Assembly (NCBI GenBank): GCA_030427825.1
Contig: JAUICO010000001.1
Coordinates: forward strand, 30,293-94,292
DNA: 64,000 nucleotides
Reading direction: 5' to 3'
Origin: a bacterium
GTDB lineage: Bacteria > Myxococcota_A > Bradymonadia > REDH01
In this document: positions 1 through 64,000 of the stretch, one piece after another
How the letters are laid out: each line of letters opens with the position of its first letter
Position numbering within the stretch: position 1 is the first letter of the stretch
The notes under the pieces: model-generated
What the model was told of the DNA's origin: nothing
Databases searched by the model: none
What the model saw: the letters and a program-made list of their open reading frames with translations, nothing else
Made by a program: the position numbers and the translations under genes

Positions 1-1760
1 ATGGCCTGAGTGAAGTAGACGGCGTCTGCACTGCGGACGTATGCTTTTCGCTCGTTGTAATCGAGCTTGTGCACTTCGTAGAGCCGGGCGTCGTGCTGAT
101 AGATCGCGTTCTGATGTACGGTCTTGTGAGCGGCTACGAAGTCGATCTCGCCGAGTATCTTCGACTTCTTCCTGGTGGTGTCGATGATGACAAAGTTCTC
201 GTCCGCGATGTCTCGAATGTTCACAGTGGTCGCGGGATAGTCGTCACGATTGGACCAGTGCCACGCATCTCGGCTGAGTTGTATGAGTCCGGTCTCTTCG
301 GCCAGCCACTCCAGTACTTCCTGGGTGTCACTGACCGAGAAGTCGCCGAAATGTTCGCTGGTGCGGATCGACGACTCGTACACAGCACACTTCAGGTGTT
401 CGGCGAGGATGCGCAGATTGTTTGCATCGATGCGCGCGTGCTCGGGCGATGCTCCGAAGAAGTAGTCCGGGTTGTTTACGATGTATTGATCCACGGGCTG
501 GTCAGCTGCGATCAGCACGGTCAGGGCGGTACGTTGTCGGCGGCCGGCGCGTCCTGCTCGCTGCCATGTCGAGGCGATAGAGCCCGGGTAGCCGGCGAGG
601 ATGCAGGCGTCGAGGCCACCGATGTCGATGCCGAGCTCCAGCGCGTTTGTGGAGACGACGCCGAGAATTTCTCCTTCACGGAGTGACTTTTCGATTCGGC
701 GACGTTCGTTGGGCAGGTAGCCTCCGCGGTAGCCGGTGATGCGCCCGGCCAGACGCCTGTCGCGCTTGCTTTCGAAGGTCTCCTTCAGACGCCGAGTGAG
801 GATCTCGACGCCCTTGCGCGAGCGCACAAAAACGATGGTGGCGTGTTCTTTGCGGAGCAGGCGCGTCACCATTCGGTGCGCGGCTCCTCCCGGGCTCTGC
901 CTGAGCTTCTTGTCCCGATCCATGATCGGCGGGTTGTACATCACGAAGAGTTTCTCGCCGGCCGGCGCGCCGTTGTTCGTGATCGCTGTTACCGGTCGGC
1001 CTACAAGTGAACCCGCCAGCTCACCGGGATTGGCGATCGTCGCCGAGGTGAAAACAAACACCGGGTCGCTGCCGTGGATCGCGCAAATGCGTTGAAGGCG
1101 ACGAAATATGTTTGCGACGTGTGAGCCGAACACACCGCGGTACATGTGCATCTCGTCGACAACCACGTAGCGAAGCGAGGCGAAGAGTCGGCGCCACTTC
1201 TCGTGATGCGGAAGTATCGCCGCGTGCAGCATGTCCGGGTTGGACAGGATCGCTCGGCCCGACTGGCGTACTCGGCGTCGAATGTCCGCCGGTGTGTCGC
1301 CGTCGTAGACCCGGGCCTCCTCCGAGACGCCGGCGGCATCAAGAAGCGCGTTCAGCTCCGCGCATTGATCCTGCGCGAGCGCCTTGGTTGGATACAGGTA
1401 GAGCGCGCATCCCGCCTCGTCGCCGGCGAGCATCGACACAATCGGCGCGTTGTAACAGAGCGTCTTCCCGGAGGCTGTCGGCGTGACCACGACCGTATCG
1501 CGCCCCTGCCCCACGGAATCCCACGCGGCCGCCTGGTGTGAATAGGGGCGCTCGACGCCGCGCGCCGCCATGGCGTCCCGAAGGCCGCTGTCGATCCAAT
1601 CCGGCCACTCGCCGTGGACCGCCTCTCGCGCCTCGATGCGGCGCATTGATGTGACGGATTTCGTCGTCTTTGCCGAACGCTGCAGGCGCTCAACAAAGCG
1701 TTCGATGGAGGCGTTCTCGCGCGTCTCGCGTGTTCTGGGCTTGAAGCCGAAGGCTGCCAT
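1..1760 (-). CDS. DEAD/DEAH (DExH)-box ATP-dependent helicase, YprA/MrfA-like; partial, C-terminus lies beyond the window start
   Basis: My own reverse-strand translation is open from 1760 to the window edge, which is why the ORF track does not list it. Motif I TPTASGKT, motif II VVDEMH (DExH), motif III FTSAT, motif V TNALELGIDIGGLD, motif VI QRAGRAGR. An in-frame stop at 1878-1880 bounds it upstream. Start could be the ATG at 1760 or at 1646. Confidence 0.75.
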   Translation of the reverse strand, partial: MAAFGFKPRTRETRENASIERFVERLQRSAKTTKSVTSMRRIEAREAVHGEWPDWIDSGLRDAMAARGVERPYSHQAAAWDSVGQGRDTVVVTPTASGKTLCYNAPIVSMLAGDEAGCALYLYPTKALAQDQCAELNALLDAAGVSEEARVYDGDTPADIRRRVRQSGRAILSNPDMLHAAILPHHEKWRRLFASLRYVVVDEMHMYRGVFGSHVANIFRRLQRICAIHGSDPVFVFTSATIANPGELAGSLVGRPVTAITNNGAPAGEKLFVMYNPPIMDRDKKLRQSPGGAAHRMVTRLLRKEHATIVFVRSRKGVEILTRRLKETFESKRDRRLAGRITGYRGGYLPNERRRIEKSLREGEILGVVSTNALELGIDIGGLDACILAGYPGSIASTWQRAGRAGRRQRTALTVLIAADQPVDQYIVNNPDYFFGASPEHARIDANNLRILAEHLKCAVYESSIRTSEHFGDFSVSDTQEVLEWLAEETGLIQLSRDAWHWSNRDDYPATTVNIRDIADENFVIIDTTRKKSKILGEIDFVAAHKTVHQNAIYQHDARLYEVHKLDYNERKAYVRSADAVYFTQA

Positions 1761-1877
1761 CTGCCGGCTCCGGGTCGGGCTGAGCGGTAGGACTTCATGT
1801 CCTGTCGCACAGCGGAGCACCGAGAACAAGTGTTCAGCTACGCTGCTGATCTGTCGCCGGGCTGGACCGACCTGATG

Positions 1878-2561
1878 CTACTGCCGGCTCTCCGCATGCC
1901 GAATGTCCTTTCCTTCGACCAGGTAGATCACCTGTTCGGAGAGATTTGTGACGTGGTCGGCCATTCGCTCAAGATACTTGGCGATCGACTGCACATCGAT
2001 GCCGCGTTTCACGGAGTCGTGGTTCTCGTACATGACCTCAAGCACGTCCTTGAAGACAAGCGCGTAGAGCTCATCGACCGTGTCATCCATGTCGATGACA
2101 GCGCGCGCCTTGTCGGTGTCCCGCTCGAGGAAGGCTTCCATCGTCATCGTGAGCATTTCACGAACCGCGTCGCCCATCTTCGGGATGTCGATGTACGGGC
2201 GTAGCTGCGGTTGCTTCTTCAGGCTGATCGTGCGCTCTGCGACATTGACCGCGAGATCGCCGATGCGCTCAAGGTCCGTCACCATCTTCATTGCGGTTGT
2301 GATGAAGCGCAGGTCAGAGGCCATCGGCTGCCGGCGGGCGAGGATGAGCATGCACAGCTCGTCGGTCTCCATCTCGTCGCGATTGACCTCGCGATCCGCA
2401 AGGATGACCTCAGCGGCACGCTCGTTGTCGCGCTCAAGCAGGGCGTTGATCGCAGCCGCCGTCATGTCGTTGACGCGCTCGGCCATGATGATGATGCGGC
2501 GGCGGAGCTCCTGCAGCTCCTGCTCGAACTCTTCGCTGGTTCTTCGAGAGTGGTCGCTCAT
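1878..2561 (-). CDS. phoU: phosphate signalling complex protein PhoU
   Basis: 227 aa with two PhoU repeats and the typical acidic helical sequence ([12 protein letters not shown]... [16 protein letters not shown]). 4-nt overlap with pstB. Confidence 0.9.
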
Positions 2562-3460
2562 CCGAACTTCCCTGTGATGTAGTCTTCGGTGCGTGTGTCT
2601 TTGGGCGCGGTGAAAATGCGGTCGGTGTTCGTGATTTCGACCAGCTCGCCCATCAGGAAGAACGCGGTTCGGTCAGAGCAGCGCGCCGCCTGCTGCATGT
2701 TGTGTGTCACGATCACAACCGTGTAGTCTGCGCGCAGCTTGGCGATGAGGTCTTCGATACGAGCTGTCGCCACGGGGTCGAGCGCAGAACAGGGCTCGTC
2801 CATGAGAATCACATCGGGCTTTACGGCGATGGTGCGCGCGATGCAGAGACGCTGCTGCTGCCCGCCCGACAGGCTCATGCCCGGTTCGTCGAGCTTGTCC
2901 TTCACCTCGTCCCAGAGAGCGGCTTCCTTCAGGGAGCTCTCTACGATTGTGTTGGCCTCGCTGCCGGACAGGCGCCCGGTCAGAGTGAGTCCGGCGAGCA
3001 CATTCTGCCGAATGGACATCGTGGGGAATGGGTTTGGTTTCTGAAACACCATCCCAATTTTTCGCCGCAGGAGCACCGGATCCACCGAGCTCGAGTACAC
3101 GTTGTTGCCGGCGAACTGCACGTCACCCTTTGCGTAGGCAGACGGAACGAGCTCGTGCATTCGGTTGATGCAGCGAATGAAGGTTGACTTGCCGCAGCCC
3201 GAGGGACCGATGATCGCGGTCACCTCGTTGGCGTGAATGTCCATCGAGACACCCTTCAGCACCTCTTTTGTGCCATAGCCGGCGCGCAGACCTCGGACGC
3301 TGATCTCTGTCGGCCGTGGCTCTTCATCGGTGTCGCCTGTCAGGGGCGTTCGCATGCGGTCCCGGGCGTCAAGGTGGTCGTCGGACTCAGGGTATCCTGA
3401 CGATGCGTATACGTCCATGCGCTGCTCCGTTTCAGTCGGCGTGTTCAGGTTCATGTTCAT
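2558..3460 (-). CDS. pstB: phosphate ABC transporter ATP-binding protein PstB
   Basis: Walker [13 protein letters not shown] signature [16 protein letters not shown], Walker [16 protein letters not shown] start/stop overlap with pstA supports a start at 3460, although the N-terminal extension is about 45 aa longer than typical PstB. Confidence 0.9.
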
Positions 3461-4356
3461 CGAAGTCGTCGCTCAAGTCGGTTGCGAAGGAGGACGGCGA
3501 TCAGGTTCAGGCTGAACACCGTCACCAGCAGGACGATGATGCCTGCGGCTGCGTTCACGGCGAACTCTTCCTGAGGCCGCGAGACCCAGTTGAAGATCTG
3601 AATCGGCAGCGCTGTGAACTCTGAGCTGAGGTTGTTCGGGACGAAGGTCACGTAGGTGAGCGCGCCGATTACGATGATCGGCGCGGTCTCGCCGATCGCG
3701 CGTGAAATCGCCAGGATGGCGCCCGTGAGAATTCCGGGCGCTGCGCTCGGCAGTACGATGCGCCGCGAGACCTGCCAGCGTGTCGCGCCGAGTCCGTAGG
3801 CGGCCTCCCGCAGATGCCGCGGCACCGTCCGGATCGCTTCTCTGGACGCGATAATCACGACCGGCAGAACGAGCAGCGCCAGGGTCGCGCCGCCGGCGAG
3901 CAGGCTGCGTCCCATGCCGACCACACGCACAAAGATCTGCAGGCCCAGCAGGCCGTAGATCACAGAGGGCACGCCGGCGAGGTTCGCCACGTTGATCTCG
4001 ATAACGGTCGCGAAGTAGCGGTCCCAGACCCTGGCCGCGCGTGCCGCGAGGCTGTCACCGACGGTTTCCTGACCGGCGTACTCTTCCAGGTAGAGGGCCG
4101 CGCCAACGCCGATCGGGATCGCCAACGACGCTGTCAGCACCACCAGCATGATGCTGCCGACCAGGCCGGGCAGAATGCCGGCGCGGGACGCGAAACGTGA
4201 GGGGTAGCTGGAGAGAAACTGGCCGTTGAGGCGACCGATGCCGTCTGCGACGACATCGCCGATCAGCAGGGCCAGCAGCCCCAGGGGGATGACGACGGCG
4301 ACGAGACACGCGTTGCGAAACAGGGTCTCGCGCCAGGTTGAGCGTTTTTCCTGCAT
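3457..4356 (-). CDS. pstA: phosphate ABC transporter permease PstA
   Basis: 299-aa polytopic membrane protein of the PstA/PstC permease family. Position between pstC and pstB. Confidence 0.85.
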
Positions 4357-4357
4357 G

Positions 4358-5287
4358 CTATTCGAGCCCCCGGAAGCGTTTTGCCAGTCGCTGCGAGACC
4401 AGGTTTGTCAGGAAGGTCATCACAAAGAGCGCGAAGCCGACCGCGAATATGGTCCGGTACTCGATGGTTCCGGTGGGCGTGTCTCCCATGCTGACCTGCA
4501 CGATGTAGGTCGTCATGGTCATCACAGACTCACGCGGGTCGATGGTCAGGTTGGCCTGCTGACCTGCAGCGATGACCACGATCATGGTCTCGCCGATCGC
4601 CCGGGAGAAGCCGAGGATTACCGCCGCGGCGATCCCGGAGAAGGCAGAGGGCAGGGTCACCCGCAGTATGGTCGAGGTCTTCGAAGCGCCGAGCCCGTAT
4701 GCGGCCTCACGCACCTTGCCGGGCACGGCGTGCAGGGCGTCTTCACTGACGGACGCAATCGTCGGCAGAATCATGATGCCCATCACGATGCCCGGTGCGA
4801 GGGCGTTGAACCCGCCCAGGCCAGGAACAAACTTCTGCAGAATCGGCGTGACCGTGATCAGCGCGAAATAGCCGTACACAACCGTGGGTACACCGGCGAG
4901 AATCTCAATCGCCGGCTTCAGAATCGAGCGCGCTCGGGTGCTCGCAAACTCGCTGAGGTACACGGCCGCCAGAATGCCCAGCGGAAGCGCCACACACATC
5001 GCTACGAGAGACACCAACAGGGTGCCTCCCACGAGGGGCCAGATGCCGAAGTGCGCGTCCGCAAACAGCGGCGTCCACTGGGTGTCAAACAGGAAGTCCC
5101 TGATGGGGACTTCACCGAAGAACTGTATGGTCTGGCTGACCAGAACATACAGGATGCCGACGGTAGTGAAGATCGAGACCAGCGCGCAGATGCGCAGCGA
5201 GTTCTCGATCACGGTCTCGCCGAGGCGTGGCTTACGAGAGAGGTCTACGACCGTCCCGGGGGCGGGTGTCTGAGCTGTATCGCTCAT
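4358..5287 (-). CDS. pstC: phosphate ABC transporter permease PstC
   Basis: 309-aa polytopic permease. Only 1 nt separates it from the pstA start. Lies downstream of pstS. Confidence 0.85.
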
Positions 5288-5354
5288 CTTGTTTGCAGCT
5301 CTCGAGCAGGGGAATCGAAACCGGGAGTATCAGCGGTCGCGACGGGGGCGACTC

Positions 5355-6353
5355 TCAGTTGCCGCGCAGCAGATCTTCAGCCGACACACCGACGCGCGAT
5401 CCACCGCCGCCGAACACCGAACCCGTAGTGCCCGCGTCGAAGCGCTGAGTGGCCAGGTCATAGGTGGAGTCCGGGAGCGGAATGTAGCCGACTTCGCGGA
5501 CGAGTGAACGGCCCTCACGCAGGTAGAAGTGGACGAAGTCCTTGATCTCCTGTCGCTCGGCGGCGGCCTTGTTGATGTAGATGAAGATCGGTCGTGAGAG
5601 CGGCTGGTAGGTTGAGTTCGCCACGGTCTCAGGGCTCGGTTCGATGGGGCCGGCGCCGTTCGTCGCGTCTCCGTCTTCGATGGGGATCACGCGAAGGCGG
5701 TCGCGGTTGGCCTCATAGTAGGCGTAGCCGAAGAAGCCGAGCGCGTTCTCGTCTGTCGCCACACCCTGCACGATGACGTTGTCATCTTCGCTTGAGGTGA
5801 AGTCGCCGCGGCTTGCGTGCTCTTCGCCGACGATGGCCTTTGTGAAGTAGTCGTAGGTTCCGGAGTCGACGCCGGGACCAAAGAGGTTCAGCGGCTGTGA
5901 AGGGAATGTGGGGCGAATCTGGTTCCAGTTCGTGATGGTGCGCTGAGCAGCGGGCTCCCACATGCGCTTCAGCTCGTCGACGGTCAGGTAGTCGACGAAG
6001 GAGTTGCTCGCGTGGACGACGACAGCCAGGCCATCATAGGCGACAGGAACCTCGATGAACTCGATACCCGCCTCGGCACATGCCGAGACCTCTGTCGGCT
6101 TGATCGGGCGCGACGCGCCGGTGATGTCGACCTCGGCGGCGCAGAATTTCTGCATGCCACCGCCGGTGCCGGATACTCCGATCGTGACCCGCGCCACCGA
6201 CGAGCCGAACTCTTCGGCGACCGCTTCGGTGATGGGGAAGACGGTGCTGGAGCCGTCAATGCTGATGGTCTTGACGTCCTTGCCTTTGCACCCAACGGCG
6301 AAGCCGACGAGGGCGATAGCGGTGATGATGATGGTGAGAATTCGCTTATTCAT
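5355..6353 (-). CDS. pstS: phosphate-binding protein PstS (lipoprotein)
   Basis: Signal peptide with lipobox (LVGFAVGC). Periplasmic phosphate-binding fold motifs (SGTGGG, DGSST). First gene of the pstSCAB-phoU block. Confidence 0.85.
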
Positions 6354-6457
6354 GTTTGTTCTCGTTGTTCCCGGAATGGGTGGTGGTTGAGTGATCGGTT
6401 GATGGTGTTTGTGTTTGCGATTGTGATTGAGCGCCGAGGCGTCGTGAGAGGACCGGT

Positions 6458-7588
6458 TCAGAATCCGACCTGAATCTGTGAGCGGGCCTGAACGTTGACG
6501 AGGGCGTCAGAGTCCGGCCCCTGACCTTCGATGCTTGTCGTGATGTCCGACTGCCACTTTACGTTGTGGCCGCGGAAGTAGACCGAGAGTCCGGCGCCGA
6601 TGTCGTGCATGGAGTCACCCTCGCCCACATCGGAGTCCAGGGTCGGGTTCCGGTACGAGTAGCGAAGCACGGGCTGGATGCGGCCGGTGACGAAGTATCC
6701 GGCGTCAACAAAGGCGCTCATGCGCATCCCCTCGGAGCCGTAGCTGAAGGGGTCTTCGTCCGTCTGGTCCATGCCGAAGAAGAAGGCTCCGTTCAGTGAA
6801 AAGCCGCCGGTCTTGAGGATGGCATCGACAGTGAGCGCTGTGCGTCCGGTGTTGTCCGTCATCGCGGCGGCCGGGTCGGTGTCGTACAGCGTGGTGAAGA
6901 GACCGAGGCCAACGCCGAGCTGCAGCTCGCTGTCACGGTTGAATGCAGGCTCGTCGTCGAAACGGATTCCGTTGATACCGTAGCCGAAGCGGGCGGCGAG
7001 GACCGGCTCGAATTCTTCGCCCGCGTTGTACACACCGAAGGCGTATTGGAAGTCGCTCGACTTGCCGAAGTCGTTGTGAATCATGATGCCCAGGTTGCGG
7101 TCCGCGCCGTAGTCGCGGAACGCGGCTTCTGCGCTGGAGCGATCGACATGCTGAAGGCGCGACGACGAGTTCAGGGTCTGCCGCGCGAAGGGCATGTGAA
7201 ACTGCCCGACTCGTACGTGCAGGCCGCACTCCGACTCGTAGTCAAAGTAGAAGTCCTTGAGGCCGATCTTGTCGATGTCGAAGTTCATCTGGATCGTGTA
7301 CCGAAGCTCTGGGCGGTACACATGCCCTGAGAACTTGAGGCGGGCTCGACGCAGGTCGAATTGCCAGTCGTTCTCGCGGCTCTCGTCGGCCCCCCGGTCT
7401 TCGCTGTCGATGACAAGGCGAAACTGAAAGTTCGAGTTGACGCGCAGCGCGAAGTCGCCGTCGTTAGATTGGACACGGAACCCGCTGTCGTAGAGGGCCA
7501 CTCCTTCATGCGGTTCTCCGGCAAGGGCCGAAGTCGCCGTGCAGATTAGAAGAGCGGCAGTGAGGGACGCTATACGAAATCGATTCAT
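6458..7588 (-). CDS. phosphate-selective porin, OprO/OprP family
   Basis: 376 aa with N-terminal signal peptide and the alternating beta-strand pattern of a porin ([16 protein letters not shown]). Placement directly upstream of pstS is typical of phosphate-specific porins. Confidence 0.75.
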
Positions 7589-7638
7589 GTCGATTCAACT
7601 CCACATGTGTTGAAGTATTGATGACGAAGGTCACCAAC

Positions 7639-7702
7639 CTGTGTCGTGCGTGTCTCCTGGCCCCCGATTGTGACAATTGTGTGTCTGTTCTGAAAACATC
7701 TG
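7639..7702. promoter_or_regulatory. candidate Pho-box-like direct repeats in the divergent promoter region between the porin and the hydrolase operon
   Basis: ctgTGTCgtgcgTGTCtcc and tTGTGACAattgTGTGTCTgttcTGAAAAC: TGTCA/TGTGAC cores repeated at about 11-bp periodicity. On the porin strand they read TGTCACA, resembling the E. coli CTGTCAT half-site. A similar TTGTG-rich repeat (gTTTGTGTTTGCGATTGTGATTGag) lies upstream of pstS at 6354-6457. Confidence 0.25.
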
Positions 7703-7853
7703 CGCGCAGGAGAGATTTTTTCGCGGCATCAGGCCGGAATGTCGGATCGCGGGGCCTGTACGCTCCGCGGAGCCGATCCGGTTGTGCCCCTCAATCTCGC
7801 TCTTGTTCTCTCGATGCGAGCCATCGACGCGCTCTCTTTCCGGCGGTGCGCCG

Positions 7854-10229
7854 ATGTGGCAGTTTTGCCCTATGAATGAAGTGCACTTGATACTCCGACC
7901 GTCCTCGCTCGCCATTCTGCCCCTGCTTGCCGCGCTGCTCCTTGCTGCGGCGTGCGACGACGCGGTGGAAGATAAGGACGCGGGGGGTGACGTTGATGCG
8001 GTGGATGCGCCGATCGATATCGATCGGGAACCCGCGCCCACACATGACGGAATCTACGGCTTTGCTAACGGTTGCTACGCTGTTGAGGGTTTCAGCGGCT
8101 TCGCGGAGCCCTCCTTCCTGCAGGCCACGAGCGACGGTGAGGCGTACGAGTTTGCGGCGGAAGGCGCTGAGGATGGTGCGCGCTTTGTCATGCGGGCCTC
8201 AGATCTGGGCACCTATCTGCTCTACGACGCCGAAGAGCATTACTTCGTCGCGGACGCCGCAGCTGACGCCGATCCGGTTTTTCCCCGCCAGGCACGTCTC
8301 GATTCGGACCTTACTTTGATCGACAACGACTTCGTCTCGCCGGCGGAGTGGGTGCTCGAGGAATCTGAGCGCGATGCAGAGCGCTTTCAGCTGCGTCATC
8401 TTCAGACCGGCGACTACCTGACAGTGGATGGGCTCAGCGAGGACGTCACGCAGGCGGCGATCATCTCGTTCTTCGAGACCACAGATTGCGCTGTGTTCCC
8501 GGAGCTTACCGTCGACGCCACCGGCACCCCGGCGTCCGATCCCTGGCCTGACGGCGACGTGTTCGGAATCGCAGAGGTGCACTCGCACATGATGACCAAC
8601 TTCGGCTTCGGCGGCGGCGGCATCTTCCACGGCGCGCCTTTTCACCGGCTCGGCGTGGAACATGCGCTGCCGGACTGCGATATCTACCACGGCGAAGAAG
8701 GCAGGCGTGACATCGTCGGGTACTTTTACGAAGGCGACATCGGCTTCGACTTCGAAGCGCTGATCCCCATCATCGCCGATGCGGAGCTTCCGGAGTTCAA
8801 CCACCACACGGACGGCTATCCGACCTTTACGGACTGGCCGAGCTCCTGGGGCAGCACCACACATCAGGTGATGTACTACCGTTGGCTTGAGCGTGCCTGG
8901 ATGGCCGGGCTGCGGCTCAACGTACAGCTGGCTACCGGCAACTCGGTACTCTGTGATTTCGTCACCGGCATCGACGCACAGAAGACCCGCTATTCGTGCA
9001 ACGACATGGTAGGCGTCGACCGCACGATCGAGGAGTTTCGCAGCCTTGAGCGCTACGTCGACGCCCAATGGGGTGGCCCCGGCCGCGGTTGGTTCCGTAT
9101 CGTCGAGTCCCCTGCCGAAGCGCGTCAGGTCATCAACGAGGGCAAGCTGGCGATCATTCTCGGGATCGAGATTTCGAACCTCTTCGACTGCTTTCTCACT
9201 CCGCCCGCGGGGTTCCCGGTGTGTGACAACGATCAGGTCGTTGCGGCCCTGGATCGCTACCAGGAGCTCGGCGTAAGCGTCGTCTTTCCTGTACACAAAT
9301 ACGACAACGGCTTCGCACCGGGAGATGGCTCCGGAGGCATCATCGAGCTGGGCAACTTCATCAACAGCGGCCACTACTCGAACTTCGAGGAACCCTGCCC
9401 GAGCGACCTGTCCGGCTTCGACGGCGGCAACATCAGCTTCGCAGGCCTGAACCGGGTGCGTGAGGAGTACTTCTCGACACCGCCCTTTGACATGAGCCGT
9501 TTCGCCGATGACCCGATCCTGACGTTGCTGCCGGTGTTGGACGAGCTGCAGGCAGGCTCCGCCACGGGCGAATTCTGCCAGGCGGCGGGCATGACCGACC
9601 TCGGTGAGACTCTGATCCATGAGATGATGCTGCGGGGGATGCTGCCGGATATCGCCCATCTGCCTGAGCGGGCGGTGGCCCGTGCGTTAGAGATCCTCGA
9701 GGACAACAACTACCCGTCGCTGGCGACCCACGGTGGCAGCAGGGACGGCGGTTTGTACCGCGTCGACGGCATAAAGGGTGGCGACTTTGGCGGCTGCGGC
9801 AATCCAGACAATCCCGGGCGGATCGGCGCGCGGTACACCGCTGAAGTGGAGGCACGCGAGGCGGCAGGCATCTTCGGACCGGCTCCGCTCTCCTTTGACC
9901 TCAACGGCTTCGCGTTCGGTCGGCGCCCACGCTTCGGTGAAGACGGCGTCTGCGGCCCGGATCAGCAGAACCCGGTGGAGTGGCCCTTTACATCCTACGC
10001 GGGGGATGTGGAGTTTCAGCAACCACGGCTCGGCGAACGAGTCGTCGACTTCAACACCGAGGGCTTCGCGCACATCGGGTTGCTGCCCGAGCTCATCGAA
10101 GACGCGCGCCGCGACGGGATGAGCGACGAAGACCTGGAACCTCTCTTTCGCTCGGCGGAGTCATACATCCGAATGTGGGAGCGCGCCGAGACGCGTGCCG
10201 CAGAGCTGCGAGCCGAGGCTGCACAGTAA
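7854..10229 (+). CDS. large lipoprotein metallohydrolase, amidohydrolase superfamily, distantly M19 membrane-dipeptidase-like with long insertions
   Basis: Probable true start at MWQ (7854) or MNE (7872), followed by a signal peptide and lipobox LLLAAAC. The order of candidate metal-ligand motifs matches M19 dipeptidases: EVHSH, PVHKYD, LATHGGSRDGG, then the C-terminal VDFNTEG...LPELIEDARRDGMSDEDLEPLF, which is like the M19 C-terminus. At about 790 aa it is twice the usual M19 size. Confidence 0.45.
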   Translation: MWQFCPMNEVHLILRPSSLAILPLLAALLLAAACDDAVEDKDAGGDVDAVDAPIDIDREPAPTHDGIYGFANGCYAVEGFSGFAEPSFLQATSDGEAYEFAAEGAEDGARFVMRASDLGTYLLYDAEEHYFVADAAADADPVFPRQARLDSDLTLIDNDFVSPAEWVLEESERDAERFQLRHLQTGDYLTVDGLSEDVTQAAIISFFETTDCAVFPELTVDATGTPASDPWPDGDVFGIAEVHSHMMTNFGFGGGGIFHGAPFHRLGVEHALPDCDIYHGEEGRRDIVGYFYEGDIGFDFEALIPIIADAELPEFNHHTDGYPTFTDWPSSWGSTTHQVMYYRWLERAWMAGLRLNVQLATGNSVLCDFVTGIDAQKTRYSCNDMVGVDRTIEEFRSLERYVDAQWGGPGRGWFRIVESPAEARQVINEGKLAIILGIEISNLFDCFLTPPAGFPVCDNDQVVAALDRYQELGVSVVFPVHKYDNGFAPGDGSGGIIELGNFINSGHYSNFEEPCPSDLSGFDGGNISFAGLNRVREEYFSTPPFDMSRFADDPILTLLPVLDELQAGSATGEFCQAAGMTDLGETLIHEMMLRGMLPDIAHLPERAVARALEILEDNNYPSLATHGGSRDGGLYRVDGIKGGDFGGCGNPDNPGRIGARYTAEVEAREAAGIFGPAPLSFDLNGFAFGRRPRFGEDGVCGPDQQNPVEWPFTSYAGDVEFQQPRLGERVVDFNTEGFAHIGLLPELIEDARRDGMSDEDLEPLFRSAESYIRMWERAETRAAELRAEAAQ

Positions 10230-11405
10230 ATGAAGATACTCGATGTGTCGGAGTTCTACGCCGAACGAGGCGGTGGGGTGCGCACCTACGTCAACCAGAA
10301 GCTCGACGCGGCGAAAGCCGCCGGCGTGGACATGGTCGTCGTCGCTCCCGGCCCCGAGGATCGTGTCGAAGCGCGTCGCGGTGGCAGAGTCATCTGGATC
10401 AAGGGTCCGCCGATGCCCCTGGACCCGCGCTACTTCCTGCTGCTTCGCGAAGCTGCGGTGCATCAGGCGATCGACGACGAGGCTCCGGACATCATCGAAG
10501 GCTCATCCCCGTGGACCGGCGGTTGGTTTGCAGCGCGCTATCCCGGTCCCGCGAAGAAGGCGTTCATTTTTCACCAGGATCCGGTCGCCGTTTATCCGCA
10601 CACTTTTCTCGATCGCTGGATGACAAGGGACGCCATCGATCGCGCGTCGGGTCCGTATTGGGCGTATCTGCGCCGGCTCAGCGGGCACTTCGATCGCACG
10701 ATTGTCGCCGGACAATGGCTCGCCGAACGCCTCGCCGGATTCGGCATCAGCAACGCCGAGGCGGTACCTTTCGGGATTGAGAAGCATCGATTCTCGCCGC
10801 GGCTCTTCGACCCGCGCTTGCGCGCCGGCATGCTCGAATCGGTCGGCCTCAGTGAAGACGACCACCTGCTAGTAGGCGTGTCGCGTCACCACCCGGAGAA
10901 GCGTGTGTTCACCCTGCTACGGGCGATGGAGATGCTGGCGGGTGAGCGCATTAACGGTCGTCGCGTCGGCTTCGTGATGTACGGCGACGGGCCGATGCGT
11001 CGGCTGGTGGATCGCCGCGCCGCGCGCATTCCCAACGTGCGTATTGCCGGCTTTACGGCGACGCCCGAAGACCTGCCCCGGGCAATGGCGAGCGGCGACG
11101 CATTTCTGCATGGAGGCGCCGCCGAAACCTTCGGGCTCGTGCTTGGTGAAGCGCTGTGCTCGGGATTGCCGCTGATCATTCCGACGGCCGGAGGCTCGTT
11201 GGACTTCCTCGACCCGGACTATGCGGTCGGCTACGAGCCCGGCGATGCCTCGGACTGCCGGCGTGCGATTGTGCGCCTTCTGAGGGGCGACATCGCTGCG
11301 ATGAAGTCGGCTGCGCTGCGCGCGCGCGACGAGCGAGTCCTCAATGTAGGGGATCACTTTCCCGCGTTGTTTGATTCGTACAGCGCGTTGTTGTCTGCAA
11401 ACTAA
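10230..11405 (+). CDS. glycosyltransferase family 4 (GT-B, group 1)
   Basis: C-terminal GT1 motif EAVPFGIEKHRFSP...ETFGLVLGEALCSGLPLI. Its start abuts the stop of the upstream hydrolase (TAA then ATG), so the two are co-transcribed. Confidence 0.8.
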   Translation: MKILDVSEFYAERGGGVRTYVNQKLDAAKAAGVDMVVVAPGPEDRVEARRGGRVIWIKGPPMPLDPRYFLLLREAAVHQAIDDEAPDIIEGSSPWTGGWFAARYPGPAKKAFIFHQDPVAVYPHTFLDRWMTRDAIDRASGPYWAYLRRLSGHFDRTIVAGQWLAERLAGFGISNAEAVPFGIEKHRFSPRLFDPRLRAGMLESVGLSEDDHLLVGVSRHHPEKRVFTLLRAMEMLAGERINGRRVGFVMYGDGPMRRLVDRRAARIPNVRIAGFTATPEDLPRAMASGDAFLHGGAAETFGLVLGEALCSGLPLIIPTAGGSLDFLDPDYAVGYEPGDASDCRRAIVRLLRGDIAAMKSAALRARDERVLNVGDHFPALFDSYSALLSAN

Positions 11406-11430
11406 GATACCTGAATCCGGGGGGATCAGC

Positions 11431-12291
11431 GTGAGAGCGGTATTACGGGGAATTCTTGTGTCCGGTTGTGTGCTGGCTTCGGTCGTCGCGTGTGATGAAG
11501 ACGAAGGCAGCAGCTTCATCGAAGCGCCGGAGAAAGACAGCACCTGCCTGGGACTCTACGGATCGCCGAATGAGCGAACCGGCTTGGATGAGGCGGTGTG
11601 TTTTCCTGCGATCGAAGGCGATGAAATCTGGGAGCCGCGTGCCTGGGACGATGACGGCTTTGCCGAGTTGCTCTCCTGGACCCTGGATGAGCCGATCGAG
11701 GTGATCGCCGACAATCCCTACGCTGAGACTCCGGATCTGGAGCCGAACCCGAACGCGGTGTGTGCGGTGATGCCGACCGGCGAGAATACTTACCGCCTTG
11801 AGACCTTTGAAGGCGCTGACCCGAGAGAGGCGATCGACGCGGCCCTCGACGCCGGTGGCATTGTGACTCACGGCGGCGCCTGCGGTGCCTGCTCGTCACT
11901 CGCCGACCTTGAGGTGTACGCGCGCGTGCCGGACCAGACGCAGCCGGTGCGGGATTGCGGGATTCAGAACCTTGGCGCGCCGATCGAGGATGTTGATCAG
12001 TGCATTCAGGACGCAGTCGGGTTCTCACCACCATGCGCGAGAATCTGGGCGTACAACACGGTGAACGATGGCGAGGTGTGCCGTGACATCTGCCTGAACA
12101 GCGTGCTGATTCTGATGGAGCCGTACAACAATGAAGACGGCTCGCTGAACTCCTGTCTGCAATGCGACGAGGACTTCTCCGGCGGTGTGTTCAAGACGAT
12201 CGCCGGTCGCACTCGCAGAAACTCCGGGCTCGCGTCCGCGATCTGTCGGCCCTGCGAGACGGTGTGGCGCATCGAGCACAACTACGAGTGA
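11431..12291 (+). CDS. Cys-rich secreted lipoprotein, unknown function
   Basis: GTG start at 11431, supported by the signal peptide and lipobox (GILVSGCVLASVVAC). About 20 Cys. Third gene of the hydrolase-GT4 operon. Confidence 0.6.
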   Translation: MRAVLRGILVSGCVLASVVACDEDEGSSFIEAPEKDSTCLGLYGSPNERTGLDEAVCFPAIEGDEIWEPRAWDDDGFAELLSWTLDEPIEVIADNPYAETPDLEPNPNAVCAVMPTGENTYRLETFEGADPREAIDAALDAGGIVTHGGACGACSSLADLEVYARVPDQTQPVRDCGIQNLGAPIEDVDQCIQDAVGFSPPCARIWAYNTVNDGEVCRDICLNSVLILMEPYNNEDGSLNSCLQCDEDFSGGVFKTIAGRTRRNSGLASAICRPCETVWRIEHNYE

Positions 12292-12316
12292 CGTGGCCAC
12301 ATACGATGATGTGTTG

Positions 12317-14473
12317 TTAGAAGCCGAGCTCCCGGAGGAGCGACTGCGCACCCGCGACCTTGTCGAGGTACCAGAGCACATAGCGCGCATCGACGTGGAT
12401 GGACCGGGTCATCGCCGGGTCGAACAGCCAGTCGCTGGCCATCGACTCATAGTTGCCGTCAAAGAGCAGCCCCACCCATTCGCCACGGCCGTTCATTGTC
12501 ACTGAGCCGCTGTTGCCACCTGTGGTATCGAGGGTGCTGAGAAAGTCCACGGGAACAGCACCCAACCGGGGGTCGTGCCATCGAGTCTGTTCGTCCGCTT
12601 CAATGGCATGCAGCAGGCCGTCAGGTGCATCGAAAGGCTCTTCGCCGGTGTGCTTTGCGACGATGCCGTCCACGGTCGTGAAAGGACTGTGCCAGACACC
12701 GTCAGTCGGCGGATACCCGCGTACAAGCCCATAGGTGACGCGCAGCGTGCTGTTTGCGTCCGGGTATACATCGCTGCCGAAAGCCTCGCGGAGGCCGCCG
12801 GTGTAGGCGGGCAGGAGCCGCGAGAGTGCGCCGTCCCGTTGTTGTGATCGGTCCAGGTCAGCTCGCTGAAGTGGATACAGTGATACGACTACTTCGAGCA
12901 TCCGATCGCCGCTCGTCGCGATGTCGCGCTCCCCTTCGCTGAGCAGCGCGAGGCGGAAGTCGGGATCTGTCATCTGTGTGTTTGCGTAGACATCAGCCGC
13001 AGCCGCTGCGGCCGGGTCGGCCTCGTCTGCGTAAGGCCTCAGCAGTGCATCGAATGCCTCGATACGCTGTGTGTCAGGCAGCTGCGAGGCTCGACGTAGA
13101 AAGTAGGCGAAGAGCAGCTCGTCCGCCTCAGCGTCGTAGCTGCGGTTGATGCGTTGAATACGCTCTTCGAGGTTGGGCCACTCGCGTTCCTGGTACGAGG
13201 GCAATCGGTCGACATCGTCCTTGTCCCGCTCGACAGCCAACCAGTAACCGGTGTTTGCGGCGCCGAGGGCTTTGACGGACCAGCGCATCCATCCGAGCAG
13301 GGTCTCGCGCTCCCAGCTCGCGTAGCGGTCGTCGAATACGGCGTTGAGCTCGTCCTGTGCCCGGCTGAACGCTTCGCCGGCCTCGCTGTCCGCAAGCCTT
13401 GCCGTGGCCTGCGCTTCCGTCGCGGCTCGCCGCGTCACCGTGTCGCTGCTGCGAAAGCCGTCGAGCATCCCGAGGTTGTTCTTCCGGTAGTTCGCGAGGC
13501 TGAAGTAGTAGCTGCTGAGTGCGACTTTCACGTCCTCGCTGCGTTCCATCTGCGCCTCGACGATCGCCATCAGCTCGTTCATCGTAGAAATCTGCCACGG
13601 GTAGGAGACTTCCTCGGCGTGGGCGAATTCACGAGCCGTGCGCCAACGGTTCGTTCGGCCCGGGTAGCCCGCGACCATGACAAAGTCGCCCGGATCAAGG
13701 TGCCCGGTGGTTGGGCGCAGGTAGTGTTGCGGCCGCAACGGCACGTTGTCTTCGGAGTACGGCGCCGGGTTTCCGTCGGGTCCGACGTAGGCCCGCAGAA
13801 AGGCGAAGTCGCCGCAGTGTCGGGGCCACATCCAGTTGTCGACCTCGCCGCCAAAGGCGCCAACGGACTCCGGCGGCGCATAGACGATACGCACGTCTTC
13901 GACTTCGAGCTTCTGTATCAGCCGGTACTCGGCGCCTCCGTAGAAATCGACGACCTCGCAGCGCCGGTTTGCCTGCTCTTCGCACTCGGCGACGATCGCT
14001 TTGGTCTCGCGGTCAACCGCACCGTAGCGTGCGACGTCATCCTCTGCGTCTGCAGTCGCGGCCAGGACCCGGGCTGTCACGTCGTCGAGTGACTCTGTGA
14101 TGTATACCCGGCTGCCGGGACCGGCCCACACTTCTTCGGCCCGCGTCGGCGCATGAAAGCCATCGGTGACGAGGTTGTTCTCGCCGGTTGAGTTCATCTG
14201 CAACGCGCCGACGGCGCAGTGATGGTTGGTGACGACGAGGCCATCTTCGGAAACGAAGGAGGCCGAGCACCCGCCAAGGCTGATCACCGCACCGAGATAG
14301 TTGCCCCGCGGGTCGGCGAGCTGCTCCGGGTCCAGGGACAGGCCAAGGCTGCGCAGCTCGTCAGCGCGCTCAGGCAGTTGTTCGGGCAGCCACATACCCT
14401 CGCGGGCCTGCGCGACACCGGCTGTCATGAGCACCGCGAGTGTGGCGAGAGTCCGGAGCGTGAGGTCCGTCAT
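12317..14473 (-). CDS. S46-family dipeptidyl-peptidase (DPP7/DPP11-like)
   Basis: 718 aa with a signal peptide. N-terminal MWLPEQL and GGCSASFVSEDGLVVTNHHC (His-active-site region of S46 peptidases). Size fits the family. Confidence 0.85.
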   Translation of the reverse strand: MTDLTLRTLATLAVLMTAGVAQAREGMWLPEQLPERADELRSLGLSLDPEQLADPRGNYLGAVISLGGCSASFVSEDGLVVTNHHCAVGALQMNSTGENNLVTDGFHAPTRAEEVWAGPGSRVYITESLDDVTARVLAATADAEDDVARYGAVDRETKAIVAECEEQANRRCEVVDFYGGAEYRLIQKLEVEDVRIVYAPPESVGAFGGEVDNWMWPRHCGDFAFLRAYVGPDGNPAPYSEDNVPLRPQHYLRPTTGHLDPGDFVMVAGYPGRTNRWRTAREFAHAEEVSYPWQISTMNELMAIVEAQMERSEDVKVALSSYYFSLANYRKNNLGMLDGFRSSDTVTRRAATEAQATARLADSEAGEAFSRAQDELNAVFDDRYASWERETLLGWMRWSVKALGAANTGYWLAVERDKDDVDRLPSYQEREWPNLEERIQRINRSYDAEADELLFAYFLRRASQLPDTQRIEAFDALLRPYADEADPAAAAAADVYANTQMTDPDFRLALLSEGERDIATSGDRMLEVVVSLYPLQRADLDRSQQRDGALSRLLPAYTGGLREAFGSDVYPDANSTLRVTYGLVRGYPPTDGVWHSPFTTVDGIVAKHTGEEPFDAPDGLLHAIEADEQTRWHDPRLGAVPVDFLSTLDTTGGNSGSVTMNGRGEWVGLLFDGNYESMASDWLFDPAMTRSIHVDARYVLWYLDKVAGAQSLLRELGF

Positions 14474-15273
14474 GATGCGCTCCCGAAGTTTGCACTTCGC
14501 TTCTCAAGCAATGCGGCGACACCTTCCTCGTGATCCGCTGTATGCTGCACGATCGACTGATAGGTGGCGGCCAGGTTCAACGCGGCTTCAGGGCTGGACT
14601 GCCATGCATGAAACACGGCGCTCTTTGCCAGGCGCACGGCGACCGGTGCGTTCGCCGCGATCTGACCTGCGTATGCATGCGCAGCATCGAGCAGACCGCC
14701 TTCTTCGACCACCTGCTGCACGAGCCCGATCCGCTCGGCTTCGATGGTATCGATAATGCGCCCGCTCAGGATCAGGTCCATTGCGCGGGCATAGCCGACC
14801 GCGCGGGTCAGAAAAAAGGCGCCACCGTCTCCCGGCACCAGGCCGAGACGCACAAAGGTGGAGCCGAAACGTGCGCCCTTCGCTGCGATGCGGAAGTCGC
14901 ACATGCAGGCGAGGTCCAGGCCTGCGCCGATCGCCGCACCGTTCACGGCGGCGATCAGTGGCTTTTCGAATCGGCAGAGGCGTCGTGGAATCTCCTGGAT
15001 ACCGTGGGCGTATCGATGTCGCAGCTCGGACTGATCGCCGGCAAACATTCCGCTGCGGCTCTGCATCGCCTTGAGATCCCCGCCGGCGCTGAAGGAGCGG
15101 CCGGCGCCGGTCAGGACCACACAGCGCACAGAGTCGTCCGCTTCGGCGAGGTCTGCGGCGCGTATGATCGACGCGACCATTTCGTCGCTATATGCGTTGC
15201 GTGCGTCGGGTCGATTGAGCGTCCACGTGACTACGTGACCGCGCTGTTCCCATCCAAGGTGCTGCAATTCCAT
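14470..15273 (-). CDS. enoyl-CoA hydratase/isomerase (crotonase family)
   Basis: Crotonase-fold motifs VVLTGAGRSFSAGGDLK and the oxyanion-hole region. Likely start at MELQHL (15273) rather than the ORF-track start at 15339. ATGA overlap with the S46 peptidase gene. Confidence 0.8.
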   Translation of the reverse strand: MELQHLGWEQRGHVVTWTLNRPDARNAYSDEMVASIIRAADLAEADDSVRCVVLTGAGRSFSAGGDLKAMQSRSGMFAGDQSELRHRYAHGIQEIPRRLCRFEKPLIAAVNGAAIGAGLDLACMCDFRIAAKGARFGSTFVRLGLVPGDGGAFFLTRAVGYARAMDLILSGRIIDTIEAERIGLVQQVVEEGGLLDAAHAYAGQIAANAPVAVRLAKSAVFHAWQSSPEAALNLAATYQSIVQHTADHEEGVAALLEKRSANFGSAS

Positions 15274-15402
15274 CGTCAGGATCCTGTGCTCTTCGTCCGG
15301 TTGCCGATGTAGGGCGGCCGGGATCTTCCGGGTTCGCACAGGATGTAGTCGGATGGCCTCGGATTTGCAGCAGCTTCGCGCGCCGGGGGTGTGCCCGCGG
15401 TT

Positions 15403-15846
15403 TCAGCCGACCAGGCTTCGCAGAGGAAAGAGGGCGATCAGGGCGATTGCACTCAGTGCGAGCAGCACCACGCGGGCGTTGCGCGGCAGGTGGCTGCGCG
15501 GCATTCGCGTTGGTTCGCGTATGACGAAGAAGACCCGGCGGGCGACGACGACTGTCAGCGCGACGGCACCGGCGATCGCGGCGCAGGCGCCGTAGAACCA
15601 CACCTGCCCGACATATTCCGACTGGGAGAGGCCGATCAGCGCGATCCCCGACCCCACCATAAGGACGGCTCCGGGTAGCGTCGCACGCATTAACAGCGAG
15701 CGCTCAACGGCTCTGAAGTTACGCAGCGATGTTCCCTGTTCGAGCGCACCGAGATGCAACTCCATCACGTGGGTGACGGCGACGAAACCGCCGATCCACA
15801 TGGAGTATCCGAGGATGGCGAGGGCCTTGAAGACAAGTATGAGCAA
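15403..15846 (-). CDS. small integral membrane protein (4 predicted TM helices), unknown function
   Basis: 147 aa with four hydrophobic helices. No recognisable catalytic motif. Confidence 0.5.
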   Translation of the reverse strand: MLILVFKALAILGYSMWIGGFVAVTHVMELHLGALEQGTSLRNFRAVERSLLMRATLPGAVLMVGSGIALIGLSQSEYVGQVWFYGACAAIAGAVALTVVVARRVFFVIREPTRMPRSHLPRNARVVLLALSAIALIALFPLRSLVG

Positions 15847-16162
15847 GGTCGCCTCTCCACAGTGGGATGATCGGTGGCGTGACCGCAGGTCTGGATGTTT
15901 GTGCGCCTCGGAAGGGGCGACGCGTGAACACTGGAATCCACAGTGATTCTGCGCCGCTGAACCCCCGATTGAGGACGTGCTCGCTGTGTGACGAGTTGTG
16001 TTGTTACTCCGCCACAGCGCCGCTGATGGTTGTGCTAGCGGGGCGACGATCTCGGGTCAACGGAACACCGGCAGCTATCCGCGCGCGACGGTCTCCGGTT
16101 GCCCCTCGCCGGTCTTTCGATATACGGCGACCTTCGTCGAACCACTCCATGGTTCGCTGGGA

Positions 16163-17347
16163 GTGCCCGTGTCCGAAGATAAGACAGATCTCTCGACCTC
16201 GACCCTGCTGACCGCCGGGCATCGTGTGGAAAGCACACAGCACCCTGTAGGGCTGCCCGTGCACCAGACCACCACCTTTCGAATCAACGAAGCGTTGAAT
16301 GCAGCGATGGCGAGGGGCGACTACCGGTCGCAGCACCTGTACACGCGCATGAGCAATCCGACGACGCGCGCGCTCGAAGAGCGACTTGCGCAGCTTCACG
16401 CCGGCGAGGACGCGGTTGTCTTTGCGAGCGGCATGGGCGCGATTTCGGCAGCGCTTGTGGGAGTGACAGCGCCGGGTGACACGGTGCTTGCGTCGACTGA
16501 GCTGTATGGTGTGACCGACGGGTTTCTCGACGCCTACCTTGCGCAGATGGGCCGCAGGATTGTGCGTTGCGACATGAGTGACAGCCGCGCGCTGGCTGAT
16601 GCGTTGGTGGACTTCAGCCCGACATGGCTGCTCGCGGAGACGGTGTCGAACCCTCTGGTACGTGTGCTGGACATCGAAGGCATTGCAGCAGCAGCGCATG
16701 CTACCGGGTCCAGACTGGCTGTCGACAACACCTTCGCAAACCCGGTCGCCTGCCGTCCCCTGACCCTCGGTGCGGACCTCGTCATCGAGAGCCTCAGCAA
16801 GTCGATCGCAGGCCACTCCGCGGTGCATGGTGGCGCTGTCATCGGCGATGCGTCGCTCACCGCCGAAGTGTGGAAGGCGATGATTCATTTCGGCAGCTGC
16901 CTCGATCCCGGCGCGGCCGCCTTGATCTGGCGCGGCATGCAGACGCTGGCCCTGCGAACCCGCGCAATGTCTGACAACGCGGCGGCGATCGCGGACTTCC
17001 TCTACACGCACAACGAGGTACAGAAGGTGTACTTCACCGCAGCCGAATCGGGCCGACCGCTGGCGCCGTTGCTTGCCTGCGGCGGGATGCTGTCTTTCGT
17101 TGTTGCGGGCGGTGACGAACGCGCGCTGCGGCTGCTCGACTCTCTGTCCCTGATTGTACCGGCGTCTTCCCTTGGTGGCGTCGAGTCACTCGCCAGCCTG
17201 CCCTTCAACACCTCGCATAGAAACCCCGAGGCGCGCGAGCGCTGTGGCCTGCTCCCCGGGACCGTTCGCCTCAGCGTTGGCTGTGAGGACGTCGGTGACC
17301 TGTGCCGAGATCTGGCGCAGGCCCTGAAGCTCAGCGCTGAACTGTAA
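16163..17347 (+). CDS. Cys/Met-metabolism PLP-dependent enzyme (cystathionine gamma-synthase/beta-lyase/O-acylhomoserine sulfhydrylase family)
   Basis: PLP-lysine motif SLSKSIAGHS and family-typical HQTTTF, NPTTRALEERLA, VVFASGMGAI. The N-terminus in the ORF track looks over-extended; GTG at 16163 or 16169 is likely. Confidence 0.8.
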   Translation: MPVSEDKTDLSTSTLLTAGHRVESTQHPVGLPVHQTTTFRINEALNAAMARGDYRSQHLYTRMSNPTTRALEERLAQLHAGEDAVVFASGMGAISAALVGVTAPGDTVLASTELYGVTDGFLDAYLAQMGRRIVRCDMSDSRALADALVDFSPTWLLAETVSNPLVRVLDIEGIAAAAHATGSRLAVDNTFANPVACRPLTLGADLVIESLSKSIAGHSAVHGGAVIGDASLTAEVWKAMIHFGSCLDPGAAALIWRGMQTLALRTRAMSDNAAAIADFLYTHNEVQKVYFTAAESGRPLAPLLACGGMLSFVVAGGDERALRLLDSLSLIVPASSLGGVESLASLPFNTSHRNPEARERCGLLPGTVRLSVGCEDVGDLCRDLAQALKLSAEL

Positions 17348-18656
17348 CCTGTCGAATTGACCGGATAGCGATCGAGTCACCCGAGAGCCGCGTTGCTTCG
17401 CACACAAGCTCACTGAGTTGATCTTCGCTGAGCGGCTTGTCGATGGCAACGATGTCATACGCGATCTTGTAGCGATCGAAGTCGCGGTGCGCACTCATGA
17501 GGTTGCTTGCACCGGCTGCGTAGATCGCATCATCAAGGGCCTTCTTGGTGCCGCGTTCGGTGCTGTGAACCACCGAGATGACGTGGTCGAAGCTGCCGGC
17601 GTCAAAGCCGATGGTGTGTTTCGGCTCAAACACACAGTTTCTGAGTGTACCGTAGTTTGAGAGCAGGTTCGTCGTGCCGGCTACGTGACGTGCGATGCGT
17701 GGTTGCGCCTCGTGTGTCGCGGCGCCGATGTGTGGCGTGGCGAAGATGTTTGGATTCTCGGCGTAGGGGTTGACCCACGGGTCATCCGCGTTGCGCGGTT
17801 CCGACGGGAACACGTCCACCATTGCCTGGCGAATGTGACCTTCGTTTGCTGCGCGCAGCAGGTCTTCTGACGAGTGTATGTTCCCGCGTGCCAGGTTGAC
17901 GAAGATGCGAGGGCTGTCTTCGCGGTTCTCGGACATGCGTGCGAAGTCATCGTACGTGATGACGTTCAGGTTGCTTCGGTTCGCGTAGTCGAAGGCCGAC
18001 ACGTGCGCGGTGACGATGTCGGAGTCCGCGAAGAGGTCGCCAAGCGTCGGTGCAAAGGTCCACCCCAGGAGCTCTCCGACTTCTCGGGCTACCGGGCGAT
18101 TGTCGTAGAAGGCGACCTTCATGCCGAGCAGTTCAGCGGTGCGCGCGACCTGCTTACCGATATTGCCGAGCCCGAAGATCCCGAGGGTCTTCCCGGCGAT
18201 CTCGTAGCGCTGTGCCTTGGACTTCAGGAAGCTGTTGTCGTTGGTCTCGTCGACGGCATGGAACACGCGACGCGACATGCAGAGAATCTCGCCGAAAGCG
18301 AGCTCGACGACGGAACGAGCGTTAGAGACCGGGTCGTTCGTCACGAGTACGCCGTGCTTTGCGCAGGCCTCTTTGTCGACAGAGTCGTCGCCGATGCAGC
18401 ACAGCATCACCGCAGCAAGCTGGGGCGCTGCCTTCAGTACGCGCTCTGTGATCTGCACCCGCGAACGCTTGAAGATCAGGTCGTAGGGGTCCTTCTCAAG
18501 GATCCTGACCAGATCATCTGTGTTCGGCGTGCTGTCCGGACGTACGGGCTCGATGCCGATTCTTCGCAGATGGTCGTCGAGGGTCTTGTCGGGAGATTCG
18601 AGGATGAGCGCCCGCCGGAAAGGACCCGTGAGAACGCGTGGCTGGGTGGCTGGCAT
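17331..18656 (-). CDS. D-isomer-specific 2-hydroxyacid dehydrogenase, D-3-phosphoglycerate dehydrogenase (SerA)-like, with C-terminal regulatory domain
   Basis: NAD-binding GIFGLGNIGKQVA and catalytic-domain motifs (NLARG...HIGAAT). 441 aa with a C-terminal extension. Its 3' end overlaps the convergent PLP-enzyme gene by 17 nt. Confidence 0.75.
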   Translation of the reverse strand: MPATQPRVLTGPFRRALILESPDKTLDDHLRRIGIEPVRPDSTPNTDDLVRILEKDPYDLIFKRSRVQITERVLKAAPQLAAVMLCCIGDDSVDKEACAKHGVLVTNDPVSNARSVVELAFGEILCMSRRVFHAVDETNDNSFLKSKAQRYEIAGKTLGIFGLGNIGKQVARTAELLGMKVAFYDNRPVAREVGELLGWTFAPTLGDLFADSDIVTAHVSAFDYANRSNLNVITYDDFARMSENREDSPRIFVNLARGNIHSSEDLLRAANEGHIRQAMVDVFPSEPRNADDPWVNPYAENPNIFATPHIGAATHEAQPRIARHVAGTTNLLSNYGTLRNCVFEPKHTIGFDAGSFDHVISVVHSTERGTKKALDDAIYAAGASNLMSAHRDFDRYKIAYDIVAIDKPLSEDQLSELVCEATRLSGDSIAIRSIRQVTVQR

Positions 18657-18680
18657 CGGAACTCTCTCGCTGAAGTTGTT

Positions 18681-18833
18681 TTACTTTGCCTTTTCGAGTT
18701 CAGGCTTCACAAAGCGGTAGACCAGCTCTGTGACGACATCGACCTGAGTGCGGCCGGTGCGGTCGCAGTACTCCTTTAGCTTCAGGTGCGCTGCGGTGCT
18801 GATCCAGAGAGATTTTTTGCCTTCGTTGCTCAT
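18681..18833 (-). CDS. 50-aa ribbon-helix-helix-like small DNA-binding protein (not in ORF track)
   Basis: My own translation gives MSNEGKKSLWISTAAHLKLKEYCDRTGRTQVDVVTELVYRFVKPELEKAK. A beta-strand followed by two helices is the RHH pattern. Clear paralog of the N-terminal domain of the downstream-encoded 18888..19295 protein (shared pattern LWIS/VWVD, AH..LK, V....LV). Confidence 0.5.
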   Translation of the reverse strand: MSNEGKKSLWISTAAHLKLKEYCDRTGRTQVDVVTELVYRFVKPELEKAK

Positions 18834-18887
18834 GACAAACTCATGTTGTGTGCAGATTCCGTGGGTGTGCTGCGCGGGTCGTTGAAA

Positions 18888-19295
18888 TCAGACGAGCCAG
18901 ACGCCGCCGAGGAAGCGCACGGTTCCATCGTCTGCGGGAACCGACTCTTTGCGGGGACGACGCGCAGTCTGCTTTGCGGCCGGCCGCTTCTTCGCAGGTG
19001 CCTTGCTGACCTTCTTCGGCGCCTCTGCTTTTCGTGCGGTCGTCGTAGCTGCCTTTGGAGCCGCCGCTTTCGGTGCCTCCGCTTTCGGTGCAGCCGCCGG
19101 CTCTGCCGCCACAACCGGAGCGGGCGCGGGTGCGTCCTCACCACTGAGTCCTGCCGCCGGGTCGAGGCTGTCGATCTGGTTGAGAATCAGGTCGCTTGCG
19201 AAGGAGACCATGGACTGCTTCTTGACCTTGGCGAACGCCTTAAGAACTCCGTGTGCCTCTTCATCAACCCATACGGGCATCTTATCTTTGGCCAT
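18888..19295 (-). CDS. small putative nucleoid-associated protein: RHH-like N-domain plus histone-H1-like Ala/Lys/Pro-rich tail
   Basis: N-terminus MPVWVDEEAHGVLKAFAKVKKQSMVSFASDLILNQI. C-terminus AAPKAEAPKAAAPKAATTTARKAEAPKKVSKAPAKKRPAAKQTARRPRK, of the AlgP/Hc1/BpH1 histone-like tail type. Confidence 0.6.
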   Translation of the reverse strand: MAKDKMPVWVDEEAHGVLKAFAKVKKQSMVSFASDLILNQIDSLDPAAGLSGEDAPAPAPVVAAEPAAAPKAEAPKAAAPKAATTTARKAEAPKKVSKAPAKKRPAAKQTARRPRKESVPADDGTVRFLGGVWLV

Positions 19296-19402
19296 CGTTC
19301 ACCTCATACGTGCGCGCAGTTGCGGCGTGTTCTGCGATGTCGGCAACTCTATGTGCGTCGCCGCCCGCGGGGCGAAGCGCTTATGGGGTGATGCGCAGCC
19401 GG

Positions 19403-21022
19403 TCAAGCGGAGAGAATGGCTTTTGCGGCCACCCTGCCCGAAGCGATCACTGCCGCGATTCCGTGGCCCGTACGGGTGTTTGTGCCCGCCAGGTAGAGGC
19501 CCTTGACCGGCGATTTGGCGCCGGGCCGCTTCATGAACTGCGCGGCGGTACCCGCGAAGCCGTACGAGGTGCCATCGCTGGAGCGCACATAGCGCTGATG
19601 GGTCATGGGAGAGCAGGTCTCGCGGTAGACGATGTGATCCCGGACATCGGGCATCAAACGCTCCATCTGCGTGATGCACGCTTCCTGAAGGCGCTCTTTG
19701 ACCTCCTGGTAGCGGGGATTGTCCGAGTAGCTTCCGTCCTCGATCTCTGCCGGTGTGGTGCCCCACCAGGAGGCGTCCGGGGGCACGATCGTCATCAGCT
19801 CAAGGTTCGTGTGTCCGGCAGGCGCCAGTTCATCATTGTCCGGGTCCTTGAGTGAGGCGGTCGAGATGTAGAGCCAGGGCTTGTCGAGGGCCTCGTCGTC
19901 CCCTCGCTTTGTCGCCGCATAGCACTCGTCGAAGTCGTAGCTGTCGAAGAGCCAGACGTTGCTGTTGCCCCAGGGAAGCTCATCCGGAGAGATATCGAGC
20001 CCAAGGAAGACGACGCTCAGCGGCAGGGCCATCGAAAACCCGGCGACCTGGTCGCGGAATCGCCGCGGCACCTGCTCGGGCGCGAAGAGCTCGGTGACAG
20101 TGCGCTTGAGGTCCGCGTTCGAGATCACGGCGTCCGCGTGAATCGTGCGCTCCCCCAGATGCTTGTTAATAAAGCGCACACCGGTCACGCGGCCACCTTC
20201 GGTGATGATTCGCGTCACCTGTGAGCGCAGGCGCAACTGCCCGCCTGCGCGCTCGACTTCCTCGGCGAGCCGGTCGCTGATGCGCTGTCCACCGCCCTCC
20301 GGGTACCAACCACCGCTCTCGAAGTAGTGCGCAAGGACGCCCATGTGCAGAATCGTCGACACCTCACCGGGCGCGATCGCATAGATTCCGTTCTGCGCGG
20401 TGAGGATCGCCCGCAGCTGCTCGTTGTCCGTGCAGCTGTCGAGAAAATCACGAAGGGGGCCGAGCGCGTATCGCGGGAAGAGCAGACCTCGGCGCGCTCC
20501 TCGCAGCAGGGCGGCCGTCGAGCCGCTTTTCTGCGCCTTCATCAGGTCAGAGGTTTGCCGTGCGAGGCGCAGAAATCGCCGGATTCCCTTCGACTCCTCG
20601 GGAAACTGCGCGTGCAGGCGGCGTTCAAATTCGTCGATGTCCGCCGGAATCGTAAAGGTGAAGTCCGGGAAGTGAAGCACCTCGAGCTCCGAATCCATCT
20701 GGCGGAACACGATGTCCTCGACGCCGCTTTTCTCAAGTGCCCGCTGCACGCTGCCACCCGGGTGGCAGCCACCTACGTAGTGCAGCCCGACATCGAAAAC
20801 CCACTCCTTGCGGCGGAACACGGTCGCGTTGCCGCCGGGTATGTAATGCTGATCAAGGATCAGGACGCTCCTGCCTTCCCTGGCAAGGCCGGCTGCCGCG
20901 ACGAGGCCACCGAGACCTGCGCCGACGACGACCACGTCGTACCTGTCCTCCACTTCGCCGCGAACGCGATTCTGTCGTGTCTGTCGATCGGTCATGCCTG
21001 TCTTCCTCCTGCTCTCTGCCAA
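19403..21022 (-). CDS. FAD-dependent oxidoreductase, phytoene desaturase (CrtI)/amine-oxidase family
   Basis: Dinucleotide-binding motif YDVVVVGAGLGGLVAA then GGNA...VDVGLHYV. 539 aa. Confidence 0.7.
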   Translation of the reverse strand: MAESRRKTGMTDRQTRQNRVRGEVEDRYDVVVVGAGLGGLVAAAGLAREGRSVLILDQHYIPGGNATVFRRKEWVFDVGLHYVGGCHPGGSVQRALEKSGVEDIVFRQMDSELEVLHFPDFTFTIPADIDEFERRLHAQFPEESKGIRRFLRLARQTSDLMKAQKSGSTAALLRGARRGLLFPRYALGPLRDFLDSCTDNEQLRAILTAQNGIYAIAPGEVSTILHMGVLAHYFESGGWYPEGGGQRISDRLAEEVERAGGQLRLRSQVTRIITEGGRVTGVRFINKHLGERTIHADAVISNADLKRTVTELFAPEQVPRRFRDQVAGFSMALPLSVVFLGLDISPDELPWGNSNVWLFDSYDFDECYAATKRGDDEALDKPWLYISTASLKDPDNDELAPAGHTNLELMTIVPPDASWWGTTPAEIEDGSYSDNPRYQEVKERLQEACITQMERLMPDVRDHIVYRETCSPMTHQRYVRSSDGTSYGFAGTAAQFMKRPGAKSPVKGLYLAGTNTRTGHGIAAVIASGRVAAKAILSA

Positions 21023-21224
21023 TCCCTGCCGGCGGCTCCAATCTGACCGCTCCGTGTACGCTGAGGTTCACGGGGCTGCGCGCCTGTAGCATTGATCGCG
21101 CGAGAGCGCGTCGTGTGAGAGTTCGGGAGCACGATCTACCCGGCGGCGGCGGCAACGACCGCCGCGCCCGACGCGAAGGCGCCGCCTGCATGATCCGCTG
21201 TTCAGTGATGTCGAACCTGATAAT

Positions 21225-21803
21225 ATGTCCGCCATGAGCACCCGCTTCTCTATCTCGATGCTCCTCAGCGCCGTCCTGATCGGTGGATGCGCGGATGATG
21301 AAGTCGGCCCTCGTGACGACAACGGCGTGGTCACAGCAGACCCGCTGCGCTGCGATGCCGATGACATGCATCGCTACGCCTGCTGTGTCTTTGATGAGGT
21401 CAACCTTTGGCGAAAGGAGCAGGACTCACTGCTACAGCCCTACGCACATGATCGGGAGCTATCGACGGTAGCCTTCGACTACTCCGCGTTCATGGCGGAG
21501 CTCGGTGACTTCGGCCACGGCCTGGACCATCGCGGCCTGGGCGAGCGACTGGATGACTACGGCGTGTACTGGCGCAGCATCGGCGAGAACATCCAGCGCA
21601 ACAGCTTCCCGGACTGGCGCGAGGCCTGCGTGTCCACCGTACGCGGAAGCGGCGGATGGGCGGCCTCGGAGGAGGGCCATCGAGAGGCGATGCTCGGGAT
21701 GACGCGCGAGGGTGACGACATGGGATGGACCCGCTCCGGCGTCGGCGTCGCCCGCGGCGAACACTATTGGTACGTGACGATGTACTTCCTGCGCGCCGAC
21801 TGA
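21225..21803 (+). CDS. CAP/SCP (PR-1-like, YkwD-type) domain lipoprotein
   Basis: Signal peptide with lipobox LIGGC. CAP motifs GENI...SEEGHREAMLG (like the SPGHRANIL motif) and HYWYVTMYF. Confidence 0.65.
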   Translation: MSAMSTRFSISMLLSAVLIGGCADDEVGPRDDNGVVTADPLRCDADDMHRYACCVFDEVNLWRKEQDSLLQPYAHDRELSTVAFDYSAFMAELGDFGHGLDHRGLGERLDDYGVYWRSIGENIQRNSFPDWREACVSTVRGSGGWAASEEGHREAMLGMTREGDDMGWTRSGVGVARGEHYWYVTMYFLRAD

Positions 21804-21892
21804 AGACCGTGCGGTACGGATTCGTCGCGCCCGCCCGCCGTAGCGGATAGCGCGCTCGTCGTGTAGCATGGCCTTCAGCAGGAGGAGGGCCA

Positions 21893-23506
21893 ATGAACGA
21901 GGCTGATGCGCCGGCAATTCGGGCGGATGTAGTCCATCGCGTCGTCGCGTCAGTGATCGCAGAGTCACGGGCCGGCGGTGGTCGTCCGGTCCGCGAAGTG
22001 ATCAACGAGACGCTCTTTCACGAGAAGCGTCGCCTGGCCCGGCGAAGCGAGGGCGGTGACGAAGAGCGTGCCTACTACCGTGAGATCCGCCACAAGCTGC
22101 CGCAGACGTCAGCGATCGATGCGGAGAGCATCGTCTCAGACATTGTCACCCGCTACGCCGACGAGATCTCGGGACACTTCAACCCGTCGATTTATCGCTT
22201 CGCGACCGGTGTCATCAACCCCGGGCTCACCGGTCTGCTCAATGGCCTGTCTCCAAAACGCCTCTTTCGACGCCGCGGGAGTCTGCAGCCCTGGGACGAG
22301 ATGCTGGTTCGGCAGGGCGAGGTCGACAAGCTCCTGAAGTTGCGGGAGCGCGGTACGATCCTCCTCGTTCCCACTCACTCATCCAACCTCGACTCCATCC
22401 TGCTCGGCGCGGCTATCGAGCGCATGGGTTTGCCGCCGTTTACCTACGGCGCCGGACTCAACCTCTTTGAGAATCGCATCGTCGGCTACTTCATGCACAA
22501 CCTGGGCGCGTATACCGTAGACAGGCTGAAGACGGATCCGCTCTATCGACGCGTCCTGAAGGAGTACTCCACAGTCGTCATCGAGTATGGCAGGCACTCA
22601 CTTTTCTTTCCCGGCGGTACGCGCTCACGTTCGGGATGTGTGGAAACACATCTGAAGAAGGGGTTGCTCGGCACGGCGCTCGATGCCTACCGAAACTGCG
22701 CCGCCGCCGGCCACGATCGCCGAGTGTTTGTTGTCCCGGTTACGATCAACTACCCGCTGGTTCTTGAGGCGGCGACCCTGATCGATGACCACCTTCAGAT
22801 CTCCGGACGCGCGCGACACATCATCGTTGACGATGAGTTCAGTCGGCTCGAGCGATGGGCGCAGTATGCCCGCGGCCTGTTTGCCCTGGACATGCACATC
22901 TATCTTCGCTTCGGTGCGGCGATGGATCCCTTTGGGAATCCGGTAGATGAACACGGCGACTCGCTGGATCCGCAAGGACGCGTCATCGATCCGAGCGGAT
23001 ACCTGCGTCGAGGAGGCGAGATCGTCGAAGACGAGCAGCGCGACCGCGAGTACACACGCCTGCTGGCGGCGGCCATCGCGAACGCCTTTCAGAAGAACAC
23101 CGTGGCCTGCGCAACGAATGTGGTCGCGTATGCCCTGTTCTCGGTACTGCGAAACGAAAGCTCCGAGTCGGACCTGTACCGCTTTCTGCGCTCGGTCACG
23201 CCGGAGCTTCCGACGCCGGTGGATACGGTGCTGGAAGAGCTGAGGGCGTTGCTGGAAGAGCTGGCGTACCGGGAGTCCGAGGGCAGGATTCATCTTGGTG
23301 AGATTGTCCGCACGAAGGACGCCGAACTGATACTCGAGCATGCGTTGAAACGGTTCGGCGCATACCACACGGATGCCGCCGCGCGGCGTGATGGCTCCTT
23401 CATCGCCGTCGAGAATGCGAACCTCCTCTTCTACTACCGAAACCGCCTCGATGGGCTCGGGTTGCGCGGTCAGCGTAGCGAAGTACCCGGGAGGATCAGC
23501 CGATGA
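21893..23506 (+). CDS. glycerol-3-phosphate acyltransferase, PlsB-like (short form)
   Basis: Acyltransferase motif I VPTHSSNLDSILL (HX4D), motif III FFPGGTRSRSG, motif IV VPVTINYP. 4-nt overlap with gpsA. Confidence 0.65.
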   Translation: MNEADAPAIRADVVHRVVASVIAESRAGGGRPVREVINETLFHEKRRLARRSEGGDEERAYYREIRHKLPQTSAIDAESIVSDIVTRYADEISGHFNPSIYRFATGVINPGLTGLLNGLSPKRLFRRRGSLQPWDEMLVRQGEVDKLLKLRERGTILLVPTHSSNLDSILLGAAIERMGLPPFTYGAGLNLFENRIVGYFMHNLGAYTVDRLKTDPLYRRVLKEYSTVVIEYGRHSLFFPGGTRSRSGCVETHLKKGLLGTALDAYRNCAAAGHDRRVFVVPVTINYPLVLEAATLIDDHLQISGRARHIIVDDEFSRLERWAQYARGLFALDMHIYLRFGAAMDPFGNPVDEHGDSLDPQGRVIDPSGYLRRGGEIVEDEQRDREYTRLLAAAIANAFQKNTVACATNVVAYALFSVLRNESSESDLYRFLRSVTPELPTPVDTVLEELRALLEELAYRESEGRIHLGEIVRTKDAELILEHALKRFGAYHTDAAARRDGSFIAVENANLLFYYRNRLDGLGLRGQRSEVPGRISR

Positions 23507-24498
23507 GTATTTGTCTGCTCGGCTCCGGAAACTGGGGCACCACCCTCGCGCACCTGATGGCATGCAACGGCCACGACGTGAAGTTGTGGTGTCGCAGCAG
23601 ATCGGTTCGGGACGAGATCAACAAGAAGCACACAAACCGGCGCTACACCGAGGGCTTTCCGATCCACAAAGGTGTGCAGGCAAGCAACGACCTCAGAGCG
23701 TGTGTGGATTCTTCGGATACGATCATTCACGTCATCCCGTCGAAGGCCTTTCGCGAAGTCAGCCGAACGATTGCCCACATGCTTCGCCCGGACCACGTGA
23801 TCATTCACGCCACCAAGGGACTGGAGCAGGGCACTCAGAAGCGTATGAGCGAGATTCTGTGTGAAGAGACCTGTGTGCGACAGATCGGTGTGCTCAGCGG
23901 CCCTAACATCGCCCGGGAAATCCTGGCCGACAAGCCCGCCGGTACCGTCATCGCGACCCGCTTCCCCCGCGTAGCCGCTGAGGCGCAGCGGCTCTTCGCC
24001 GGCCCGCGATTCCGCGTCTACGACAATAGCGACGTTGTCGGCGTTGAGATGGGCGGGGCGTTGAAGAACATCATCGCCATCGCCGGTGGCGTGATCGCGG
24101 CTCTTGAGCTTGGCGAAAACGCCCGGTCATTGTTGATCACCCGTGGACTTGGCGAGATGACCCGCATCGGCATGTCCTTCGGTGCCGAGGCGCCTACCTT
24201 CATGGGATTGGCCGGAATGGGCGACCTCATGGTTACCTGCGCGAGCCCGCACTCCCGTAATCATCGCCTGGGGCGTGCGATGGCTGCCGGAACGGGTCTC
24301 GAAGAGGCGCTGGCGAGTCTTGGGATGGTCGCTGAAGGCGTGAACACCAGCCGCGTGGCGCACGAAATCGCCACCGAGCGCAGGGTGTACGCGCCGGTGG
24401 TCGAAGCCGTGTATCAAATGGTGCACGAAGATCGTGCCCCGTCCGATGTCGCCCGCGAGCTGATGCTGATGGAAGCTCGCCCGGACATCGACTTGTAG
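23503..24498 (+). CDS. gpsA: NAD(P)H-dependent glycerol-3-phosphate dehydrogenase
   Basis: N-terminal ICLLGSGNWGTTLAHL Rossmann motif and the typical GpsA length and sequence (GLAGMGDL, NHRLGRAMA). Confidence 0.9.
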   Translation: MSICLLGSGNWGTTLAHLMACNGHDVKLWCRSRSVRDEINKKHTNRRYTEGFPIHKGVQASNDLRACVDSSDTIIHVIPSKAFREVSRTIAHMLRPDHVIIHATKGLEQGTQKRMSEILCEETCVRQIGVLSGPNIAREILADKPAGTVIATRFPRVAAEAQRLFAGPRFRVYDNSDVVGVEMGGALKNIIAIAGGVIAALELGENARSLLITRGLGEMTRIGMSFGAEAPTFMGLAGMGDLMVTCASPHSRNHRLGRAMAAGTGLEEALASLGMVAEGVNTSRVAHEIATERRVYAPVVEAVYQMVHEDRAPSDVARELMLMEARPDIDL

Positions 24499-24530
24499 GC
24501 GGTATCGATGTGATCGATGCCGGTGCCGAC

Positions 24531-24734
24531 TCAGTCGGTGAGAACGAAGGTCACCTTGAGGCGGACGCGGAAGCTGGAGATCTTGCCGTCTTCGACGACA
24601 ACCTTCTGATCGGCAACCCATGCGCCCGTGACATTTTTGAGTGTCTGCGACGCGCGCTCAACGCCGTTTGCGACTGCGTCTTCGAAGCTGCGGGGTGAGG
24701 CTGCTGAGATTTCGGTGATGCGTGCTACTGACAT
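24531..24734 (-). CDS. dodecin-family flavin-binding protein
   Basis: 67 aa matching the dodecin signature (..ISA.SP.SFEDA...G.E.A..TLKNV..AWV..QKV.VEDG.ISSFRV.LKVTF.L). Strong SD (AGGAG) 8 nt upstream of the start. Confidence 0.8.
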   Translation of the reverse strand: MSVARITEISAASPRSFEDAVANGVERASQTLKNVTGAWVADQKVVVEDGKISSFRVRLKVTFVLTD

Positions 24735-24898
24735 AGGTTGGCTCCTGCCCTGCGTTCGCCTCGGCGAACCGTGATTGCGCGCGGAAATTCACGCGCAGAT
24801 TTCAGACAACTCCGCGCCATTCGGGGCGGGGTGTTGAGATAGAGACTACCGGCAGAGGCTCAAGGTCACAACGCACGCGGCGTTATTGTGGGGGTGGC

Positions 24899-25465
24899 TC
24901 ACCACTGTACGTCTTCGGGGATGTCACAGGCGTTGAGCGCGTCGAGAAAGGCGTCGGCGCCCGGGAGCTCTTCGCAGGCCTCGACAGCCGCTCCCACGTC
25001 GTCGCAGAGGATGTTACCCGCTTCGTCCGCCGGGCATTCCTGCATGCACTTGTCGGCATCTCCGATCTCGGCAGCCATGCAGTCCAGCACAGGGATGGCG
25101 TGGTCAAAATGCGCGAGCGCGGCTTCTCGGTGGCAGGCGTTTGGAACCACCTTGTTGGCGGTGATCGCCGCGTAGCAGTCCTCTGCGCTTTCGTCGGCGA
25201 ATGGCAGCGTGGACATGCATTCGCAGTAGCTGTGATACGACGCCTCCATCGCTCCGACGATGATGTCGAAGCGTTCAATAACGGCGGCCTGTCGTTCGTC
25301 GAGCTGCGGCTCAGTCATCTCGACCGGCAGCTGCACGAGCTCGGGCTGCGGACTCTCGTCCGGGCTCTGGCGTCCGCAGCATGCAGTCATCAGCGCAGCG
25401 GCGGCGAGGCAGGTGATACGTGCTTTCAAGGCGTTCACTCCGGTGTAGATTCTGTTGACTCTCAT
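24899..25465 (-). CDS. Cys-rich lipoprotein, unknown function
   Basis: Likely start at MRVNR (25465), giving a signal peptide with lipobox LMTACCG. About 12 Cys. Lies downstream of the OPT transporter gene. Confidence 0.5.
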   Translation of the reverse strand: MRVNRIYTGVNALKARITCLAAAALMTACCGRQSPDESPQPELVQLPVEMTEPQLDERQAAVIERFDIIVGAMEASYHSYCECMSTLPFADESAEDCYAAITANKVVPNACHREAALAHFDHAIPVLDCMAAEIGDADKCMQECPADEAGNILCDDVGAAVEACEELPGADAFLDALNACDIPEDVQW

Positions 25466-25503
25466 ATGGCTGTGCGCCCCGTGGGTCGAGGCGTCCGGCG
25501 GGT

Positions 25504-27384
25504 TCAAGAGCCCTCCTCGGACGGCAACGAGTTGCGGTAGAGGATGAGACCGAGAACGGCGATTCCGGACGTGGCGACGACAATCTTTATCTCTTCAGGG
25601 ATATCCTTGAAGAGCAGCAGCGAGTCGAGCTCGAAGCCGCCGATGATTGCGATGCCCAGGATCAGGTCCAGGGCTGCGGCGCCGGTGATCAGTCCGGCCG
25701 CTGCCAGTATCGATTCGCTTCGCTGCCTGCTGCCTCGCTCAGCGGCCCAACGGAACGCAGCGCCAATCAGGATACCGGTGCCCAGATATGCGGGCAGGTA
25801 GATGCCGACTGCCAGCGCCATCGCGGGCAGCACTTTGCCGTTTCGGTCGCCGACCATCTCGATCATGACGGCGACCACGCCCAGGCACGCGCCGACCATG
25901 ATCGGTGTCCACGGGACTGCCGAGTTGATCAGCAGGCCTTCGGTCAGGGTGGCGAACATTTCGCCCTGCGGCGCGGGCAGGTCCGGGCTGCCGAGGGTGT
26001 ATGCTTCGTGAGCAACGTAGAGCGCGAGTGGCACGACGATTGAGCCCGCGATGAGGCCGATAACCTGCGCCGGAAACCCGTCCTGCACCCGGACGCCGCA
26101 GAGCTGCATCGTCTTGTAGTCCTGGCTGGAGTCGTTGGCAGCGCAGACCGCGACGCAGGCGGCGACGATCAGCGCGGTAAGCACGTAGACGTCGTCGATC
26201 GACTGTCGGCCCAGCCCCACCGCGACAAGGCAGAGGACGAGGGTGGTTACGAAGATGGTGCCCGAAACCGGCGACGCCGAGCTGCCGACCTGCAGTGAGA
26301 GGATCGCGCCGAGGGTTACCATCAGCATGCACATGACGAAGATGGTGCCGCCCATGGCGAAGCTGAAGCCGGTCAGGCCGTCCGTCGCGAAGAGCCACCC
26401 GATGAGAATGACAAAGCCGACAACGATGCTGCCTATGAGCATTTTTCGCTTCGCGGGATCGATCTCCAGGGTCATGTCGATGCCGGCGGTGGTGCCTGTG
26501 CCGCTGTTGACGTGAACGGATGCCCTTCGCGTGCTCACAAACTTGATGAGCGAATACGCAACGGCCACGGTCATGGCGCCTCCACCGACCCAGCGCATCG
26601 AGTTTGCCGGCCATGCGGCTGCGGCCGCCGACGCGGGCTCAATCGTCGTGAGAAAGAAGTCGCCGGCGAGGCGGAAGAAGCTGCCGAGAAAGACCAGCAG
26701 GGCGGTTGCAAGGGTAAGCAGGCCGCCGATACCGATGTAGATCGGCGTGAAGGGCAGATCGAAAGTAAAGTCCCGGGAGCCGGATTCGCCGGTGATAGAG
26801 CGCTTCCAGATGACGACGTGCTCTGTCGCGAGTCCGATGTAGGCGATGAGCGGCGCCAGGAAGCTCGCGGCGAGGCCCGCCACAAGCGAGCGACCGAGGC
26901 GGGGTCGCCTCGCAGAGTGCGGATCCAGCGCCGCTGTCTCGATCATTGTCTCGCAGGCCCGTGCCTCAGGCGCAGGCAGGGTCGGGTCGGTGAGGAACTT
27001 GCGCGTTGCGAGCCCCACAAAGCCGAAGCCGATCAGTGAACCCGCGATGGACATGATGATGAGGGTGACGACGTCGACCGGAGGTACTTCCAGTCCGAGG
27101 TTCTTGTGCAGAATCTGTACCAGCGGTGCGGTGAAGATCACGCCGGCCGTGACGGCCATACCCGCTGAACCTGCGACCTGGGCAATGTTCAGAAAGCGGG
27201 ATCCCTCGCCGCGAGCGATGCGGCCGCTGAAGGCGGCCCAGGCGAAGAGGATCACCAGCGGACTGACGCCCGGGGTTATCCCCGCCTTCAATCCGGCGAT
27301 CACCAATGTAGCGGCCAACACCGTCGAGACGATGAGGCCGAAGATCATAGGAAAGATGTCACGCCTGTTCATCGAAAAACGCAC
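25504..27384 (-). CDS. OPT-family oligopeptide transporter
   Basis: 626 aa, about 16 TM helices. OPT-type N-terminal GITPGVSPLVILFAWA and Gly-rich helices throughout. Confidence 0.75.
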   Translation of the reverse strand: MRFSMNRRDIFPMIFGLIVSTVLAATLVIAGLKAGITPGVSPLVILFAWAAFSGRIARGEGSRFLNIAQVAGSAGMAVTAGVIFTAPLVQILHKNLGLEVPPVDVVTLIIMSIAGSLIGFGFVGLATRKFLTDPTLPAPEARACETMIETAALDPHSARRPRLGRSLVAGLAASFLAPLIAYIGLATEHVVIWKRSITGESGSRDFTFDLPFTPIYIGIGGLLTLATALLVFLGSFFRLAGDFFLTTIEPASAAAAAWPANSMRWVGGGAMTVAVAYSLIKFVSTRRASVHVNSGTGTTAGIDMTLEIDPAKRKMLIGSIVVGFVILIGWLFATDGLTGFSFAMGGTIFVMCMLMVTLGAILSLQVGSSASPVSGTIFVTTLVLCLVAVGLGRQSIDDVYVLTALIVAACVAVCAANDSSQDYKTMQLCGVRVQDGFPAQVIGLIAGSIVVPLALYVAHEAYTLGSPDLPAPQGEMFATLTEGLLINSAVPWTPIMVGACLGVVAVMIEMVGDRNGKVLPAMALAVGIYLPAYLGTGILIGAAFRWAAERGSRQRSESILAAAGLITGAAALDLILGIAIIGGFELDSLLLFKDIPEEIKIVVATSGIAVLGLILYRNSLPSEEGS

Positions 27385-27887
27385 TCCCTGCCGGCTCGCC
27401 GCCCGACACCTTCAGCCGGTCGAATTCGACGGCGTCATCACGACGCAGATATCGCAGATGCCGGGAGGTCTACCGGCGCGCTGTCCACGCTACAAGCGCT
27501 GCCTGCGCACAGCTGTCGTCGGCTCCGGGGACGTCCGATGATACCCGACGCCACACCCGGGGACGCGACGTGGATGATTCCGCGTGTTGAGCGCTCGTTT
27601 CGGCATCTGCCGCGCCTTCAACGGAGTAGGGGGCGCAGCGGGCGCCGACACCCGTGTGAGCGAGCGGTCGAGCGCCGGCGTGGGCCCGCGCACTCCGGCG
27701 AGCGTCCTTCGACAACCTGCGGAACCTCCGGGCGCCCGGGAGCCGCCCAGCCGCGTTGCGGATGACGACCTCACGGGCGGAGTGACGTGCGCCGTGGACG
27801 GACCGCGACAGGATCATCGGCGAATATTTCCCATCCGGACCGCGATTTGACAGTGTGGAGGGCCTGAACTAGCCGAGCCGGCCCCCT

Positions 27888-28943
27888 GTGCAGCGGACTG
27901 GAATGACGCGCCGATCGACCAGAGCTTCGCGGATTCGCAATCAGCGCGCCACCGAGCGCAGACGTTCCCTTGTGTCATATCACGCATCGGATGCTCCGCG
28001 GGGTGACGCGGTATCGGAGGAAGCGGTGGTCCCGGGGAGCGAGTCCGCGCCGACATCGACGCCCCCCGCAACTCCTAAGGCCCCCCGCGCCGACGCCTCA
28101 GCAGCGAAGCCACGATCGAAGACGCCGACGCTGCGCCATGTGGTGCAACAGCCCGATCAGGTGGCTCCGGTGGAACAGGCACCGGCGTTGAAGGACTCGG
28201 AGCTTCCGTCATCACTGTCGAGGTCGGCAAAGGCAGAGCCCGCCTCACCGGCGCGCACAGGAGACACCGGCCGCTTCCTGCCGCTCTCTGAGCCTGAACT
28301 CACCCCGGCATCTGTGGAGGCGGTCGAAGAGCCCACAACAGGCAACTTTGAGAAGGCCGGTGCCCCGGCGGCCGAGGAGTTTGTTGCGGCGCCGAAGCAG
28401 GCGCTGCAGGACTTCGAAGCACCGCCTCAGCCGAAGCTGCCGCCTCGCTGCATTGCACACGCCGGCACCCACCTTCTCGCGGCAACCGCAGCCGACGTCA
28501 TCGAGGGCTGGCGTGCGATGCGTGATCGATTCGGCTCTACGGCAACCAACAAGGTGAAGGCGCGCCGCGCGATGATCGACTGGTTCGAATCGCAGCGAAA
28601 CATCTGCTCAGGATCCGTGTTCTGGTACGGCGACTTCTTCGTGGTTCGCTCGTGCGTGGTTCGCGCTGATCAGCCGGCCGAGGCGGCGGGAGCCGAGGGG
28701 TGGTTCATCGCCTTTGATCCGAACGGGTCCGGATACGTGGACCACCCGCTTTTCGCTGACATGTTTGAGGTGACGCGCGGGGCTGCCATCACCGTACACG
28801 AGCTGGGCTCGCCGGCCTGGCTGTCAGAGGCGCGGCGGCTTCATGAAGCGCGCGCACTGGGTCTGGAGCAGGCGCGCCCCTTCACACCGGCGTCCATCGA
28901 CAGCATCGGTGCCCATGATTTCGTACGAGGCGAGGCGAGATGA
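27888..28943 (+). CDS. hypothetical protein: disordered basic/Pro-Ala-rich N-half and globular C-terminal domain
   Basis: Only the C-terminal third (MIDWFESQRNICSGSVFWYGDFFVV...) looks globular. 24 nt upstream of the pseudokinase gene. The N-terminal half could be a high-GC frame artefact, so the real start may be later. Confidence 0.4.
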   Translation: MQRTGMTRRSTRASRIRNQRATERRRSLVSYHASDAPRGDAVSEEAVVPGSESAPTSTPPATPKAPRADASAAKPRSKTPTLRHVVQQPDQVAPVEQAPALKDSELPSSLSRSAKAEPASPARTGDTGRFLPLSEPELTPASVEAVEEPTTGNFEKAGAPAAEEFVAAPKQALQDFEAPPQPKLPPRCIAHAGTHLLAATAADVIEGWRAMRDRFGSTATNKVKARRAMIDWFESQRNICSGSVFWYGDFFVVRSCVVRADQPAEAAGAEGWFIAFDPNGSGYVDHPLFADMFEVTRGAAITVHELGSPAWLSEARRLHEARALGLEQARPFTPASIDSIGAHDFVRGEAR

Positions 28944-28967
28944 GCCCGCAACACAGAGCAGATTGGT

Positions 28968-30479
28968 ATGACTGAGTCGCGATTTTTCTGTCCGGTTAGC
29001 GCCCGCCTCACGGCCGGAAACGCCCCTCTATACACGCCGATCGACGTGCCTCCGGGTCGTCTGGGGGAAGATGGACCGGACCTCGCGGAGATCGCCGTCG
29101 AAGTCGGTGAGCGCATCGGTATCGAAGATCCGGCATCGTCCGATGCGTGTTTCGCAGCGTTCGCAGGCTCGCCGGGAGTCGTGCTTGTTTCGCGTGAACC
29201 CTTCGACGTCCTGGACCTCGAAGAGATCACCGCCGACCTGATCGGCGCCGTTGCGCACCGAGAGCTGACCGGAGTGCGGCGCGTCCAGGTTACCGGCAGC
29301 GGCCACGTTTTTGTGTGGTTGGATTTTCAGCCGGTTTGCGGACTTGTGAGCACGCCGGGAGAGATTCGCGCGCTCTTCGACGACCTGAAGGCGCTCCACG
29401 CCGCCGGTCTCGTACACGGCGGCATCAACGACCGCTTCATCAACCCCTCGAACCCCACCGGTCGCCGTGTATTCGGTACCGGTCTCGCGTCTGCGTATGC
29501 CGCGTGGCGCCGCGCAGCGGGCATTGAGCTGGGCGACCTGACGGCGGATCCCCGCTTCGCGTCCCCCGGTGAGCTGAGCGGCGAGGGCCCGTCCGAAGAA
29601 GGCGACAGATTCGCGCTGGCAGCGATCGCAGTCACTGAGATGCAGGCAGGCGATGACGCGGGAGCCACGGCTCCGGTGCAGGGCATCAACGCATTTCTCG
29701 ACCGCTCCGGTGCCCGCGCGTCCCTGCTCTCGCGGGCTGAAGAGTTGGGTGACCGGACGGCCTCTCCGATTCTCAAAGCTGCGCTTGAAGGCGCGCCGCC
29801 GAAGTCCTTTCCGATCTGGCGGGCCGGGTTGGCCGCGCTGGCCGTGCTCCTTCTGGCGGGCCAGTGCATGCAGGTGATGCGTCGTCCGGCCCCGGCCCCG
29901 GCCCCGGTAATTGCCGGCGGTGAAGTGGACCCCGTTCGATGCAACGGCCCCGGCGTGCAACTCATTGGCGATGAGTGTCGTCTCGACGCGAACGTGGGCC
30001 GCTGCGGAGACAACACCTACTTCGACCCCATGTCAGCCAGCTGCCTCGCCATCGCGCCGCGACGTGAGGCAAACGACGACCCGATCGATGATACGCCTCG
30101 GCGCCGGGCAGACACCGGCGCCGTCGCTTCTGCCTGGATTCACCCCGTCATGGAGTGCAACCCCTCGCAGCGATTGATCGTCGAGAAGATCTCTTTCTCG
30201 AACGATGACATCAATCTCTCGATCGGTGAGAAAGGAACCATCGCGCGCCAGGCGGCGTACTGCCAGGGCGAGGCTGAGGTCATCTATTACACCAGCGTGC
30301 CGGGACTCGAGGACCGAGCGCGAACCATTTACGAAGAGTTTCGCTCTTCGTCCCACTGTAGCGACGAATGCCGCGCGCGGCTGCCCGAAGTACCCACAGC
30401 GATCGTGTATGTGCCGTACATCGGGCTCATCGAGCGTGCCAACGACCACTACCTGATGTTTCACTGCTGCGCGTCTTGA
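28968..30479 (+). CDS. single-pass membrane protein with cytoplasmic degenerate kinase-like (pseudokinase) domain and extracytoplasmic Cys-rich domain
   Basis: LKALHAAGLVHGGINDRFINP aligns to the kinase catalytic loop with HRD replaced by HGG. GTG replaces DFG. TM segment PIWRAGLAALAVLLLAGQ. C-terminal region with about 14 Cys. Confidence 0.5.
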   Translation: MTESRFFCPVSARLTAGNAPLYTPIDVPPGRLGEDGPDLAEIAVEVGERIGIEDPASSDACFAAFAGSPGVVLVSREPFDVLDLEEITADLIGAVAHRELTGVRRVQVTGSGHVFVWLDFQPVCGLVSTPGEIRALFDDLKALHAAGLVHGGINDRFINPSNPTGRRVFGTGLASAYAAWRRAAGIELGDLTADPRFASPGELSGEGPSEEGDRFALAAIAVTEMQAGDDAGATAPVQGINAFLDRSGARASLLSRAEELGDRTASPILKAALEGAPPKSFPIWRAGLAALAVLLLAGQCMQVMRRPAPAPAPVIAGGEVDPVRCNGPGVQLIGDECRLDANVGRCGDNTYFDPMSASCLAIAPRREANDDPIDDTPRRRADTGAVASAWIHPVMECNPSQRLIVEKISFSNDDINLSIGEKGTIARQAAYCQGEAEVIYYTSVPGLEDRARTIYEEFRSSSHCSDECRARLPEVPTAIVYVPYIGLIERANDHYLMFHCCAS

Positions 30480-31858
30480 ACCCGACGGGCCAGAGGAGCG
30501 GCGTCGGTCTGAACGACCCGATTCCGCAACATCAGCGTGTCGCAGTGTTTGGTTTGGGCGCGTCCGGGCGCGCCGCCTGCCGTCTGCTGACAGCGCTCGG
30601 CAAGTCCGTTGTGGCGTGCGACAGCCGCACCGGGCTGTCATGCGACGACCTGCCTGACTCCGTAATCGTTGTGCAGGGCAGGCTCTCATTGGAGGGCGCG
30701 ACGACCGTGGTCCTGTCACCATCGCTGAATCCCGACTGGCCGGAGAACGCAGCGAAGAACGAGCTCGCGCCGGTGTATGCGGCGTGGCGGGACGGCTCTC
30801 TCGATCTCTGGTCCGAGGTCGAGTTGGGCATGTGTGCTTTCGCCGGAAACATCGTCACCGTGGGCGGAACAGACGGAAAGTCGACAACCGCGGCGCTGTG
30901 CGCCCATCTCGCCCGGGCGTCGGGCGTCGATGTGCTGCTCGGCGGAAACTCGTGGACCGCGTTCAGCGACGTGCTGCTGCAGAACCCCGCCGCCGACCTG
31001 GCAGTAGTTGAGGTCAGCGCTTTTCAGAGCTGGGCCGGTCACCGGATGAAACCCGACGCGGCGATCCTGACAAACATCGCGGCCGACCACCTGGACCACT
31101 ACGCAGATGAAGCGGACTATGTAGAGGCGAAACGCCTGATTACCGCGAACCTGGGCATCGGCAGCGCGGTGGTCCTGTGGTCCGGCGATCGGCGGCTTGC
31201 ATCGTGGGTCGACGAGCTCGAGGCTCGCGGCGTGTGTGTTGTTGGGTACGACGGGGCGACCCCCGCGCCGCCCCCTGGGGTGACGGGTACACCGCCGGCC
31301 TGGGACGACGCGCTGCGTGTGCCGGGCGCACACAACCGTCGAAACGCCGCGGCCGCGTTCGAAGCCCTCCGCGCGGTCGGTGTTTGGAAGAGCGAGACCC
31401 ACGAAGCCATGTGGTCGTCGCTGCAATCTTTCGGCGGGCTTCCACATCGCATTCAGTTCGTTCGGGAGCTGGACGGTGTGTGGTGGTACAATGACTCGAA
31501 AGCCACAAACGTACACGCTGCCTGTGTGGGACTCCGCGCGATCGACAGGCCGCTCGTGGCGATCGTAGGCGGTGTCGACAAGGGCCTCGACCTTGTTCCG
31601 CTGATCGAGACACTGAGAAATAGGGCTCACGATGTCCTCGTAATCGGTGAGCTTCGTGAACGATTCTGCGCCGAAGCCGACGGTGCACTCACGACACACC
31701 CTGTCGAGACTCTCGAAGAAGCGATCACTCTGGCTCGCAGACTCGCCAACGACGGAGACGCCGTGACCCTGGCACCGGCATCGTCATCGTTTGATATGTT
31801 TGCGAGCTTCGGTGATCGGGGCGATCAGTTCGCGGCCGGCGTGCAGGCGCTCAGGTAG
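30476..31858 (+). CDS. murD: UDP-N-acetylmuramoyl-L-alanine--D-glutamate ligase (MurD family)
   Basis: Motifs VAVFGLGASG, GGTDGKSTT, VVEVSAFQS, NIAADHLDHY, and C-terminal HRIQFVRELDGVWWYNDSKATN...AIVGGVDKG. TTG at 30476 overlaps the upstream stop as TTGA. The ATG at 30368 would add 36 aa and overlap the upstream gene by 112 nt. Confidence 0.8.
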   Translation: MNPTGQRSGVGLNDPIPQHQRVAVFGLGASGRAACRLLTALGKSVVACDSRTGLSCDDLPDSVIVVQGRLSLEGATTVVLSPSLNPDWPENAAKNELAPVYAAWRDGSLDLWSEVELGMCAFAGNIVTVGGTDGKSTTAALCAHLARASGVDVLLGGNSWTAFSDVLLQNPAADLAVVEVSAFQSWAGHRMKPDAAILTNIAADHLDHYADEADYVEAKRLITANLGIGSAVVLWSGDRRLASWVDELEARGVCVVGYDGATPAPPPGVTGTPPAWDDALRVPGAHNRRNAAAAFEALRAVGVWKSETHEAMWSSLQSFGGLPHRIQFVRELDGVWWYNDSKATNVHAACVGLRAIDRPLVAIVGGVDKGLDLVPLIETLRNRAHDVLVIGELRERFCAEADGALTTHPVETLEEAITLARRLANDGDAVTLAPASSSFDMFASFGDRGDQFAAGVQALR

Positions 31859-31863
31859 GCGTT

Positions 31864-31890
31864 CGCCCCTGCGGGGCGTTTCGTTACTTT
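31864..31890 (+). terminator. Rho-independent terminator downstream of murD
   Basis: Perfect hairpin CGCCCC-tgc-GGGGCG followed by a tract that becomes a U-rich run in the transcript (TTTCGTTACTTTC). Confidence 0.5.
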
Positions 31891-31984
31891 CTGCCGTGGG
31901 CGTCAGTCTGCGACAGGAGACGCTTCACAATGCAGCCGGGCAGCCTGGCAGCCGGCGACGCCCTTCGCGCTACTGCGTGCAGTC

Positions 31985-32487
31985 TCAGGTCTCGCGCAGC
32001 TCGTAGCGCGCTACCAGCGCCATCGTGAGCAGAATACCGAGCAGGAAGAGGCCGCCTGCGTATCCGAACACAGCGAAGGCTTCTTTGGCTTCATCGCGTC
32101 CCATCGCGGGTCCGTAAATTCCCGCGAACAACCACACGAAGGGATAGAGAAATCCGCCCGCCGCCGTAAGATACGCGGCGGAGAGCTTCAGCCTCTCAGG
32201 TGCTTTGACGCGCCCGAGCAGTAGCAGCACCCCGAGCACCATCGCGCCGATACCGGTCGCATGGAAGTGAAAGCGTTGGTAGTAGCGCCAGTTCTTGCCT
32301 GTCTCAGCTTCGATCATCGCCGACTTCTCAACAGGATCCTCTATTGCCTGTATTTGTTCGTTGCGTTCCAGGCCGGCCGCGATCCTGTCCTTGAACATGT
32401 CTTCGTTCACGCCGAAGAAGATTGCGATGAGGACGCCACCGGCCATTGCTCCGAGGGCGAGTAGAAACGGAATCTTATTGAGCATTG
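31985..32487 (-). CDS. integral membrane protein (4 TM), unknown function
   Basis: Probable start at MLNKIPFLLALGAMAGG (32487). The ORF-track N-terminal extension is Arg-rich junk. Confidence 0.5.
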
Positions 32488-32908
32488 TATGTCTCCGGTC
32501 TGGGTGATGCCTGCGGATTTCTCCGCCAAAGTCTCGTGCTTCTCTGCCCTTCCGCATTGCTCGGACGCCCATCATCGCGCCCGGGACCCGGTCGGAGCGG
32601 TGGGCCGCCGCACGACCGCCGCCCGCGCCGTATGTTTGTTGCAAACATCGGCACCGGCATCGGCCATGTCGAGCGCGCGATCGACGGTAGGTTCAGCAAG
32701 GTGGTGCAGGTAGAGTCGCCCGGGCGCGGCTCCTTTCAGCCCCGGGCCTGGGGTTCTCGTCTGTCAGTGGATAGAAAGCTCGGCAAAAGAGTGCCGCAGA
32801 CACCGTTCGCTTTCGTAGCTGACGGCCCCGCACCGCCGAAATCAAATATCCGGTTGGATTCCTAACACGGCTACGTTTGCTGTGCGTGTGTAGCACTCGA
32901 GGTTTGGC

Positions 32909-34372
32909 ATGCTCAGTAGAATCTATCCGATCGCCCTCATCTCCCTCTGCTTCGCAGTTCCCGCCTGCACTGGTGATGACGCTGAAGGGAATGACACCGG
33001 GAGTGACACCGGGAGTGACACGGGCGCAGACGTCGAAGCTGACGGGATATCCGCCCCTGTGTTCGAAGCGAGGTCCGTTGAAGTCGGTATTCTCATCGTC
33101 AACGAGGACGGCGACACCGTGTTCGATCCCGTCGGCTCCGAGGTGTGTGTATTCGAATACCCGGACGAAGATACCTGTGGCGTCGTCGGCGTCGCCGGAG
33201 GAGATGCGCTTGCCGAGATACAGGCCCCGGTGGGTGAGCGTTTCCGCATCGTGATTCGTGGCGAAGGCCTCACGCCTTCGCTGACCCAGGTCAACGCCGA
33301 ACACAGTGCCGATGCCCCCCTGCTGGCTCTGGCGACTCCTGAGTCGGCTGTGGACACCACGTACAGCCGGGCAGAGGTCTCGTATTCAGACGAATTGGGA
33401 ACATCGATCTTCTTGATGCTTCCGGACACCGTCGACGCCCGCGCGTTCCATGGTGCGACGGCAACGGTTGTTTCCGGTGGTTCGGCGACAGTGGTGTACT
33501 CAGACGAAGAATCCAACTTCGACCCGGCCGCTACCGAAACGGACGGCTTCGGCACGATCGGACTCTTCGGAGCATCGCCCGGCGAGATCGGAGTTCGCGT
33601 CGACCACCCTCTCAGTGCCTGCACAGCGGCGCACCGCGGCGCATGGGACCGAGCAGACGAGAGCGGGCAGTTCGACGTGCTGATCGAGCCTGACATGGTC
33701 ACAATCAGTATCGTGGGTTGCGGAGACTTCGCCGCTCAGGACGACATGGAGTGCGGTGTGACATCCGACGATTGTCCGGACAGCGCCGCCAAGTGCCGAG
33801 TGCACTTCTTCGAGGCGGTTGATGGCGGCAGTGCCACGGGTACCACGTGCGTCGCGCCAGGCGATCGGGAGCTCGACGAGACCTGCGAGCGTCCCACCGG
33901 GGAATCTGGTGCGGACGACTGCGAGGCCGGACTTTATTGCGCAAACTTCGACCTCTCGCCGGGCGAACCTCGAGTCTGCCGAGAGCTCTGTCTGGAAAAC
34001 GCCGAGTGTGACAACGGCTTCACCTGTCACGGCATGGGGGGTGGCGCGGGGCGCGCGCCCGGCCTCTGCTTGCCGACCTGTTCGCCCTTCGAGCCGCGGT
34101 GCGCCGAAGGATTGACGTGCGTTCCGTTCCGAACGGCGACTTCGGAGCAGATCCAGGATTACGGGTTCTGCTGGTTCTCAGGCGACCTGGAGCCTGGCGC
34201 ATCATGCGCCCTCGATCAGGACGGGTGCGCCGACGGTACCGCCTGCGTCCCCTGGTCTGACGGCGCAAGATACTGCTCTGCCGCCTGCGATGACACGCAC
34301 CCCTGCGACAGCGGGGACTGTGTATTCGACGAGGACGGCGGCTTTCAACTGTGGGGCTTCTGCCGAGAGTAG
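32909..34372 (+). CDS. Cys-rich secreted lipoprotein with TGSDTGSDTG acidic repeat
   Basis: Signal peptide with lipobox (LISLCFAVPAC). About 30 Cys concentrated in the C-terminal third (CxxxxC spacing). Confidence 0.6.
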   Translation: MLSRIYPIALISLCFAVPACTGDDAEGNDTGSDTGSDTGADVEADGISAPVFEARSVEVGILIVNEDGDTVFDPVGSEVCVFEYPDEDTCGVVGVAGGDALAEIQAPVGERFRIVIRGEGLTPSLTQVNAEHSADAPLLALATPESAVDTTYSRAEVSYSDELGTSIFLMLPDTVDARAFHGATATVVSGGSATVVYSDEESNFDPAATETDGFGTIGLFGASPGEIGVRVDHPLSACTAAHRGAWDRADESGQFDVLIEPDMVTISIVGCGDFAAQDDMECGVTSDDCPDSAAKCRVHFFEAVDGGSATGTTCVAPGDRELDETCERPTGESGADDCEAGLYCANFDLSPGEPRVCRELCLENAECDNGFTCHGMGGGAGRAPGLCLPTCSPFEPRCAEGLTCVPFRTATSEQIQDYGFCWFSGDLEPGASCALDQDGCADGTACVPWSDGARYCSAACDDTHPCDSGDCVFDEDGGFQLWGFCRE

Positions 34373-34635
34373 TTCGTCGGGAGTGAGTCTTGAGGCCCCG
34401 GACGAGAGGCTCGCTGTCCCCGAACAGTCACGACGCCGGTTCAAAGGTGTTTCGCGCCTGCTCAGCCCGGGGAGGGACCGGAGGCTGTGTGACGGGTGCA
34501 TCGCGGATTTGCGCACATGGCGGGTCCTGCCATGCAGGCGAGGGGGCAGATAGCCGCTGCAAAAGGAAGCAGAGTGATTAGGTAGGTGGCCATGAACAGT
34601 GACCCCCACCGCGCTCATCGCACTGGAAGAAGGCT

Positions 34636-35889
34636 TTGCAGTTAGTTGCCAATTGGTTCGAAGGCCTGGGGATCAGCACGGCGATCGCCGTCGCGCTTAC
34701 CCGAGTCATATTCGTGGTGCTCGTCATCGCGCTCAGCTTCGCCGTCAATCTCGTTACAAAGCGGCTGTTCGCGCGCACCGCAGGTCGGATCATAGCGGCC
34801 TCGAGGACTACCTGGGACGACGCGCTTCTGCGTCATGGCGTACTGACGCGCCTGTCGCATCTTGCCGCGGCGATCACCTTTTACCTGTTAATGCCGCTGG
34901 TATTCAGTGGACGACCGGACTGGGTCGCGCCGGTCCTGGCGGGAGCGCAGATCTACGCGTTGGTGATGGTCATCCTCGCCCTCGGGTCGATGCTCGACGC
35001 CGGGGTTGATGTCTACGAGACCTTCGACATCGCCGACCGGATTCCGATCACAGGATTCGTACAGGTCGCGAAGCTGCTGATCTACTTCGCAGGAGGTCTG
35101 GTCTTCCTCTCGATCGTTGTCGACAAGACACCGTTGATTCTGCTCAGCGGCCTGGGGGCATTTGCTGCGGTCCTGATGGTCATTTTCCATGACGCGATCC
35201 TGGGCTTCGTGGCCGGAATTCAGCTCACCGCCAACCGGATGGTGGCCCGCGGCGACTGGATCGAGATGCCGAAGTACCAGGCAGACGGCGTTGTCATCGA
35301 GGTCTCTTTGACGACAGTCAAGGTGCAGAACTGGGACAAGACGATCACGACGATCCCCACGTATGCGCTAATCAGCGAGTCGTTCAAGAACTGGCGTGGG
35401 ATGTCTGACGCGAACGCGCGACGCATCAAGAGGGCCATCAGGATCGACATAGACTCGATCCGCTTCTGTACCGATGAGATGCTAGAGCGCTATGCAAGGA
35501 TTCAGTTTATCAGCGAGTATATCGAACGGAAGAAGCGGGAGCTGCTGGAGCACAACGCACGCTCCCGCGCAGAACCCTCGAGCCTGGCGAACGGCCGTCG
35601 GCTGACAAACATCGGGACCTTTCGGGCGTACGTGCACGCGTATCTCGAGAACCACCCCAATATCGTGCAGGGGATGACCTTCCTCGTACGGCAGCTCGAG
35701 CCTTCTGAGGTCGGCGTTCCCATCGAGATCTATGTGTTTTGCGATGACACGGCGTGGGTTCGCTACGAAGCGATTCAGTCGGATATCTTCGACCACCTGC
35801 TGGCAGTTGTGCCGGAGTTCGATCTGCGCGTGTTCCAGAATCCGACAGGCGCGGACATTCGGATTCTCGGCGCCGCGCCGGCGGTCTGA
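34636..35889 (+). CDS. mechanosensitive ion channel, MscS family
   Basis: N-terminal TM helices, then the MscS core LTANRMVARGDWIEMPKYQADGVVIEVSLTTVKVQNWDKTITTIPTYAL. Confidence 0.8.
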   Translation: MQLVANWFEGLGISTAIAVALTRVIFVVLVIALSFAVNLVTKRLFARTAGRIIAASRTTWDDALLRHGVLTRLSHLAAAITFYLLMPLVFSGRPDWVAPVLAGAQIYALVMVILALGSMLDAGVDVYETFDIADRIPITGFVQVAKLLIYFAGGLVFLSIVVDKTPLILLSGLGAFAAVLMVIFHDAILGFVAGIQLTANRMVARGDWIEMPKYQADGVVIEVSLTTVKVQNWDKTITTIPTYALISESFKNWRGMSDANARRIKRAIRIDIDSIRFCTDEMLERYARIQFISEYIERKKRELLEHNARSRAEPSSLANGRRLTNIGTFRAYVHAYLENHPNIVQGMTFLVRQLEPSEVGVPIEIYVFCDDTAWVRYEAIQSDIFDHLLAVVPEFDLRVFQNPTGADIRILGAAPAV

Positions 35890-35937
35890 GTCAACCGACC
35901 TCAAGGTGTTCAGAGTCGACAGGCATGGGACGGCGCT

Positions 35938-37521
35938 TCAACCCGGGGACGGTCCATCGTCGATGCTGATAATTGTGTCCCGGGGTGACGGCAGGCGACC
36001 GGGGTGATCCAGATTGTAGTGCAGGCCGCGGCTCTCTGTGCGTCGGCGGGCCGACTCGATGATCAGGTGTGCGACCAGCGCGATGTTACGAAGCTCGAGC
36101 AGCTCGGGAGTCACCAGGCAGTCCCAGTAGTATTCTCGAATCTCGGCGCGGATCAATTCAATGCGCCGGCGGGCGCGCTCCAGGCGGCGGTCCGAGCGCA
36201 CGATACCGACGTAGTTCCACATCAGGCCGCGAATCTCCTCCCAGTTCTGTCGGATAACAACGGCCTCATCGCTATCGACTGCGTTGCCGGGCTCCCAGGG
36301 ATCTACCGTCGTCGGCTTGACCGGAGTCAGCTCGTCGAGAATCCCGGCAGCCCGGTCTGCGAAGACCAGCGCTTCGAGGAGGGAATTCGAGGCGAGCCGA
36401 CACGCACCATGAAGGCCGGTGCAGGCGTTCTCGCCGATCGCCAGCAGGTTGCGAACGCTCGATCGACCCCGGGAATCGACGTTGATGCCGCCACACACGT
36501 AGTGGGCCCCCGGCACGACGGGAATCCACTGCTCTCGCATATCGATGCCCAGCTCAAGACAGCGGCGATGAATCCCCGGAAACCGCTCGACCACCTCGAC
36601 CGGGTCCAGGTGCGTCATGTCGAGAAACACACTCTCTTCACCGCTGCGGGTCAGGTGCATGTCGATCGCGCGTGCGACCACATCTCGCGGCGCCAGCGAG
36701 CCCCGCGGGTGCACGTCCTTCATGAAGGCCGTACCGTTGGCCGTGCGCAGCTCGCCACCCTCGCCGCGCAGCGCCTCGCTGATCAGGAAACTCTTCGCGT
36801 ACGGGTGCGCCAGTAAGGTCGGGTGGAACTGCAGAAACTCCATATTCGCGATCTCGGCGCCGGCCCGATATGCCATCGCGATGCTGTCGCCGGTCGATAC
36901 ACCCGGATTTGATGTGTAGCGATACACCTGGCCGGCGCCCCCCGCCGCCAGCACGACATGGTCAGCGACCACCCGATCGATATGACCCGTCGCCCTGTCC
37001 AGGATGTATGCACCCATGCAGGCCCGTTCGTCGTCGGGTGTACGCGACATCAGGAGATCGACGGCGATGGCGTTGGCGAGCATGCGCACATTCGGGTGCG
37101 CGCTGACCCGGGCGAGAAGCGCCTGCTGGATCGCCTGCCCCGTCAGGTCTGCCACGTGGGCTACGCGGCGCTCTGAATGGCCGCCCTCACGGCCCAGGTC
37201 CAGGCTCCCGTCGGCGCCGCGCGCGAAGTCCACGCCCAACTCGATGAGCCTGCGCACATGACGCGGTCCGTTCGCGACCGTGAGGCGAACAATGTCTTCC
37301 CGACACAGTCCCACACCGACTCTGAGGGTGTCCGCAACGTGGCTTTCGTCCGAATCGTCAGGCCCCAGGTTGGCGGCGACACCGCCCTGTGCCACCGATG
37401 TGGATCCGTCGGCGGGCGAAGCCTTGGTGACAATCAGGACGGGACCGTGGTCTGCTGCCTGCAAGGCAAAGTACAGCCCTGCGAGGCCGCTACCGATCAC
37501 CAGAGAGCGCGTAGTTTCCAT
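35938..37521 (-). CDS. nadB: L-aspartate oxidase
   Basis: FAD motif SLVIGSGLAGL and succinate-dehydrogenase/fumarate-reductase flavoprotein-like motifs (RGEGG, HYxxGG). Start at METTRS (37521) is more plausible than 37557. Confidence 0.85.
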   Translation of the reverse strand: METTRSLVIGSGLAGLYFALQAADHGPVLIVTKASPADGSTSVAQGGVAANLGPDDSDESHVADTLRVGVGLCREDIVRLTVANGPRHVRRLIELGVDFARGADGSLDLGREGGHSERRVAHVADLTGQAIQQALLARVSAHPNVRMLANAIAVDLLMSRTPDDERACMGAYILDRATGHIDRVVADHVVLAAGGAGQVYRYTSNPGVSTGDSIAMAYRAGAEIANMEFLQFHPTLLAHPYAKSFLISEALRGEGGELRTANGTAFMKDVHPRGSLAPRDVVARAIDMHLTRSGEESVFLDMTHLDPVEVVERFPGIHRRCLELGIDMREQWIPVVPGAHYVCGGINVDSRGRSSVRNLLAIGENACTGLHGACRLASNSLLEALVFADRAAGILDELTPVKPTTVDPWEPGNAVDSDEAVVIRQNWEEIRGLMWNYVGIVRSDRRLERARRRIELIRAEIREYYWDCLVTPELLELRNIALVAHLIIESARRRTESRGLHYNLDHPGRLPSPRDTIISIDDGPSPG

Positions 37522-37589
37522 GACGGCCCTCGTAGCCCTTTTCCGTCGCCATGACACCCTGTTATGTCGCGTCCAACCCAGCTGTGGAG

Positions 37590-38609
37590 ATGATCATGGA
37601 GACCAACTTTGACGAGCGATACACCCTGCCGGGCGTCGAAACGATCGACGACAGCCCGGAGAAGATCGCGGCCAAGATGGCGCGGATTCGTGAACTGGCA
37701 GAGCGCGAAGACGCCGTAATTCTCGCCCATAACTACATGCGCGCCGAGGTACAGGAGGTCGCCGACCTGATCGGCGATTCCCTCGGCCTCTCACAGGCCG
37801 CGGCCGAAACGGAGTCATCGACCATCGTCTTCTGCGGTGTTCACTTCATGGCTGAGACTGCGGCGATCCTCTCGCCGGACAAGCGCGTTCTGCTGCCGAC
37901 CCTGCGAGGCGGGTGTTCGCTCGCTGAGGCGATCACGTTGCGCGAGCTGCGCTCGATGAAGGCGGAGCACCCGGACGCCGTCGTAGTCGCATACGTGAAC
38001 ACAAGCGCCGAGATTAAGGCCGAGGTGGATTACTGCTGTACGTCGGCGAACGCGGCGAAGGTGGTAAATGCTATCGATGCCGACACCGAGATCATCTTCC
38101 TGCCGGACATGTATCTTGCCCAGGTCGTTCGCATGCAGACCGGCCGCGACAACATCATCGCGTATCCGGGCTACTGTCACGTACATCGGATGATCGATCC
38201 TGAGGATGTTGTCATGCTGATGCGGGAGCGGCCGGGCATCGAGCTGCTGCTGCATCCTGAATGTGGTTGCGTGTCCTCGTGCATGCAGAAGGCCGTCGAC
38301 GGCACGTTGCCCCAGGACCAGGTGTACTTCCTCTCCACCGAAGGCATGCTGCGCCACATCGAAGCCTCTGACGCACAGGAGTTCGCCGTCGGCACCGAAG
38401 TCGGAATCCTCCACCGTCTTCGCAAAGAGTTTCCGGACCGCAGCTTTGTGCCCGTTAACCCCGAGGCGGAGTGCGCGTTCATGAAGACCATCACGCTCGA
38501 TTCGATCATCGCGACGCTCGAAATCGGCGGCCCGGTGATTCGCGTCGCCCCCGAGACCGCAGCGCTTGCCCGCCGTTCCATAGACCGGATGCTTGCGGTC
38601 GGACGCTGA
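37590..38609 (+). CDS. nadA: quinolinate synthase
   Basis: NadA motifs ILAHNYM, CGVHFMAET and Cys ligands. Start at MIMETNF (37590). Divergent from nadB with a 68-bp shared promoter region. Confidence 0.85.
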   Translation: MIMETNFDERYTLPGVETIDDSPEKIAAKMARIRELAEREDAVILAHNYMRAEVQEVADLIGDSLGLSQAAAETESSTIVFCGVHFMAETAAILSPDKRVLLPTLRGGCSLAEAITLRELRSMKAEHPDAVVVAYVNTSAEIKAEVDYCCTSANAAKVVNAIDADTEIIFLPDMYLAQVVRMQTGRDNIIAYPGYCHVHRMIDPEDVVMLMRERPGIELLLHPECGCVSSCMQKAVDGTLPQDQVYFLSTEGMLRHIEASDAQEFAVGTEVGILHRLRKEFPDRSFVPVNPEAECAFMKTITLDSIIATLEIGGPVIRVAPETAALARRSIDRMLAVGR

Positions 38610-38852
38610 ATCCGGGCTCGTCCGCGCGGTGATCCGTCATCCGGAGACGCCAGTCACCCGGCCGCTTTGACCTGTCGTGACATCCACGGAGCCTGCCCGG
38701 TCACCGTACTGGTTCCAGGGAGTGACCGGCGCCGTACACGTGTGTGTTCGAGCACGAGGTGGCGGACTTCGATGCTCCGATGATGAGAAGCGTCGTTCAA
38801 CATTCCACGGGAGACCATGGCCGGGATGCGGCCAGGATCCGTCGGATCGCTC

Positions 38853-41003
38853 TCATGGGTTGGCGACGCTCGAGCCGGTCGCTGCGTCGACACTCGCCGC
38901 GTGCCGGGGCGCAACCACATAGAGAACGGACGGCAGCCTGTTCAGCTGGTGCATCTTCCGCGTGTAGAAGGCCTCGTCGCCGGATTCGTCGTCACTGAGC
39001 TCCAGGCGTGCGATGATCAGGTCTGCGTCTTTGCATCTCTCGCGCATCGCGCGGGCCTCACTGCGATCGGGCATCGCCAGCACGTCACGTATCTGCACCT
39101 CACTGCCATAGTGTTGGGTCGCCGATCGAATCGCGGCTCGCCGACGCAGTCCTTCTCCCTCGTCGGAGACGTAGGACAGGACGGTGATCGCGCAGCCCTC
39201 CCAGCGCTGCCCGGACGCCAGCTGTGTGGCGATGTCGAGCATGGTCGCGCCGAGCACATTGTCCGTCCACCAGACGTAGATGTCTCTGCGTTCGCCGAAG
39301 CCGCGGTCGCGATGTTCGTGAACCGCGATGACCCTGCGGCCGAGGGCACTCAGGTCGCGGATTGCGCCGAGAAACGCCGCCGGATCGCGACCGGTTCGGG
39401 GCCAGCCGACGAGCGCTGTGCTGGCTTCGAATCCGCCCACACCGTAGCTCTGGGCCACCTGGCCGATCCCGCTCCACACCTGCGGGACGACCTCGACTCG
39501 AGCGAGCAGGCCGGGATATCGTTTGTGCACGGTTTGCTCGAGCGCCGAGCGCATGGCTCCGCGCTGGTCGCCGGTGGTGCGCAGCGCCCCTTCGACAAGG
39601 TAGACGACAGTCGCGATTCCACGACCCTCGGCGAGCAGACCGGCGACCTCGATGGTCTTCTCGTTGTCGTCCGGGTCACCAACAAAGGCGACGATGTTTG
39701 GATGTCGATCGCTGGACTGCAACCCGCGGTGGGCGACCCTTCGCAGCGCGCTGTGTGCAAGGGACAGCCACAGTTCGTCCGCGCCCGATCCGCTGCTCTC
39801 CTGTCGCCCGCGCTGTGCCAGGGTGTGAATACCGGCAATCAGTAACAGGGCCGGAATCAGAATCAGCGACTGAATCACGCTGCCGATGTACAAAGCAAAC
39901 ACAGAGGCAGCACATGCAACGACAGCAGAGACCCGGCGTTCAGGCCGCCAGGCCGTGGCTGCGGACCATTCATTGATCGCGACCGCGAGGCACAGGGCGG
40001 CGACGACCGCCAGGCTCATCACAGAGGCAGCGACACCCGCGCTGTGCATGTTTGCCGGCAACGCCAACGCCAGCGTCAGTGGGAGCACCGCGACCAGCGC
40101 TATGCGGCGGCCGTCGAGCGCTCCTTCCGTACGGGCGAAAAGCCGCGGTGCCACCCGGTCCAGTGCGAGTGCGTGCAGGGCGTCTGCGCAGTAGCTGATT
40201 GCTGCGTGTGCCGCCGAGAACAGAGTCAGCCACAAGCCGATGTGAAGCAGAAAGCCGGAGCGGGTGTATTCCCAGAAAGCCGCCGGACCTTTGGCAAGCA
40301 TGAGGTCGCCGAGGCGCAGTCCGGCCCACAGAGCGCACACACCGAGGATGGTCGCTGCGGCTATTACCGCCGCAGTTTGCGCCCGTGCGGAGGCCCTCCA
40401 GGTGTGTGCCGTTGTTTGATGTCTTCCCAGTGGTAGCAGGGCGGCGGCGAGCGCAGGCATTACCAGAGCAAGTGCACGGGTCAGGTCCCCCCGCTCAGGG
40501 TGCCACCAGCGAATCTCGGTTGGAGGTTTGTCCGAGCTGCCGGTCAGGATGAGAATCAGGGTCAGCGCCACGCCGGCCAGTCCGAGTATACGCACGACGG
40601 GGGTAACGCGGGGGCCGGCGGCGACGGAGGCCGTGACTGCGACGCAAAAGAGGGTCGCTCCGACGGCTGCGGGCAGCTCGGTGATCAGGGACCAGGAGTA
40701 GGCGAACGCGGTTGCGGCGAATGCGGCGGCGAACGCCATCGCCGGCAGAGACGTCCATGCGAGCGCGGCGCCGGTTGCGTGGCCGAAGACGCGGGTCAGC
40801 GTGTGTGCGTCGCGGCGAGCCCTTGCGGAGCGTGTTGACAGCACGCTCGTCGCGACGGTGCCGCTCAGCGCGAGCAACGCGGCGAGCGCGCCGAGACAGA
40901 GGAGGGCCACCGCAAGACCCGACGCGGCGACGACTGCGGGCAGGACGATGGCTGCGACGCCGGTGACGGCGGCGGCGACCATCGCGGCGCCCAGCTGCTT
41001 CAC
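38853..41003 (-). CDS. APC-superfamily transporter with large cytoplasmic C-terminal domain (cation-chloride cotransporter / SLC12-like)
   Basis: 12 or more TM helices in the N-terminal 430 aa, then a roughly 280-aa soluble domain. 4-nt overlap with the OmpA-family gene. Confidence 0.5.
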   Translation of the reverse strand: MKQLGAAMVAAAVTGVAAIVLPAVVAASGLAVALLCLGALAALLALSGTVATSVLSTRSARARRDAHTLTRVFGHATGAALAWTSLPAMAFAAAFAATAFAYSWSLITELPAAVGATLFCVAVTASVAAGPRVTPVVRILGLAGVALTLILILTGSSDKPPTEIRWWHPERGDLTRALALVMPALAAALLPLGRHQTTAHTWRASARAQTAAVIAAATILGVCALWAGLRLGDLMLAKGPAAFWEYTRSGFLLHIGLWLTLFSAAHAAISYCADALHALALDRVAPRLFARTEGALDGRRIALVAVLPLTLALALPANMHSAGVAASVMSLAVVAALCLAVAINEWSAATAWRPERRVSAVVACAASVFALYIGSVIQSLILIPALLLIAGIHTLAQRGRQESSGSGADELWLSLAHSALRRVAHRGLQSSDRHPNIVAFVGDPDDNEKTIEVAGLLAEGRGIATVVYLVEGALRTTGDQRGAMRSALEQTVHKRYPGLLARVEVVPQVWSGIGQVAQSYGVGGFEASTALVGWPRTGRDPAAFLGAIRDLSALGRRVIAVHEHRDRGFGERRDIYVWWTDNVLGATMLDIATQLASGQRWEGCAITVLSYVSDEGEGLRRRAAIRSATQHYGSEVQIRDVLAMPDRSEARAMRERCKDADLIIARLELSDDESGDEAFYTRKMHQLNRLPSVLYVVAPRHAASVDAATGSSVANP

Positions 41004-41953
41004 GGGGTTGTGATGATGTCCAGGTTGGGCACCATCACGATCTCGATGCGGCGGTTCAGCGCGCGCTCCTCGCGGGTGTCATTGCCGGCTCGGGGACGGA
41101 ACTCACCGTACCCTGCGCCCGAGAGGTTGCCCGGGTAGCATCCGTTTTCCTGCAGAATCTCGACGACGGACAGCGCACGCGCCGCCGACAGGTGCCAGTT
41201 GCTTGGAAATCGGCTGGTGCTGATCGGCACATTGTCTGTGTGCCCTTCGACCTGAAAGCGTCGGTCAGGAAACTCGGCGAGCACGCGGGCGATGCTGCTG
41301 AGCGCACTGCGACCTTCGTCGCCGACCCGCGCGCTGCCGGGATCGAAGAGAATATCCTGGGGCAGGTTGAGAACCATGCGACCGTTCTCAATCGATATCG
41401 AAAGCTGTCCGGCGTCGATGAGCGCCTGAAAGCGGCCCAACATGTCTTGATAGATGCGATTCTGCTCGCGAGCCTCTGCCTCGATCTGATTGAGTCGCTC
41501 GATGCGCTCCATCAGGGCCGCTCGCTCGCTCTGACCTGCTGCGAGCTGCTCTTCCGTGTTGACCCGAGCGCTGCGCTCTACACCGAGCGCGCGGTTTGCG
41601 TCGTTGAGTTCGCTGTTCGAGAGTTCAAGCTGTGTGGCGACTTCGATCAGCTCGGCGCGGGCTTCATCCAGGAGTCTCTGCCGCTCTTCGGTGTCGCGAA
41701 TCGTGTTGCGAATTGACGCCTCGCAGATGTCGAGGCGGTGATTGCGTTCGGCGCCCACAGCTTCGAGGTTAGCGATGCGCTCGTTTGCTTCCGCCAGCGT
41801 GGACGCAGTGGTCTCGTATTCCTGAGAGACACCGGCGAGCTCATTCAGCGTTTCTTCGTGTTTGGATTTGGGCACACAGGCTGCAGCCAGCGTGATGATC
41901 GCGGCGGCGCAGAGAACCTTGTGTGTGGGCAGCGTTGTCATGTCATGTCTCAT
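41000..41953 (-). CDS. OmpA/MotB-family lipoprotein with central coiled coil
   Basis: Start at MRHDMTT (41953), giving lipobox ITLAAAC. Long heptad-like coiled coil. C-terminal OmpA domain (FQVEGHTDNVPI...NWHLSAARALSV...NRRIEIV). Confidence 0.75.
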   Translation of the reverse strand: MRHDMTTLPTHKVLCAAAIITLAAACVPKSKHEETLNELAGVSQEYETTASTLAEANERIANLEAVGAERNHRLDICEASIRNTIRDTEERQRLLDEARAELIEVATQLELSNSELNDANRALGVERSARVNTEEQLAAGQSERAALMERIERLNQIEAEAREQNRIYQDMLGRFQALIDAGQLSISIENGRMVLNLPQDILFDPGSARVGDEGRSALSSIARVLAEFPDRRFQVEGHTDNVPISTSRFPSNWHLSAARALSVVEILQENGCYPGNLSGAGYGEFRPRAGNDTREERALNRRIEIVMVPNLDIITTP

Positions 41954-41972
41954 AGAAGTGTGTTCGGTCCTT

Positions 41973-43229
41973 TCATGGACGGCACATCGGAATCGGGTCG
42001 TTGATGATCGTGTCCGTGTTCTCGTCGCAGGAGTCATTGGTACAGGGGTTGCCATCGTCAATGGGCAGCGGCAGCCCCGGGATGCAACCTGCGGCCCCGT
42101 CGCAGCGCTCGGTGCCGTTGCAGAAGATGCCGTCGCCGCAGAGGCCATGCATCGGGCGGTGTTGGACCGTGCGCAGGCCTTCGTCGCAGATGGTCTCGGT
42201 GCATGCGATGCCGTCTTCGTGGGGGCGGCCGGGTGAGCAGGTGCCCTGAATGCAGATCTCTTCGCCATTGCAGAAGATGCCGTCCTGGCAGTCGGCGGAT
42301 GTCATGCAGCCGGTGGGCATGGCAGGAACTACCTCTTCGATCCGACCCGTCGGCTCCGGTTCGGGCTGCACAGGCTCGGGCTCCGGTGCCGCTTCTGGGC
42401 CGTCGTTGCGGGCGGTGACCGGTGCGCGGTTGGCCGTCGGCATGTCGAATTGAAGGACGAAGCAGAGCAGGAACTTCGCAAAGAAGCCGTCCTTGGCGCT
42501 CTCTACCTGGCCGCTGTAGTCGTTGACGATGTTGGGGTTGACCTGGGCCCAGCCGAACTCGGAGCGCAGGAACACCAGCTTGCCGAAGTAGTGGTCGAAG
42601 CCGAGCGCTACGCCCAGACCCTTCTGTTCGTTGCCGGCCGCGTAGAGAAGCTCGATGTCCGCGGCCCAGTGGCCGAAAGCGTCGCCGAGGCGCCCATCAG
42701 CGAACTCGACTTCGGCGCTGGCATCGCGCTCCAGGTGGATGCCGACGCTGAAGGCGTGCATGTTGTATCCGATGCGTCCTCGATAGCCGATGAAGGGGGC
42801 GGCGCCGAAGGTCGTGGGAAAACGCCCGATGATGCGGCGGCCTTCGGAGTCCCGAATGGTGCCGCGCTCATCGTTGGTGCTGCGCAGGCCGTATCCGCCT
42901 CGCAGTACGAACTCGACCGAGGGCTGCCAGGTTGGCGACCTGTCGCCGAACACTTCGTCGCCGAACTCCGAGGCGGTGAAACGGAAGTCCGTATAGAGGC
43001 CGTTCGAGATGGCGCCGAAGCTCTGCCAGAAGATCTGGCCGGTTGCGAACCCGGGCAGCGAGAGCCCGAGGCCGAGACCTACGCGCGCGTTCATCGACTC
43101 GCCGGTCCATGTCAGCTCGTAGGTCGTCGAGGGGGTGCTGTCGTCCTGCGCCAGGGCGGGCGACGCGGCGAATGACGCGCAGGCGATTGTGATCGCAAGT
43201 GCGCGGGCTGTCAGTCGGGCTGCATGCAT
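41973..43229 (-). CDS. secreted protein: N-terminal outer-membrane-beta-barrel-like domain fused to C-terminal Myxococcus-type Cys-rich repeats
   Basis: Signal peptide. About 250 aa of amphipathic alternating-residue strands (GLGLGLSLPGF...FGWAQVN), a PEPEP linker, then repeats DGIFCNGEEIC, DGIFCNGTERC and DDGNPCTNDSCDE. Confidence 0.55.
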   Translation of the reverse strand: MHAARLTARALAITIACASFAASPALAQDDSTPSTTYELTWTGESMNARVGLGLGLSLPGFATGQIFWQSFGAISNGLYTDFRFTASEFGDEVFGDRSPTWQPSVEFVLRGGYGLRSTNDERGTIRDSEGRRIIGRFPTTFGAAPFIGYRGRIGYNMHAFSVGIHLERDASAEVEFADGRLGDAFGHWAADIELLYAAGNEQKGLGVALGFDHYFGKLVFLRSEFGWAQVNPNIVNDYSGQVESAKDGFFAKFLLCFVLQFDMPTANRAPVTARNDGPEAAPEPEPVQPEPEPTGRIEEVVPAMPTGCMTSADCQDGIFCNGEEICIQGTCSPGRPHEDGIACTETICDEGLRTVQHRPMHGLCGDGIFCNGTERCDGAAGCIPGLPLPIDDGNPCTNDSCDENTDTIINDPIPMCRP

Positions 43230-43328
43230 CGGGCTCTCCAGGTCGGCTATTCTCGGTGAGCTATAGCCTGCTCGGATCGGAGCCGCCAGCCCTGCACGCC
43301 ATGGCCCGGCGATTGTTCTCAGCGGCTC

Positions 43329-45362
43329 TCAGCGGCGTACCCGTGAGATGGTTCCATCGATGCCTTCGAGGATCAACGTGATGGACTTGGCCTCGCGCGC
43401 GCCGTCGCCGTCCACGTCGATATCATTGGGCGCCAGGGTATCCAGGAGCCCGATCAGGGACTCCGGTGCGAGGGGCAGATCGGCGGGGTCAATACTGCGA
43501 ATGGCGGTCTCAAGGTCCGTCTTGAGAACTGCGCCGGCGAGCAGCCCGTTGAAGCCGGTGACTTCACCGCCGCTGAGCACGGGAGTCATCTCGATGGTGA
43601 CCATGTAGATAACGAGGTCCAGGGTGGTTGTTGCGCTCAGGGGTATCGAGAAGGGCATCGACGTGGTCGCGCCTCCGCCTCGCACGGTGGTTCCATCGAA
43701 GTTCGAGGCGATCGAGATCAGGGGCTCGCAGCTCGCAGAGTCCACCGTCGCGTCGTCGACTTCGTAGATGCAGGCGGCGTTCTGGTAGTCGCAGAGCTGG
43801 TTCGCCGGATCGAGACGTGACTGATAGACGGCGAGGGTGAAGTCATCGTTGGGGAAGTCGCGAAACTCCATCAGGAGCATCAGATCGCCGTTGTTGATCC
43901 CGTCGCCCAGGGGTTCGTTCGCGAACGCGCCGAGGGGGCCCAGGGTATTGTCACGCTGACCGTCGCCGTCGATGTCGAGTGCATTGCCCGAGGCCTCGTT
44001 GGCGCCGAGTTGTAGCGATTTCACCTTGCTGACGTCTCCGAAGACCGGCTGGCAGGCACATCCGCTGAGGTCCTGCGCGACGCACTCGCCGAAGTCACAG
44101 ACCTCGCTTGCGGTGCATTCAACGCCGTCGTTGCAGGGATTTCCGGAGCGCGGATTGTAGAAGCAGCCGGAGTTTACATTGCAGTTGTCGACGGTGCAGT
44201 CGTTGGCGTCGTCGCAGGTGCGCGGGGCTCCGACGCAGACACCGTTCGAACATGTATCGTCCTCGGTGCAGGCGTTGCCGTCGTCGCAGGCTACCTCGAC
44301 CTGTGTCCATGTGCACTGCGCTGTGTCCGGGTCGCAGGTGTCTTCGGTGCAGGGGTTTCCATCGTCGCAGACCGACGTTGCGCCGCTGCAACAGGGGTTG
44401 AAGGTGGGCAGGTATTCGCAGCCGCTGACCGGAAAGCAGATGTCGATGGTGCAGAGGTTGCCGTCGTCGCAGGGCGGATCCGTGCCGGGCATACAGGTAC
44501 CCGATTCGCAGGTATCGCCGCCGGTACACGGGTTTCCATCGTCGCAGGGTGCTGTGTTCAGTGTGGTTGTGCAGCCGTCCACCGTGTCGCAGATGTCATC
44601 GGTGCACGGGTCGTTGTCGTTGCAGACCACGGGGTCGCCTTCGCAGGCGCCGTCTACGCAGTGGTCTCCGACGGTGCAGGCGCTGCTGTCGTCGCAGGTG
44701 GCGAGCGCGTCGTTGGGAACGTTTGTATACACACAGCCCAGGTTGGGGCTGCATGTGTCTACGGTGCAGACGTTGTCATCGTTGCAGAGCACGCCGTCGC
44801 CGCCGCCACACGCGCCGGCGCTGCACGTTGTGTCGGTCGTGCATGCGTCGCCGTCATCGCAGGCCGTGTCATCCGCACGAGGGCTCCATTCGTGAGGCGC
44901 CGCCGGGTCGCATGCCAGGCAATCGCTGTCCGGAGATAACGCGTCTTCATCAACGCAGACGTTGTTGATCAGGCAGAGCCCGGCGCGCAGCGTCCACTTA
45001 CAGGTCTTGAATCCGGTGGAGCCGTCCGTCGCCGTGCACGCGTCATCGGTACAGGCGAGGCCGTCATCGCAGTCGGAAGCGGTGTTGCATCGTCCGACTG
45101 CGCCGGCGTCGTCGCCGTTGCCGTTGCTGTCGTCGCCGCTGTCCGACTCTGTGGTGTCGCCGGTCTCGCCCGGGTCGGTGTCTTCAACGACGTCTGAGGG
45201 CGTGGTGTCTTCGTTGCCCGCGTCCTGGCCGGTGTCCTGGCCGGTGTCACTGGCGCTCGGATCGCTTCCGCCACACGCGCCGAGGGCCACCGCGACGAGA
45301 GCACACGCGATCGTGAGGAGTACGGCTCGAAGCGTCGGACCGCTGTTTGTTTGTTGTCTCAT
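43329..45362 (-). CDS. large surface lipoprotein with about 12 tandem Myxococcus cysteine-rich repeats plus a C-terminal non-repeat domain
   Basis: Lipobox ALGAC. An acidic, low-complexity linker follows. Repeats of the form CDDGNPCTDDICD, CNDNDPCT and CDDGNLCTIDIC. C-terminal about 270 aa without Cys. Confidence 0.7.
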   Translation of the reverse strand: MRQQTNSGPTLRAVLLTIACALVAVALGACGGSDPSASDTGQDTGQDAGNEDTTPSDVVEDTDPGETGDTTESDSGDDSNGNGDDAGAVGRCNTASDCDDGLACTDDACTATDGSTGFKTCKWTLRAGLCLINNVCVDEDALSPDSDCLACDPAAPHEWSPRADDTACDDGDACTTDTTCSAGACGGGDGVLCNDDNVCTVDTCSPNLGCVYTNVPNDALATCDDSSACTVGDHCVDGACEGDPVVCNDNDPCTDDICDTVDGCTTTLNTAPCDDGNPCTGGDTCESGTCMPGTDPPCDDGNLCTIDICFPVSGCEYLPTFNPCCSGATSVCDDGNPCTEDTCDPDTAQCTWTQVEVACDDGNACTEDDTCSNGVCVGAPRTCDDANDCTVDNCNVNSGCFYNPRSGNPCNDGVECTASEVCDFGECVAQDLSGCACQPVFGDVSKVKSLQLGANEASGNALDIDGDGQRDNTLGPLGAFANEPLGDGINNGDLMLLMEFRDFPNDDFTLAVYQSRLDPANQLCDYQNAACIYEVDDATVDSASCEPLISIASNFDGTTVRGGGATTSMPFSIPLSATTTLDLVIYMVTIEMTPVLSGGEVTGFNGLLAGAVLKTDLETAIRSIDPADLPLAPESLIGLLDTLAPNDIDVDGDGAREAKSITLILEGIDGTISRVRR

Positions 45363-45372
45363 TCGGTCTCCG

Positions 45373-48300
45373 TCAGCGCAGTCGGCCGTATACGATTGTG
45401 TTTCCGTCGATGTGTGTGTTGAAGCCCGGATTCGTCTCGGGCTCGATGGCGATCACCAGGGTGCCCGGTGCCACACCGAGGTCTTCGCTGATATCGATCT
45501 CGGGCAGGGGGAACTCAGCGATGGGCTCGCCGCCGCCGAGCAGATCGCCGAGGGAGGGGATCAGCTGGGCCTCAAGCAGGTCACGGATGACCAGCTCGGA
45601 GTTGATCAGGTTCTCCTGTTGGACTTCGAGATCCATTCGAACGTTTTCGATGGACTCGATGGTAATCTGGATGGCCCCGTTGCGTGACGCCAACGACAGA
45701 GGCGCTTCAAAGGCGACGTATCCGATGATGTCGATGTCCTGACCGAAGAGGTTCATGTGTGCGTCGATGCGGAGGTCGCCGAGGTAGAGCTTGAGCTCTC
45801 CGTCCCGGCAGTCGCTGGCGAGGGGTGGCAGCCAGGCGCTGACGTTCATCTCGAGATCGTTGACGCCGAACTCCGTCAGGTCGAGGCCGCCAAGCAGCGA
45901 CTCATCGACCGGGAAGTCCATGAGCCCTCCCCACCAGGCCGCGCGCAGAATCGCGTTCAGAAGGTCATCGGTGAGCACAAGTTCAAGGGGTGTGATCTTG
46001 GGAATCACGGTGATCTGCGGCGGCGTGCCGCATCCGTCGCGCAGGGGAACGCCGAGGTTGTCGTCGAAAGGATACCCGGTTGCGACTGCGCGTTCGTTGG
46101 TGGAAGCCCACGCCTTGAGGTTGAAGGTTCCGCCCGGGGGGCCGGGCACGGAATCCTCAAAGTCGATACCGGAGAAGTTGCTCGCCAGCGCGATGGGGAT
46201 CTCGCCGGAGCCGTCAAGGCGCGGCAGATTGACGTCAAGGTTGAGGGCAAGTCCGCTGAATGCGCTTGCCAGCGTCGGTCCCAGAATGTTTGTCAGCTCG
46301 CCGGTAAGCGACGATTCAAGGCTGGACACGAGGTCATCGCGTATGACCAGCTCTACCGCGCCAAGGATGATGTTTGTCCACCCATTGTCGGCGTACACAT
46401 CCATGCCGAGAATCGATGTGTTTGCGTCGCCAACGCGGATAACCACCTCGCCCTGGGAGTTCGTCGATATTAGCAGCTCCGCGGTGACCGTGATGCTGTC
46501 TGCGGTGATTCCGCCACCGCCGGAACCGCCCGCGACGCCACACTTGAAGCCGTTGCAGTCAAAGTAGAGGCGGCCGTTGATACCCTCAAGGACAAGTCCG
46601 ACCAGCAGTCCGCCGTCGAAAGCGTCGAGCCGTACGTCGGAGCTGCTGTAGCCGATGGAGCGAACATAGATGTCGTAGCCCGCTTCGGAGGCGATAGGAT
46701 CGCTGGTCCCAAGAAGAGCGCCGAGGTCGTAGCCGTCGATCACCGTTTGAAAGATCATCGCGAGGTCGCTCGGCGGCGGCGTCAGGCGATCGTCGATCGT
46801 CTGCTGCGCGAGGTAAAGCACCATTCCCGGATCAACATTGGGGCCGTTCTGATAATCGCGGGACCAGTGGAAGGACTGGATGCGCTGTTTTCGCGTACCG
46901 AGGTCGTCTATTGCGACCATCTCAAGTGTGTTGTGGCCGACGGTCGCCGCGTAGGGGTAGGCGAATGTGTAATTCCATTCGCTGCCGAGGACCGGGACGA
47001 TCGGCACTTCCGCGCCGTTGATCTTGAACGAGACGATCGGTCCACCGCCGGAGTTGAGGCGTCCGGTAACGATTACGACCGGAGGCAGGTTGTTGCTTTC
47101 GATCGTCGCGGCTCGCAGAGGAAAGTCCACCTCGATCTGCGGCCGACAGGAGTTGGTGGAGAGCACTGTGTGGGTGCACCCGAAGGTCGCGTCGCAGCCG
47201 TCCTCTGTACACGCGCGACCGTCGTCACAGTTGATGGTCGCGCCGAGGCAGTCGCCATCCATGCAGGAGTCGCCCGCGGTGCACGCGTTCATGTCATCAC
47301 AGCTGAACGTGTTTGCTTCGTTTACGCAGCCGAGATCAGAGTCGCAGTAGTCCGTCGTGCAGCTGTTTCGATCGTCGCAGATCGGTTCATCGACGCCCGT
47401 CACGCAGGTGCCGGCAACGCAGCGGTCGCCGATGGTGCAGGCGTCGCCGTCGTCACACGACAGGCCGTTGTTTACGTGCAGCGGTCCGATACCGGGCACG
47501 CAACGGTCATCGGTACAGGGATTGTTGTCATCGACGTCGATCGGCGTGCCGAGGCACGCGCCTTCGGTGCAGGTGTCTGCCTCGGTACACAGGTCACCGT
47601 CGTTGCAGCTGTTTGTGTTGAACGGGAACACGCAGCCTTCGTCCGGGTCGCAGAGCTCGTCGGTGCAGGGGTTCGTGTCAAAGCAGAACGCGTCGATCGG
47701 GATGGCTCCGCAGCCGGTGGCGTTGCAGTAGTCTGCGGTGCACGCGTTGCCATCGTCGCAGGCGCCGGGGAGCCCGACGCACGCACCGTCTGTGCAGGCG
47801 TCACCGATGGTGCAGGAGTCCTGATCGTCGCATTCGATGTCATTTGCTGCCGGCCCGTTAAATACGCATCCCGTCGCCGGGTCGCAGGAATCCGCGGTGC
47901 ACAGGTTGCCATCGTTGCACACTGTTTGTGTGGTGCCGACGCAGCTTCCGCCGGAGCACACATCGCCGCCGGTACACAGGTCCCCGTCGTCGCATGTCGC
48001 CGTGTTGTTCGTCTGTACGCAGGCCCCGGCCTCGCAGGCGTCGTCCGTGCACTCGTTCTCGTCGTCGCAGTAGAGCGCGATGCCCAGGCATACCCCGGCG
48101 CGGCAGGCGTCGTTGGTTGTGCAGCTGTCACCGTCGTCGCATGTAGCGCTGTCATTCAGGGTCCAGGCGCCGGGATCCACCGCGACGTTGCACACCTGGC
48201 AGGGCTGCAGGGGATCGGCCTGCTGGTGGTCGTAGCAGTCGCCGTCAATGTCGCATTGATCGTCGGTGCAGCAACCGTCGATGAGCTCGTGAACGCAGCC

Positions 48301-48684
48301 GATGTCCTCGTCACAGATGTCTTCGGTACAAGGATTGCCGTCATCACAGCCGGTCTCGCAGTTTGGCTCGCCGCAGCCGGGGACAAAGACGTTTTCGCCG
48401 TCGGTCGATACGTCGCAGGGGTCGGCATCTGCATCGCTCTCGGCGTCGCCCGCGCCGGTGTCCTCACCCGTGTCTGCGTCATTGATTACGTCGCCGGAGG
48501 TGTCACCTTCGGTGTCTTCATCGGCGCTGCCGGCACCGCCCGCACAGGCGCTGAGCGCAGCGGCCAGCATCACAGCGCAGAGCAGAGGCAGCACAGAGGT
48601 CGCGGCGCCGGACGGCTCTCCAGGCGACAGGCCTGTGAGTCGACGGCGCGCGGCGGGCAATGGACATGCGCTCGGCGCTTTCAT
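45373..48684 (-). CDS. giant (about 1100 aa) surface lipoprotein, paralogous repeat architecture: acidic linker, about 18 Cys-rich repeats, then about 600-aa C-terminal domain
   Basis: Probable start at MKAPS (48684), giving a signal peptide and lipobox AALSAC. The upstream 438 nt of the ORF-track call is Arg/Pro junk. Repeats CDDGNPCTEDICD, CNDGNLCTADSCDP and others. 10 bp downstream of it lies the smaller paralog. Confidence 0.7.
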   Translation of the reverse strand: MKAPSACPLPAARRRLTGLSPGEPSGAATSVLPLLCAVMLAAALSACAGGAGSADEDTEGDTSGDVINDADTGEDTGAGDAESDADADPCDVSTDGENVFVPGCGEPNCETGCDDGNPCTEDICDEDIGCVHELIDGCCTDDQCDIDGDCYDHQQADPLQPCQVCNVAVDPGAWTLNDSATCDDGDSCTTNDACRAGVCLGIALYCDDENECTDDACEAGACVQTNNTATCDDGDLCTGGDVCSGGSCVGTTQTVCNDGNLCTADSCDPATGCVFNGPAANDIECDDQDSCTIGDACTDGACVGLPGACDDGNACTADYCNATGCGAIPIDAFCFDTNPCTDELCDPDEGCVFPFNTNSCNDGDLCTEADTCTEGACLGTPIDVDDNNPCTDDRCVPGIGPLHVNNGLSCDDGDACTIGDRCVAGTCVTGVDEPICDDRNSCTTDYCDSDLGCVNEANTFSCDDMNACTAGDSCMDGDCLGATINCDDGRACTEDGCDATFGCTHTVLSTNSCRPQIEVDFPLRAATIESNNLPPVVIVTGRLNSGGGPIVSFKINGAEVPIVPVLGSEWNYTFAYPYAATVGHNTLEMVAIDDLGTRKQRIQSFHWSRDYQNGPNVDPGMVLYLAQQTIDDRLTPPPSDLAMIFQTVIDGYDLGALLGTSDPIASEAGYDIYVRSIGYSSSDVRLDAFDGGLLVGLVLEGINGRLYFDCNGFKCGVAGGSGGGGITADSITVTAELLISTNSQGEVVIRVGDANTSILGMDVYADNGWTNIILGAVELVIRDDLVSSLESSLTGELTNILGPTLASAFSGLALNLDVNLPRLDGSGEIPIALASNFSGIDFEDSVPGPPGGTFNLKAWASTNERAVATGYPFDDNLGVPLRDGCGTPPQITVIPKITPLELVLTDDLLNAILRAAWWGGLMDFPVDESLLGGLDLTEFGVNDLEMNVSAWLPPLASDCRDGELKLYLGDLRIDAHMNLFGQDIDIIGYVAFEAPLSLASRNGAIQITIESIENVRMDLEVQQENLINSELVIRDLLEAQLIPSLGDLLGGGEPIAEFPLPEIDISEDLGVAPGTLVIAIEPETNPGFNTHIDGNTIVYGRLR

Positions 48685-49158
48685 CGTGCGGTCTCGGGAT
48701 TGGGTTCGGGCCATTGTACCGGTCTTCGCGGCTGCGCGCGACCAATCCGCAAAAAGCTCCCCGCAGGTCGCAGCCGGCAGCCCCGGCCGGCGCGCAGGTG
48801 ACCGGGGCGCGCGCATCGGTGTCAGTAGTTGTAGGCGCCGACCCCGCGCCACCGTGAGTCCGTTGTGAACATATCCGTTGATAGCGACGAGTCGTCCCGA
48901 GATCGGCGAGGTGGATCCGTGGATCCCCTCGCCGAGTGGAGTCCGGGCGGTGCGTTGAGTGGCGATTTCGCCGAGACGACCGCACCCCGCCGGCATCGAC
49001 GGGTTACGCGAGCGTTGTCCTTCCGGAGCTTTGCGGGCAATGCCCAACCACGAGCACAACAGACTCTGCCTGCGCAGCAGGCACCAGGGGCAATGAATCG
49101 ATTTCGAAGGGCATGGCGACACATCGCCGCACTCCCGATAGTATCGCGGGCTGTCGCG

Positions 49159-49758
49159 ATGCTGCGCGACCCGCAGTCAGCGGGAGGCGCGAACAATGCT
49201 GCGGAGAAGGTGCGCGAAGCCGAGCTGGTTCGCCGGGTGAAGGCGGGCGGCGAAGACGCGAAGGTTGCGTTTCGCGAACTGGTTGAGATGCATCAGAGCT
49301 GGCTGGTGTACTTCTTGAGCTGCCTGGTCGGTAACGTGGCGGACGCTGAGGACGTCGCGCAGGACGTGATGGTGCGGGCGTACATGGCGATCGATCGTTT
49401 TCGAGGCGACGCGCGATTCAAGACCTGGCTGCGTCGCATCGCCATGAATCAGGCTTTCAACCACCGGCGGTCGAAGAAGCGGCGACCCACAACATCACTC
49501 GACAACGAGTCGATGGACGTTGCCTACAACGACACGGGTGCCGCCGGGGTTGTAGAGCGCGAAGTGCTGACCGTAGTGATGGCCGAGCTGCCCTATGTCT
49601 CGCGCGAGATTCTGCTGCTGCATCACGTCGAAGAGATGCCACTGAAGGAGATCTCGGAGCACCTCGACATCGGGCTGTCCGCGGCGAAGATGCGCCTCAA
49701 GCGTGCGAGGGAGCACTTCGGCGAGATCCATGAACGCCACACCGGAGCAGAGACGTGA
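49159..49758 (+). CDS. ECF-type RNA polymerase sigma-70 factor
   Basis: Region 2 (VREAELVRRVKAGGEDA...LVYFL...AEDVAQDVMVRAY...RFKTWL) and region 4 (EILLLHHVEEMPLKEISEHLDIGLSAAKMRLKRAR). Start at the in-frame ATG at 49159. The ORF-track upstream extension is unlikely to be real. Confidence 0.8.
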   Translation: MLRDPQSAGGANNAAEKVREAELVRRVKAGGEDAKVAFRELVEMHQSWLVYFLSCLVGNVADAEDVAQDVMVRAYMAIDRFRGDARFKTWLRRIAMNQAFNHRRSKKRRPTTSLDNESMDVAYNDTGAAGVVEREVLTVVMAELPYVSREILLLHHVEEMPLKEISEHLDIGLSAAKMRLKRAREHFGEIHERHTGAET

Positions 49759-50012
49759 CAGAGGGTGACGACGAGCGCGACTTCGCCATACGGCGCATGT
49801 TCGATGCAGTACGTGAGGGCCTCGCCGGTCTGGTCACGAACCTCGCGGACCGCGTTGATCGCGAGATTCGCAGTCTTGATCCGGAAGAACGGCACCAGGC
49901 ACCCGGCGCCGACCACGTGCTTCGCTCGTCGATTATTCAGGCTATCAATGTGCTGACGGGCTTCATGGCACGCGGCGGAAAAAACACCGGAGAGGAAGAC
50001 GATGCTGGCTGA
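49755..50012 (+). CDS. small acidic protein translationally coupled to the ECF sigma gene; candidate anti-sigma or regulatory partner
   Basis: GTGA start/stop overlap with the sigma gene. 85 aa with no TM segment and no ZAS (zinc-binding anti-sigma) motif. The call rests on position alone. Confidence 0.35.
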   Translation: MTEGDDERDFAIRRMFDAVREGLAGLVTNLADRVDREIRSLDPEERHQAPGADHVLRSSIIQAINVLTGFMARGGKNTGEEDDAG

Positions 50013-50859
50013 GCTGAACCTGGAACCGTTTCGAGACTTCTGGGATCAAATCGTCGAGAGCGTCCCGGACATTCTCCAGTTTCTACTGATCGTCGTCGTC
50101 GGACTGCTCTTTGCGTTTGTCGCGGGACGCGTCGTCCGCGGCATCGCGCGAAGTTCGGGGCTGGAGGCTCGCCTGGAGCAGATCGGCTCCGGGCAGCTGC
50201 TCTATCGCATAGGATATCGGCGAGGATCCGCGACGCTCGTGGGCTCGATCGTCTTCTGGATGATCGCCCTGGTGACGACCATCGCCGCACTTGATTCGAT
50301 TGGAGCGACGTCTATCGCCGACGGATTCCGGGCGATGGTGGCGTTCATTCCGCGGCTGGTCGCCGCGGGCGTGTTTCTGCTGGTCGGGCTCTGGGGCGCG
50401 GACATGGTCCGCAAGCTCGTGGTCGGACTCACTGGCGAAAAGTCCGCGCTTGAGGCGCCCGGTCTCGTAGCGAACATTCTCTATTACGTCGTCACAGCGG
50501 TCACCATTGCGCTTGCCCTCGATCAGCTGGGTTTGGCGACCGACATCGTAAACGGCATTATTCAGGTGTTGATCGGCTGTGCGGCATTTGGCCTCGCGCT
50601 GTCGATGGCATTCGGCTCCAAAGAGACCATGTCGAACGTCATCGCGCGCACGTACATCGCGCGCCAGTATCAGGCAGGAGACGTAGTTCAGCTCGAGGAC
50701 GGGCGCTCCGGCGTCGTCAAGGCCCACAGCCCGATTACGATGGTGTTGCGGGTCGATGGTGGCGAGCTGACGGTTCCCTACACGCGAGTACTCCGGGAGG
50801 TGATTCGCGTGGAGCCTGTAGATGCCGGGGGTATTGGCGGGGATTCGACGGATTCCTGA
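50002..50859 (+). CDS. MscS-like small mechanosensitive-channel family membrane protein
   Basis: Five hydrophobic helices. C-terminal MscS-type beta-domain AGDVVQLEDGRSGVVKAHSPITMVLRVDGGELTVPYTRVL. 11-nt overlap with the upstream small gene. Confidence 0.5.
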   Translation: MLAELNLEPFRDFWDQIVESVPDILQFLLIVVVGLLFAFVAGRVVRGIARSSGLEARLEQIGSGQLLYRIGYRRGSATLVGSIVFWMIALVTTIAALDSIGATSIADGFRAMVAFIPRLVAAGVFLLVGLWGADMVRKLVVGLTGEKSALEAPGLVANILYYVVTAVTIALALDQLGLATDIVNGIIQVLIGCAAFGLALSMAFGSKETMSNVIARTYIARQYQAGDVVQLEDGRSGVVKAHSPITMVLRVDGGELTVPYTRVLREVIRVEPVDAGGIGGDSTDS

Positions 50860-50906
50860 GGCCGCAGCGGTGGCGTCACGGGTCGGTAACTCTTGCGGCC
50901 TCGGTG

Positions 50907-50951
50907 TCTCAGGGAATCAGGGTCTCAGGGAATCAGGGTCTCAGGGTCTCG
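50907..50951. repeat. tandem direct repeat, 2.6 copies of a 16-nt unit (TCTCAGGGAATCAGGG)
   Basis: tctcagggaatcaggg tctcagggaatcaggg tctcagggtctcg. Spans the stop codon and 3' end of the lipoprotein gene (50933..51496), in the convergent intergenic region. Confidence 0.55.
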
Positions 50952-51496
50952 ATGCAGCAATCTGCGACCACACTGACCTCGTCGTAGAGTAGCAGCCCAT
51001 CGCGGTCTTCGACCAGGATAGAGAGTCGCAGGGTCTCTCCGTCAAGGGACGCCGGGTCTACCCAGTCACCGATGAATACGGTCGCCGACAGATACTCCCA
51101 CGGCTCGTCATCGCCTTCGAAGTTGTCGATGTAGCCTACATGTCCGACAAGCTCGTCGCCCAGGCGGATGTCGAAGTTCATCGTGAAGAAACGGGGCTGA
51201 AACCCGGCACCGCGCCAGGCGCCGGTGATGTGGTAGCCGCCCTGCGGGCCACGGATGACATCGACGCTGTCGCCGTCGTGCAGGGCGACAAAGGTCGACT
51301 CGCCGCCGCCAACCTCAATCCACGCGGAGCCAACTTCAGAGGGGACGTCGCCCGGGATGTCAGCGGTGACGTCAAAGGCGTCGCGGTGGGTGTCGATACC
51401 CACATCGTCGCCCGCGTCGCTCCCGTTGTTGCCGCCGCCGCAGCCGGCCAGGCAGGCGGCGAAGAGCGCAGCGGCCGCGAGCGAGGGGGGGTTCAT
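50933..51496 (-). CDS. secreted lipoprotein, paralog of 60034..60627, unknown function
   Basis: Lipobox LFAACLAGC. Shared block ALHDGDSVDVIRGPQGGYHITGA with 60034..60627 (ALDDGDSIVVHGGFQGGQHINIA). ATGA-type overlap with the upstream S1 protease gene. Confidence 0.55.
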   Translation of the reverse strand: MNPPSLAAAALFAACLAGCGGGNNGSDAGDDVGIDTHRDAFDVTADIPGDVPSEVGSAWIEVGGGESTFVALHDGDSVDVIRGPQGGYHITGAWRGAGFQPRFFTMNFDIRLGDELVGHVGYIDNFEGDDEPWEYLSATVFIGDWVDPASLDGETLRLSILVEDRDGLLLYDEVSVVADCCIETLRP

Positions 51497-53061
51497 CGTC
51501 GTCGGCGTAGTCCGAACAGGACGCCGAAGACGAGGATGGCCGGCAGGCTCGCCGGCGCGCCGGCGGTCGAGCAGTCTTCGGTGCCCGAGCCGTCATCCGT
51601 GCCTTCACCGCCGGTATCATCGCCGCCTGCGTCGCTCTCGCCACCGCCTGCGTCGCTTCCGCCGGTGTCGCCACCGCCTTCGTTGGGACACGAGCCGTCC
51701 GGGTTGCAGCTGGTGACGTCGCCGCCGCACCCGAAGACCAGCGCTTCGCCGTCGTTGCAGTCCGGGTCCCATGCGCCGCAATCGCAGTCGCAGCCGTCGT
51801 TCGCGTTCCATGCGCCCGGGTTGCAGCTCCAGCCGGCGGGTGCGCCGCCGAGCTCGACGCACTCGTCGTTCACGCACGTCTCGCCCGCGTCGCAGTTGTA
51901 GACTTCCTGGCCCGAAATCACGCAGTCCGGGTCGATCGCGCCGCACCGGCAGTCGCAACCATCGCGGGTTCCGTAGTAGCTGAGGTCGCAGGTCCACTCG
52001 GCGGGCACTTCGCCGCCGCCGCCGCCTTCGCAGTCATCGGGACAGGAGTCTATATCTTCGCCGGAAGAGCAGGTTCCGTCGCCGCACTCTGCCTCAATAT
52101 TGCAGAGGCGCTCGCTGGGATATCCCTGGTCGCAGAGGTCGCTGATCGCGTTCATGGCGTAGGAGATCCCTTCGCCGCCGACGCCGGTCGTCGGCAGGGT
52201 GTTCACGACGCGGCAGTTGCCGTTCCAGGCGTAGTCCTGGTCGCCGCGAACGAGGATGCCGACGACTTCGTTGTCGTCATTGAAGACTCCCGAGCCGGAG
52301 TTTCCACCGAAGGTGTCCGTGGTTGCTGAGAAGTAGTCGAGCGTGCCCGAGCGGCCATCGATGACTTCGCCACCGTCGTCGATCTTCGCCGGCAGCCCGC
52401 TGCCGAAGCCGATCACCGTCACCGAATCTCCCGGGTTCAGCGCGTTGGTGTCCTGGCTGACCACTGCGGGCTGGTGGTGCGGCGTCGCGGGACGGTCGAG
52501 CCGGAAGATCGCGTAGTCGTGCTCCTCGCCGTTGCCGCCACCGAAGCCGCCGCCCGAGACACGCTGAACAATGATCTCGGCGCAGGAGTATACATCGTCC
52601 GACGTCATCGTGGTCAGGTTGTCGGCGTCCTCCATGTAGTAGTTGAACGCAAAGAGGTGGTTGTTGCACGCGGAGTTGCTGGACATGCAATGCCCGGCCG
52701 TCAGGACGAGGTCATCGTCGATGAGCGTCGCCGAACAGTCGGCGGCGGTGGGCTGGTCGGCGAAGCGCTCGCTGGAGCACACCCCGGTAGACTGGCTGAG
52801 TGTACCGCCCACAACTCGAATGTCGTTCGGATCGCTGCGATCTAGGTCTCCGCGCTCGAAAAAAGCGACGATCGCGTTCGCGGTGAGGTCGCGCAGGTCC
52901 TGATCAGCATGGTCGTAATGGTCGCGTCGGTCGTCGTCGCCGTACACCACCGCCTGCGTTGTAGTGGCGGTTGCGCCGTCGTCGGGCGCGGTTGAGGTAC
53001 AGGCCTGTACGCCTGTTAGAATCACACAGATGGCGGCGAATTGCCTCGCAAACTTGCTCAC
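51493..53061 (-). CDS. secreted trypsin-like (S1) serine protease with Cys-rich extension and MYXO-CTERM-like sorting signal
   Basis: His-site motif LTAGHC, Ser-site GGNSGSGVF. Cys-rich middle region (CDLSYYGTRDGCDCRCGAIDPDC). C-terminal Gly/Asp-rich stretch, then CSTAGAPASLPAILVFGVLFGLRRRR. Confidence 0.75.
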   Translation of the reverse strand: MSKFARQFAAICVILTGVQACTSTAPDDGATATTTQAVVYGDDDRRDHYDHADQDLRDLTANAIVAFFERGDLDRSDPNDIRVVGGTLSQSTGVCSSERFADQPTAADCSATLIDDDLVLTAGHCMSSNSACNNHLFAFNYYMEDADNLTTMTSDDVYSCAEIIVQRVSGGGFGGGNGEEHDYAIFRLDRPATPHHQPAVVSQDTNALNPGDSVTVIGFGSGLPAKIDDGGEVIDGRSGTLDYFSATTDTFGGNSGSGVFNDDNEVVGILVRGDQDYAWNGNCRVVNTLPTTGVGGEGISYAMNAISDLCDQGYPSERLCNIEAECGDGTCSSGEDIDSCPDDCEGGGGGEVPAEWTCDLSYYGTRDGCDCRCGAIDPDCVISGQEVYNCDAGETCVNDECVELGGAPAGWSCNPGAWNANDGCDCDCGAWDPDCNDGEALVFGCGGDVTSCNPDGSCPNEGGGDTGGSDAGGGESDAGGDDTGGEGTDDGSGTEDCSTAGAPASLPAILVFGVLFGLRRRR

Positions 53062-53261
53062 GGTGCTGCTCCTTTTTCGGCGTGAGGGGGACGCCCACGC
53101 CGATGTGAAGCCGGCATGCTAGTGATGGACACCGTCCGCATCAAGGCATCCTGTAGCCGCTTGCGGCCGCCGTCTCTGCCACGGCGGAATCCGGCACGCG
53201 CGCCTTGAACCGGCAGGCAGGCTTCTCTATCAAGCGCGCGGCTCCAACCCGAGGCTGATTC

Positions 53262-53831
53262 GTGGAATTCACTCTGAAAGGCGCAACCGTCCGTCTGGTA
53301 CGCGGCGATATTACGACCATCGAAACCGACGTGATCGTCAATGCTGCGAACTCCGCCCTTGTCGGTGGGGGCGGCGTTGATGGGGCGATCCACCGTGTCG
53401 GGGGCCCTGAGATCCTGAAAGAATGCCGCGCCTGGGTCGCCGAGCACGGCAAGCTGCCGCGAGGTCGTGTCATGTCGACCACAGCCGGTGCGCTGCCTGC
53501 GAAGGTGCTCTTCCACACCGTCGGTCCGGTCTGGCAGGGCGGAAACCACGGCGAGTTCACAGTGCTGGAGTCGTGCTACGCCCGCTCTCTGGCGCTGGCC
53601 GCCGAGCTGGGCCACCGTCGCATCGCTTTTCCCGCGATCAGCACCGGTGTCTACGGGTTTCCCATTGATCGAGCGGCCTATGTCGCGACGATGACCTGCC
53701 GTCGCTTCATCGTCGAAGAGGAAGGCAAAATCGACGACATTCAGCTGGTCGTGTATTCTGCGCAGGACCTTGCGGCGTGGGAAGTCGTGTTTGAAGATAT
53801 GGTTGCCACGATGACCGGTGACCCGACCTGA
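53262..53831 (+). CDS. macro-domain protein (O-acetyl-ADP-ribose deacetylase, MacroD/YmdB-type)
   Basis: VRLVRGDITTIETDVIVNAANSALVGGGGVDGAIHRVGG...AFPAISTGVYGFP. GTG start. Confidence 0.85.
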   Translation: MEFTLKGATVRLVRGDITTIETDVIVNAANSALVGGGGVDGAIHRVGGPEILKECRAWVAEHGKLPRGRVMSTTAGALPAKVLFHTVGPVWQGGNHGEFTVLESCYARSLALAAELGHRRIAFPAISTGVYGFPIDRAAYVATMTCRRFIVEEEGKIDDIQLVVYSAQDLAAWEVVFEDMVATMTGDPT

Positions 53832-53910
53832 GCTGCCCGCTTCGGCGGGTTGAGAACACTGTGCGGGAACCGCACCGTACGAGAACAACACTCTAACGGA
53901 GAAACGACCG

Positions 53911-54744
53911 ATGAAACTGAAACTGCTTGTATCCATCGCAGCGCTCCTCGTTGCTACTGCGTGTTCACGCACGGCACCGCGCGACACCGGTACAGAAAAC
54001 GTCGAGCCCACCGGCGAGGAGCAGCAGTCGCAGGCGCCCGCCGGTGAGATCACAGAGCTGGGCGTTGAAGCCGTAGCGACCGGTCTCGAAGCAGGCACTC
54101 TGATCGCCGTGGACGCGAACGGCGACGACGCCCGCGGACATTTCGGCAGCATCCCGAACTCCATCCTCCTGACGACCTACGACTCCTACGCGGAATCTGA
54201 GCTGCCCACCGGGTACGCGACGCACCTCGTCTTTTACTGTTCGAACGAGGCCTGCTCCGCAGCTCCCGCTGCCGCCGCACGCGCACAGGAGTTCGGCTAT
54301 CAGAACGTCTCCGTGATGCATGCGGGCATCATGGGCTGGCAGTCTGCCGGCATGGACACCGTCTCGGTGGACGTACCGGAGGCAGAAGCAGCCGCAGAGG
54401 ACGCATGGATGGACGCGGTCGCAGACATCGATGTCACCCCGGCAGAAGTCCACGAGATGATCGCCGCCGGCGCTGCTATCGTCTGTGACACCAACCGTGC
54501 ATCCACCCGCACTGAGTTCGGCATGGTCCCCGGTGCTCTCGCCCTGACCGGCGCCGAATTCGCGGTCGACGAGCTCCCGGAGGACACCTCATCAACCCTC
54601 GTCTTCTACTGCGGCGGCAGCCGGTGCCAGTCCGCACCCCGCGCCGCCGCCCGCGCCATCGAGCACGGCTACACAAACGTAGCGGTGATGCGCGAAGGCA
54701 TCCGCGGATGGATCGCCGAAGGCTACGACGTTCAGGCGCCCTGA
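53911..54744 (+). CDS. tandem-rhodanese-domain lipoprotein (sulfurtransferase-like)
   Basis: Lipobox LLVATAC. Two rhodanese modules, each with an active-site Cys loop (LVFYCSNEACSAAPAAA and LVFYCGGSRCQSAPRAA). Confidence 0.8.
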   Translation: MKLKLLVSIAALLVATACSRTAPRDTGTENVEPTGEEQQSQAPAGEITELGVEAVATGLEAGTLIAVDANGDDARGHFGSIPNSILLTTYDSYAESELPTGYATHLVFYCSNEACSAAPAAAARAQEFGYQNVSVMHAGIMGWQSAGMDTVSVDVPEAEAAAEDAWMDAVADIDVTPAEVHEMIAAGAAIVCDTNRASTRTEFGMVPGALALTGAEFAVDELPEDTSSTLVFYCGGSRCQSAPRAAARAIEHGYTNVAVMREGIRGWIAEGYDVQAP

Positions 54745-54879
54745 TGTGAGGTGTGCGAGGGCCGCTTGCTTCGCAATCAGTCTCGCACCACCGCCCCGTA
54801 CCACTCCATCGCAAGGCGACATCCTTGACGGCTCGGCGACGGGTGATGACCATCTGCTCGGACACGTGCAGGAGTGGTT

Positions 54880-55131
54880 ATGCCCGGACAGACAGACACC
54901 CGCGATGTGGAGCCGGAGCTTCTCGACGAAGACGAGAGCGGCTTTCAGCGTATTGAAGACACCCTTCGGAGCGCGCTTGGGCGGCTGAGGCATCCGATCG
55001 AGGGTCCCAGCGAGGGTGACGATGGGAGCGCTGTGGCCGACGCTGTGGCCGAGAATCCGGGGATCGCGCTCCTTGGGGCCGCGGCCATCGGTTGGTTCGC
55101 CGGCAGGGTGATTCGGAGGATTCTTCCATGA
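54880..55131 (+). CDS. DUF883 (ElaB/YqjD-like) C-tail-anchored membrane protein
   Basis: C-terminus AENPGIALLGAAAIGWFAGRVIRR matches the family motif NPW.x.G.AA.G.L.GLLL.RR. GGAG SD precedes the ATG at 54880. Confidence 0.6.
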   Translation: MPGQTDTRDVEPELLDEDESGFQRIEDTLRSALGRLRHPIEGPSEGDDGSAVADAVAENPGIALLGAAAIGWFAGRVIRRILP

Positions 55132-55445
55132 GCACGACGCCAATCGAATGGGTGCGGAAGTACCCGCTTACCGCGCTCGCAGCGGCCTTTGCCGGTGGCG
55201 TATCTGCGGGTGTAGGCGCGGGCGGACTGGTGATCGGTACCGCAGTGAAGCTCGTCAAATCTGAGCCGGCGCGTGAGCTGGTCAACGCTGCCTGGCCGAT
55301 CGCTAAGAAGGCCGCTCTCGATTCGGTGAAGCTCTCTGCGAGCGCAGCCGCTGCCCGGGCTGTCTCGCAGGTTCGGAGCGCGGTGATGCGTGAAGACGAA
55401 GGCGACGAAGAGGGCCACGGGGAAGAAGAGTACTCCGAGGTCTGA
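55128..55445 (+). CDS. small membrane protein co-transcribed with the DUF883 gene (possible YqjE-type partner)
   Basis: ATGA overlap with the upstream gene. GGAGGA SD 7 nt upstream. One hydrophobic Gly/Ala-rich helix and an acidic C-terminus. Confidence 0.45.
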   Translation: MSTTPIEWVRKYPLTALAAAFAGGVSAGVGAGGLVIGTAVKLVKSEPARELVNAAWPIAKKAALDSVKLSASAAAARAVSQVRSAVMREDEGDEEGHGEEEYSEV

Positions 55446-55455
55446 AGGGCGACTC

Positions 55456-56499
55456 TCAGCGCATCTGGTAGGCGAAGCCCGGTCCACGCAGCACGATCTC
55501 GGCGGCTTCGAGCACCTGATCGGGCAGCAGCACTTCGACTCTCTGCCAGGTCGACGAGTCGCAATCATCCCGATGCTCGCTGCGTCGTAGCCACACCTCG
55601 GCACGATCACCGCGAATCCGGTACTGTGCGCCGAATTGCTGGTCTACGCACCCACCACGCCACTCTGCCCGTACCAGCAGGACGTGGCCGATGAGGACGG
55701 GGCGCACCATCTCCCAGGTGCGGTGTACCGACCAGGCGCCGCCATAATCTCGATGTTCGGATTCGGTCGCAGCAACCGCCGAGTTGCTGCGAATGTTGTC
55801 GGTGATGAATTCGGCGTGATCCACCTCAAGGAAGTAGTCGAACACGCCTTCATCCTGTGGGTCTTCGTAGCGCCGCCAGGTGCCTTCAAAGCCGTAGTAT
55901 TGTCGGACCGGGATGGGGTCGCAGGTCTGCTCGCATTCGGTCCCGGCACACCCGCTGCCGCCGGGAAAACGCAGCGCGATGGCTGAGATGTCGAAGGTGT
56001 CCCCGTCGGTTGTTGTACGCATGCCGACAAGACACCCGTTCGCCGCGTTTGAGAAGCGCGATACGCCGAGGTGTGTGGTGCATTCGTGGCAGCACTCCTC
56101 CTGCTCGCAGCGCCCGCCTTCGCAGTCCATCATCATGCAGCGCGTCGTGAATCCCTCGACGCGAACCCGCTCATTCACGTGTCGGTTTCTGCCCGTGACC
56201 GAAATCAAATCGGCGATTTCAAGCGTAGGGATCGTGGGCGGCGCCGTCGCTGCGGGTTGCGTCAGAGTAGGTGTCTGCGAAGACGCTGCCCGGGTCTGTG
56301 TGTCTTGTGTATCGTCGGCCCTGTCGTCACCCGTCGGGCCGCGTTGTGTGCTTCGGCTATCGTGGGTCTGTGGCCGCTCGCCGTCGCCACCGGTGCGTGT
56401 TGAGCCGCATCGGAAGCCGGTGAAACACAGGACAAAAGAAGCCAGCGTCGCGATGGCGATACGATGCAAACATGTGCCGGCTACGCTCGGCGTGGTCAT
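55456..56499 (-). CDS. secreted Cys-rich hypothetical protein
   Basis: N-terminal hydrophobic signal-like segment. CEGGRCEQEECCHEC cluster. 1-nt TGATG overlap with the upstream alpha/beta-hydrolase gene. Confidence 0.5.
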   Translation of the reverse strand: MTTPSVAGTCLHRIAIATLASFVLCFTGFRCGSTRTGGDGERPQTHDSRSTQRGPTGDDRADDTQDTQTRAASSQTPTLTQPAATAPPTIPTLEIADLISVTGRNRHVNERVRVEGFTTRCMMMDCEGGRCEQEECCHECTTHLGVSRFSNAANGCLVGMRTTTDGDTFDISAIALRFPGGSGCAGTECEQTCDPIPVRQYYGFEGTWRRYEDPQDEGVFDYFLEVDHAEFITDNIRSNSAVAATESEHRDYGGAWSVHRTWEMVRPVLIGHVLLVRAEWRGGCVDQQFGAQYRIRGDRAEVWLRRSEHRDDCDSSTWQRVEVLLPDQVLEAAEIVLRGPGFAYQMR

Positions 56500-57395
56500 C
56501 AGATGCGTCCCGCGACATCGCGAATCGCCGCCGCGATCTCGGCGGGGACTTCCTCCTGCAGGAAGTGCCCGGCCCGGGTTCGTGTGACGGGGGCGTTGGG
56601 CAGCAGGCGTTCCATACGACCGCGCGCGCGTCCGAGTACAGGATCCGCGTCGCCCCAGACAATGGCCGCCGGCCCCTCGAAGCCACGCACAAATTCTCCC
56701 AATCGAGAGAGTGCAGGGATGGAGAAATGGGTCTGCGATGATGGGACCATGCGGGCCAGCGCCAGGGGCGCCGTGCGGTCGCCGAATCTACGCAGCGGCC
56801 AGGTGTACGCGCGGCGGGTTCGTCCGCGAATGCTGCTGCGGTCGCCCTGCGCAGGCCACAGCGCCCGCTGCGGAAATCCGCCCACGCGAAAGGCAATGTC
56901 ACTGATCATGGGCATCGCCGCGAACTTGTGGAACGCGGTCGGCCGAAAGCCCTCGCGCGGCCGATCCATGACCGAGTTCAGCATGACCATTCCGGCCAGT
57001 CGATCGGCGCGATCGGCAAACGCAAGGCCGCCGATGGGGCCACCCCAGTCCTGGCCGACGAAGATGGCGCCGTCGATGTCGAGGGCGTCGATGGCGGCGC
57101 CCACCCAGGCTGCGTGGTTTTCGACGGTGTGCAGGCCGCCGTCTCCGGGTTTGTCGGAGAGGCCGAGCCCGATCAGGTCGGGAAGCACAATCCGAAAGCT
57201 CTCGCCGGAGAGCTCCCGCACCACTTTTCGATACAGGAAGCCCCAGGTCGGGTTGCCGTGCTGCATCAGAACGGGTCGTCCGCTACCGATCTCCATGACG
57301 TGCATCGCGTAGCCGCCAACATCGATGGTGTATCGCTCGAAGGGTACTTCGAGATTGAGCCAGTCGGGCAGGGCGGGAGCCGGGGAACGTTGCAT
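56499..57395 (-). CDS. alpha/beta-fold hydrolase (haloalkane-dehalogenase / epoxide-hydrolase-like)
   Basis: HGNPTWGFLYR, LPDLIGLGLSDKP, nucleophile elbow GQDWGG, and a C-terminal AGHFLQEE acid/His region. Confidence 0.75.
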   Translation of the reverse strand: MQRSPAPALPDWLNLEVPFERYTIDVGGYAMHVMEIGSGRPVLMQHGNPTWGFLYRKVVRELSGESFRIVLPDLIGLGLSDKPGDGGLHTVENHAAWVGAAIDALDIDGAIFVGQDWGGPIGGLAFADRADRLAGMVMLNSVMDRPREGFRPTAFHKFAAMPMISDIAFRVGGFPQRALWPAQGDRSSIRGRTRRAYTWPLRRFGDRTAPLALARMVPSSQTHFSIPALSRLGEFVRGFEGPAAIVWGDADPVLGRARGRMERLLPNAPVTRTRAGHFLQEEVPAEIAAAIRDVAGRI

Positions 57396-57506
57396 GTGGG
57401 TGCCTGCGTTGAGTGTGAACTCCGCGACGCGATCCGCATCGCCTTCGCTTCTCTAACGGGTCCGGTGACGGGCGGCCAGCGATGCTCGGCTGCGCATCTG
57501 TCGCCG

Positions 57507-58346
57507 CTACTTTCGGGCATGTGCCTGCATGGCGGCGGCGGCGAGGTGTTGCCAGTCTCCGGGGCACCGGCCGAAGAATCCCGAAGGTGGTGGAGTCACG
57601 AAATGCAGGCGTTCGTTGCTGTCGGGGTGTAGCAGCGCCAGAGCGGCTGCGTGCAGGTGGAGTCGGTCGGCCGGCGTGGCACCGTAGAGCGCGTCGCCGA
57701 CGATGGGGAGCTCGCAGCCCGCCAGATGGGCGCGGATCTGGTGTCGTCTGCCGGTCTCCGGTCGGGCGGCGATGAGGCAGTGTTTCGCATCATCGGCGAG
57801 GCACTCAAAGTCGGTGATCGCCCTTCTTCCGCCGGCGCGAACGGCCTGCATCGGCGCGGGTCGGCTGCGCGGTCCCTTCGCGGGCCTGAGGTGATTGTCT
57901 TCGCGCCAGGGCTCTGAGGGCGGTGCGATGCCGCGCTCGCACAGGGCGAGGTACAGCTTTTTCGCGGTGCGCGTGCGAAACGCAGCGCCAAGGTGCTCCG
58001 CTGTCTTCGGGTCGCGTGCGATCACGACAACGCCCGTCGTCGGAGCATCGAGGCGGTGAACCGGGTGCAACGTGCCTGCGTCGACCTCGAGCTGGGTGGC
58101 CACGAGTGCGATCAGATGGGGACGATGCGGGTCGCGCGTGCCGTGCACCGGTACGCCGGCGGGCTTGTCGACCGCGACCATGCGCTCGTCGATATGGAGC
58201 ACAGGAATGTGGTTCACGGCGACTCCGGTTGGGGGCCCGCGGGTATCGGACTGAAACGGCGCCCTACTCCCAAACAGTAACTCCGACACCCGCGGTGCCC
58301 AACCTTGATCGCTCTGACGGCAAGCCGCCTGATTGACGCTATCCAT
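57507..58346 (-). CDS. RluA-family pseudouridine synthase
   Basis: Catalytic motif HRLDAPTTGVVVIAR, and VAVDKPAGVPVHG. Start uncertain: ATG 58346, GTG 58223, or the ORF-track 58445. Confidence 0.75.
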   Translation of the reverse strand: MDSVNQAACRQSDQGWAPRVSELLFGSRAPFQSDTRGPPTGVAVNHIPVLHIDERMVAVDKPAGVPVHGTRDPHRPHLIALVATQLEVDAGTLHPVHRLDAPTTGVVVIARDPKTAEHLGAAFRTRTAKKLYLALCERGIAPPSEPWREDNHLRPAKGPRSRPAPMQAVRAGGRRAITDFECLADDAKHCLIAARPETGRRHQIRAHLAGCELPIVGDALYGATPADRLHLHAAALALLHPDSNERLHFVTPPPSGFFGRCPGDWQHLAAAAMQAHARK

Positions 58347-58534
58347 AAGAGCAAGCGCTGTGCCAGGTTCGCGAGAACTTCCGAATGTAGCCCCAGAACC
58401 CACGCAAGCATCGATTCCTTCAGGGTCAGCAGGAGCAAACCACATCCGGACGCCGGCAAATAGAGTCTACTGCCCCCGCAGATTTCCACCACCGAGCGTC
58501 AGATTCTACCCATAGCTGGCGCCATGCGTTGTTC

Positions 58535-59815
58535 TCAGGCCGGCAACCGCTGGATGTCGGCGCCCAGGGCACGGAGCTTTTCGTCGATAGCTTCATAGCC
58601 GCGGTCGATGTGGCGGATGTTGTAAATGGTGCTGGTGCCCTCGGCGGTGAGCGCGGCGAGAAGCAAGGACATGCCGGCGCGCACGTCGGGCGACTCCAGG
58701 GTGGACCCGTAGAGTTTCGCCGGGCCGTTGACGACGACGCGGTGCGGGTCGCAGAGGATGATGCGTGCGCCCATCGCGTTGAGTGCGTCGGTAAAAAACA
58801 TACGACCGTCGAACATCTTTTCGAAGAAGAGGACGGACCCTGCGCACTGGGTGGCGACGGTGATCGCGATCGACATCATGTCGGTCGGGAAGGCGGGCCA
58901 GGGCGCGTCGTCGATGCGCGGAATCTGGTTCATGAAATCCGGCTCGATGCGAAGCTCCTGGCCGCCGGGGACGTGGACGCTGTTGTCGTTGACCGTGAAG
59001 CGTACGCCGAGTTTTTCGAAGACGAGGCGGATCATGCGCAGGTCGTCGGCGACGACATTGTCGATCGTGATCTCCGAGCCTGTCATTGCGGCGAGCCCGA
59101 TGAAGGAGCCGATCTCAAGGTAATCCGGGCCGATTGTGTGCTCACCGCCCCACAACGCGGCTGTGCCGTCGATTTCGAGGGTGTTGGTACCGATGCCCCA
59201 GATGTGAGCGCCCATGCCCTTGAGCATCCTGCAGATGCCCTGGACGTGCGGCTCGCACGCCGCGTTGCGTATTGTGGAGCGGCCGCGGGCGGTTGCCGCG
59301 GCCATCAATACGTTCTCGGTGCCGGTGACCGAGGGCTCGTCGAGGAAGATGTCGGTGCCGCTGAGCTCGGTGGCCGAGATCTCGAACACGTCGTTGATCT
59401 TCACTTCGGCGCCGAGGGCCTGAAAGCCGAGAAAGTGGGTGTCGAGGCGCCGCCGGCCGATGACATCGCCGCCCGGGGGCGGCAGAACGACATGGCCGAA
59501 GCGCGAAAGCAGGGGCCCGGCCAGCAGTATCGAGGCGCGAAGTTTGCGTGAAAGCTCGGCGGGGACGATGCCGCTAGAGACCTTGGAGCTGTCGACGACG
59601 AGAGTGTGGTCGTCGACCCACTTCGTCGTGGCGCCGAGTCCTTCGAGAATCTCGATCATGACGAAGACATCCGCGATGCGCGGGACGTTCTTCAGCGTGA
59701 CGGCTTCCGGGGTGATGAGCGTCGCCGCGATGGCAGGCAGAGCCTCGTTCTTGGAGCCGTTGGCGACGATTCTCCCCGACAGCTTCCGACCACCTTCAAT
59801 GACGAACTTCTCCAT
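58535..59815 (-). CDS. murA: UDP-N-acetylglucosamine 1-carboxyvinyltransferase
   Basis: Start at MEKFVIEGG (59815). MurA-typical sequence throughout, including KLSGRIVANGSKNEALP and the Cys loop region. Confidence 0.9.
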   Translation of the reverse strand: MEKFVIEGGRKLSGRIVANGSKNEALPAIAATLITPEAVTLKNVPRIADVFVMIEILEGLGATTKWVDDHTLVVDSSKVSSGIVPAELSRKLRASILLAGPLLSRFGHVVLPPPGGDVIGRRRLDTHFLGFQALGAEVKINDVFEISATELSGTDIFLDEPSVTGTENVLMAAATARGRSTIRNAACEPHVQGICRMLKGMGAHIWGIGTNTLEIDGTAALWGGEHTIGPDYLEIGSFIGLAAMTGSEITIDNVVADDLRMIRLVFEKLGVRFTVNDNSVHVPGGQELRIEPDFMNQIPRIDDAPWPAFPTDMMSIAITVATQCAGSVLFFEKMFDGRMFFTDALNAMGARIILCDPHRVVVNGPAKLYGSTLESPDVRAGMSLLLAALTAEGTSTIYNIRHIDRGYEAIDEKLRALGADIQRLPA

Positions 59816-59926
59816 ACACCCTCCCGCAGGCTTTGAATCGCGGCTACTTTCGGCGGGTGCTCCTGGCATGTAAAGAAATCACCGTCACCTGCGGTGGTGT
59901 GCGGTGGATTGCCGTGCGCGTTGGGT

Positions 59927-60004
59927 GCGAGGGCGCTGCCCTCGCGCTCCCGCCAAAGGGGTTTGCACCCCTTTGGGAACCCCACGGAAAGCTTACGCTT
60001 TCCT
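59927..60004. other. array of three consecutive perfect stem-loops in the murA-upstream intergenic region
   Basis: GCGAGGGC-gct-GCCCTCGC (59927-59945), CCAAAGGGGT-ttgc-ACCCCTTTGG (59953-59976) and GGAAAGC-ttac-GCTTTCC (59987-60004). Confidence 0.5.
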
Positions 60005-60033
60005 GATAGGGGTTTCCGGGAGGGGCTCGGTGA

Positions 60034-60627
60034 TCAGTTGCGGCGAGTTGTCATGACGCCGGCGACGAGCAGCGCGATTGCGAAAGTTGACGGCAGATCT
60101 GCGCGGGTGGTGCTGCAGCAGCCGGGGTTGTCGGCCTCGATGAAGCGAACCGGGCCCTCGACAGTGTCCTCTCGCACGTCGCCGCCGGGCGTTGTCATTG
60201 TGACGCTGTAGCTGACTGTACGCCCGCGAATCTGATCGAAAGCACCGAAGCTCAGGACCATTCGGCCGGGATCGAGTGCGTACACCCCGTCCACCAGGTC
60301 GATGTCGGGGATGCCGAGCAGGCGCACGTTGTCGACGACCTGATCGTCGACGCTGATCGTCCATTCAAACTCCGCTTCGCCGGCGTGATATCCGCCGTGG
60401 ACGAGGGCGGCGATGTTGATGTGCTGCCCGCCCTGGAAGCCGCCGTGGACGACAATGCTGTCGCCGTCGTCGAGTGCGACGATCTCACCGCTGTCGTCGT
60501 CGAAGAGGGCGACCTCGATGTAGACACTGTCGTCGATGTCAGTCTGGGCGGCGACCTCCGCTGCGATCATGGTGAAGGCGAATATGCCGAGAATGGCCGG
60601 GGCGTGAGCCGCAATGTTCCTGCGCAT
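60034..60627 (-). CDS. secreted protein with MYXO-CTERM-like sorting signal, paralog of lipoprotein 50933..51496
   Basis: Signal peptide. Homology block DDGDSIVVHGGFQGGQHINIA. C-terminus NPGCCSTTRADLPSTFAIALLVAGVMTTRRN. Confidence 0.55.
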   Translation of the reverse strand: MRRNIAAHAPAILGIFAFTMIAAEVAAQTDIDDSVYIEVALFDDDSGEIVALDDGDSIVVHGGFQGGQHINIAALVHGGYHAGEAEFEWTISVDDQVVDNVRLLGIPDIDLVDGVYALDPGRMVLSFGAFDQIRGRTVSYSVTMTTPGGDVREDTVEGPVRFIEADNPGCCSTTRADLPSTFAIALLVAGVMTTRRN

Positions 60628-61006
60628 GAGTTCGGGTCCCTGTGCGTGATTTCTCTCGCCGAATGCCGATGCCGCAGACGCGACTTCTGCAGCACCGTCG
60701 GCACGATTCTTCTACAGTAGACGGGAAGAGATCGACGACAAAAGCGTGATGGCGCTTTACAGGTGTGCCACATCCAGCCAGAATGTCGTCACAATCGTAA
60801 CCGAAGGCACATTCCGAGGAGGCCGGGTAGCTGGACAGCAGCACCGTGTTTCCCAACAGCCCGTGGCGGGGGCAGAAGCCGCGGGTGCAGTGCCGGTGCT
60901 CACGGGCGGGGCGTTGCGGTAGTGCGGGTTGCTGCACAATCAACGGTGCCGGTGTCACGGCGTTCGGGATCATCGCCGTCACTCGAGCAGGAAGGGAGCC
61001 ATCAGA

Positions 61007-62122
61007 GTGCGTTCGGTGAAGACGGTTGATGAAGCAGGAAGCTCCGCGCCCTTCGAGCCGCCACCACGCACGCGGCCCGTCGCGTTGCGCGAGCTGCCGT
61101 GGGCGTTGCCTACGATGTTGGCGCCTCTTGAGGGCATCACGCACCCGACCTTCCGTCGCATGATGGTCGAGCAGGGCGGCATCGGAATCGTGTGCACCGA
61201 GTTCGTGCGCATTACGTCCAACCCGGTGTCCCGACGGCACATGGGACGGGTGGTTGATCACGCGCCGGGAACCCCGCTCTCGGTCCAGGTAATGGGCAAC
61301 GACGTCGAGCGAATGGCGGACGCCGCGCGCCTGGTCGCAGCGGCCGGCGCCGACGTTGTCGACATCAACCTCGGCTGCCCCGCTCCCCGCGTCGTGCGGA
61401 AGGGTGTCGGCTCTGCCATGTTGAAAGACCCGCAGCTCCTCTTCGAGGTGCTGTGTGCAATGCGCAGTGAGGTTCCGGGCCTGCTGAGCGCAAAGATTCG
61501 CGCCGGCTTTGACGACGCAGACAACGTGGTTCGCATCGCGCGCTGCGTAGAGAGCGCAGGCGTAGACTATCTCGTCGTGCATCCGCGCCGTCGCAGCGAC
61601 TTCTATGAGGGGGTCGCCGACTGGCGCATCATCCGGACCCTCAAGGAAGAGCTGTCCATCCCCGTCGTGGGCAACGGAGACTGCTGGTACGCCGCCGACG
61701 CGCTGCGAATGCAGAAAGAGACAGGCTGCGATGCAGTCATGCTCGGCAGGCCGGCGCTGCGAAACCCCTGGATATTCGCTCAGATCGAGGCTCTGTATCG
61801 CGGTGTCGAAGCGTACCGTCCGAGCGGCGCCGACATCTTTGAATGGCTGCTGCGGCTGCGCAGGGAGTTCGCCCACACCTTCGACTACGAGGGCGACGCC
61901 CCTATCGGGCGGATCAAAGAGCTGGTTTCCTGGCTGGGCCGCAGCGTTGACGACGGTGGCCGCTTTCGCCGAGCTGCGCTGCGCGAGCCCGACATAGACG
62001 CGGTCCTGCGTCTGACGGAGCAGAATGTAGCGCCCCTGCCGCCGGAACAGATTGACCTTGCGGCGAGCCCTCTGATCGGTTTGGAGCGCTCTGGAACCGG
62101 CCTCCAAACCCCGCAAGACTGA
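61007..62122 (+). CDS. tRNA-dihydrouridine synthase (Dus family)
   Basis: LAPLEGITHPTFRRM, FMN-barrel motifs VDINLGCPAP and KIRAGFDD. GTG at 61007 is preceded by GGAAGGGAG. Later starts at 61085 or 61115 are possible. Confidence 0.75.
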   Translation: MRSVKTVDEAGSSAPFEPPPRTRPVALRELPWALPTMLAPLEGITHPTFRRMMVEQGGIGIVCTEFVRITSNPVSRRHMGRVVDHAPGTPLSVQVMGNDVERMADAARLVAAAGADVVDINLGCPAPRVVRKGVGSAMLKDPQLLFEVLCAMRSEVPGLLSAKIRAGFDDADNVVRIARCVESAGVDYLVVHPRRRSDFYEGVADWRIIRTLKEELSIPVVGNGDCWYAADALRMQKETGCDAVMLGRPALRNPWIFAQIEALYRGVEAYRPSGADIFEWLLRLRREFAHTFDYEGDAPIGRIKELVSWLGRSVDDGGRFRRAALREPDIDAVLRLTEQNVAPLPPEQIDLAASPLIGLERSGTGLQTPQD

Positions 62123-62126
62123 GCAA

Positions 62127-62807
62127 ATGAACGTGCGCTCATCCATCGCAAACGCCCTCATCGCCGCCGTAGTGGCAATCGGGCTCCTTGCAGTACCGGC
62201 ACCGGCGGCGGCCCAAAGTCCGGACGCTCCACCGGTAATGCGGACTGACGCGCCCGCGTGGTCGCCACGCTTCATGAGTCGCTCCTACGATCGACGTCTG
62301 ACCCTGCGAGCCACGATTTTCACCGGCTACCCGGACGTTCTGTCCCTCGGCGTATCCTGGGATCGTCCCAGCCCCTTTTCCCTCGAAGGCGGAATCTGGG
62401 GCAACCCGATTGGCGGGTATCCATCGACCCGTGCCTACGACACGCGCGGCTGTGGTGACTTCGAAGAGCTCGCTGATCAGTGCTTCGAAGACGAGCGCAT
62501 CGATCCGGCGATCGGCCTGTACTTCAGGCCCGGCCTGAATCCGGTCCTCAAGGACACGCGCGGGTACGGTCGCGTGCCGATGAGTATCCATCTGCCGATT
62601 CAGTTCGATCTGCGCACCAACGGTTTCGGCTCGAACTGGGCCTTTCTGATGGGCTGGGTGGCCGGCGTAGAGCTGGTGTTCTGGGGCGACCGGAACCAGG
62701 GCGTTTCCCTGCACGCGACGATCGGCTCTCCCTTTGTGGAGTTTCGATCGTTCGCCTTTCTGGGCCTCGAACCCTGGGCTCGACTGGCGATCGGCTGGGT
62801 CTTCTGA
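62127..62807 (+). CDS. secreted hypothetical protein (possible small outer-membrane beta-barrel)
   Basis: Signal peptide ending AAAQ. C-terminal Phe (GWVF), typical of OMP termini. 4 nt after the dus stop. Confidence 0.45.
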
Positions 62808-62849
62808 GCCTGTCGGAGGGCACGATCCGAATTGGATTTGCGTGCCATG

Positions 62850-62878
62850 CTTGACACGATATCGGCGGTGCCTATTTC
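62850..62878 (+). promoter_or_regulatory. candidate sigma-32-type heat-shock promoter upstream of groES
   Basis: CTTGACA-N14-CCTATTTC compares with consensus CTTGAAA-N13-15-CCCCATNT. No CIRCE inverted repeat is present upstream of groES. Confidence 0.3.
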
Positions 62879-62997
62879 TCCCGCCGTTGCTGAATCGCGG
62901 GCCACGTCTGGCCGCCCGTAGGCGGGCAGGGACCGGGTCGCGTGACATCAGATTCAATACTGCGTCACTGGGCGCCTACTTACACCGGAGGAGGAGC

Positions 62998-63285
62998 ATG
63001 AAGGTCAAGCCGTTGAACGATCGTGTGCTGCTGAAGCGCGTCGAAGCCGAAGAGAAAACTGCATCAGGCATCTACATCCCTGACACCGCCAAAGAGAAGC
63101 CGCAGGAAGGCATCGTTGTGGCCGTCGGGCCCGGCAAGCTGGACGACGGCGACCGCATCCCGCTGGCAGTAAACGTCGGCGATAAGGTCCTTTTCGGGAA
63201 GTACGCCGGCAACGACGTATCTTTCGAAGGCGTCGATCACGTGCTCCTTCGCGAGGACGAGATTTTCGCTGTCATCGAGTCCTGA
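62998..63285 (+). CDS. groES: co-chaperonin GroES
   Basis: [47 protein letters not shown] upstream. The ORF-track start at 62734 is over-extended. Confidence 0.95.
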
Positions 63286-63325
63286 TTCAGGGCCCTTCCA
63301 ACCATCACACGCAATCAAACGATAA

Positions 63326-64000
<675 letters not shown>

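What the first reader, a model, noticed from the sequence alone, without database searches (positions are those of the whole stretch)
7639..12291. An exported double-size M19-like metallohydrolase, a GT4 glycosyltransferase and a Cys-rich lipoprotein form an operon divergent from the Pho regulon block
The operon starts about 270 bp from the phosphate-porin gene and shares with it an intergenic region containing Pho-box-like TGTCA/TGTGAC repeats. This suggests co-regulation by PhoB/PhoR under phosphate limitation. The first gene product is a lipoprotein whose motif order (HSH, HKYD, THGGSRD, DFNTEG-LPELIEDARRDGMSDEDL) matches M19 membrane dipeptidases and the amidohydrolase superfamily. At about 790 aa it has several hundred residues of insertions. 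A GT4 glycosyltransferase gene abuts its stop codon. A Pho-regulated hydrolase-glycosyltransferase pair recalls the PlcP-Agt lipid-remodelling module of phosphate-starved bacteria (established knowledge), but with a completely different hydrolase fold and an exported rather than cytoplasmic enzyme. That would be a new variant, if it is real. The alternative is a peptide-scavenging dipeptidase, consistent with the S46 peptidase and OPT transporter nearby.
Basis: inference. Interest (0 to 1): 0.5.

Follow-up and report, generated by a model that had tools for sequence, protein, structure and literature searches.

The report
M19-like lipoprotein hydrolase beside unrelated genes
The three genes are real and the first does encode an exported, double-size relative of renal-type (M19) zinc dipeptidases, but its pairing with the glycosyltransferase and its position next to the phosphate-uptake genes are found only in this genome, so there is no evidence for a new phosphate-starvation lipid-remodelling module.

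Summary
Three co-directional genes lie 265 bp from a divergent porinO/P-pstSCAB-phoU block. They encode a lipoprotein hydrolase (7854/7872-10229), a GT4 glycosyltransferase (10230-11405, ATG abutting the TAA stop) and a Cys-rich lipoprotein (11431-12291).

- None of 20 distinct hydrolase loci, 4 GT4 loci, 4 lipoprotein loci or 80 PstS loci repeats any part of the arrangement.
- GT4 orthologues instead sit beside a second GT4, and usually an HpnN-like MMPL transporter.
- The intergenic TGT-rich repeats are non-random. However, the one good Pho-box match is on the minus strand, 99 nt upstream of the porin ATG. That is the orientation and distance seen upstream of pstS in relatives.
- Only 1 of 19 hydrolase homologues has such a box.

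Most likely this is a lineage-specific juxtaposition of three unrelated envelope genes. The hydrolase is an uncharacterised M19 subfamily, probably a peptide or amide hydrolase. The lipoprotein has no known fold.

The parts
7640..7687 (.). Cluster of TGT-rich phased repeats in the divergent intergenic region. On the plus strand, TGTGTC, TGTCTC, TGTGAC and TGTGTC lie at 7640, 7651, 7669 and 7680. The best Pho-box-like 18-mer, CAGACACACAATTGTCAC, reads 7687->7670 on the minus strand.
   Evidence: TGTSWC-N5-TGTSWC occurs only here in the window: 2 matches against 0.15 expected, with a post hoc pattern. The minus-strand site is the second-best of about 128,000 positions for an E. coli-derived Pho-box matrix. 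Its p is 0.027 against dinucleotide shuffles of the intergenic region. It starts 99 nt upstream of the porin ATG in sense orientation, as do boxes upstream of pstS in relatives.
7854..10229 (+). Lipoprotein hydrolase, 791 aa (785 aa from the alternative ATG at 7872). In numbering from 7872: signal peptide with lipobox Cys28, beta-trefoil domain at about aa 60-205 (nt 8049-8486), and M19-like TIM barrel with large insertions at about aa 230-785 (nt 8559-10226).
10230..11405 (+). Cytoplasmic GT4 (GT-B) glycosyltransferase of 391 aa. It belongs to a clade most similar to lipid head-group glycosyltransferases.
   Evidence: Pfam matches Glyco_transf_4 and Glycos_transf_1. The best NCBIfam hit is GlcN_PG_synth (GpgS) over its full length at 173 bits, far below the 480-bit equivalog cut-off. 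The closest solved sequence is PimB' 3okc at E 1e-7. Orthologues sit beside a second GT4 in 4 of 4 loci and an HpnN-like MMPL in 3 of 4.
11431..12291 (+). Cys-rich lipoprotein of 286 aa with lipobox VVAC. It has 13 invariant Cys, including three CxxC motifs. Its family is uncharacterised.
1878..7588 (-). Divergent phosphate-uptake block given as context: porin O/P (6458-7588), pstS (5355-6353), pstC/pstA (4358-5287, 3457-4356), pstB (2558-3460) and phoU (1878-2561).
   Evidence: Pfam and NCBIfam assignments.
12317..14473 (-). Convergent S46 (DPP7/DPP11-type) dipeptidyl-peptidase gene, given as context and not part of the unit.
   Evidence: Pfam Peptidase_S46 at E 6.6e-221. No S46 homologue lies near the hydrolase homologues of the 17 genome loci L001-L017.

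Best explanation
The three genes are a lineage-specific juxtaposition of three functionally independent envelope genes. They are probably co-transcribed in this genome because the gaps are 0 and 25 bp. They are not a conserved module and are not demonstrably Pho-regulated.

**Gene 1** encodes a lipid-anchored, exported enzyme.
- After signal peptidase II cleavage at Cys28, a flexible tether carries a beta-trefoil domain. By analogy with ricin-B, HA1 and CBM-type trefoils, this domain is inferred to bind a glycan or another surface ligand.
- Next comes an M19-type TIM barrel. Its inferred binuclear metal site uses H237/H239 (strand 1), E433 (strand 3), H596 (strand 5) and H620 (strand 6). H475 and D726 would be catalytic helpers.
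- The most likely chemistry is Zn-dependent hydrolysis of a peptide or peptide-like amide bond in the periplasm or at the cell surface. This is inferred from the fold, not shown.

**Gene 2** is a cytoplasmic GT4 enzyme. In relatives its orthologues work with a second GT4 and an HpnN-like MMPL lipid exporter, so it most likely glycosylates a membrane lipid. This is inferred.

**Gene 3** is an exported, disulfide- or metal-rich lipoprotein of unknown fold and function.

**The intergenic Pho-box-like element** most likely serves the divergent porin-pstSCAB-phoU operon.
For: **Fold**
- Pfam M19 scores above its threshold.
- A profile search of PDB sequences finds only M19 dipeptidases, weakly at E 0.006-0.4, plus a few chance-level matches of E 0.08 or worse to unrelated proteins.
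- The AF2 model has pLDDT 89.
- The candidate metal ligands are invariant across 43 homologues of 54-61% identity.

**Lack of linkage**
- 0 of 17 genome loci carry GT4, lipoprotein, porin, PstS or S46 homologues within 10 kb.
- The same holds for three further hydrolase loci: L018, L028 and L112.
- No conserved neighbour exists among the Myxococcota loci.
- 0 of 4 GT4 loci and 0 of 4 lipoprotein loci share the arrangement.
- 0 of 80 PstS loci carry any of the three genes.

**GT4 partners**
- A second GT4 is adjacent in 4 of 4 loci and an MMPL in 3 of 4. The one MMPL scanned against NCBIfam (L027) is HpnN-like.

**Pho box**
- The best site is on the minus strand and sense for the porin, 99 nt from its ATG.
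- In 74 PstS-relative upstream regions, strong boxes are sense 22 times and antisense 8 times, about half of them 60-120 nt upstream.
- The best plus-strand site in the intergenic region ranks 111th in the window, which is chance level.
- Only 1 of 19 hydrolase homologues has a strong sense box.
Against: - The 0 bp and 25 bp gaps, with no terminator-like site between the genes, argue for one transcript. Co-transcribed genes are often functionally related.
- The four TGTSWC repeats are direct repeats on the plus strand. By the E. coli rule that is the sense orientation for the hydrolase. The minus-strand assignment relies on one good half-site (TGTCAC) plus a degenerate one.
- The matrix was built from E. 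coli boxes recalled from memory. PhoB control of the plus-strand promoter is therefore not excluded.
- All relatives examined are at most 63-71% identical, so no genome from the same genus was available.
- The first-strand motif is HxH rather than the HxD of canonical M19 enzymes. The substrate could therefore differ from dipeptides.
- Residue-level equivalence with M19 ligands was inferred from motif order and predicted strands, not from a superposition.
Confidence: 0.7

Rival explanations
1. A PhoB-activated operon would encode a new kind of lipid-remodelling module. The exported M19-like hydrolase would remove phospholipid head groups, and the GT4 would glycosylate the product, analogous to PlcP-Agt.
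For: - The operon is divergent from a complete pst-phoU block, with a non-random cluster of phased TGT-rich repeats in the shared 265 bp region.
- The repeats are direct on the plus strand.
- The GT4 belongs to a clade nearest to enzymes that glycosylate lipid head groups: the GpgS model at 173 bits and PimB' as the closest PDB sequence.
- One hydrolase homologue (L008) has a strong sense Pho-like box of 16.8 bits.
- PlcP often forms a Pho-box-preceded operon with agt (PMC4796936).
Against: - The hydrolase has a peptidase/amidase (M19) fold, not the phospholipase C activity of PlcP.
- It is exported, whereas the GT4 has no signal peptide.
- The pair is absent from every relative examined: 20 hydrolase loci, 4 GT4 loci and 80 PstS loci.
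- The GT4's conserved partners are a second GT4 and an MMPL transporter, not a hydrolase.
- The only good Pho-box match is oriented and spaced for the porin gene.
- 18 of 19 homologue upstream regions lack a box.
Confidence: 0.06
2. A GpgS/GpgD-like or HexS/HexD-like pathway. The GT4 would add an N-acetyl-hexosamine to a membrane lipid. After flipping, the exported amidohydrolase-fold enzyme would deacetylate it to give a cationic aminoglycolipid.
For: - The best curated family for the GT4 is GlcNAc-PG synthase GpgS, matched over its full length.
- In P. aeruginosa gpgS is followed by a deacetylase gene. An extracellular location has been considered for the analogous HexD (PMC12713373).
- From general knowledge, the amidohydrolase superfamily includes N-acetyl-sugar deacetylases such as NagA.
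Against: - The GT4 scores 173 bits against a 480-bit equivalog cut-off.
- The hydrolase's structural neighbours are M19 dipeptidases, not the COG3233-type deacetylase GpgD.
- The three-gene unit contains no flippase-like membrane protein.
- The adjacency is not conserved in any relative.
Confidence: 0.04
3. A dedicated peptide-scavenging system. The S46 dipeptidyl-peptidase would release dipeptides in the periplasm, the M19-like lipoprotein would cleave them, and the OPT transporter would import the products as one functional neighbourhood.
For: - The M19 fold is established.
- The S46 gene converges 25 bp from the unit, and an OPT gene lies 13 kb away.
Against: - No S46 homologue lies within 10 kb of the hydrolase in the 17 genome loci.
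- No conserved neighbour exists at all among the Myxococcota loci.
- OPT is distant and separated by unrelated metabolic genes.
- The dipeptidase activity itself remains plausible and is part of the best explanation. Only the system-level linkage is rejected.
Confidence: 0.1

Closest known systems
MEROPS family M19 / Pfam PF01244 membrane (renal) dipeptidases, e.g. human DPEP1/DPEP3, P. aeruginosa PvdM (3b40), Rhodobacter 3ly0, Listeria 3neh
   Same: - Pfam scores above its gathering threshold.
- The order of conserved motifs is the same: a His motif on strand 1, Glu after strand 3, His after strands 4, 5 and 6, and Asp on strand 8. All are invariant in the family.
- The location is extracytoplasmic, as for DPEP1 and PvdM (general knowledge).
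   Different: - It is twice the size, at 785-791 aa.
- Identity to solved M19 structures is only 15-17%.
- The Pfam model aligns only about 62 of its 319 positions.
- An N-terminal beta-trefoil domain has been added, and there are long insertions between barrel strands.
- Strand 1 reads HxH, the general amidohydrolase pattern, instead of the HxD of M19.
- It is anchored as a bacterial lipoprotein.
- No member has been characterised.
PlcP-Agt phosphate-starvation lipid-remodelling operon (Sebastian et al. 2016, PMC4796936)
   Same: A hydrolase gene is followed directly by a GT4 gene, near Pho-box-like sequence.
   Different: - PlcP is a phospholipase C, whereas this hydrolase is an exported M19-fold enzyme.
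- The pair is not conserved in relatives.
- The GT4 is nearer to GpgS/PimB'-type enzymes than to diacylglycerol glycosyltransferase models (MGlcDAG synthase scores 28 bits).
- The box is oriented towards the pst side.
GpgS, N-acetylglucosaminyl-phosphatidylglycerol synthase of P. aeruginosa (NF053787; PMC12713373), and PimB' (3okc)
   Same: It is a GT4 GT-B enzyme that aligns over the full length of the GpgS model at E 7e-51. PimB' is the closest solved sequence. Orthologues are linked to lipid-transporter (MMPL) genes.
   Different: - The score of 173 bits is far below the 480-bit equivalog cut-off.
- There is no gpgD or gpgF next to it.
- The conserved partner is a second, larger GT4.
- The acceptor lipid and the donor sugar are unknown.
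Ricin-B / HA1 / CBM13-CBM42-type beta-trefoil lectin domains
   Different: No Pfam trefoil family is detected, and ligand-binding residues were not assessed. A fusion to an M19 barrel has not been described: a literature search for M19, dipeptidase and beta-trefoil together returned no paper.

Membership tests
Peptidase M19 (PF01244) | Sequence match to the family model above the curated threshold | tested here: met
   38.9 bits against a cut-off of 26, at E 7.5e-10. Only aa 558-622 align, to model positions 143-204 of 319.
Peptidase M19 (PF01244) | Renal-dipeptidase-type TIM-barrel fold | tested here: met
   [not shown]
Peptidase M19 (PF01244) | Binuclear zinc site: HxD on strand 1, bridging Glu on strand 3, and His on strands 5 and 6 | tested here: inconclusive
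   E433, H596 and H620 are invariant and lie at the ends of the predicted strands. Strand 1 carries H237-x-H239 rather than HxD.
Peptidase M19 (PF01244) | Dipeptidase activity | not testable with these tools
   This needs an enzyme assay.
PlcP-Agt lipid-remodelling module | The hydrolase is a PlcP-type phospholipase C | tested here: not met
   The fold is an M19 dipeptidase, and no other Pfam family matched the protein at E <= 0.01.
PlcP-Agt lipid-remodelling module | The glycosyltransferase is an Agt-type diacylglycerol glycosyltransferase | tested here: inconclusive
   It is a GT4 enzyme. Its best curated match is GpgS at 173 bits, while MGlcDAG synthase scores only 28 bits. No Agt sequence or model was available for direct comparison.
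PlcP-Agt lipid-remodelling module | Recurrent hydrolase-glycosyltransferase adjacency across genomes | tested here: not met
   0 of 20 distinct hydrolase loci and 0 of 4 GT4 loci show it.
Pho regulon (PhoB-activated promoter) | Pho box in sense orientation at the -35 region of the gene's own promoter | tested here: not met
   The best plus-strand site in 7589-7853 scores 4.3 bits and ranks 111th in the window, which is chance level. The 11.8-bit site is on the minus strand and serves the porin side. Caveat: the matrix is derived from E. coli.
Pho regulon (PhoB-activated promoter) | Induction by phosphate limitation that depends on PhoB | not testable with these tools
   This needs expression data.
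Pho regulon (PhoB-activated promoter) | Conserved linkage to pst/pho genes in relatives | tested here: not met
   0 of 80 PstS loci carry the hydrolase, GT4 or lipoprotein. 0 of 17 hydrolase loci carry PstS or the porin.
GpgSDF glucosaminyl-PG pathway | GpgS equivalog score | tested here: not met
   173 bits against a cut-off of 480.
GpgSDF glucosaminyl-PG pathway | Adjacent GpgD (COG3233) deacetylase and GpgF (COG0392) flippase | tested here: not met
   The neighbours are an M19-fold lipoprotein and a Cys-rich lipoprotein with no family match. The required gene set is described in PMC12713373.
Bacterial lipoproteins | Signal peptide ending in a lipobox with an invariant Cys | tested here: met
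   The hydrolase has LLLAAA-C28 (Cys at least 90% conserved) and the third gene has SVVA-C21 (Cys at least 90% conserved). Both models show a low-confidence tether after the Cys. No dedicated lipoprotein predictor was run.

The most novel reading that the evidence does not exclude
In this particular lineage, the shared intergenic region would act as a bidirectional PhoB-dependent promoter. Phosphate starvation would then switch on a recently assembled envelope-remodelling operon. Its parts would be an exported beta-trefoil/M19-like hydrolase with a non-dipeptide substrate, a lipid head-group GT4 enzyme, and a new-fold Cys-rich lipoprotein.
Probability: 0.06. Interest if true: 0.55.

Novelty: new variant of a known kind. 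Interest (0 to 1): 0.2.

Why it matters
As proposed, the finding would have been a new route to phosphorus-sparing membrane lipids. The evidence does not support that, so its value is mainly negative. It shows that tight gene spacing next to a pst operon is not enough to infer a Pho-regulated module.

Three modest leads remain:
- A large, uncharacterised subfamily of double-size M19-like lipoproteins with a lectin-like domain. It has more than 1400 clusters at 90% identity and is common in Myxococcota and Bradymonadia. Its substrate is unknown.
- A GT4 + GT4 + HpnN-like MMPL gene set that looks like an undescribed glycolipid pathway.
- A widespread Cys-rich lipoprotein family whose confident predicted fold matches no solved structure.

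Tried and rejected
- An exact look-up of the window's own hydrolase (P0001) to identify the source contig found nothing. Cluster look-ups gave no organism names.
- A sequence-only PDB search with the single hydrolase protein gave nothing significant. The family profile gave only weak M19 hits.
- A metagenome scan with the porin found no relatives. PstS was used instead.
- The afdb50 fold library was unavailable.
- Rfam found no RNA family anywhere in the window, so there is no riboswitch or leader in the 5' region.
- The sigma-70 and terminator consensus scans found no promoter in 6300-12500. They found only two weak terminator-like sites, both inside coding sequence.
- A search for MMPL or second-GT4 partners inside the window found none.
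- Pfam scans of long, possibly fused members of the lipoprotein family gave only isolated hits (SASA, Big_5 and Met_synt_B12), which are uninformative.
- The conserved downstream gene of the gammaproteobacterial hydrolase homologues has no Pfam match.
- A literature search for M19 plus beta-trefoil returned nothing.
- One script was submitted incomplete and produced no output.
- I considered a defence-system reading because of the GT4-conflict Pfam hit (36.8 bits). I rejected it because the generic GT4 models score higher and the context is not defence-like.


Full report
**1. What is there**

The minus strand carries a complete phosphate-uptake block:

| Gene | Coordinates | Evidence |
|---|---|---|
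| Porin O/P | 6458-7588 | PF07396 |
| PstS | 5355-6353 | TIGR02136, 288 bits |
| Two permeases | 4358-5287, 3457-4356 | Pfam |
| ABC ATPase | 2558-3460 | Pfam |
| PhoU | 1878-2561 | Pfam |

Three plus-strand genes diverge from this block across 265 bp:
- The first ORF has ATG codons at 7854 and 7872. The 7854 start gives the 791-aa protein found identically in the protein collection as P0001.
- Its TAA stop at 10227-10229 is followed immediately by the ATG of the second gene at 10230.
- The third gene starts at a GTG at 11431, 25 bp after the second gene's stop, behind a GGGGGA Shine-Dalgarno-like run.
- An S46 dipeptidyl-peptidase gene converges 25 bp downstream.

No promoter-like site was found in 6300-12500. 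The only two terminator-like matches lie inside coding sequence and number fewer than chance expects. Rfam finds nothing in the window.

**2. The hydrolase**

*Sequence evidence.* Pfam assigns Peptidase_M19 above its gathering score (38.9 bits against 26). Only residues 558-622 align, to 62 of the model's 319 positions. NCBIfam gives nothing. A single-sequence PDB search is not significant. A profile of 43 homologues finds mostly M19 dipeptidases, and only weakly (E 0.006-0.4).

*Architecture.* The protein therefore reads as follows (numbering from the 7872 start):
- signal peptide with a lipobox (Cys28, conserved in at least 90% of homologues);
- a disordered tether;
- a beta-trefoil domain at about aa 60-205;
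- an M19-type barrel at about aa 230-785, carrying long insertions.

They are H237, H239, H475, K476, H620 and D726. They sit at the ends of predicted barrel strands, in the order expected for M19 enzymes. One difference is that strand 1 reads HxH instead of HxD. I could not do a residue-level superposition because model coordinates are not exposed. Ligand equivalence is therefore inferred.

*Distribution.* The family is large, with more than 1455 hits among the 8000 candidates scored. Members are 750-830 aa long. It is found mostly in Myxococcota (Polyangiaceae, Kofleriaceae, Nannocystaceae, Sandaracinaceae) and Bradymonadia. Relatives of about 30% identity occur in marine Gammaproteobacteria. 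Sources label it 'microsomal dipeptidase-like' or 'hypothetical'. I found no characterised member, and no paper combining M19, dipeptidase and beta-trefoil.

**3. Is the hydrolase-GT4-lipoprotein unit a module?**

No. The loci examined are summarised below.

| Query | Distinct loci examined | Loci sharing the window's arrangement |
|---|---|---|
| Hydrolase, one genome per species, up to 10 kb each side | 17 | 0 (no GT4, lipoprotein, porin, PstS or S46 homologue at tblastn E <= 1e-5) |
| Hydrolase, additional contigs including the closest relatives at 62-63% identity | 3 | 0 |
| GT4 orthologues, 54-58% identity | 4 | 0 |
| Lipoprotein homologues, 54-71% identity | 4 | 0 (a solitary gene in unrelated contexts) |
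| PstS, 48-69% identity | 80 | 0 carry any of the three genes |

Further observations:
- An all-against-all comparison of neighbouring ORFs found no conserved neighbour among the Myxococcota loci.
- All four GT4 loci have a second GT4 next door. In the three loci compared, these second GT4s are 37-51% identical to one another.
- Three of the four GT4 loci have an adjacent MMPL transporter. The one scanned against NCBIfam (L027) is HpnN-like.
- One Bradymonadia locus (L027) also has a fatty-acyl-AMP ligase, an ACP and a PKS.
- The window itself contains no MMPL and no orthologue of the second GT4.

That condition is met.

**4. The Pho-box question**

*The repeats are real.* Four TGTSWC hexamers lie within 46 bp. 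Across the window the same hexamer occurs about once per 1150 strand-positions. The pattern TGTSWC-N5-TGTSWC occurs only here, twice, against 0.15 expected. That pattern was defined after seeing the sites.

*Matrix scan.* I scored the window with a two-half-site matrix of 11 bp spacing, built from E. coli Pho boxes recalled from memory.
- The second-best site in the whole window, on both strands, is CAGACACACAATTGTCAC at 7687->7670 on the minus strand (11.8 bits).
- Its p is 0.027 against dinucleotide shuffles of the intergenic region.
- It is in the sense orientation for the porin gene and starts 99 nt upstream of the porin ATG.
- The best plus-strand site in the region scores 4.3 bits and ranks 111th, which is chance level.

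*Does the E. coli rule transfer?* I scored 74 upstream regions of PstS relatives.
- Strong sites (at least 10 bits) are sense in 22 regions and antisense in 8.
- The clearest are of the form TGTCAC-N5-TGTCAC.
- About half of them lie 60-120 nt from the start codon.

The window's site fits this pattern for the porin-pst operon.

*Hydrolase homologues.* Upstream regions of 19 homologues average 1.1 bits, against 7.2 bits for pstS. Only one (L008, 16.8 bits) has a strong sense box.

*Caveat.* The four repeats are direct on the plus strand. The minus-strand call depends on one perfect and one degenerate half-site. No organism-specific matrix exists. Bidirectional control is therefore not excluded, only unsupported.

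**5. The GT4 enzyme**

- It has no signal peptide and has typical GT-B domains.
- Its best curated match is the GlcNAc-phosphatidylglycerol synthase GpgS model, aligned end to end at E 7e-51 and 173 bits. This is far below the 480-bit equivalog cut-off.
- Its orthologues score similarly, at 151-154 bits.
- The closest solved sequence is the phosphatidylinositol-mannoside mannosyltransferase PimB'.
- Together with the MMPL linkage in relatives, this points to a membrane-lipid acceptor. It does not point to diacylglycerol specifically, and it does not indicate cooperation with the hydrolase.
- In P. aeruginosa, gpgS works with a COG3233 deacetylase and a COG0392 flippase (PMC12713373). Neither is present in the unit.

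**6. The Cys-rich lipoprotein**

- It has a lipobox (VVAC) and 13 invariant cysteines, including three CxxC motifs.
- It matches no Pfam or NCBIfam family.
- There are 630 homologues in the word-indexed search. The exhaustive search finds 1396 representative clusters at 50% identity.
- Occasional fusions (SASA esterase, Big_5) are uninformative.
- Its function is unknown. An exported, disulfide-rich or metal-binding module is all that can be said.

**7. Verdict**

The M19-like fold, the export signal, the GT4 identity and the tight spacing are right.

The best explanation (confidence about 0.7) has three parts:
- The unit is a lineage-specific juxtaposition of three independent envelope genes.
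- The Pho-box-like element belongs to the porin-pst operon.
- The hydrolase is a new architectural variant of the M19 family, a beta-trefoil plus an expanded barrel with HxH. It is most likely a Zn-dependent peptide or amide hydrolase acting outside the cytoplasm.

Interest is low (0.2). The side leads are worth recording but are not surprising to a specialist. They are the GT4-GT4-MMPL gene set, the new-fold lipoprotein family and the uncharacterised M19 subfamily.

Noticed in passing
[not shown]
   Followed up: partly
L020 6225-9167; L021 8001-13695; L027 4821-12594; L109 1-4884: Orthologues of the window's GT4 always sit beside a second GT4, usually a larger one. In 3 of 4 loci they are also adjacent to an MMPL transporter; the L027 one scores as HpnN-like. 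L027 additionally has a GT32 enzyme, a fatty-acyl-AMP ligase, an ACP and a PKS with an aminotransferase domain. This looks like an undescribed glycolipid synthesis and export gene set. The window lacks these partners.
   Followed up: partly
L008 674-691: One hydrolase homologue (47% identity, Pseudomonadota MAG) has a strong sense-oriented Pho-box-like site, CTGTCATGCGCCTGTCGC, at 16.8 bits. It lies about 70-130 nt upstream of its start, depending on which ATG is used, just downstream of a transposase fragment. It is the only such case among 19 homologues.
   Followed up: partly
L013 12160-13617; L014 12497-13855; L016 12216-13571 and 16805-18256; L017 4163-5644: The gammaproteobacterial homologues of the hydrolase (about 30% identity; Spongiibacter, Marinobacter, Oceanococcus) share a conserved downstream gene of 450-490 aa with no Pfam match. 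L016 carries two hydrolase paralogues.
   Followed up: partly
window 6444-6461 (-): A weaker Pho-box-like site, CTGAACCGGTCCTCTCAC (6.8 bits), lies on the minus strand at the porin stop codon, about 90 nt upstream of pstS. Its shuffle p is about 0.08, so it is not significant on its own.
   Followed up: partly
window 12678-12695 (-): The highest-scoring Pho-box-matrix site in the whole window, CTGGCACAGTCCTTTCAC (14.7 bits), lies inside the S46 peptidase coding sequence. It is probably a chance match.
   Followed up: no
window 21893-24498 (+): A 537-aa PlsC-type acyltransferase gene overlaps the start of gpsA (NAD-dependent glycerol-3-phosphate dehydrogenase). This is a phospholipid-synthesis pair about 10 kb from the finding.
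   Followed up: no
window 27888-30479 and 32909-34372 (+): Three sizeable ORFs of 351, 503 and 487 aa have no Pfam match at E <= 1e-5.
   Followed up: no
L111 2094-4073: In the closest relative of the Cys-rich lipoprotein (71% identity), the gene is preceded by a 659-aa lipoprotein with no Pfam hit on record. Its sequence has Cys-rich N-terminal repeats, and the remainder looks to me like a right-handed beta-helix. It is not a hydrolase homologue.
   Followed up: no

Follow-up and report, generated by a model that had tools for sequence, protein, structure and literature searches.

In Myxococcus xanthus, CdbA and CdbB are nucleoid-associated c-di-GMP receptors with a ribbon-helix-helix (RHH) fold (PDB 6SBW) (PMC7156744). 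The two proteins, of 67 and 86 aa, respectively, are about 50% identical and form mixed oligomers with each other in a two-hybrid assay (PMC7156744). The locus described here lies in a stretch of 64,000 nucleotides that was analysed as a whole (hereafter the window) and, like cdbA-cdbB, places two small RHH paralogs, one longer than the other, side by side in a member of the Myxococcota. Unlike CdbA and CdbB, the proteins encoded in the window have 50 and 135 aa and are about 24% identical. CdbA and CdbB also have neither the Ala/Pro-rich spacer nor the GGVWLV terminus of the longer of our two proteins, and no linkage to serA has been reported for them. The preliminary description of this DNA had drawn the comparison with CdbA/CdbB, and it holds for the fold and the gene arrangement but not as a family assignment, because our profiles A1, A3 and A4 did not retrieve the CdbA chains 6SBW/6SBX from the PDB sequences at E ≤ 10. 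We reject membership of the CdbA/CdbB family at the sequence level, fold and arrangement being all that is shared. Judged by analogy, CdbA/CdbB would still be the closest functional counterpart, with fold, tandem arrangement and phylum common to both.

ParG, from the partition system of plasmid TP228 (PDB 1P94), aligns through its segment VNFDEEKHTRFK with VWVDEEAHGVLK of the long protein over the strand, helix 1 and helix 2. Together with the RepB-RCR_reg, Omega and Arc-type repressors, with which it has the RHH fold in common, ParG provides the closest sequence matches to the pair, all of them below the curated thresholds. The flexible tail of ParG, however, is N-terminal and ParG has ParF as its partner, whereas the extension found here is C-terminal. 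At the loci for which gene calls were returned, none of the genes adjoining the pair is of the ParA/ParF type, and no repeats that could serve as a centromere were detected upstream in the window. The spacer of the long protein (79 aa, among them 26 Ala, 13 Pro and 11 Lys; pI about 10) carries APKA[EA] repeats and in this respect resembles H1-like proteins such as AlgP, Hc1 and BpH1. It differs from them in having 2.5 repeat units, and the Lys-rich repeat is not conserved among the orthologs, in which the spacer is otherwise neutral or acidic. RHH antitoxins (CopA-SO, TacA, ParD, CcdA, FitA) share with the long protein the design of an RHH domain followed by a disordered tail, which in antitoxins is also C-terminal and serves to bind the partner. 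In contrast to these systems, the pair has no toxin gene and is chromosomal, syntenic and single copy, and what follows its low-complexity spacer of 43–81 aa is a terminal motif of 8–10 residues, not a toxin-wrapping region.

The two genes are followed on the minus strand by a third, for a SerA-like dehydrogenase, and the positions of all features are collected in the table. The gaps are 54 nt between the long and the short gene and 24 nt between the short gene and that of the dehydrogenase. An ORF check confirmed both small ORFs of the preliminary description, their minus-strand coordinates included, and the short peptide as quoted there.

Table. Features of the locus; positions are those of the window.
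Feature	Position	Strand	Remarks
Putative sigma-70-type promoter	19378..19406	minus	TTGACC (19406-19401), 17 nt, TAAGCG (19383-19378)
Long paralog gene	18888..19295	minus	ORF; 135 aa: RHH-like domain, disordered Ala/Pro spacer and conserved C-terminal motif
N-terminal RHH-like domain of the long protein	19164..19295	minus	aa 1-44; KMPVWVDEEAHGVLK...
Variable Ala/Pro-rich spacer of the long protein	18927..19163	minus	aa 45-123
Conserved C-terminal motif DDGTVRFLGGVWLV-COOH of the long protein	18891..18926	minus	aa 124-135; follows a basic patch
Short paralog gene	18681..18833	minus	ORF; 50 aa, predicted bare RHH domain, MSNEGKKSLWIS...
SerA-like dehydrogenase gene	17331..18656	minus	441 aa; Pfam 2-Hacid_dh, 2-Hacid_dh_C; third gene of the trio

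To judge whether the 50-aa ORF encodes a protein, we compared it with its relatives. Between the window and its nearest relative, locus L008, the short genes differ at 13 synonymous and no non-synonymous positions over 39 core codons. Against nine more distant loci dN/dS ranges from 0.08 to 0.28, one further locus being saturated. These codon differences and ratios argue that the ORF is a protein gene under purifying selection and not a chance ORF in GC-rich DNA. A search with the single sequence returned 3 clusters of homologs, and a profile search of 5.8 billion proteins returned 57. The relatives have 50–58 aa and follow the consensus MSNDxKKPVWISxEAHxxLKEYCDRTGRTQVDVVSELLxRFxKPEL. For the long protein, a word-indexed search of 5.8e9 proteins found 10 homologs, the closest of them 68% identical, and an exhaustive profile search of 1.84e9 proteins found 41 representatives at E ≤ 1e-3; dN/dS of the N-terminal domain ranges from 0.11 to 0.45 in comparisons between loci. 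With these homolog clusters and low dN/dS values, the pair is conserved in its relatives at the protein level. The expectation that most annotation pipelines would overlook the short gene did not hold, as a gene of 50–58 aa was called at every related locus with returned gene calls, and the exact 50-aa product is present in the protein collection on an NCBI-derived contig. The family has no Pfam or NCBIfam model and, as far as seen, is confined to uncultured Myxococcota.

The arrangement of the trio is conserved as well. In 13 of 13 non-redundant loci (the window and L001, L003, L004, L007, L008, L009, L011–L014, L018 and L024), the long gene, the short gene and a gene for a dehydrogenase of 440–455 aa follow one another in this order on one strand, while the flanking genes differ. 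The hosts of the related loci are metagenome-assembled Myxococcota genomes labelled Myxococcales, Bradymonadia or "Deltaproteobacteria", and at six loci compared the dehydrogenases are 57–91% identical to that of the window. Gaps between the long and the short gene measure 18–81 nt, and up to 116 nt separate the short gene from that of the dehydrogenase; at L024 the stop codon of the short gene overlaps the start of the dehydrogenase gene by 4 nt. The three genes probably form one transcription unit. At L011, L012 and L003 the short gene is followed by a hairpin and a T-run ahead of the dehydrogenase gene, so that co-transcription with the latter, or read-through into it, may be partial.

By its sequence the third gene encodes an E. 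coli-type SerA-like dehydrogenase that falls below the equivalog cutoff. It scores 236 bits against NCBIfam PRK11790, for which the cutoff is 404, with 385 of the 410 model positions covered. Its best matches in the PDB are D-3-phosphoglycerate dehydrogenases (SerA), with E about 1e-45, and its alignment with E. coli SerA reaches into the C-terminal regulatory part of that enzyme. CtBP is among the relatives. On our reading of the sequence, the catalytic Arg, Asp-Glu and His residues are apparently kept.

We used AlphaFold2 (AF2) models and profile searches to examine the fold of the two products, for which RHH had been proposed. The model of the short protein, computed from an alignment of 52 sequences, has a mean pLDDT of 89.8 and consists of an extended segment (residues 1–12) and two helices (13–26 and 30–49). 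Among its neighbours of solved structure are the RHH domain of PutA, Omega, CopA-SO, TacA, ParD, VapB, Arc and others. The model thus identifies the fold of the short protein as RHH, with high predicted accuracy. The long protein, modelled from 10 sequences, has a mean pLDDT of 53, with about 60 in the N-terminal domain, where a strand (residues 8–10) and two helices (12–25 and 29–40) are predicted. Residues 41–126 have no secondary structure, with stretches of pLDDT below 50, and a terminal hairpin follows (strands 127–129 and 132–134). The model fits an RHH domain with a spacer and a small element at the end, although as evidence it is not strong. The proposed fold therefore stands for the short protein, by pLDDT and structural neighbours alike, while the N-terminal domain of the long one can be called RHH-like only at low confidence.

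In the sequence searches, the profiles of both families independently gave the RHH domain of ParG (1P94) as the best match in the PDB, although with weak E values of 0.055 for the long family and 0.14 for the other profile. None of the curated RHH family models in Pfam or NCBIfam was matched above its threshold. The sub-threshold matches were RepB-RCR_reg (15.6 bits, cutoff 21) and ParG (13 bits, cutoff 21.4) in Pfam and RepA (16 bits, cutoff 87) in NCBIfam. The sole PHROG match was that of the short protein to an Arc-like repressor, with E 6e-4. A G-x-T turn typical of RHH proteins, G27-R28-T29 before helix 2, is nearly invariant in the short family; at this turn the long family has x-x-S28, with the Gly absent. 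In some members of the short family Arg replaces Trp at the central position of the ribbon, a substitution that fits an exposed, DNA-facing position. In the long protein, the RHH domain has a pI of 6.5 and is thus not basic.

The pairwise similarity between the two products is weak: BLASTP aligns the two window proteins with 24% identity over 33 aa, at an E of 0.001 calculated for one comparison. When profiles built from seven short proteins and from nine long N-termini were aligned by hhalign, the probability was 98% and E was 2.8e-13 over 39 columns. In addition, proteins that bridge the two types came up in the profile search with the long family: P0097/P0115 with 108 aa, P0101 with 72 aa and P0104 with 63 aa. 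The hybrids P0097, P0101 and P0104 have the signature of the short type, EYC..GRTQ (KKPIWTTTEAHKRLKEYCKASGRTQ), in their N-terminal domain, continue with a spacer and end in GGVWV[VI], a terminus of the long type. The profile alignment and the bridging hybrids bear out the paralogy proposed earlier, and on this sequence evidence the short and long proteins are paralogs. The gene for P0097/P0115 stands alone, between NUDIX-like and NTP-transferase genes, with neither a second paralog nor a dehydrogenase nearby. A metagenome scan for further hybrid genes produced only spurious matches, all within a protein of 527 aa from an organism of low GC content.

The simplest history is that a tailed ancestor was duplicated and the tail was lost in one copy. 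The ancestral gene would have encoded an RHH domain, a disordered spacer and a C-terminal GGVW[LV][VI] motif, a form that still exists as the stand-alone gene of another lineage. Its duplication would have given rise to a tailed copy, of 135 aa here, and a tail-less copy of 50 aa. The terminal motif predates the duplication. It is also older than the linkage to the dehydrogenase, because the stand-alone hybrids, which have no dehydrogenase nearby, carry it too.

The tail of the long protein had been described as a lysine-rich (A/P)KA repeat, fused to the small domain in the manner of histone H1. The repeat is present, but only as 2.5 copies of one 15-nt unit coding for APKA[EA] (positions 19060–19097), and the notion of an H1-like fusion does not withstand comparison with homologs. 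Across 16 of these the spacer varies in length from 43 to 81 aa, in Lys content from 1 to 11 and in net charge from -15 to +8. A Lys-rich spacer is limited to the window protein and one other lineage, several homologs are acidic, and the closest relative of the long protein has no APKA repeats. Because the composition varies in this way and the closest relative is free of the repeats, we regard the H1-like character as a matter of local composition within a low-complexity spacer and not as a trait of the family, and we infer that the Lys-richness in this genome reflects lineage-specific drift of a flexible segment. A functional H1-like tail fusion is rejected, the composition not being conserved and the repeat amounting to 2.5 copies of its short unit.

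What is conserved in the tail is its end, where a basic patch is followed by [DE]G[TS][VI][RK][YF]LGG[VIL]W[LF][VI]-COOH. Residues G130, G131, W133, L134 and V135 are invariant in alignments of 10 and 12 sequences, and a few variants occur in the wider set (GGIWLV, GGLWLV, GGVWFI and GGVHLVR). This motif, absent from the preliminary description, sets the long protein apart more than any other feature. To our knowledge it has no convincing match among sorting signals, the beta-clamp motif (QL[SD]LF) or tags of the ClpX/SspB type. In sequence it resembles the N-terminal ribbon strand, P-V-W-V in the strand corresponding to G-V-W-L-V in the motif.

Upstream of the long gene, all 13 non-redundant loci have TTGAC[CG] (TTGTCG in one) at 64–117 nt from the ATG, and in most of them a hexamer beginning with TA follows after 16–18 nt. 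In the window, the -35 element overlaps the stop codon of the upstream gene, a member of the CrtI family. When k-mers in the 13 upstream regions were compared with shuffled sequences, the -35-like CTTGAC alone was enriched, with marginal significance, and a scan with a stricter sigma-70 consensus found no promoter here and terminators at chance level only. Since the enrichment is marginal and the stricter scan negative, the promoter is listed as putative. A search of 200 nt of upstream sequence in the window detected neither direct nor inverted repeats, and the k-mer test across the 13 loci gave no conserved operator-like repeat upstream; the pair is thus unsupported as a sequence-specific autoregulator. 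An Rfam search for leaders and riboswitches between 18500 and 19500 returned nothing credible.

These results are most probably explained by a small family of RHH DNA-binding proteins, present as tailed and tail-less paralogous duplicates upstream of a SerA-like gene and likely to act in transcription. By reference to established RHH proteins (Arc, CopG, ParG, CdbA), each product is predicted to dimerise through its N-terminal strand (KKPVW[VI]) and to insert the resulting two-stranded ribbon into the major groove of DNA. The two paralogs might form homo- or hetero-oligomers, as CdbA and CdbB do. The Ala/Pro-rich stretch would serve as a flexible spacer, at the end of which the C-terminal motif is offered as a short element for docking. 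The motif might bind to the RHH ribbon, either in cis or in trans, to the dehydrogenase encoded alongside or to an unlinked component of the cell. The partner of the motif would not be the dehydrogenase exclusively, because a stand-alone hybrid gene exists. The most likely role is transcriptional control, whether of the pair's own operon or of a global kind, like that of nucleoid-associated proteins. That no conserved operator was found and that one relative stands alone argues slightly for a role beyond the locus, and the invariable place next to the SerA-like gene argues for a local one. In this account the existence of the genes and their purifying selection, the paralogy, the RHH fold of the short protein, the conserved order of the trio and the conserved terminal motif are shown, whereas we infer that the proteins bind DNA and oligomerise, what the motif does and what the pair regulates.

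The global alternative can be stated more strongly, namely that the genes are a divergent CdbA/CdbB-type pair, abundant and bound throughout the chromosome, to which the Lys-rich tail adds H1-like compaction. We regard this as unlikely. Tandem RHH paralogs in one operon of a member of the Myxococcota do parallel cdbA-cdbB (PMC7156744). Neither the window nor the set of 13 loci yielded an operator-like repeat, the hybrid relative stands alone with no obvious local target, and the -35-like TTGAC[CG] of all 13 loci may, with marginal statistical support, mark a promoter of the housekeeping type. The three profile searches that missed CdbA speak against the proposal, however, as does the difference in build, 50 and 135 aa with a spacer and motif versus 67 and 86 aa. 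H1-like compaction, moreover, cannot be the function of the family, because most homologs lack the Lys-rich composition, several having acidic spacers.

Two further alternatives assign a specific partner to the terminal motif. In the first, GGVWLV forms a strand that mimics the KPVWV strand of the ribbon and docks on an RHH ribbon, either in cis, as autoinhibition, or in trans, cross-linking dimers that include those of the tail-less paralog. The likeness of the two strands extends to the hybrids (PIWT and GVWVV), and the motif accompanies the RHH domain whatever the gene neighbourhood. The AF2 model of the long protein contains both the strand at residues 8–10 and the C-terminal hairpin, and in the model of the tail-less short protein the N-terminal strand is unpaired. 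The resemblance nevertheless amounts to 3–4 residues, and the mean pLDDT of the long model is only about 53; on balance we consider strand mimicry quite improbable.

The other partner would be the SerA-like dehydrogenase, recruited by the long protein through its C-terminal motif, so that DNA binding or transcription follows the metabolite or NAD(H) state, as with a trigger enzyme. Eukaryotic CtBP would be an analogue: it is a homolog of 2-hydroxyacid dehydrogenases, DNA-binding proteins recruit it by means of short peptide motifs, and it is among the sequence relatives of the dehydrogenase. The pair accompanies this dehydrogenase subfamily at all 13 loci despite unrelated flanks, with overlapping stop and start codons in one case. 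A terminal motif on a spacer would be typical of tethered docking peptides, and the alignment with E. coli SerA extends into the C-terminal regulatory part. This reading must still contend with the hybrids, whose motif has no dehydrogenase near it, and with the apparent retention of the catalytic residues, by which the protein looks like an ordinary enzyme. We consider recruitment of the dehydrogenase very unlikely.

Both of these would make GGVWLV on its spacer a new bacterial docking motif, which either recruits a SerA-like dehydrogenase to DNA, as a counterpart of the CtBP type, or gates or cross-links RHH ribbons as a strand mimic. That claim strikes us as distinctly doubtful. If either version were true, the long protein would represent a previously undescribed type of chromatin or regulatory protein in the Myxococcota, and a peptide that serves as a docking motif would offer a handle on linking a DNA-binding module to a dehydrogenase or to an RHH ribbon.

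An RHH antitoxin-like or ParG-like partition module of a mobile element is scarcely credible, and is largely refuted by the gene context: antitoxin DNA-binding domains (CopA-SO, TacA, ParD, VapB) are among the top structural neighbours and ParG is the best sequence match, but none of the loci with gene calls has a toxin, ParA/ParF or mobile-element gene next to the pair, no match to PADLOC or to a viral contig was obtained, and the pair is chromosomal and syntenic across diverged genomes. On the same negative results from PADLOC and the viral contigs, with no toxin or ParA neighbours, we reject a toxin-antitoxin, defence or phage origin.

The preferred reading, of tailed and tail-less RHH paralogs upstream of a SerA-like gene, newly defines a small family within the very common RHH superfamily, with about 57 clusters of the short type and about 41 representatives of the long type. 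Literature searches on RHH proteins with phosphoglycerate dehydrogenase, and on RHH proteins with a disordered tail as nucleoid-associated proteins, found nothing. The definition of the family is a tidy improvement in annotation and no surprise, and it corrects the misleading reading of a fused H1-like tail. A small correction also concerns the start of the long protein, which had been quoted from Met6. Its N-terminus is MAKDKMPVWV, and the first ATG of the gene is supported by homologs, which begin with MADKKPVWV or MSEKKPVWV.

Around the RHH operon, the immediate neighbours vary between loci. The CrtI-family gene lies upstream of the operon, and its stop codon falls within the operon's putative -35 hexamer (TTGACC); the two adjoin only in the window and in its nearest relative, L008. 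On the downstream side, the 3' ends of the SerA-like gene and of the 449-aa ORF overlap by 17 nt in the window. This ORF is a neighbour shared with L008 only, where its counterpart encodes a PLP enzyme of Cys/Met metabolism (PF01053). Shortly after the trio of long RHH, short RHH and dehydrogenase genes, L001, L009 and L007, three loci that otherwise differ, have a convergent gene for a protein of about 200-223 aa, whose sole domain match is LeuA_dimer. An unannotated 201-aa gene occupies the same place in L024.

Coordinates of the neighbouring genes, variant long proteins, hybrid genes and distant RHH-like ORF
Feature	Locus	Position	Strand	Remark
CrtI-family FAD oxidoreductase	window	19403-21022	-	TIGR02734, 179 bits, below cutoff of 238
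449-aa ORF	window	15998-17347	+	convergent with SerA-like gene
SerA-like gene	window	17331-18656	-	
LeuA_dimer-only protein	L001	6645-7253	-	PF08502
LeuA_dimer-only protein	L009	6643-7248	-	PF08502
LeuA_dimer-only protein	L007	8853-9524	-	PF08502
Long protein with N-terminal arm	L007	5001-5423		also P0011, P0012, P0069, P0071, P0080
Hybrid gene P0097/P0115	L021, L032-L035	about 5001-5327 or 6001-6327		
Hybrid gene P0101	L036			
Hybrid gene P0104	L023	218-409		
RHH-like ORF with YCEKTGRTQ	L020	1128-1328		Nostoc MAG; 37% identical, distant

Within the trio, the short RHH gene is separated from the dehydrogenase gene by just 23-24 nt in the window and L008, and overlaps it in L024. GC-rich hairpins followed by T-runs were found between them in L011, L012 and L003, as exemplified by L011 (CCGCCGCGCCCCGGCGGTTCTCGCGTTTTT). 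Such elements may serve as a terminator or attenuator ahead of the dehydrogenase, differing by lineage.

The long proteins of one subgroup carry an extra Lys/Gly-rich N-terminal arm ahead of the ribbon strand (MATKKTKTGKGKDGGKKPVWV...), which recalls the flexible N-terminal tail of the plasmid partition protein ParG.

The RHH-like ORF of the Nostoc MAG, a cyanobacterial one, has neither a tailed paralog nor a dehydrogenase gene near it, and probably encodes a generic RHH protein with the helix-turn signature in common.

The hybrid genes stand alone. In their products (63-108 aa), the RHH domain is of the short type (EYC..GRTQ) and is joined through a spacer of about 17 to 65 aa to GGVWV[VI] at the C-terminus. 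The hybrid gene of the 73%-GC lineage is flanked by a NUDIX-like gene and an NTP-transferase gene, with an eCIS_core gene close by. The P0104 gene, on a contig of 551 bp, lies within a compact array of small overlapping genes.

Follow-up and report, generated by a model that had tools for sequence, protein, structure and literature searches.

A conserved X–PK–murD unit joins a membrane pseudokinase gene to a relocated murD in one Bradymonadia-like sub-lineage

The PASTA-domain Hanks kinases (PknB, StkP, PrkC, and PrkA) combine an N-terminal cytoplasmic kinase fold, a single transmembrane helix, and a wall-binding extracytoplasmic module. They are catalytically active, signal by phosphorylation, and are functionally linked to peptidoglycan synthesis. 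Mur ligases are kinase substrates in Actinobacteria. In MviN (MurJ) of Mycobacterium tuberculosis, a dead kinase domain of the ActPs3 family is carried by a peptidoglycan-precursor membrane protein and acts, with FhaA, as a docking platform; the bitopic EssB/YukC of type VIIb secretion has an N-terminal cytoplasmic pseudokinase, whose Gly-rich loop and all three catalytic motifs have decayed, and serves as a scaffold (both PMC12599244).

The window, a 64,000-nucleotide stretch of DNA from an uncultured Bradymonadia-like bacterium, carries three genes on one strand in the order X, PK, and murD (positions 27888–31858). The open reading frame of X (27888–28943, plus strand) is followed after 24 nt by PK (28968–30479, plus strand), which encodes a 503-residue single-pass membrane pseudokinase, and by murD (30476–31858, plus strand), which encodes a 460-residue UDP-N-acetylmuramoyl-L-alanine–D-glutamate ligase. 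Bases 30470–30479 read cgcgtcTTGA, and the TTG start of murD (30476–30478) overlaps the TGA stop of PK (30477–30479), giving a TTGA overlap at 30476–30479. The sequence-only reading had placed the genes, the 24-nt gap, and the overlap in the same way. Upstream, an OPT transporter gene (25504–27384, minus strand) diverges from X. The intergenic region (27385–27887) is the presumed promoter site of the unit, and a promoter scan finds no sigma-70-like site on its plus strand. At the four scanned loci, the PK–murD interval has neither a convincing terminator nor a convincing sigma-70-like promoter. Downstream, a hairpin (CGCCCC-TGC-GGGGCG, 31864–31878) with a T-rich tail (TTTCGTT; whole feature 31864–31888, plus strand) begins 6 nt past the murD stop. 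It had been called a perfect terminator; the hairpin is there, but terminator-like motifs in the region occur at chance level (three found, 3.0 expected), so that only its position argues for it. X, PK, and murD are probably co-transcribed.

The cytoplasmic domain of PK (about residues 36–280; 29073–29807, plus strand) is assigned to the kinase fold by AlphaFold2, Foldseek, hhalign, and HMM comparisons. The AlphaFold2 model, built from an input alignment of 13 sequences only (pTM 0.51), has a pLDDT of 83–95 over residues 40–180. Compared with the PDB, it gives 420 Foldseek matches at E ≤ 1e-3, and the best 50 listed are all protein kinases, with TM-scores of about 0.5 and high rmsd. At the sequence level, hhalign pairs PK with PknB at 82% probability, weak HMM matches in the PDB are exclusively protein kinases, mostly bacterial Hanks-type, and the hhalign and HMMER alignments both set HGG and GTG of PK against HRD and DFG of PknB. 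The kinase fold with dead HRD and DFG motifs, as proposed from the letters, is thus recovered. HRD is replaced by H150-G-G and DFG by G170-T-G, the catalytic-loop Lys by Asn154 and the catalytic-loop Asn by Phe157. The Gly-rich loop is absent, and Arg76 stands at the place of the β3 Lys, a position held by Arg, Trp, or His across the family. With the DFG Asp and the catalytic-loop Asn missing, no site for a nucleotide or a metal is evident. A few distant members keep H-G-D at the HRD position. The invariant residues are D59, P122, H150, R156, G170, Y177, W180, R181, D194-P195-R196, and D213; purifying selection has kept a new set of residues invariant in the family. PK has no Pfam or NCBIfam match at E ≤ 1, and a profile search with it also matched longer proteins, at profile positions of about 130–230 (the C-lobe) only. 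PK represents a previously undescribed family of bacterial pseudokinases that span the membrane once, with a substitution at every catalytic residue.

The protein has a single hydrophobic segment (Kyte–Doolittle maximum 1.84 at residue 286), corresponding to a model helix at residues 283–304 (29814–29879, plus strand). The 199 residues past this segment contain ten Cys, all conserved, versus three in the 282 residues before it, as expected from the earlier description of a single-pass membrane protein with a Cys-rich ectodomain. Four of them (C325, C337, C346, and C359) lie in an extracytoplasmic β-hairpin (about residues 325–361; 29940–30050, plus strand) that is modelled with low to moderate confidence, and six in a C-terminal α/β domain (about residues 395–503; 30150–30476, plus strand) with the OmpA/MotB-like topology β-α-β-α-α-β-β. 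For the ectodomain, OmpA-like peptidoglycan-binding domains are the top match by two independent methods of structure comparison, with borderline scores. The module lacks the Asp-containing loop that is canonical for the OmpA binding site, Pfam gives no OmpA match, and hhalign against Escherichia coli Pal returns a probability of 0.35%. The likeness in the model lends some plausibility to envelope sensing.

The product of X is soluble and has no hydrophobic segment. Its N-terminal half is basic, Pro/Ala-rich, and poorly conserved, and its C-terminal domain of about 170 residues is conserved (46–49% identity across seven loci, 42 invariant columns). No sequence match to X was found in Pfam, NCBIfam, PADLOC, or the PDB. 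Its start is uncertain between GTG 27888, ATG 27903, and GTG 28140, the last giving 267 residues as annotated in another assembly.

For murD, TTG 30476 is the sole canonical in-frame start 5′ of the conserved N-terminal motif L-x-D-P-[LI]-P-x-H, and a gene caller picked it on an independent assembly as well. A start at ATG 30368 would overlap PK by 112 nt, and one at GTG 30545 would cut off this motif. The protein scores 290 bits against the curated equivalog TIGR01087 (cutoff 212) and matches MurD structures in the PDB at 2e-45 and 1.6e-36. Alignment with solved MurD structures matches its P-loop, Mg-ligand, carbamyl-Lys, ATP-binding, and C-terminal D-Glu-pocket motifs, none of which varies within the clade. 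By these sequence criteria, murD encodes the lineage's ordinary, canonical D-Glu-adding Mur ligase rather than a MurD2-like variant.

What differs from the canonical dcw cluster (mraY-murD-ftsW-murG-murC) is the location of the gene. By tblastn, the whole 64-kb window has no mraY, ftsW, murG, or murC, and Pfam scans find no dcw-cluster genes among most of its long ORFs, bearing out the remark that none flank murD. All Bradymonadia-like loci examined place murD away from the dcw cluster, with no mraY or ftsW within 10 kb; where it is not in an X–PK–murD unit, its upstream neighbour is variously a Kelch-repeat gene, rsmB, murC, or a small ORF. In other lineages, including other Myxococcota, mraY is directly upstream of murD in 75 of 77 loci, the exceptions being a cut contig and L071. 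The complete genome of Persicimonas caeni has its NCBI-named MurD gene outside the dcw cluster adjoining murC, which points to rearrangement rather than duplication. Being common to the whole Bradymonadia-like lineage, the position outside the dcw cluster says nothing specific about PK. In sister lineages, murD lies 10–20 nt behind an unrelated Kelch-repeat gene, a tight placement that may only reflect the need of murD for a promoter.

The recurrence of the arrangement in related genomes, raised as a question by the sequence-only reading, is clear. X–PK–murD is found in seven distinct loci (the window, L002/L003, L004, L090, L091, L096, and L097), with PK 41–47% and MurD 43–52% identical to those of the window. 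murD lies downstream in all seven loci with a full-length PK orthologue, and no exception was found. Two of the seven were chosen blind from the MurD tree as a prospective check, and both carry the unit. Sister-lineage MurD genes of similar divergence occupy at least four other contexts, so the surroundings of murD change readily except where PK is present, and there they are fixed. In a neighbour-joining tree without support values, the PK-linked MurDs do not form one group but occupy three separate positions, a hint that the unit has long been retained. X–PK–murD is a trait of one deep sub-lineage, with murD as its last gene. Of the hard-wired PK–murD operon proposed earlier, the gene order stands, but the translational coupling is not hard-wired, the TTGA overlap being confined to the window. 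In the relatives the PK–murD gap is about 39–130 nt, and such a gap could hold a promoter.

As an explanation of the whole, we favour, tentatively and just short of an even chance, a relocated canonical murD in a unit whose PK scaffold couples wall status to MurD; that wall sensing regulates MurD is plausible, though no more than inferred. X, PK, and murD would be transcribed together from the promoter region 5′ of X, and in the window genome the overlap would additionally couple murD translation to that of PK. The ectodomain may read the state of the peptidoglycan layer or anchor the protein to it. The dead kinase domain would be a docking scaffold for X and/or MurD, with the invariant Y-A-A-W-R-R and D-P-R-F, in place of the activation segment, as the putative docking surface. 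Wall status could thereby tune precursor synthesis in the cytoplasm with no need for phosphotransfer. If true, wall sensing would be coupled to the synthesis of wall precursors in a new way, at which the conserved arrangement hints without proving it.

Another substantial possibility, somewhat short of even, is that murD moved out of the dcw cluster in some ancestor, simply landed behind X–PK, and now uses its promoter; X and PK would then form a signalling or scaffolding pair associated with the envelope that has nothing specific to do with MurD. The unrelated upstream neighbours of murD elsewhere in the lineage, the gap to the Kelch-repeat gene of as little as 10–20 nt, and the overlap seen once only all favour such synteny by hitch-hiking. 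So does the flanking sequence: the divergent OPT gene is upstream of the unit in each of the five other loci with enough flanking sequence, and DUF2203, absent there in the window, lies between OPT and X in these five, so retained synteny by descent explains part of the signal. Furthermore, X and murD are both missing from the surroundings of the distant PK-family members L005, L092, and L093; the presence of the pseudokinase domain does not in itself entail a neighbouring murD. Against it stand the constancy of murD behind full-length PK despite the divergence of PK and flanks that vary from locus to locus beyond the OPT–DUF2203 block, the two positive blind checks, and the peptidoglycan-binding fold as best structural match of the ectodomain, which fits a wall role.

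The remaining alternatives concern the identity of PK and MurD. That PK is alive, with H150, R156, D194, R196, D59, and D213 forming an atypical active site (compare SelO and SidJ) for non-canonical chemistry with X, MurD, or a wall precursor as substrate, is quite unlikely: new invariant polar residues do occupy catalytic-loop and activation-segment positions, H-G-D persists in distant members, and pseudokinase folds with alternative chemistry such as SidJ are known (PMC12599244), but the Gly-rich loop, the β3 Lys, the DFG Asp, and the catalytic-loop Asn are all missing. We regard it as very unlikely that murD is a divergent paralogue of altered specificity, for instance an L-Glu-adding MurD2, and that a canonical murD occupies a dcw cluster at another genomic site. 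Its location and a TIGR01087 score below that of the Persicimonas MurD (372 bits) could be read so, but the score exceeds the curated cutoff, the catalytic and D-Glu-pocket motifs are conserved, no epimerase-like partner gene is adjacent, and the Persicimonas gene is likewise displaced. The MurD2-like option of the sequence-only reading is not supported; of its own counter-scenarios, a sole murD with a dispersed dcw cluster holds for the dispersal, and a PK lacking kinase-fold similarity does not hold. Least likely is that the fold is an artefact of a shallow-alignment model and PK an unrelated membrane protein. The small alignment, modest pTM and TM-scores, and missing Pfam match are offset by the core pLDDT, by comparisons from sequence that reach Hanks kinases with the same motif pairing, and by the C-lobe-limited matches in longer proteins.

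Taking PK as a pseudokinase scaffold, we can place it among the described systems. Like the families ActPs1-3, GLW, CP1, DYD, and DLHK, it is Hanks-derived, but GLW has G-L-W for HRD and Leu/Trp for the β3 Lys, where PK has H-G-G and L-V-S-R. Of the families described in the consulted part of the review (PMC12599244), none shares the motifs of PK, carries an OmpA-like ectodomain, or is associated with murD, and the review gives no match to OmpA or Myxococc. EssB/YukC belongs to Firmicutes and type VII secretion loci, differs in ectodomain and genomic context, and has no sequence-family match to PK. OmpA/MotB/Pal-type domains differ from the PK module, in which the T-D-motif loop is deleted and six conserved Cys are present. 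The MviN pseudokinase domain is flippase-fused, actinobacterial, and dependent on phosphorylation by PknB, whereas PK is stand-alone, bitopic, and of a different family. X, with its long disordered half and small globular C-terminal domain, loosely recalls an adaptor such as FhaA, and has no FHA signature. The PASTA kinases share the overall architecture of PK, and PknB is among its better fold and sequence matches. However, PK has lost all catalytic residues, carries a Cys-rich hairpin and an OmpA-like module instead of PASTA repeats, and occurs in a Gram-negative lineage; its link to peptidoglycan synthesis is the adjacency of its gene to murD rather than a demonstrated substrate relation.

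X, PK, and murD lie in this order on the plus strand of the window. X, predicted to encode a soluble protein (ORF 27888..28943), is followed after 24 nt by PK, which encodes a 503-residue membrane pseudokinase (ORF 28968..30479). The murD gene is delimited by its Mur ligase ORF and a conserved N-terminal motif, and runs from TTG 30476 to 31858. The sequence-only reading had placed this TTG across the stop codon of PK, and indeed the two genes share TTGA at 30476-30479, where TGA is the PK stop codon. Three in-frame start candidates exist for murD (ATG 30368, TTG 30476, and GTG 30545), the first of which implies a 112-nt overlap with PK. MurD orthologues have in common the motif L-x-D-P-[LI]-P-x-H immediately ahead of the GxGxxG fold. 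Counted from TTG 30476, this motif starts at codon 12, and no ATG, GTG, or TTG lies in between. Therefore, TTG 30476 is the best-supported start, and a gene caller picked it too in an independently assembled copy of this sequence. Six nucleotides 3' of the murD stop codon, a hairpin (CGCCCC-TGC-GGGGCG) is followed by TTTCGTT. Such motifs occur in the region at no more than chance frequency, so that position alone favours this one as a terminator. The G+C content across the region is not unusual, an Rfam search of 27300-32900 returns no RNA element, and neither X nor PK nor the ORFs downstream have a defence-system match in PADLOC. Elsewhere in the window, the minus strand carries a complete phosphate-uptake set at 1878-7588 (phoU, pstB, two permeases, pstS, and a phosphate-selective porin O/P).

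PK has no match in Pfam or NCBIfam at E<=1, the Pfam Pkinase model included. Its AF2 model, computed with 13 homologues, has a pLDDT of 83-95 over residues 40-180 and yields 420 Foldseek matches in the PDB at E<=1e-3. Protein kinases account for all of the best 50 of these 420, among them PAK1, CaMKII, ULK1, DAPK1, VRK1, and PknB. The weak PDB profile matches of PK are likewise exclusively protein kinases, mainly bacterial Hanks-type, and hhalign pairs the PK family with the kinase domain of PknB at 82% probability. On the model and these profile alignments, PK is predicted to have the bilobal fold of a Hanks-type protein kinase, as proposed from the sequence together with the loss of its catalytic motifs. 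In the hhalign and profile alignments, H-R-D is replaced by H150-G-G, the catalytic-loop Lys and Asn by Asn154 and Phe157, D-F-G by G170-T-G, and A-P-E by S-P-G-E; the alphaF Asp corresponds to D213. The Gly-rich loop is absent (no GxGxxG motif), and the strand equivalent to beta3 ends at Arg76 (L-V-S-R), where Arg, Trp, or His is found across the family at large. With these motifs replaced and the Gly-rich loop missing, PK is a pseudokinase rather than a kinase by the usual definition. Ahead of the fold, residues 1-35 (28968-29072) carry a motif, Y-C-P-x-S-A-R...L-x-P-x-D, that is kept throughout the family, distant members included. AF2 confidence for this segment is very low despite the conservation; a role in linear docking or as a pseudo-substrate is possible.

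The only hydrophobic segment of PK spans residues 283-304. Ten Cys, all of them conserved, are found in the 199 residues after it, compared with three in the 282 residues before it, which bears out the proposed single-pass protein with a Cys-rich ectodomain. PK lacks a signal peptide and its kinase fold is N-terminal, so the topology is probably N-in/C-out. In the AF2 model, residues 325-361 form Cys-rich hairpins of low confidence. Residues 388-503, modelled alone, reach a pLDDT of 87.9 and a pTM of 0.81, with the element order beta-alpha-beta-alpha-alpha-beta-beta, to be compared with the beta-alpha-beta-alpha-beta-beta sandwich of the OmpA-like (PF00691) fold. The top Foldseek matches of this domain are 3td3 and 5u1h (E 3e-3, probability 0.97-0.99, TM ~0.5), which a second structure comparison likewise ranks highest, and nothing is returned by Foldseek at E<=1e-3. 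The fold comparison weakly suggests a tentative OmpA-like assignment. At the sequence level such an assignment finds no support: the ectodomain matches neither PF00691 in Pfam nor any PDB profile, and its hhalign probability with Pal of E. coli is 0.35%. OmpA-like domains bind diaminopimelate through the Asp of a T-D loop and the Arg of an R-R-A helix. Judged by eye against these motifs, the Asp loop is about 8 residues shorter in PK and has no T-D, and an invariant Arg lies in an L-E-x-R-A stretch that may correspond to the R-R-A helix. Cys-rich proteins are also encoded further along the window, where two large adjacent minus-strand genes at 43329-49122 (677 and 1249 aa) contain Dictyostelium-type CTDC repeats. 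One ORF lacking a Pfam match separates them from an OmpA-family gene close downstream, on the minus strand as well (41000-42268).

The product of X has no hydrophobic segment and no match in Pfam, NCBIfam, PADLOC, or the PDB sequences. Its N-terminal half is basic, rich in Pro and Ala, and little conserved, and the start codon is uncertain (GTG 28140 in another annotation). Among seven loci, the C-terminal domain (~170 aa) shows 46-49% identity; a word-indexed homologue search with this domain returns X itself only, and the relatives compared are drawn from the fetched loci. An invariant F-D-P-N-G stretch at residues ~272-290 (28700-28760) resembles an EF-hand loop, and weak profile matches to GCAP2 and cofilin accompany it (E 0.04-0.2). 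The canonical Gly6 and Glu12 are absent and the profile matches are noise; the resemblance is probably due to chance.

MurD is a protein of 460 aa that scores 290.3 bits on the NCBIfam murD equivalog TIGR01087 (curated cutoff, 211.95 bits), covering model positions 1-440 of 441, and falls far under the cutoffs of the other Mur ligase models. Full-length alignments are obtained with the solved MurD structures 3lk7 (2e-45) and E. coli 1e0d (1.6e-36), and the motifs of the protein also align with 7sir and 7sy9. In an alignment of the 12-member MurD clade, the P-loop G-T-D-G-K-S-T-T (GxxGK(S/T)T), E-V-S-A-F-Q, D-H-L-D, the Lys of A-K, H-N-x-x-N, G-L-P-H-R, D-S-K-A-T-N, G-G-V-D-K, and the C-terminal S-S-S-F-D-M-F stretch are all invariant. 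From the E. coli MurD structures, we take these motifs to supply ATP binding, the Mg-binding Glu and His, the carbamylated Lys, and the C-terminal D-Glu pocket. By these sequence features, the gene is assigned as a canonical murD. MurD2 is an L-Glu-adding ligase that works with the MurL epimerase, and a MurD2-like paralogue had been offered as an alternative. This finds no sign of altered specificity in its favour: the pocket motifs look canonical, and no epimerase-like gene is adjacent, the neighbours of murD being PK on one side and a convergent ORF without assigned function on the other. We found no literature on MurD2 with MurL. Relative to Persicimonas MurD, an insertion of some 10 residues (N-P-x-W-P-E-N...) at ~85-100 sets the clade apart. 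The window MurD alone is missing about 12 residues at ~265-280, in the variable loop before H-N-x-x-N, and it scores lower on TIGR01087 than its relatives (290 against 325-372 bits).

The PK family is rare. A word-indexed search of 5.8 billion clusters returns 13 relatives, 12 of them full length and 40-47% identical to the window PK, and when 1.84 billion representatives are searched exhaustively with the profile, 25 proteins match at E<=1e-10. The PK alignment finds no relative in 185,579 species-representative genomes, a set to which the source genome does not belong. The 25 proteins have the cytoplasmic domain in common and vary at their C-termini; the invariant residues of the family are D59, P122, H150, R156, G170, Y177, W180, R181, D194-P195-R196, and D213.

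As the sequence-only reading had asked of related genomes, the X-PK-murD arrangement is conserved: it occurs in the window and in six more distinct loci (L002/L003, L004, L090, L091, L096, and L097). L096 and L097 served as a prospective test, in which their MurDs were chosen from the pertinent region of an unsupported NJ tree with the neighbouring genes unseen. Both have the order OPT(-)-DUF2203(-)-X-PK-murD, where OPT is a divergent minus-strand transporter gene. Outside this five-gene block, gene content varies by locus. Another four PK proteins are encoded on contigs equal in length to those of clade MurDs. DUF2203 lies between OPT and X in all five other loci that reach that far and is absent from the window, where about 500 nt (27385-27887) are without a recognisable gene; a 115-aa minus-strand ORF at 27470-27817 has no Pfam match. 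The distance from PK to murD is -4 in the window, 39 nt in L091 and L096, 96 nt in L097, 106 nt in L002, about 100 nt in L090, and about 100-174 nt in L004. The proposed translational coupling is therefore not hard-wired: start and stop codons overlap in the window only. In the four loci scanned, the gap contains no convincing terminator or sigma-70-like promoter, which is weak evidence.

Distant PK relatives in L005, L092, and L093 have neither X nor murD close by. In L092 (15-9791) and L093 (63-9626), the PK-family gene (602-605 aa, cytoplasmic domain no more than 33-37% identical) is the last of a conserved same-strand array of six genes for uncharacterised proteins; the other products of the array (470-544, 995, 206, 718, and 163 aa) have no Pfam match.

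The dcw cluster canonically reads mraY-murD-ftsW-murG-murC. The tblastn queries for every fetched locus are the MraY, FtsW, MurG, and MurC proteins of a Bdellovibrio dcw cluster, confirmed by Pfam. Of 77 control loci from other lineages, among them Polyangiales, Sandaracinaceae, and further Myxococcota, 75 have mraY immediately 5' of murD, usually with ftsW-murG-murC downstream; the exceptions are one cut contig and L071. None of the four genes is detected in the 64 kb window, and in the Bradymonadia-like loci none of the four is detected within 10 kb of murD except a murC immediately 5' of it in L006 and L094. The nearest MurD relatives with source names are from MAGs labelled Bradymonadia or Myxococcales. 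Upstream of murD, these loci present X-PK (the window and the six loci with the same arrangement), a Kelch-repeat gene 10-20 nt away (L007/L012 and L008), a small ORF near yidC (L009), the rsmB methyltransferase gene (L011), or murC (L006, the Persicimonas caeni complete genome, and L094). In L011, the 503-aa ORF 5' of murD resembles PK in length and is RsmB. With so many upstream contexts, the location of murD outside the dcw cluster, correctly noted from the sequence, is a lineage-wide trait and not specific to PK. Fragmentation of the dcw cluster throughout the lineage is the reading that best fits the loci examined. We found no literature on the dcw cluster in Bradymonadia.

The Kelch-repeat gene encodes a beta-propeller of 446-460 aa (L007 8598-11398, L008 8650-11371, and also L012) and is preceded in L007 and L008 (L012) by two small ORFs without assigned function. 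The adjoining sister-lineage MurD is 51-52% identical. For the relocated murD, this makes a second tight and conserved pairing in which the partner gene is unrelated. Bradymonadales proper have murC (TIGR01082, 363 bits) next to murD (L006 8399-11398, CP042468; L094 1647-4548), and mraY, ftsW, and murG are absent within 10 kb of the pair. The dcw cluster of the class appears both fragmented and rearranged.

PK thus represents a new family of pseudokinases, in which a single transmembrane helix leads to a Cys-rich ectodomain, and X-PK-murD is a conserved unit. That PK and X are functionally linked to MurD is a reading we favour tentatively. X, PK, and murD would be co-transcribed, the ectodomain would bind the wall, and the dead kinase domain would be a scaffold for X and/or MurD. 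As the main alternative, the conservation of the unit could arise if a relocated murD had come to sit behind an unrelated envelope gene pair, X-PK. Since the neighbours of murD are so varied in the sister lineages, such hitch-hiking is nearly as likely as the functional link. A specific form of the functional link, in which PK senses peptidoglycan without phosphotransfer, its OmpA-like ectodomain reporting wall status while the dead kinase and an adaptor-like X bind MurD and control it allosterically, seems improbable at present. If true, it would be the first direct pseudokinase control of a Mur ligase and a Gram-negative counterpart to regulation by PASTA kinases.

To our knowledge, the path from wall status to cytoplasmic precursor synthesis is well worked out only in Gram-positive bacteria and Actinobacteria, for their PASTA kinases. 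X-PK-murD offers a predatory, Gram-negative lineage in which such coupling can be put to the test, in a candidate unit built around a previously undescribed membrane pseudokinase family, possibly with a wall-binding ectodomain, that stays next to murD over deep divergence. The departure of murD, and in Bradymonadales also of murC, from an otherwise very stable dcw cluster bears on the evolution of that cluster. The practical weight is limited, as the organisms are uncultured and the link between PK and MurD is a proposed one. The family is missed by curated models and absent from the catalogue of bacterial pseudokinases as far as the accessible text of a 2025 review extends; that text covers seven families, with MviN/FhaA and EssB/YukC as examples (PMC12599244). 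In none of the families described there do the H-G-G and G-x-G motif set, a PK-type ectodomain, or an association with murD appear (PMC12599244). The membrane-associated GLW pseudokinases of proteobacteria, as described in the same text, have G-L-W for HRD and a poly-Leu/Trp motif for the beta3 Lys (PMC12599244), whereas PK has H-G-G and L-V-S-R at these motifs. EssB/YukC of type VII secretion has a bitopic pseudokinase layout like that of PK, but PK has no match to that family and its neighbours are OPT, X, murD, and MscS. The architecture of PK parallels that of the PASTA kinases, which are active, whereas PK has lost its catalytic residues. In mycobacterial MviN with FhaA, a dead kinase domain operates in the precursor pathway, as proposed here for PK.

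Follow-up and report, generated by a model that had tools for sequence, protein, structure and literature searches.

A composite envelope locus from a member of the Bradymonadia: a stalked, BPI-like lipoprotein pair within a sigma factor module

The 12-kb block considered here lies in a window (the whole stretch of DNA that was analysed) of 64,000 nucleotides and probably comprises two independent conserved modules, a lipid module (module B) placed inside a sigma/envelope module (module A), the former being a likely device for stalked lipid capture or transfer. The locus is considered composite because loci with the TULIP gene pair of module B occur without module A genes, and two metagenome relatives (L040 and L041) carry module A genes without the pair. 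An earlier note had taken the five minus-strand genes for one envelope-spanning apparatus, but the two giant genes form a module of their own and the SLC12-like gene is kept in neither kind of locus.

Layout of the locus

All eight open reading frames were present where the earlier note had placed them, and the same products (1103, 677, 199 (sigma), 85 and 285 aa) were called independently in two other assemblies of the same organism. The gene set and strands were as described, as was the spacing, with gaps of 10, 99 and 19 nt and then a 4-nt overlap downstream of the 1103-aa gene.

45373..48684, minus strand: module B, gene 1, 1103-aa stalked BPI-like lipoprotein (ORF and gene call; PF00526, E 2.4e-29; C-terminal module with 2836 homologous clusters)
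43329..45362, minus strand: module B, gene 2, 677-aa stalked partner lipoprotein (10 nt downstream of gene 1; same order at 20 genome loci and on the contigs L001 and L004)
41973..43229, minus strand: module A, 418-aa secreted protein (putative beta-barrel N-domain, Pro/Glu linker and 110-aa Cys module of the CDDGIFCNGEE type)
41000..41953, minus strand: module A, 317-aa OmpA-family coiled-coil lipoprotein (PF00691, 68.5 bits; MotB/PRK09039-like)
38853..41003, minus strand: polytopic membrane protein of 716 aa, SLC12-like in TM8-12 and in the C-terminal domain, a lineage-specific neighbour
48685..49158, no strand: divergent intergenic region of 474 bp between the 1103-aa and sigma genes, a length that holds if sigma starts at 49159
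49159..49758, plus strand: module A, ECF sigma factor, 199 aa (PF04542, PF08281, TIGR02937; gene call)
49755..50012, plus strand: module A, 85-aa protein, translationally coupled to sigma (homologues at the same position in L040 and L041)
50002..50859, plus strand: module A, 285-aa MscS-like membrane protein (PF05552, 55.9 bits; NF033912 partial; ~5 hydrophobic segments)

The description of the cluster as one of cell-envelope proteins was borne out by three lipoproteins and one further protein with a signal peptide. Profile matches also agreed with the proposed OmpA-family lipoprotein, in whose translation a LAAAC lipobox can be read, with the ECF sigma factor (r2 and r4_2 domains) and with the MscS-like channel (MscS-type TM helices). 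The proposed SLC12-like transporter stood in part, since its resemblance to K-Cl cotransporters is limited to the later TM helices, starting at about TM8, and the C-terminal domain (PDB KCC1-4, E about 1e-12); there was no Pfam match, and TIGR00930 reached 55.6 bits against a cut-off of 953. The putative barrel protein carries a signal peptide and lacks TM helices; Gly plus aromatic residues make up 29% of it, and it gave neither a family match nor a PDB sequence match. Neither a family match nor a TM segment was found for the 85-aa protein.

The stalked lipoprotein pair

Both module B lipoproteins follow a common plan of a lipid anchor, an acidic tether of 40-60 aa and a disulphide-rich Dicty_CTDC stalk of 340-420 aa, which in each carries a different head.

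48544..48684, minus strand: 1103-aa protein, signal peptide and lipobox (LSAC, Cys47), read from the translation; lipobox-like N-termini recur in orthologues
48418..48543, minus strand: acidic tether rich in Asp, Glu, Gly and Thr, residues 48-89, seen in the sequence
47149..48417, minus strand: Cys-rich stalk, residues 90-512, ~16 Dicty_CTDC-type repeats (PF00526 match)
46849..47148, minus strand: Ig-like beta-sandwich, residues 513-612
45376..46848, minus strand: two-lobed double-TULIP domain of the BPI/LBP/CETP-like lipid-binding type, residues 613-1103
44064..45362, minus strand: partner, residues 1-433, comprising signal peptide, lipobox (LGAC, Cys30), acidic tether and a Cys-rich stalk that is a paralog of the gene 1 stalk (PF00526)
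43332..44063, minus strand: partner head, a 244-aa acidic beta-barrel domain with two DxDxDG-type motifs

The N-terminal 512 aa of the 1103-aa protein contain 66 Cys. The stalk repeats had been likened to the TIGR02232 Cys repeats of Myxococcus but are instead those of Pfam PF00526 (Dicty_CTDC), with an E-value of 1.7e-18 in the 677-aa protein; TIGR04201 and TIGR02232 were not matched, and a search of NCBIfam, a library that includes the TIGR04201 and MYXO-CTERM models, returned zero matches to the repeats at E<=1. That the two giant proteins are paralogs, as had been proposed, is true of their N-terminal 430 aa, the stalk regions sharing 38% identity over 428 aa (E 8e-48), whereas their C-termini are unrelated.

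Neither C-terminal domain could previously be assigned to a known fold, and for the 1103-aa protein this is now superseded. Its structure model (pLDDT 82, pTM 0.79) has a BPI-like fold, and Foldseek matched the head to BPI (8.7e-20), LBP (3e-18) and CETP (8e-17), with bacterial P47 and OrfX2 next. Pfam BPI models did not match the single TULIP-head sequence at E<=10, but the family profile matches the sequences of BPI and LBP (E 3e-5 and 2e-4). Because of this BPI/CETP-like fold the 1103-aa protein is seen as a lipid handler and not a structural surface fibre, and its C-terminal domain would be expected to bind lipid. At E<=1e-3 the TULIP family has 2836 clusters, of which 490 remain at E<=1e-30; it is confined to the Myxococcota, in which its architectures vary and include lectin-like inserts; the nearest relatives are from Bradymonadales MAGs. 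In the partner head the DxDxDG motifs probably bind Ca2+.

Conservation of the two modules

The 1103-aa and 677-aa genes are a widespread myxobacterial, translationally coupled two-gene module, separate from its neighbours. The partner gene directly follows the TULIP gene on the same strand at 20 of 32 Myxococcota GTDB loci, as well as on two metagenome contigs (L001 and L004), and at every locus with placeable starts the intergenic distance is between -4 and +10 nt. Repeat counts of the two stalks are alike across loci (11-14 versus 10-13). Beyond the pair no gene family was common to more than 8 of the 32 loci. Stalked TULIP genes with no downstream partner were also found (L002, L013 and L022), the versions in Nannocystaceae and Polyangia have a short stalk and no partner, and no fusion of TULIP and partner was seen among the 150 best family representatives. 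By tblastn (E<=1) none of the ECF sigma, 85-aa, MscS-like, barrel and SLC12-like genes lay within 10 kb of the TULIP gene at any of the 32 genome loci, and no OmpA gene was found near the pair at the Myxococcota genome loci.

Module A is separate and probably serves to sense and answer envelope signals. In both metagenome relatives, L040 and L041, the sigma (54-59% identity), 85-aa and MscS-like genes lie divergently beside full-length barrel+Cys homologues (41-51% identity), which are followed by homologues of the OmpA coiled-coil lipoprotein (50-51% identity), and there is no TULIP pair at the site. The suggestion that the block be checked for synteny with the ECF sigma gene thus has a divided answer, positive for the barrel and OmpA genes and negative for the TULIP pair and for the SLC12-like gene, which is absent from all related loci of either kind; judged by gene order, the sigma link appears to hold for the barrel and OmpA genes only. 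Module B lies between the halves of module A and therefore may share the divergent promoter, and on gene spacing it may be co-regulated with module A. The 474-bp region yielded no significant promoter and no shared ECF-type motif.

Lipid transfer and alternative readings

The closest known system is TipA/TipB (Bd2538/Bd2539) of Bdellovibrio bacteriovorus, in which TipA, a double TULIP, binds lipids and bilayers and is opened by the operonic adaptor TipB (bioRxiv 10.1101/2025.09.09.675085). Those proteins are soluble, secreted and without stalks, whereas here both are lipoproteins on Cys-rich stalks, an Ig-like domain is fused ahead of the TULIP domain and the partner head is a barrel rather than a C2-like sandwich; Pfam DUF2785, annotated for TipA, was not found, and TipA is likened here by description, not by structure. 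BPI, LBP, CETP and PLTP share the two-lobed boomerang fold over about 400 residues, with weak but significant profile-to-sequence similarity to the N-lobes of BPI and LBP, but sequence identity to these eukaryotic proteins is 10-13% and the present protein is bacterial, lipid-anchored, stalk-mounted and strongly acidic rather than cationic. A TULIP fold is also present in clostridial P47/OrfX and E. coli YceB (Foldseek 1e-8 to 4e-3), but these are much more distant, with different architectures and contexts. The DUF4403 proteins are double TULIPs of diderm bacteria, mostly lipoproteins predicted in the outer membrane (Levine 2019, PMC6791001), but have linkers of 20-25 aa and neither stalk nor partner, and the Pfam model did not match the TULIP domain of this locus at E<=10. 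TraA/TraB of Myxococcus resembles the pair as a Myxococcota two-gene operon with a head on a stalk of Cys-rich tandem repeats, proposed to be rigid and at the surface in TraA (PMC3325183), with a link to outer-membrane lipid movement and with an OmpA-domain protein nearby. Here, however, PA14 head, MYXO-CTERM and TIGR04201 repeats are lacking, the anchor is an N-terminal lipobox, and the OmpA gene, which belongs to module A, is no TraB, scoring 46 bits where the cut-off of the model is 700.

In the reading favoured here the matched stalks would hold both heads at similar height above the membrane, the TULIP tube would load and unload lipids, and the partner head could dock on the tube and gate or direct loading, like TipB on TipA. 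The likely purpose would be lipid capture from, or exchange with, another membrane, possibly that of prey given that the hosts are probably predatory Myxococcota. Since lipoproteins of the outer membrane mostly point into the periplasm, it is an assumption that the pair is exposed at the surface. Bradymonabacteria are contact-dependent predators without FabB/F and FabI/L (PMC7460792); for the present host, predation and any fatty-acid auxotrophy are extrapolations from relatives with which it shares only about 50% identity.

It is conceivable, if rather unlikely, that the pair acts within the envelope of the cell that makes it. Its anchors would sit in the outer membrane's inner leaflet, the tether and stalk of 400-470 aa would span the periplasm, and the TULIP domain could then carry phospholipids or the acyl chains of lipoproteins between inner and outer membrane, in self-directed lipid homeostasis. 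For YceB and DUF4403, the bacterial TULIP lipoproteins already known, the prediction is a periplasmic protein with an outer-membrane anchor, and a long tether would solve the problem of reach that Levine raised for DUF4403 (PMC6791001); the non-Asp +2 residues of the lipoboxes and the ability of disulphide-rich domains to fold in the periplasm are also consistent with it. In TraA and in proteins of Dictyostelium, however, such Cys-rich stalks go with display outside the cell, and housekeeping lipid transport fits poorly with variable architectures and a restriction to the Myxococcota. A single surface apparatus of giant fibres, outer-membrane anchor, peptidoglycan tether and transporter, controlled by the ECF sigma factor under envelope or mechanical stress, is improbable. 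The tight same-strand spacing, the Cys-rich repeats of the barrel protein, the MscS-like gene coupled to sigma and the true synteny of the sigma operon with barrel and OmpA genes all suggest it, but at the 32 genome loci with the TULIP gene the sigma, 85-aa, MscS-like, barrel and SLC12-like genes were missing within 10 kb, the pair is absent from the site in L040 and L041, where sigma, barrel and OmpA genes stand together, the SLC12-like gene accompanies neither module, the barrel Cys module is of a repeat type unlike the stalks of the pair and no ECF-type promoter motif is held in common.

It is very unlikely that the proteins are TraA-like adhesins or receptors for kin or prey, with the TULIP and barrel heads binding non-lipid surface ligands. 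The stalk recalls TraA, the host sorts a neighbouring protease to the surface by MYXO-CTERM and the nearby OmpA gene has its weak NF033763 TraB match, but that match covers the OmpA domain only, neither protein has PA14 or MYXO-CTERM, and the head has a complete lipid-transfer fold that resembles BPI and LBP at the sequence level too. Least likely of all is a BPI-like bactericidal weapon that binds prey LPS electrostatically and permeabilises the prey outer membrane, although BPI itself is the best structural match, TipA destabilises bilayers and the nearest relatives come from a lineage of predators. The TULIP protein is tethered, not released. In BPI the N-terminal lobe, which binds LPS, is strongly cationic, whereas the TULIP head is strongly acidic, with a net charge of -51 overall and -23 in the N-lobe and a pI of about 4.05, and all eight family members examined had a net charge of -44 to -76.

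The stalked TULIP family

The main finding is a family of stalked, BPI-like lipoproteins in the Myxococcota, large and unannotated, whose partner protein is conserved. No Pfam model covers the family, and among the genome loci recovered it was confined to the Myxococcota. In the window the pair is encoded by the 1103-aa gene (the giant) and the 677-aa gene (the partner), within a cluster whose five minus-strand ORFs have the lengths and spacing that the earlier note claimed. Two other assemblies of this organism, with genes called independently, gave the same products.

Genes of the cluster (window positions; all called as ORFs)
38853-41003, minus strand, 716-aa SLC12-like gene
41000-41953, minus strand, 317-aa OmpA coiled-coil lipoprotein gene; 4-nt overlap with the 716-aa gene
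41973-43229, minus strand, 418-aa gene, putative barrel plus Cys module; 19-nt gap to the OmpA gene
43329-45362, minus strand, 677-aa partner gene; 99-nt gap (43230-43328) to the 418-aa gene
45373-48684, minus strand, 1103-aa giant gene; 10-nt gap to the 677-aa gene
49159-49758, plus strand, ECF sigma gene; 474 bp from the giant gene
49755-50012, plus strand, 85-aa ORF; overlaps the sigma gene
50002-50859, plus strand, 285-aa MscS-like ORF; follows the 85-aa ORF

As a single sequence the C-terminal module of the giant matched no Pfam family at E<=10. Its last 591 residues were aligned with seven homologues and the structure was then predicted; the model (mean pLDDT 82, pTM 0.79) has an Ig-like sandwich in module residues 1-100 and, in the remaining ~490, two tandem helix-sheet-helix TULIP lobes joined via a central sheet, which superpose on BPI or CETP over most of their length. 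Foldseek with this model returned BPI (8.7e-20), LBP (3e-18), CETP (8e-17) and P47 (1e-8). The profile of the giant's C-terminal family (alignment A1) also matched the sequences of BPI (E 3.3e-5) and LBP (E 1.9e-4), in the N-lobe only, so that the likeness is probably one of homology and not of shape alone. The module is strongly acidic (net charge -51, pI about 4.05), with net charges of -44 to -76 in all 8 aligned family members, which speaks against LPS binding in the cationic manner of BPI and in favour of a lipid carrier resembling CETP, PLTP or TipA. Cationic killing of the BPI type was rejected, since the BPI/LBP functional subclass requires a cationic N-lobe and that of the giant carries -23.

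The giant's C-terminus had appeared to be near-unique from a word-indexed search, which gave 7 homologues. A full HMMER search over 1.84 billion representatives returned 2836 clusters (at 50% identity) with E<=1e-3 and 490 with E<=1e-30, so that the apparent rarity was an artefact of the word-indexed search. The usual plan in the sampled members was a lipobox, Cys repeats, an Ig domain and the TULIP, with stalks of varying length and, in some, inserts or C-terminal extensions. Between Ig and TULIP some members carry inserts that, by reading, resemble C-type lectin domains, e.g. WIGLSDQQEEGTFVWSDG. Proteins of unusual architecture were P0023, P0033, P0040, P0052, P0105, which has two complete Ig-TULIP units in 2236 aa, and P0016, which has a Cys-rich insert within the TULIP.

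The stalks of both large proteins match Dicty_CTDC (PF00526) above its gathering score of 27, the giant with 101.2 bits (E 2.4e-29) and the 677-aa protein with 66.5 bits (E 1.7e-18); the 418-aa barrel protein falls under this cut-off (19.3 bits, E 1e-3). The earlier note had called the repeats TIGR02232-like. With the Myxococcus repeat TIGRFAMs there was no NCBIfam match at E<=1 to either stalk or to the barrel Cys module, although the same library picks up TIGR04201 and MYXO-CTERM in neighbouring proteins, so that this label could not be upheld and the stalks were rejected as TIGR02232 or TIGR04201 repeats. The two proteins are paralogues, as the earlier note described them, from the signal peptide through the acidic tether to the stalk (38% identity, 428 aa, E 8e-48) but not in the C-termini.

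Conservation of the pair and of the sigma-linked genes

A genome scan with the giant as a single protein found nothing. The same kind of pattern scan, with one genome per GTDB species and a trimmed alignment of 4 TULIP sequences (A4), recovered 32 loci, all from Myxococcota MAGs assigned to the Bradymonadales/Bradymonadia, 'Myxococcales', Nannocystaceae, Polyangia or, under older labels, 'Deltaproteobacteria'; those nearest to the window TULIP were Bradymonadales MAGs. When every window protein was compared by tblastn, the TULIP gene proved in 20 of the 32 loci to be followed immediately, on its own strand, by a homologue of the 677-aa protein with stalk and specific C-terminal head (33-52% identity), and this order was also found on the metagenome contigs L001 and L004. 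The gap within the pair was -4 to +10 nt where start codons could be placed, and the repeat counts of the two stalks were similar. In seven loci from Nannocystaceae and Polyangia the TULIP lipoprotein has a short stalk and the partner is missing, three others (L002, L013 and L022) have a stalked TULIP and no partner, and locus L030 ends too early for the presence of the partner to be judged. One Bradymonadia MAG (JBLHWZ01) has two TULIP paralogues, L027, with the partner, and L013, whose TULIP module contains an insertion of ~900 bp and which lacks a partner over the adjoining 3 kb.

The partner head (43332-44063, minus strand) found no homologue when used alone as a query and 5 relatives when aligned with its L001 orthologue. 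Its alignments (A2, A3) show two conserved DxDxDG-type motifs, LDIDGDG near the start and DIDVDGDG near the end, which from their sequence look like Ca2+-binding loops. A Rosetta-stone test found no fusion of TULIP and partner among the 150 best representatives.

The remaining genes showed a different pattern. A metagenome scan with the 418-aa protein recovered two full-length homologues, on contigs L040 (42%) and L041 (51%). In both the gene is followed by one for an OmpA coiled-coil lipoprotein homologous to that of the window (50-51%), with homologues of the sigma factor (54-59%), the 85-aa protein (32-39%) and the MscS-like protein (38-42%) divergently upstream, and a Mur-ligase gene lies downstream of OmpA on the opposite strand. 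In L041 the MscS-like gene converges with a homologue of the trypsin-like protease (41%), an arrangement also seen in the window. Neither the TULIP pair nor the SLC12-like gene is present in L040 or L041. Within 10 kb of the TULIP gene the ECF sigma, 85-aa, MscS-like, barrel-domain and SLC12-like genes were found in 0/32 loci, even at E<=1; one unrelated OmpA match (L039) was 6 kb away on the opposite strand. When the flanking ORFs were clustered all against all, the most widespread other family, a Ser/Thr kinase, reached 8 of the 32 loci.

From these two synteny patterns the region is made up of two modules, module A (the sigma, 85-aa and MscS-like genes facing the barrel and OmpA genes) and module B (the pair), and the five-gene apparatus of the earlier note is a juxtaposition of both. 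In the window the halves of module A stand on either side of module B, with the SLC12-like gene appended at the end. The conservation of the block with an ECF sigma that had been envisaged extends to the barrel and OmpA genes (L040, L041) but not to the two large genes (0/32) or the SLC12-like gene. The space between the sigma and barrel genes is an empty 316 bp in L040 (7687-8003), contains an unrelated, unannotated 321-aa ORF in L041 (6285-7859) and both giant genes in the window (43230-49158), and these differing contents suggest a recurrent insertion site. The locus is a warning against inferring function from tight gene spacing, comparative synteny splitting the cluster cleanly in two.

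A sigma-70 promoter and terminator scan gave results at chance level, no gapped dyad was enriched upstream of 17 orthologous TULIP genes, and none was common to the stretches upstream of sigma, or to those upstream of the target genes, in the window, L040 and L041. No promoter motif stood out; a TACAAT hexamer, 33 nt before the ATG of the giant and with TAnnnT elements like it at some orthologues, was not significant. The proposed link to the ECF sigma is partly supported, by synteny, for the barrel and OmpA genes only.

The 199-aa sigma factor was confirmed as ECF, having sigma-70 regions 2 and 4 only (PF04542 65.2 bits, PF08281 46.4 bits, TIGR02937 86.7 against a cut-off of 42.9). The OmpA assignment of the 317-aa protein was borne out (PF00691 68.5 bits against 27.2, residues 202-301), with MotB/PRK09039-like similarity in NCBIfam. 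The 285-aa protein matches the MscS TM-helix repeat (PF05552 55.9 bits, cut-off 22; NF033912 66, cut-off 100) and gave no match to the MscS beta-domain PF00924. In the N-terminal domain of the 418-aa protein there are a signal peptide, some alternating stretches and 29% Gly plus aromatic residues, and no TM helix; searches of Pfam and of PDB sequences at E<=10 matched nothing. An outer-membrane barrel is a reasonable guess and, if this were a normal even-stranded one, the Cys module would face the periplasm. That Cys module (41976-42350, minus strand) has a distinct, highly conserved repeat, CDDGIFCNGEExC ... CGDGIFCNGTExC (alignment A5), which differs from the repeat in the giants' stalks. 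Module A has the look of a unit for envelope stress or mechanosensing that brings its own effectors, one in the outer membrane and one that binds peptidoglycan. The SLC12-like label of the 716-aa protein, which has about ten hydrophobic segments, survives as a partial KCC match: residues 249-692 match PDB KCC1-4 from ~TM8 through the cytoplasmic C-terminal domain (E about 1e-12), but it is not a full-length family member (TIGR00930 55.6 against a cut-off of 953, over model positions 386-680 only) and there was no AA_permease or SLC12 Pfam match.

Known systems and a possible role for the pair

The closest described system to the window pair is TipA/TipB of Bdellovibrio, in which the partner binds the N-lobe of the TULIP and opens it (bioRxiv 10.1101/2025.09.09.675085). 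In both a double TULIP stands beside a conserved small beta-rich partner in one operon (here in 20/32 loci plus L001 and L004), whereas the window partner is not a C2-like beta-sandwich homologous to TipB and the Pfam annotation of TipA, DUF2785, was not matched; TipA is absent from the PDB copies searched. DUF4403 lipoproteins have been predicted to be full-length BPI-like TULIPs, with 20-25-aa linkers too short to bridge membranes (Levine, PMC6791001). Unlike either of these, the window family carries its TULIP on an acidic tether and a ~420-aa disulphide-rich repeat stalk, with an added Ig-like domain and with the partner on a matching stalk. The stalked pair is a variant of the emerging bacterial double-TULIP-plus-adaptor theme, and a second, independent example of that principle. 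TraA of Myxococcus provides a precedent for Cys-rich repeats as a rigid cell-surface stalk (PMC3325183). Membership of TraA/TraB was rejected, the large proteins having no PA14, TIGR04201 or MYXO-CTERM, as was the OmpA protein as TraB (NF033763 46.4 bits against a cut-off of 700, OmpA domain only).

Bradymonabacteria studied in culture prey on other cells through contact, and their fatty-acid synthesis is incomplete, lacking FabB/F and FabI/L (PMC7460792). Together with TipA/TipB, the TraA stalk and the Bradymonadales kin of the window TULIP, this precedent led to the proposal that the pair may be a stalk-mounted device for lipid capture and transfer, in which the TULIP tube would bind lipid, the partner head would dock on it as a gate, and the pair, probably surface-exposed, would be directed at foreign membranes. 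The main rival is a pair that spans the periplasm and serves the cell's own lipid homeostasis. The family brings two design features not previously described, a long disulphide-rich stalk, which could fix how far away the lipid tube operates, and a partner mounted on a matching stalk. The characterisation of bacterial BPI-like double TULIPs has just begun (TipA/TipB, 2025-26 preprint) and lipid movement between bacterial cells, above all in predators, is an open question; for Bradymonadia-like predators the pair offers a concrete candidate, open to testing, for the acquisition of lipids on contact.

Rather unlikely, taken as a whole, is the wider proposition that the pair harvests lipids at the cell surface and that its family is the bacterial source lineage of eukaryotic BPI/LBP/CETP. 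A BPI-like tube with a Ca2+-binding gate would then reach from the predator outer membrane to the membrane of prey or neighbour and draw lipids over, and the pair would nourish Myxococcota lineages unable to synthesise fatty acids themselves. The profile match to BPI/LBP and the repeats common with Dictyostelium are the reasons why the family could mark such an origin.

Neighbouring genes

The window has a G+C content of ~63%, and no tRNA or Rfam features were found in it. The cluster is flanked by housekeeping NadB and NadA (35938-38609) on one side and by a 187-aa ORF and a trypsin-like protease on the other. A second mechanosensitive-channel gene (34636-35886, plus strand; PF00924 beta-domain E 1.3e-15) adjoins nadB/nadA, 3 kb from the cluster. 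The gene at 32909-34369 (plus strand) encodes a lipoprotein of 487 aa (lipobox VPAC) whose acidic tether resembles those of both large proteins and whose C-terminal third is Cys-rich; it had no Pfam match and a weak one to TIGR04201 (E 0.029). A 368-aa ORF (53058-54164, minus strand), rich in Arg, Ala and Ser and with no family match, overlaps a rhodanese-domain gene on the opposite strand (53911-54744) and is probably not a real gene. The protease (522 aa, 51496-53061, minus strand), a lipoprotein by its lipobox (GVQAC), is rich in Cys towards the C-terminus and bears a MYXO-CTERM tag (TIGR03382 with 20.5 bits, cut-off 15.85; TIGR03901 with 19.2, cut-off 20), from which it follows that the organism employs that surface-sorting system; the tag also favours an origin in the Myxococcota.
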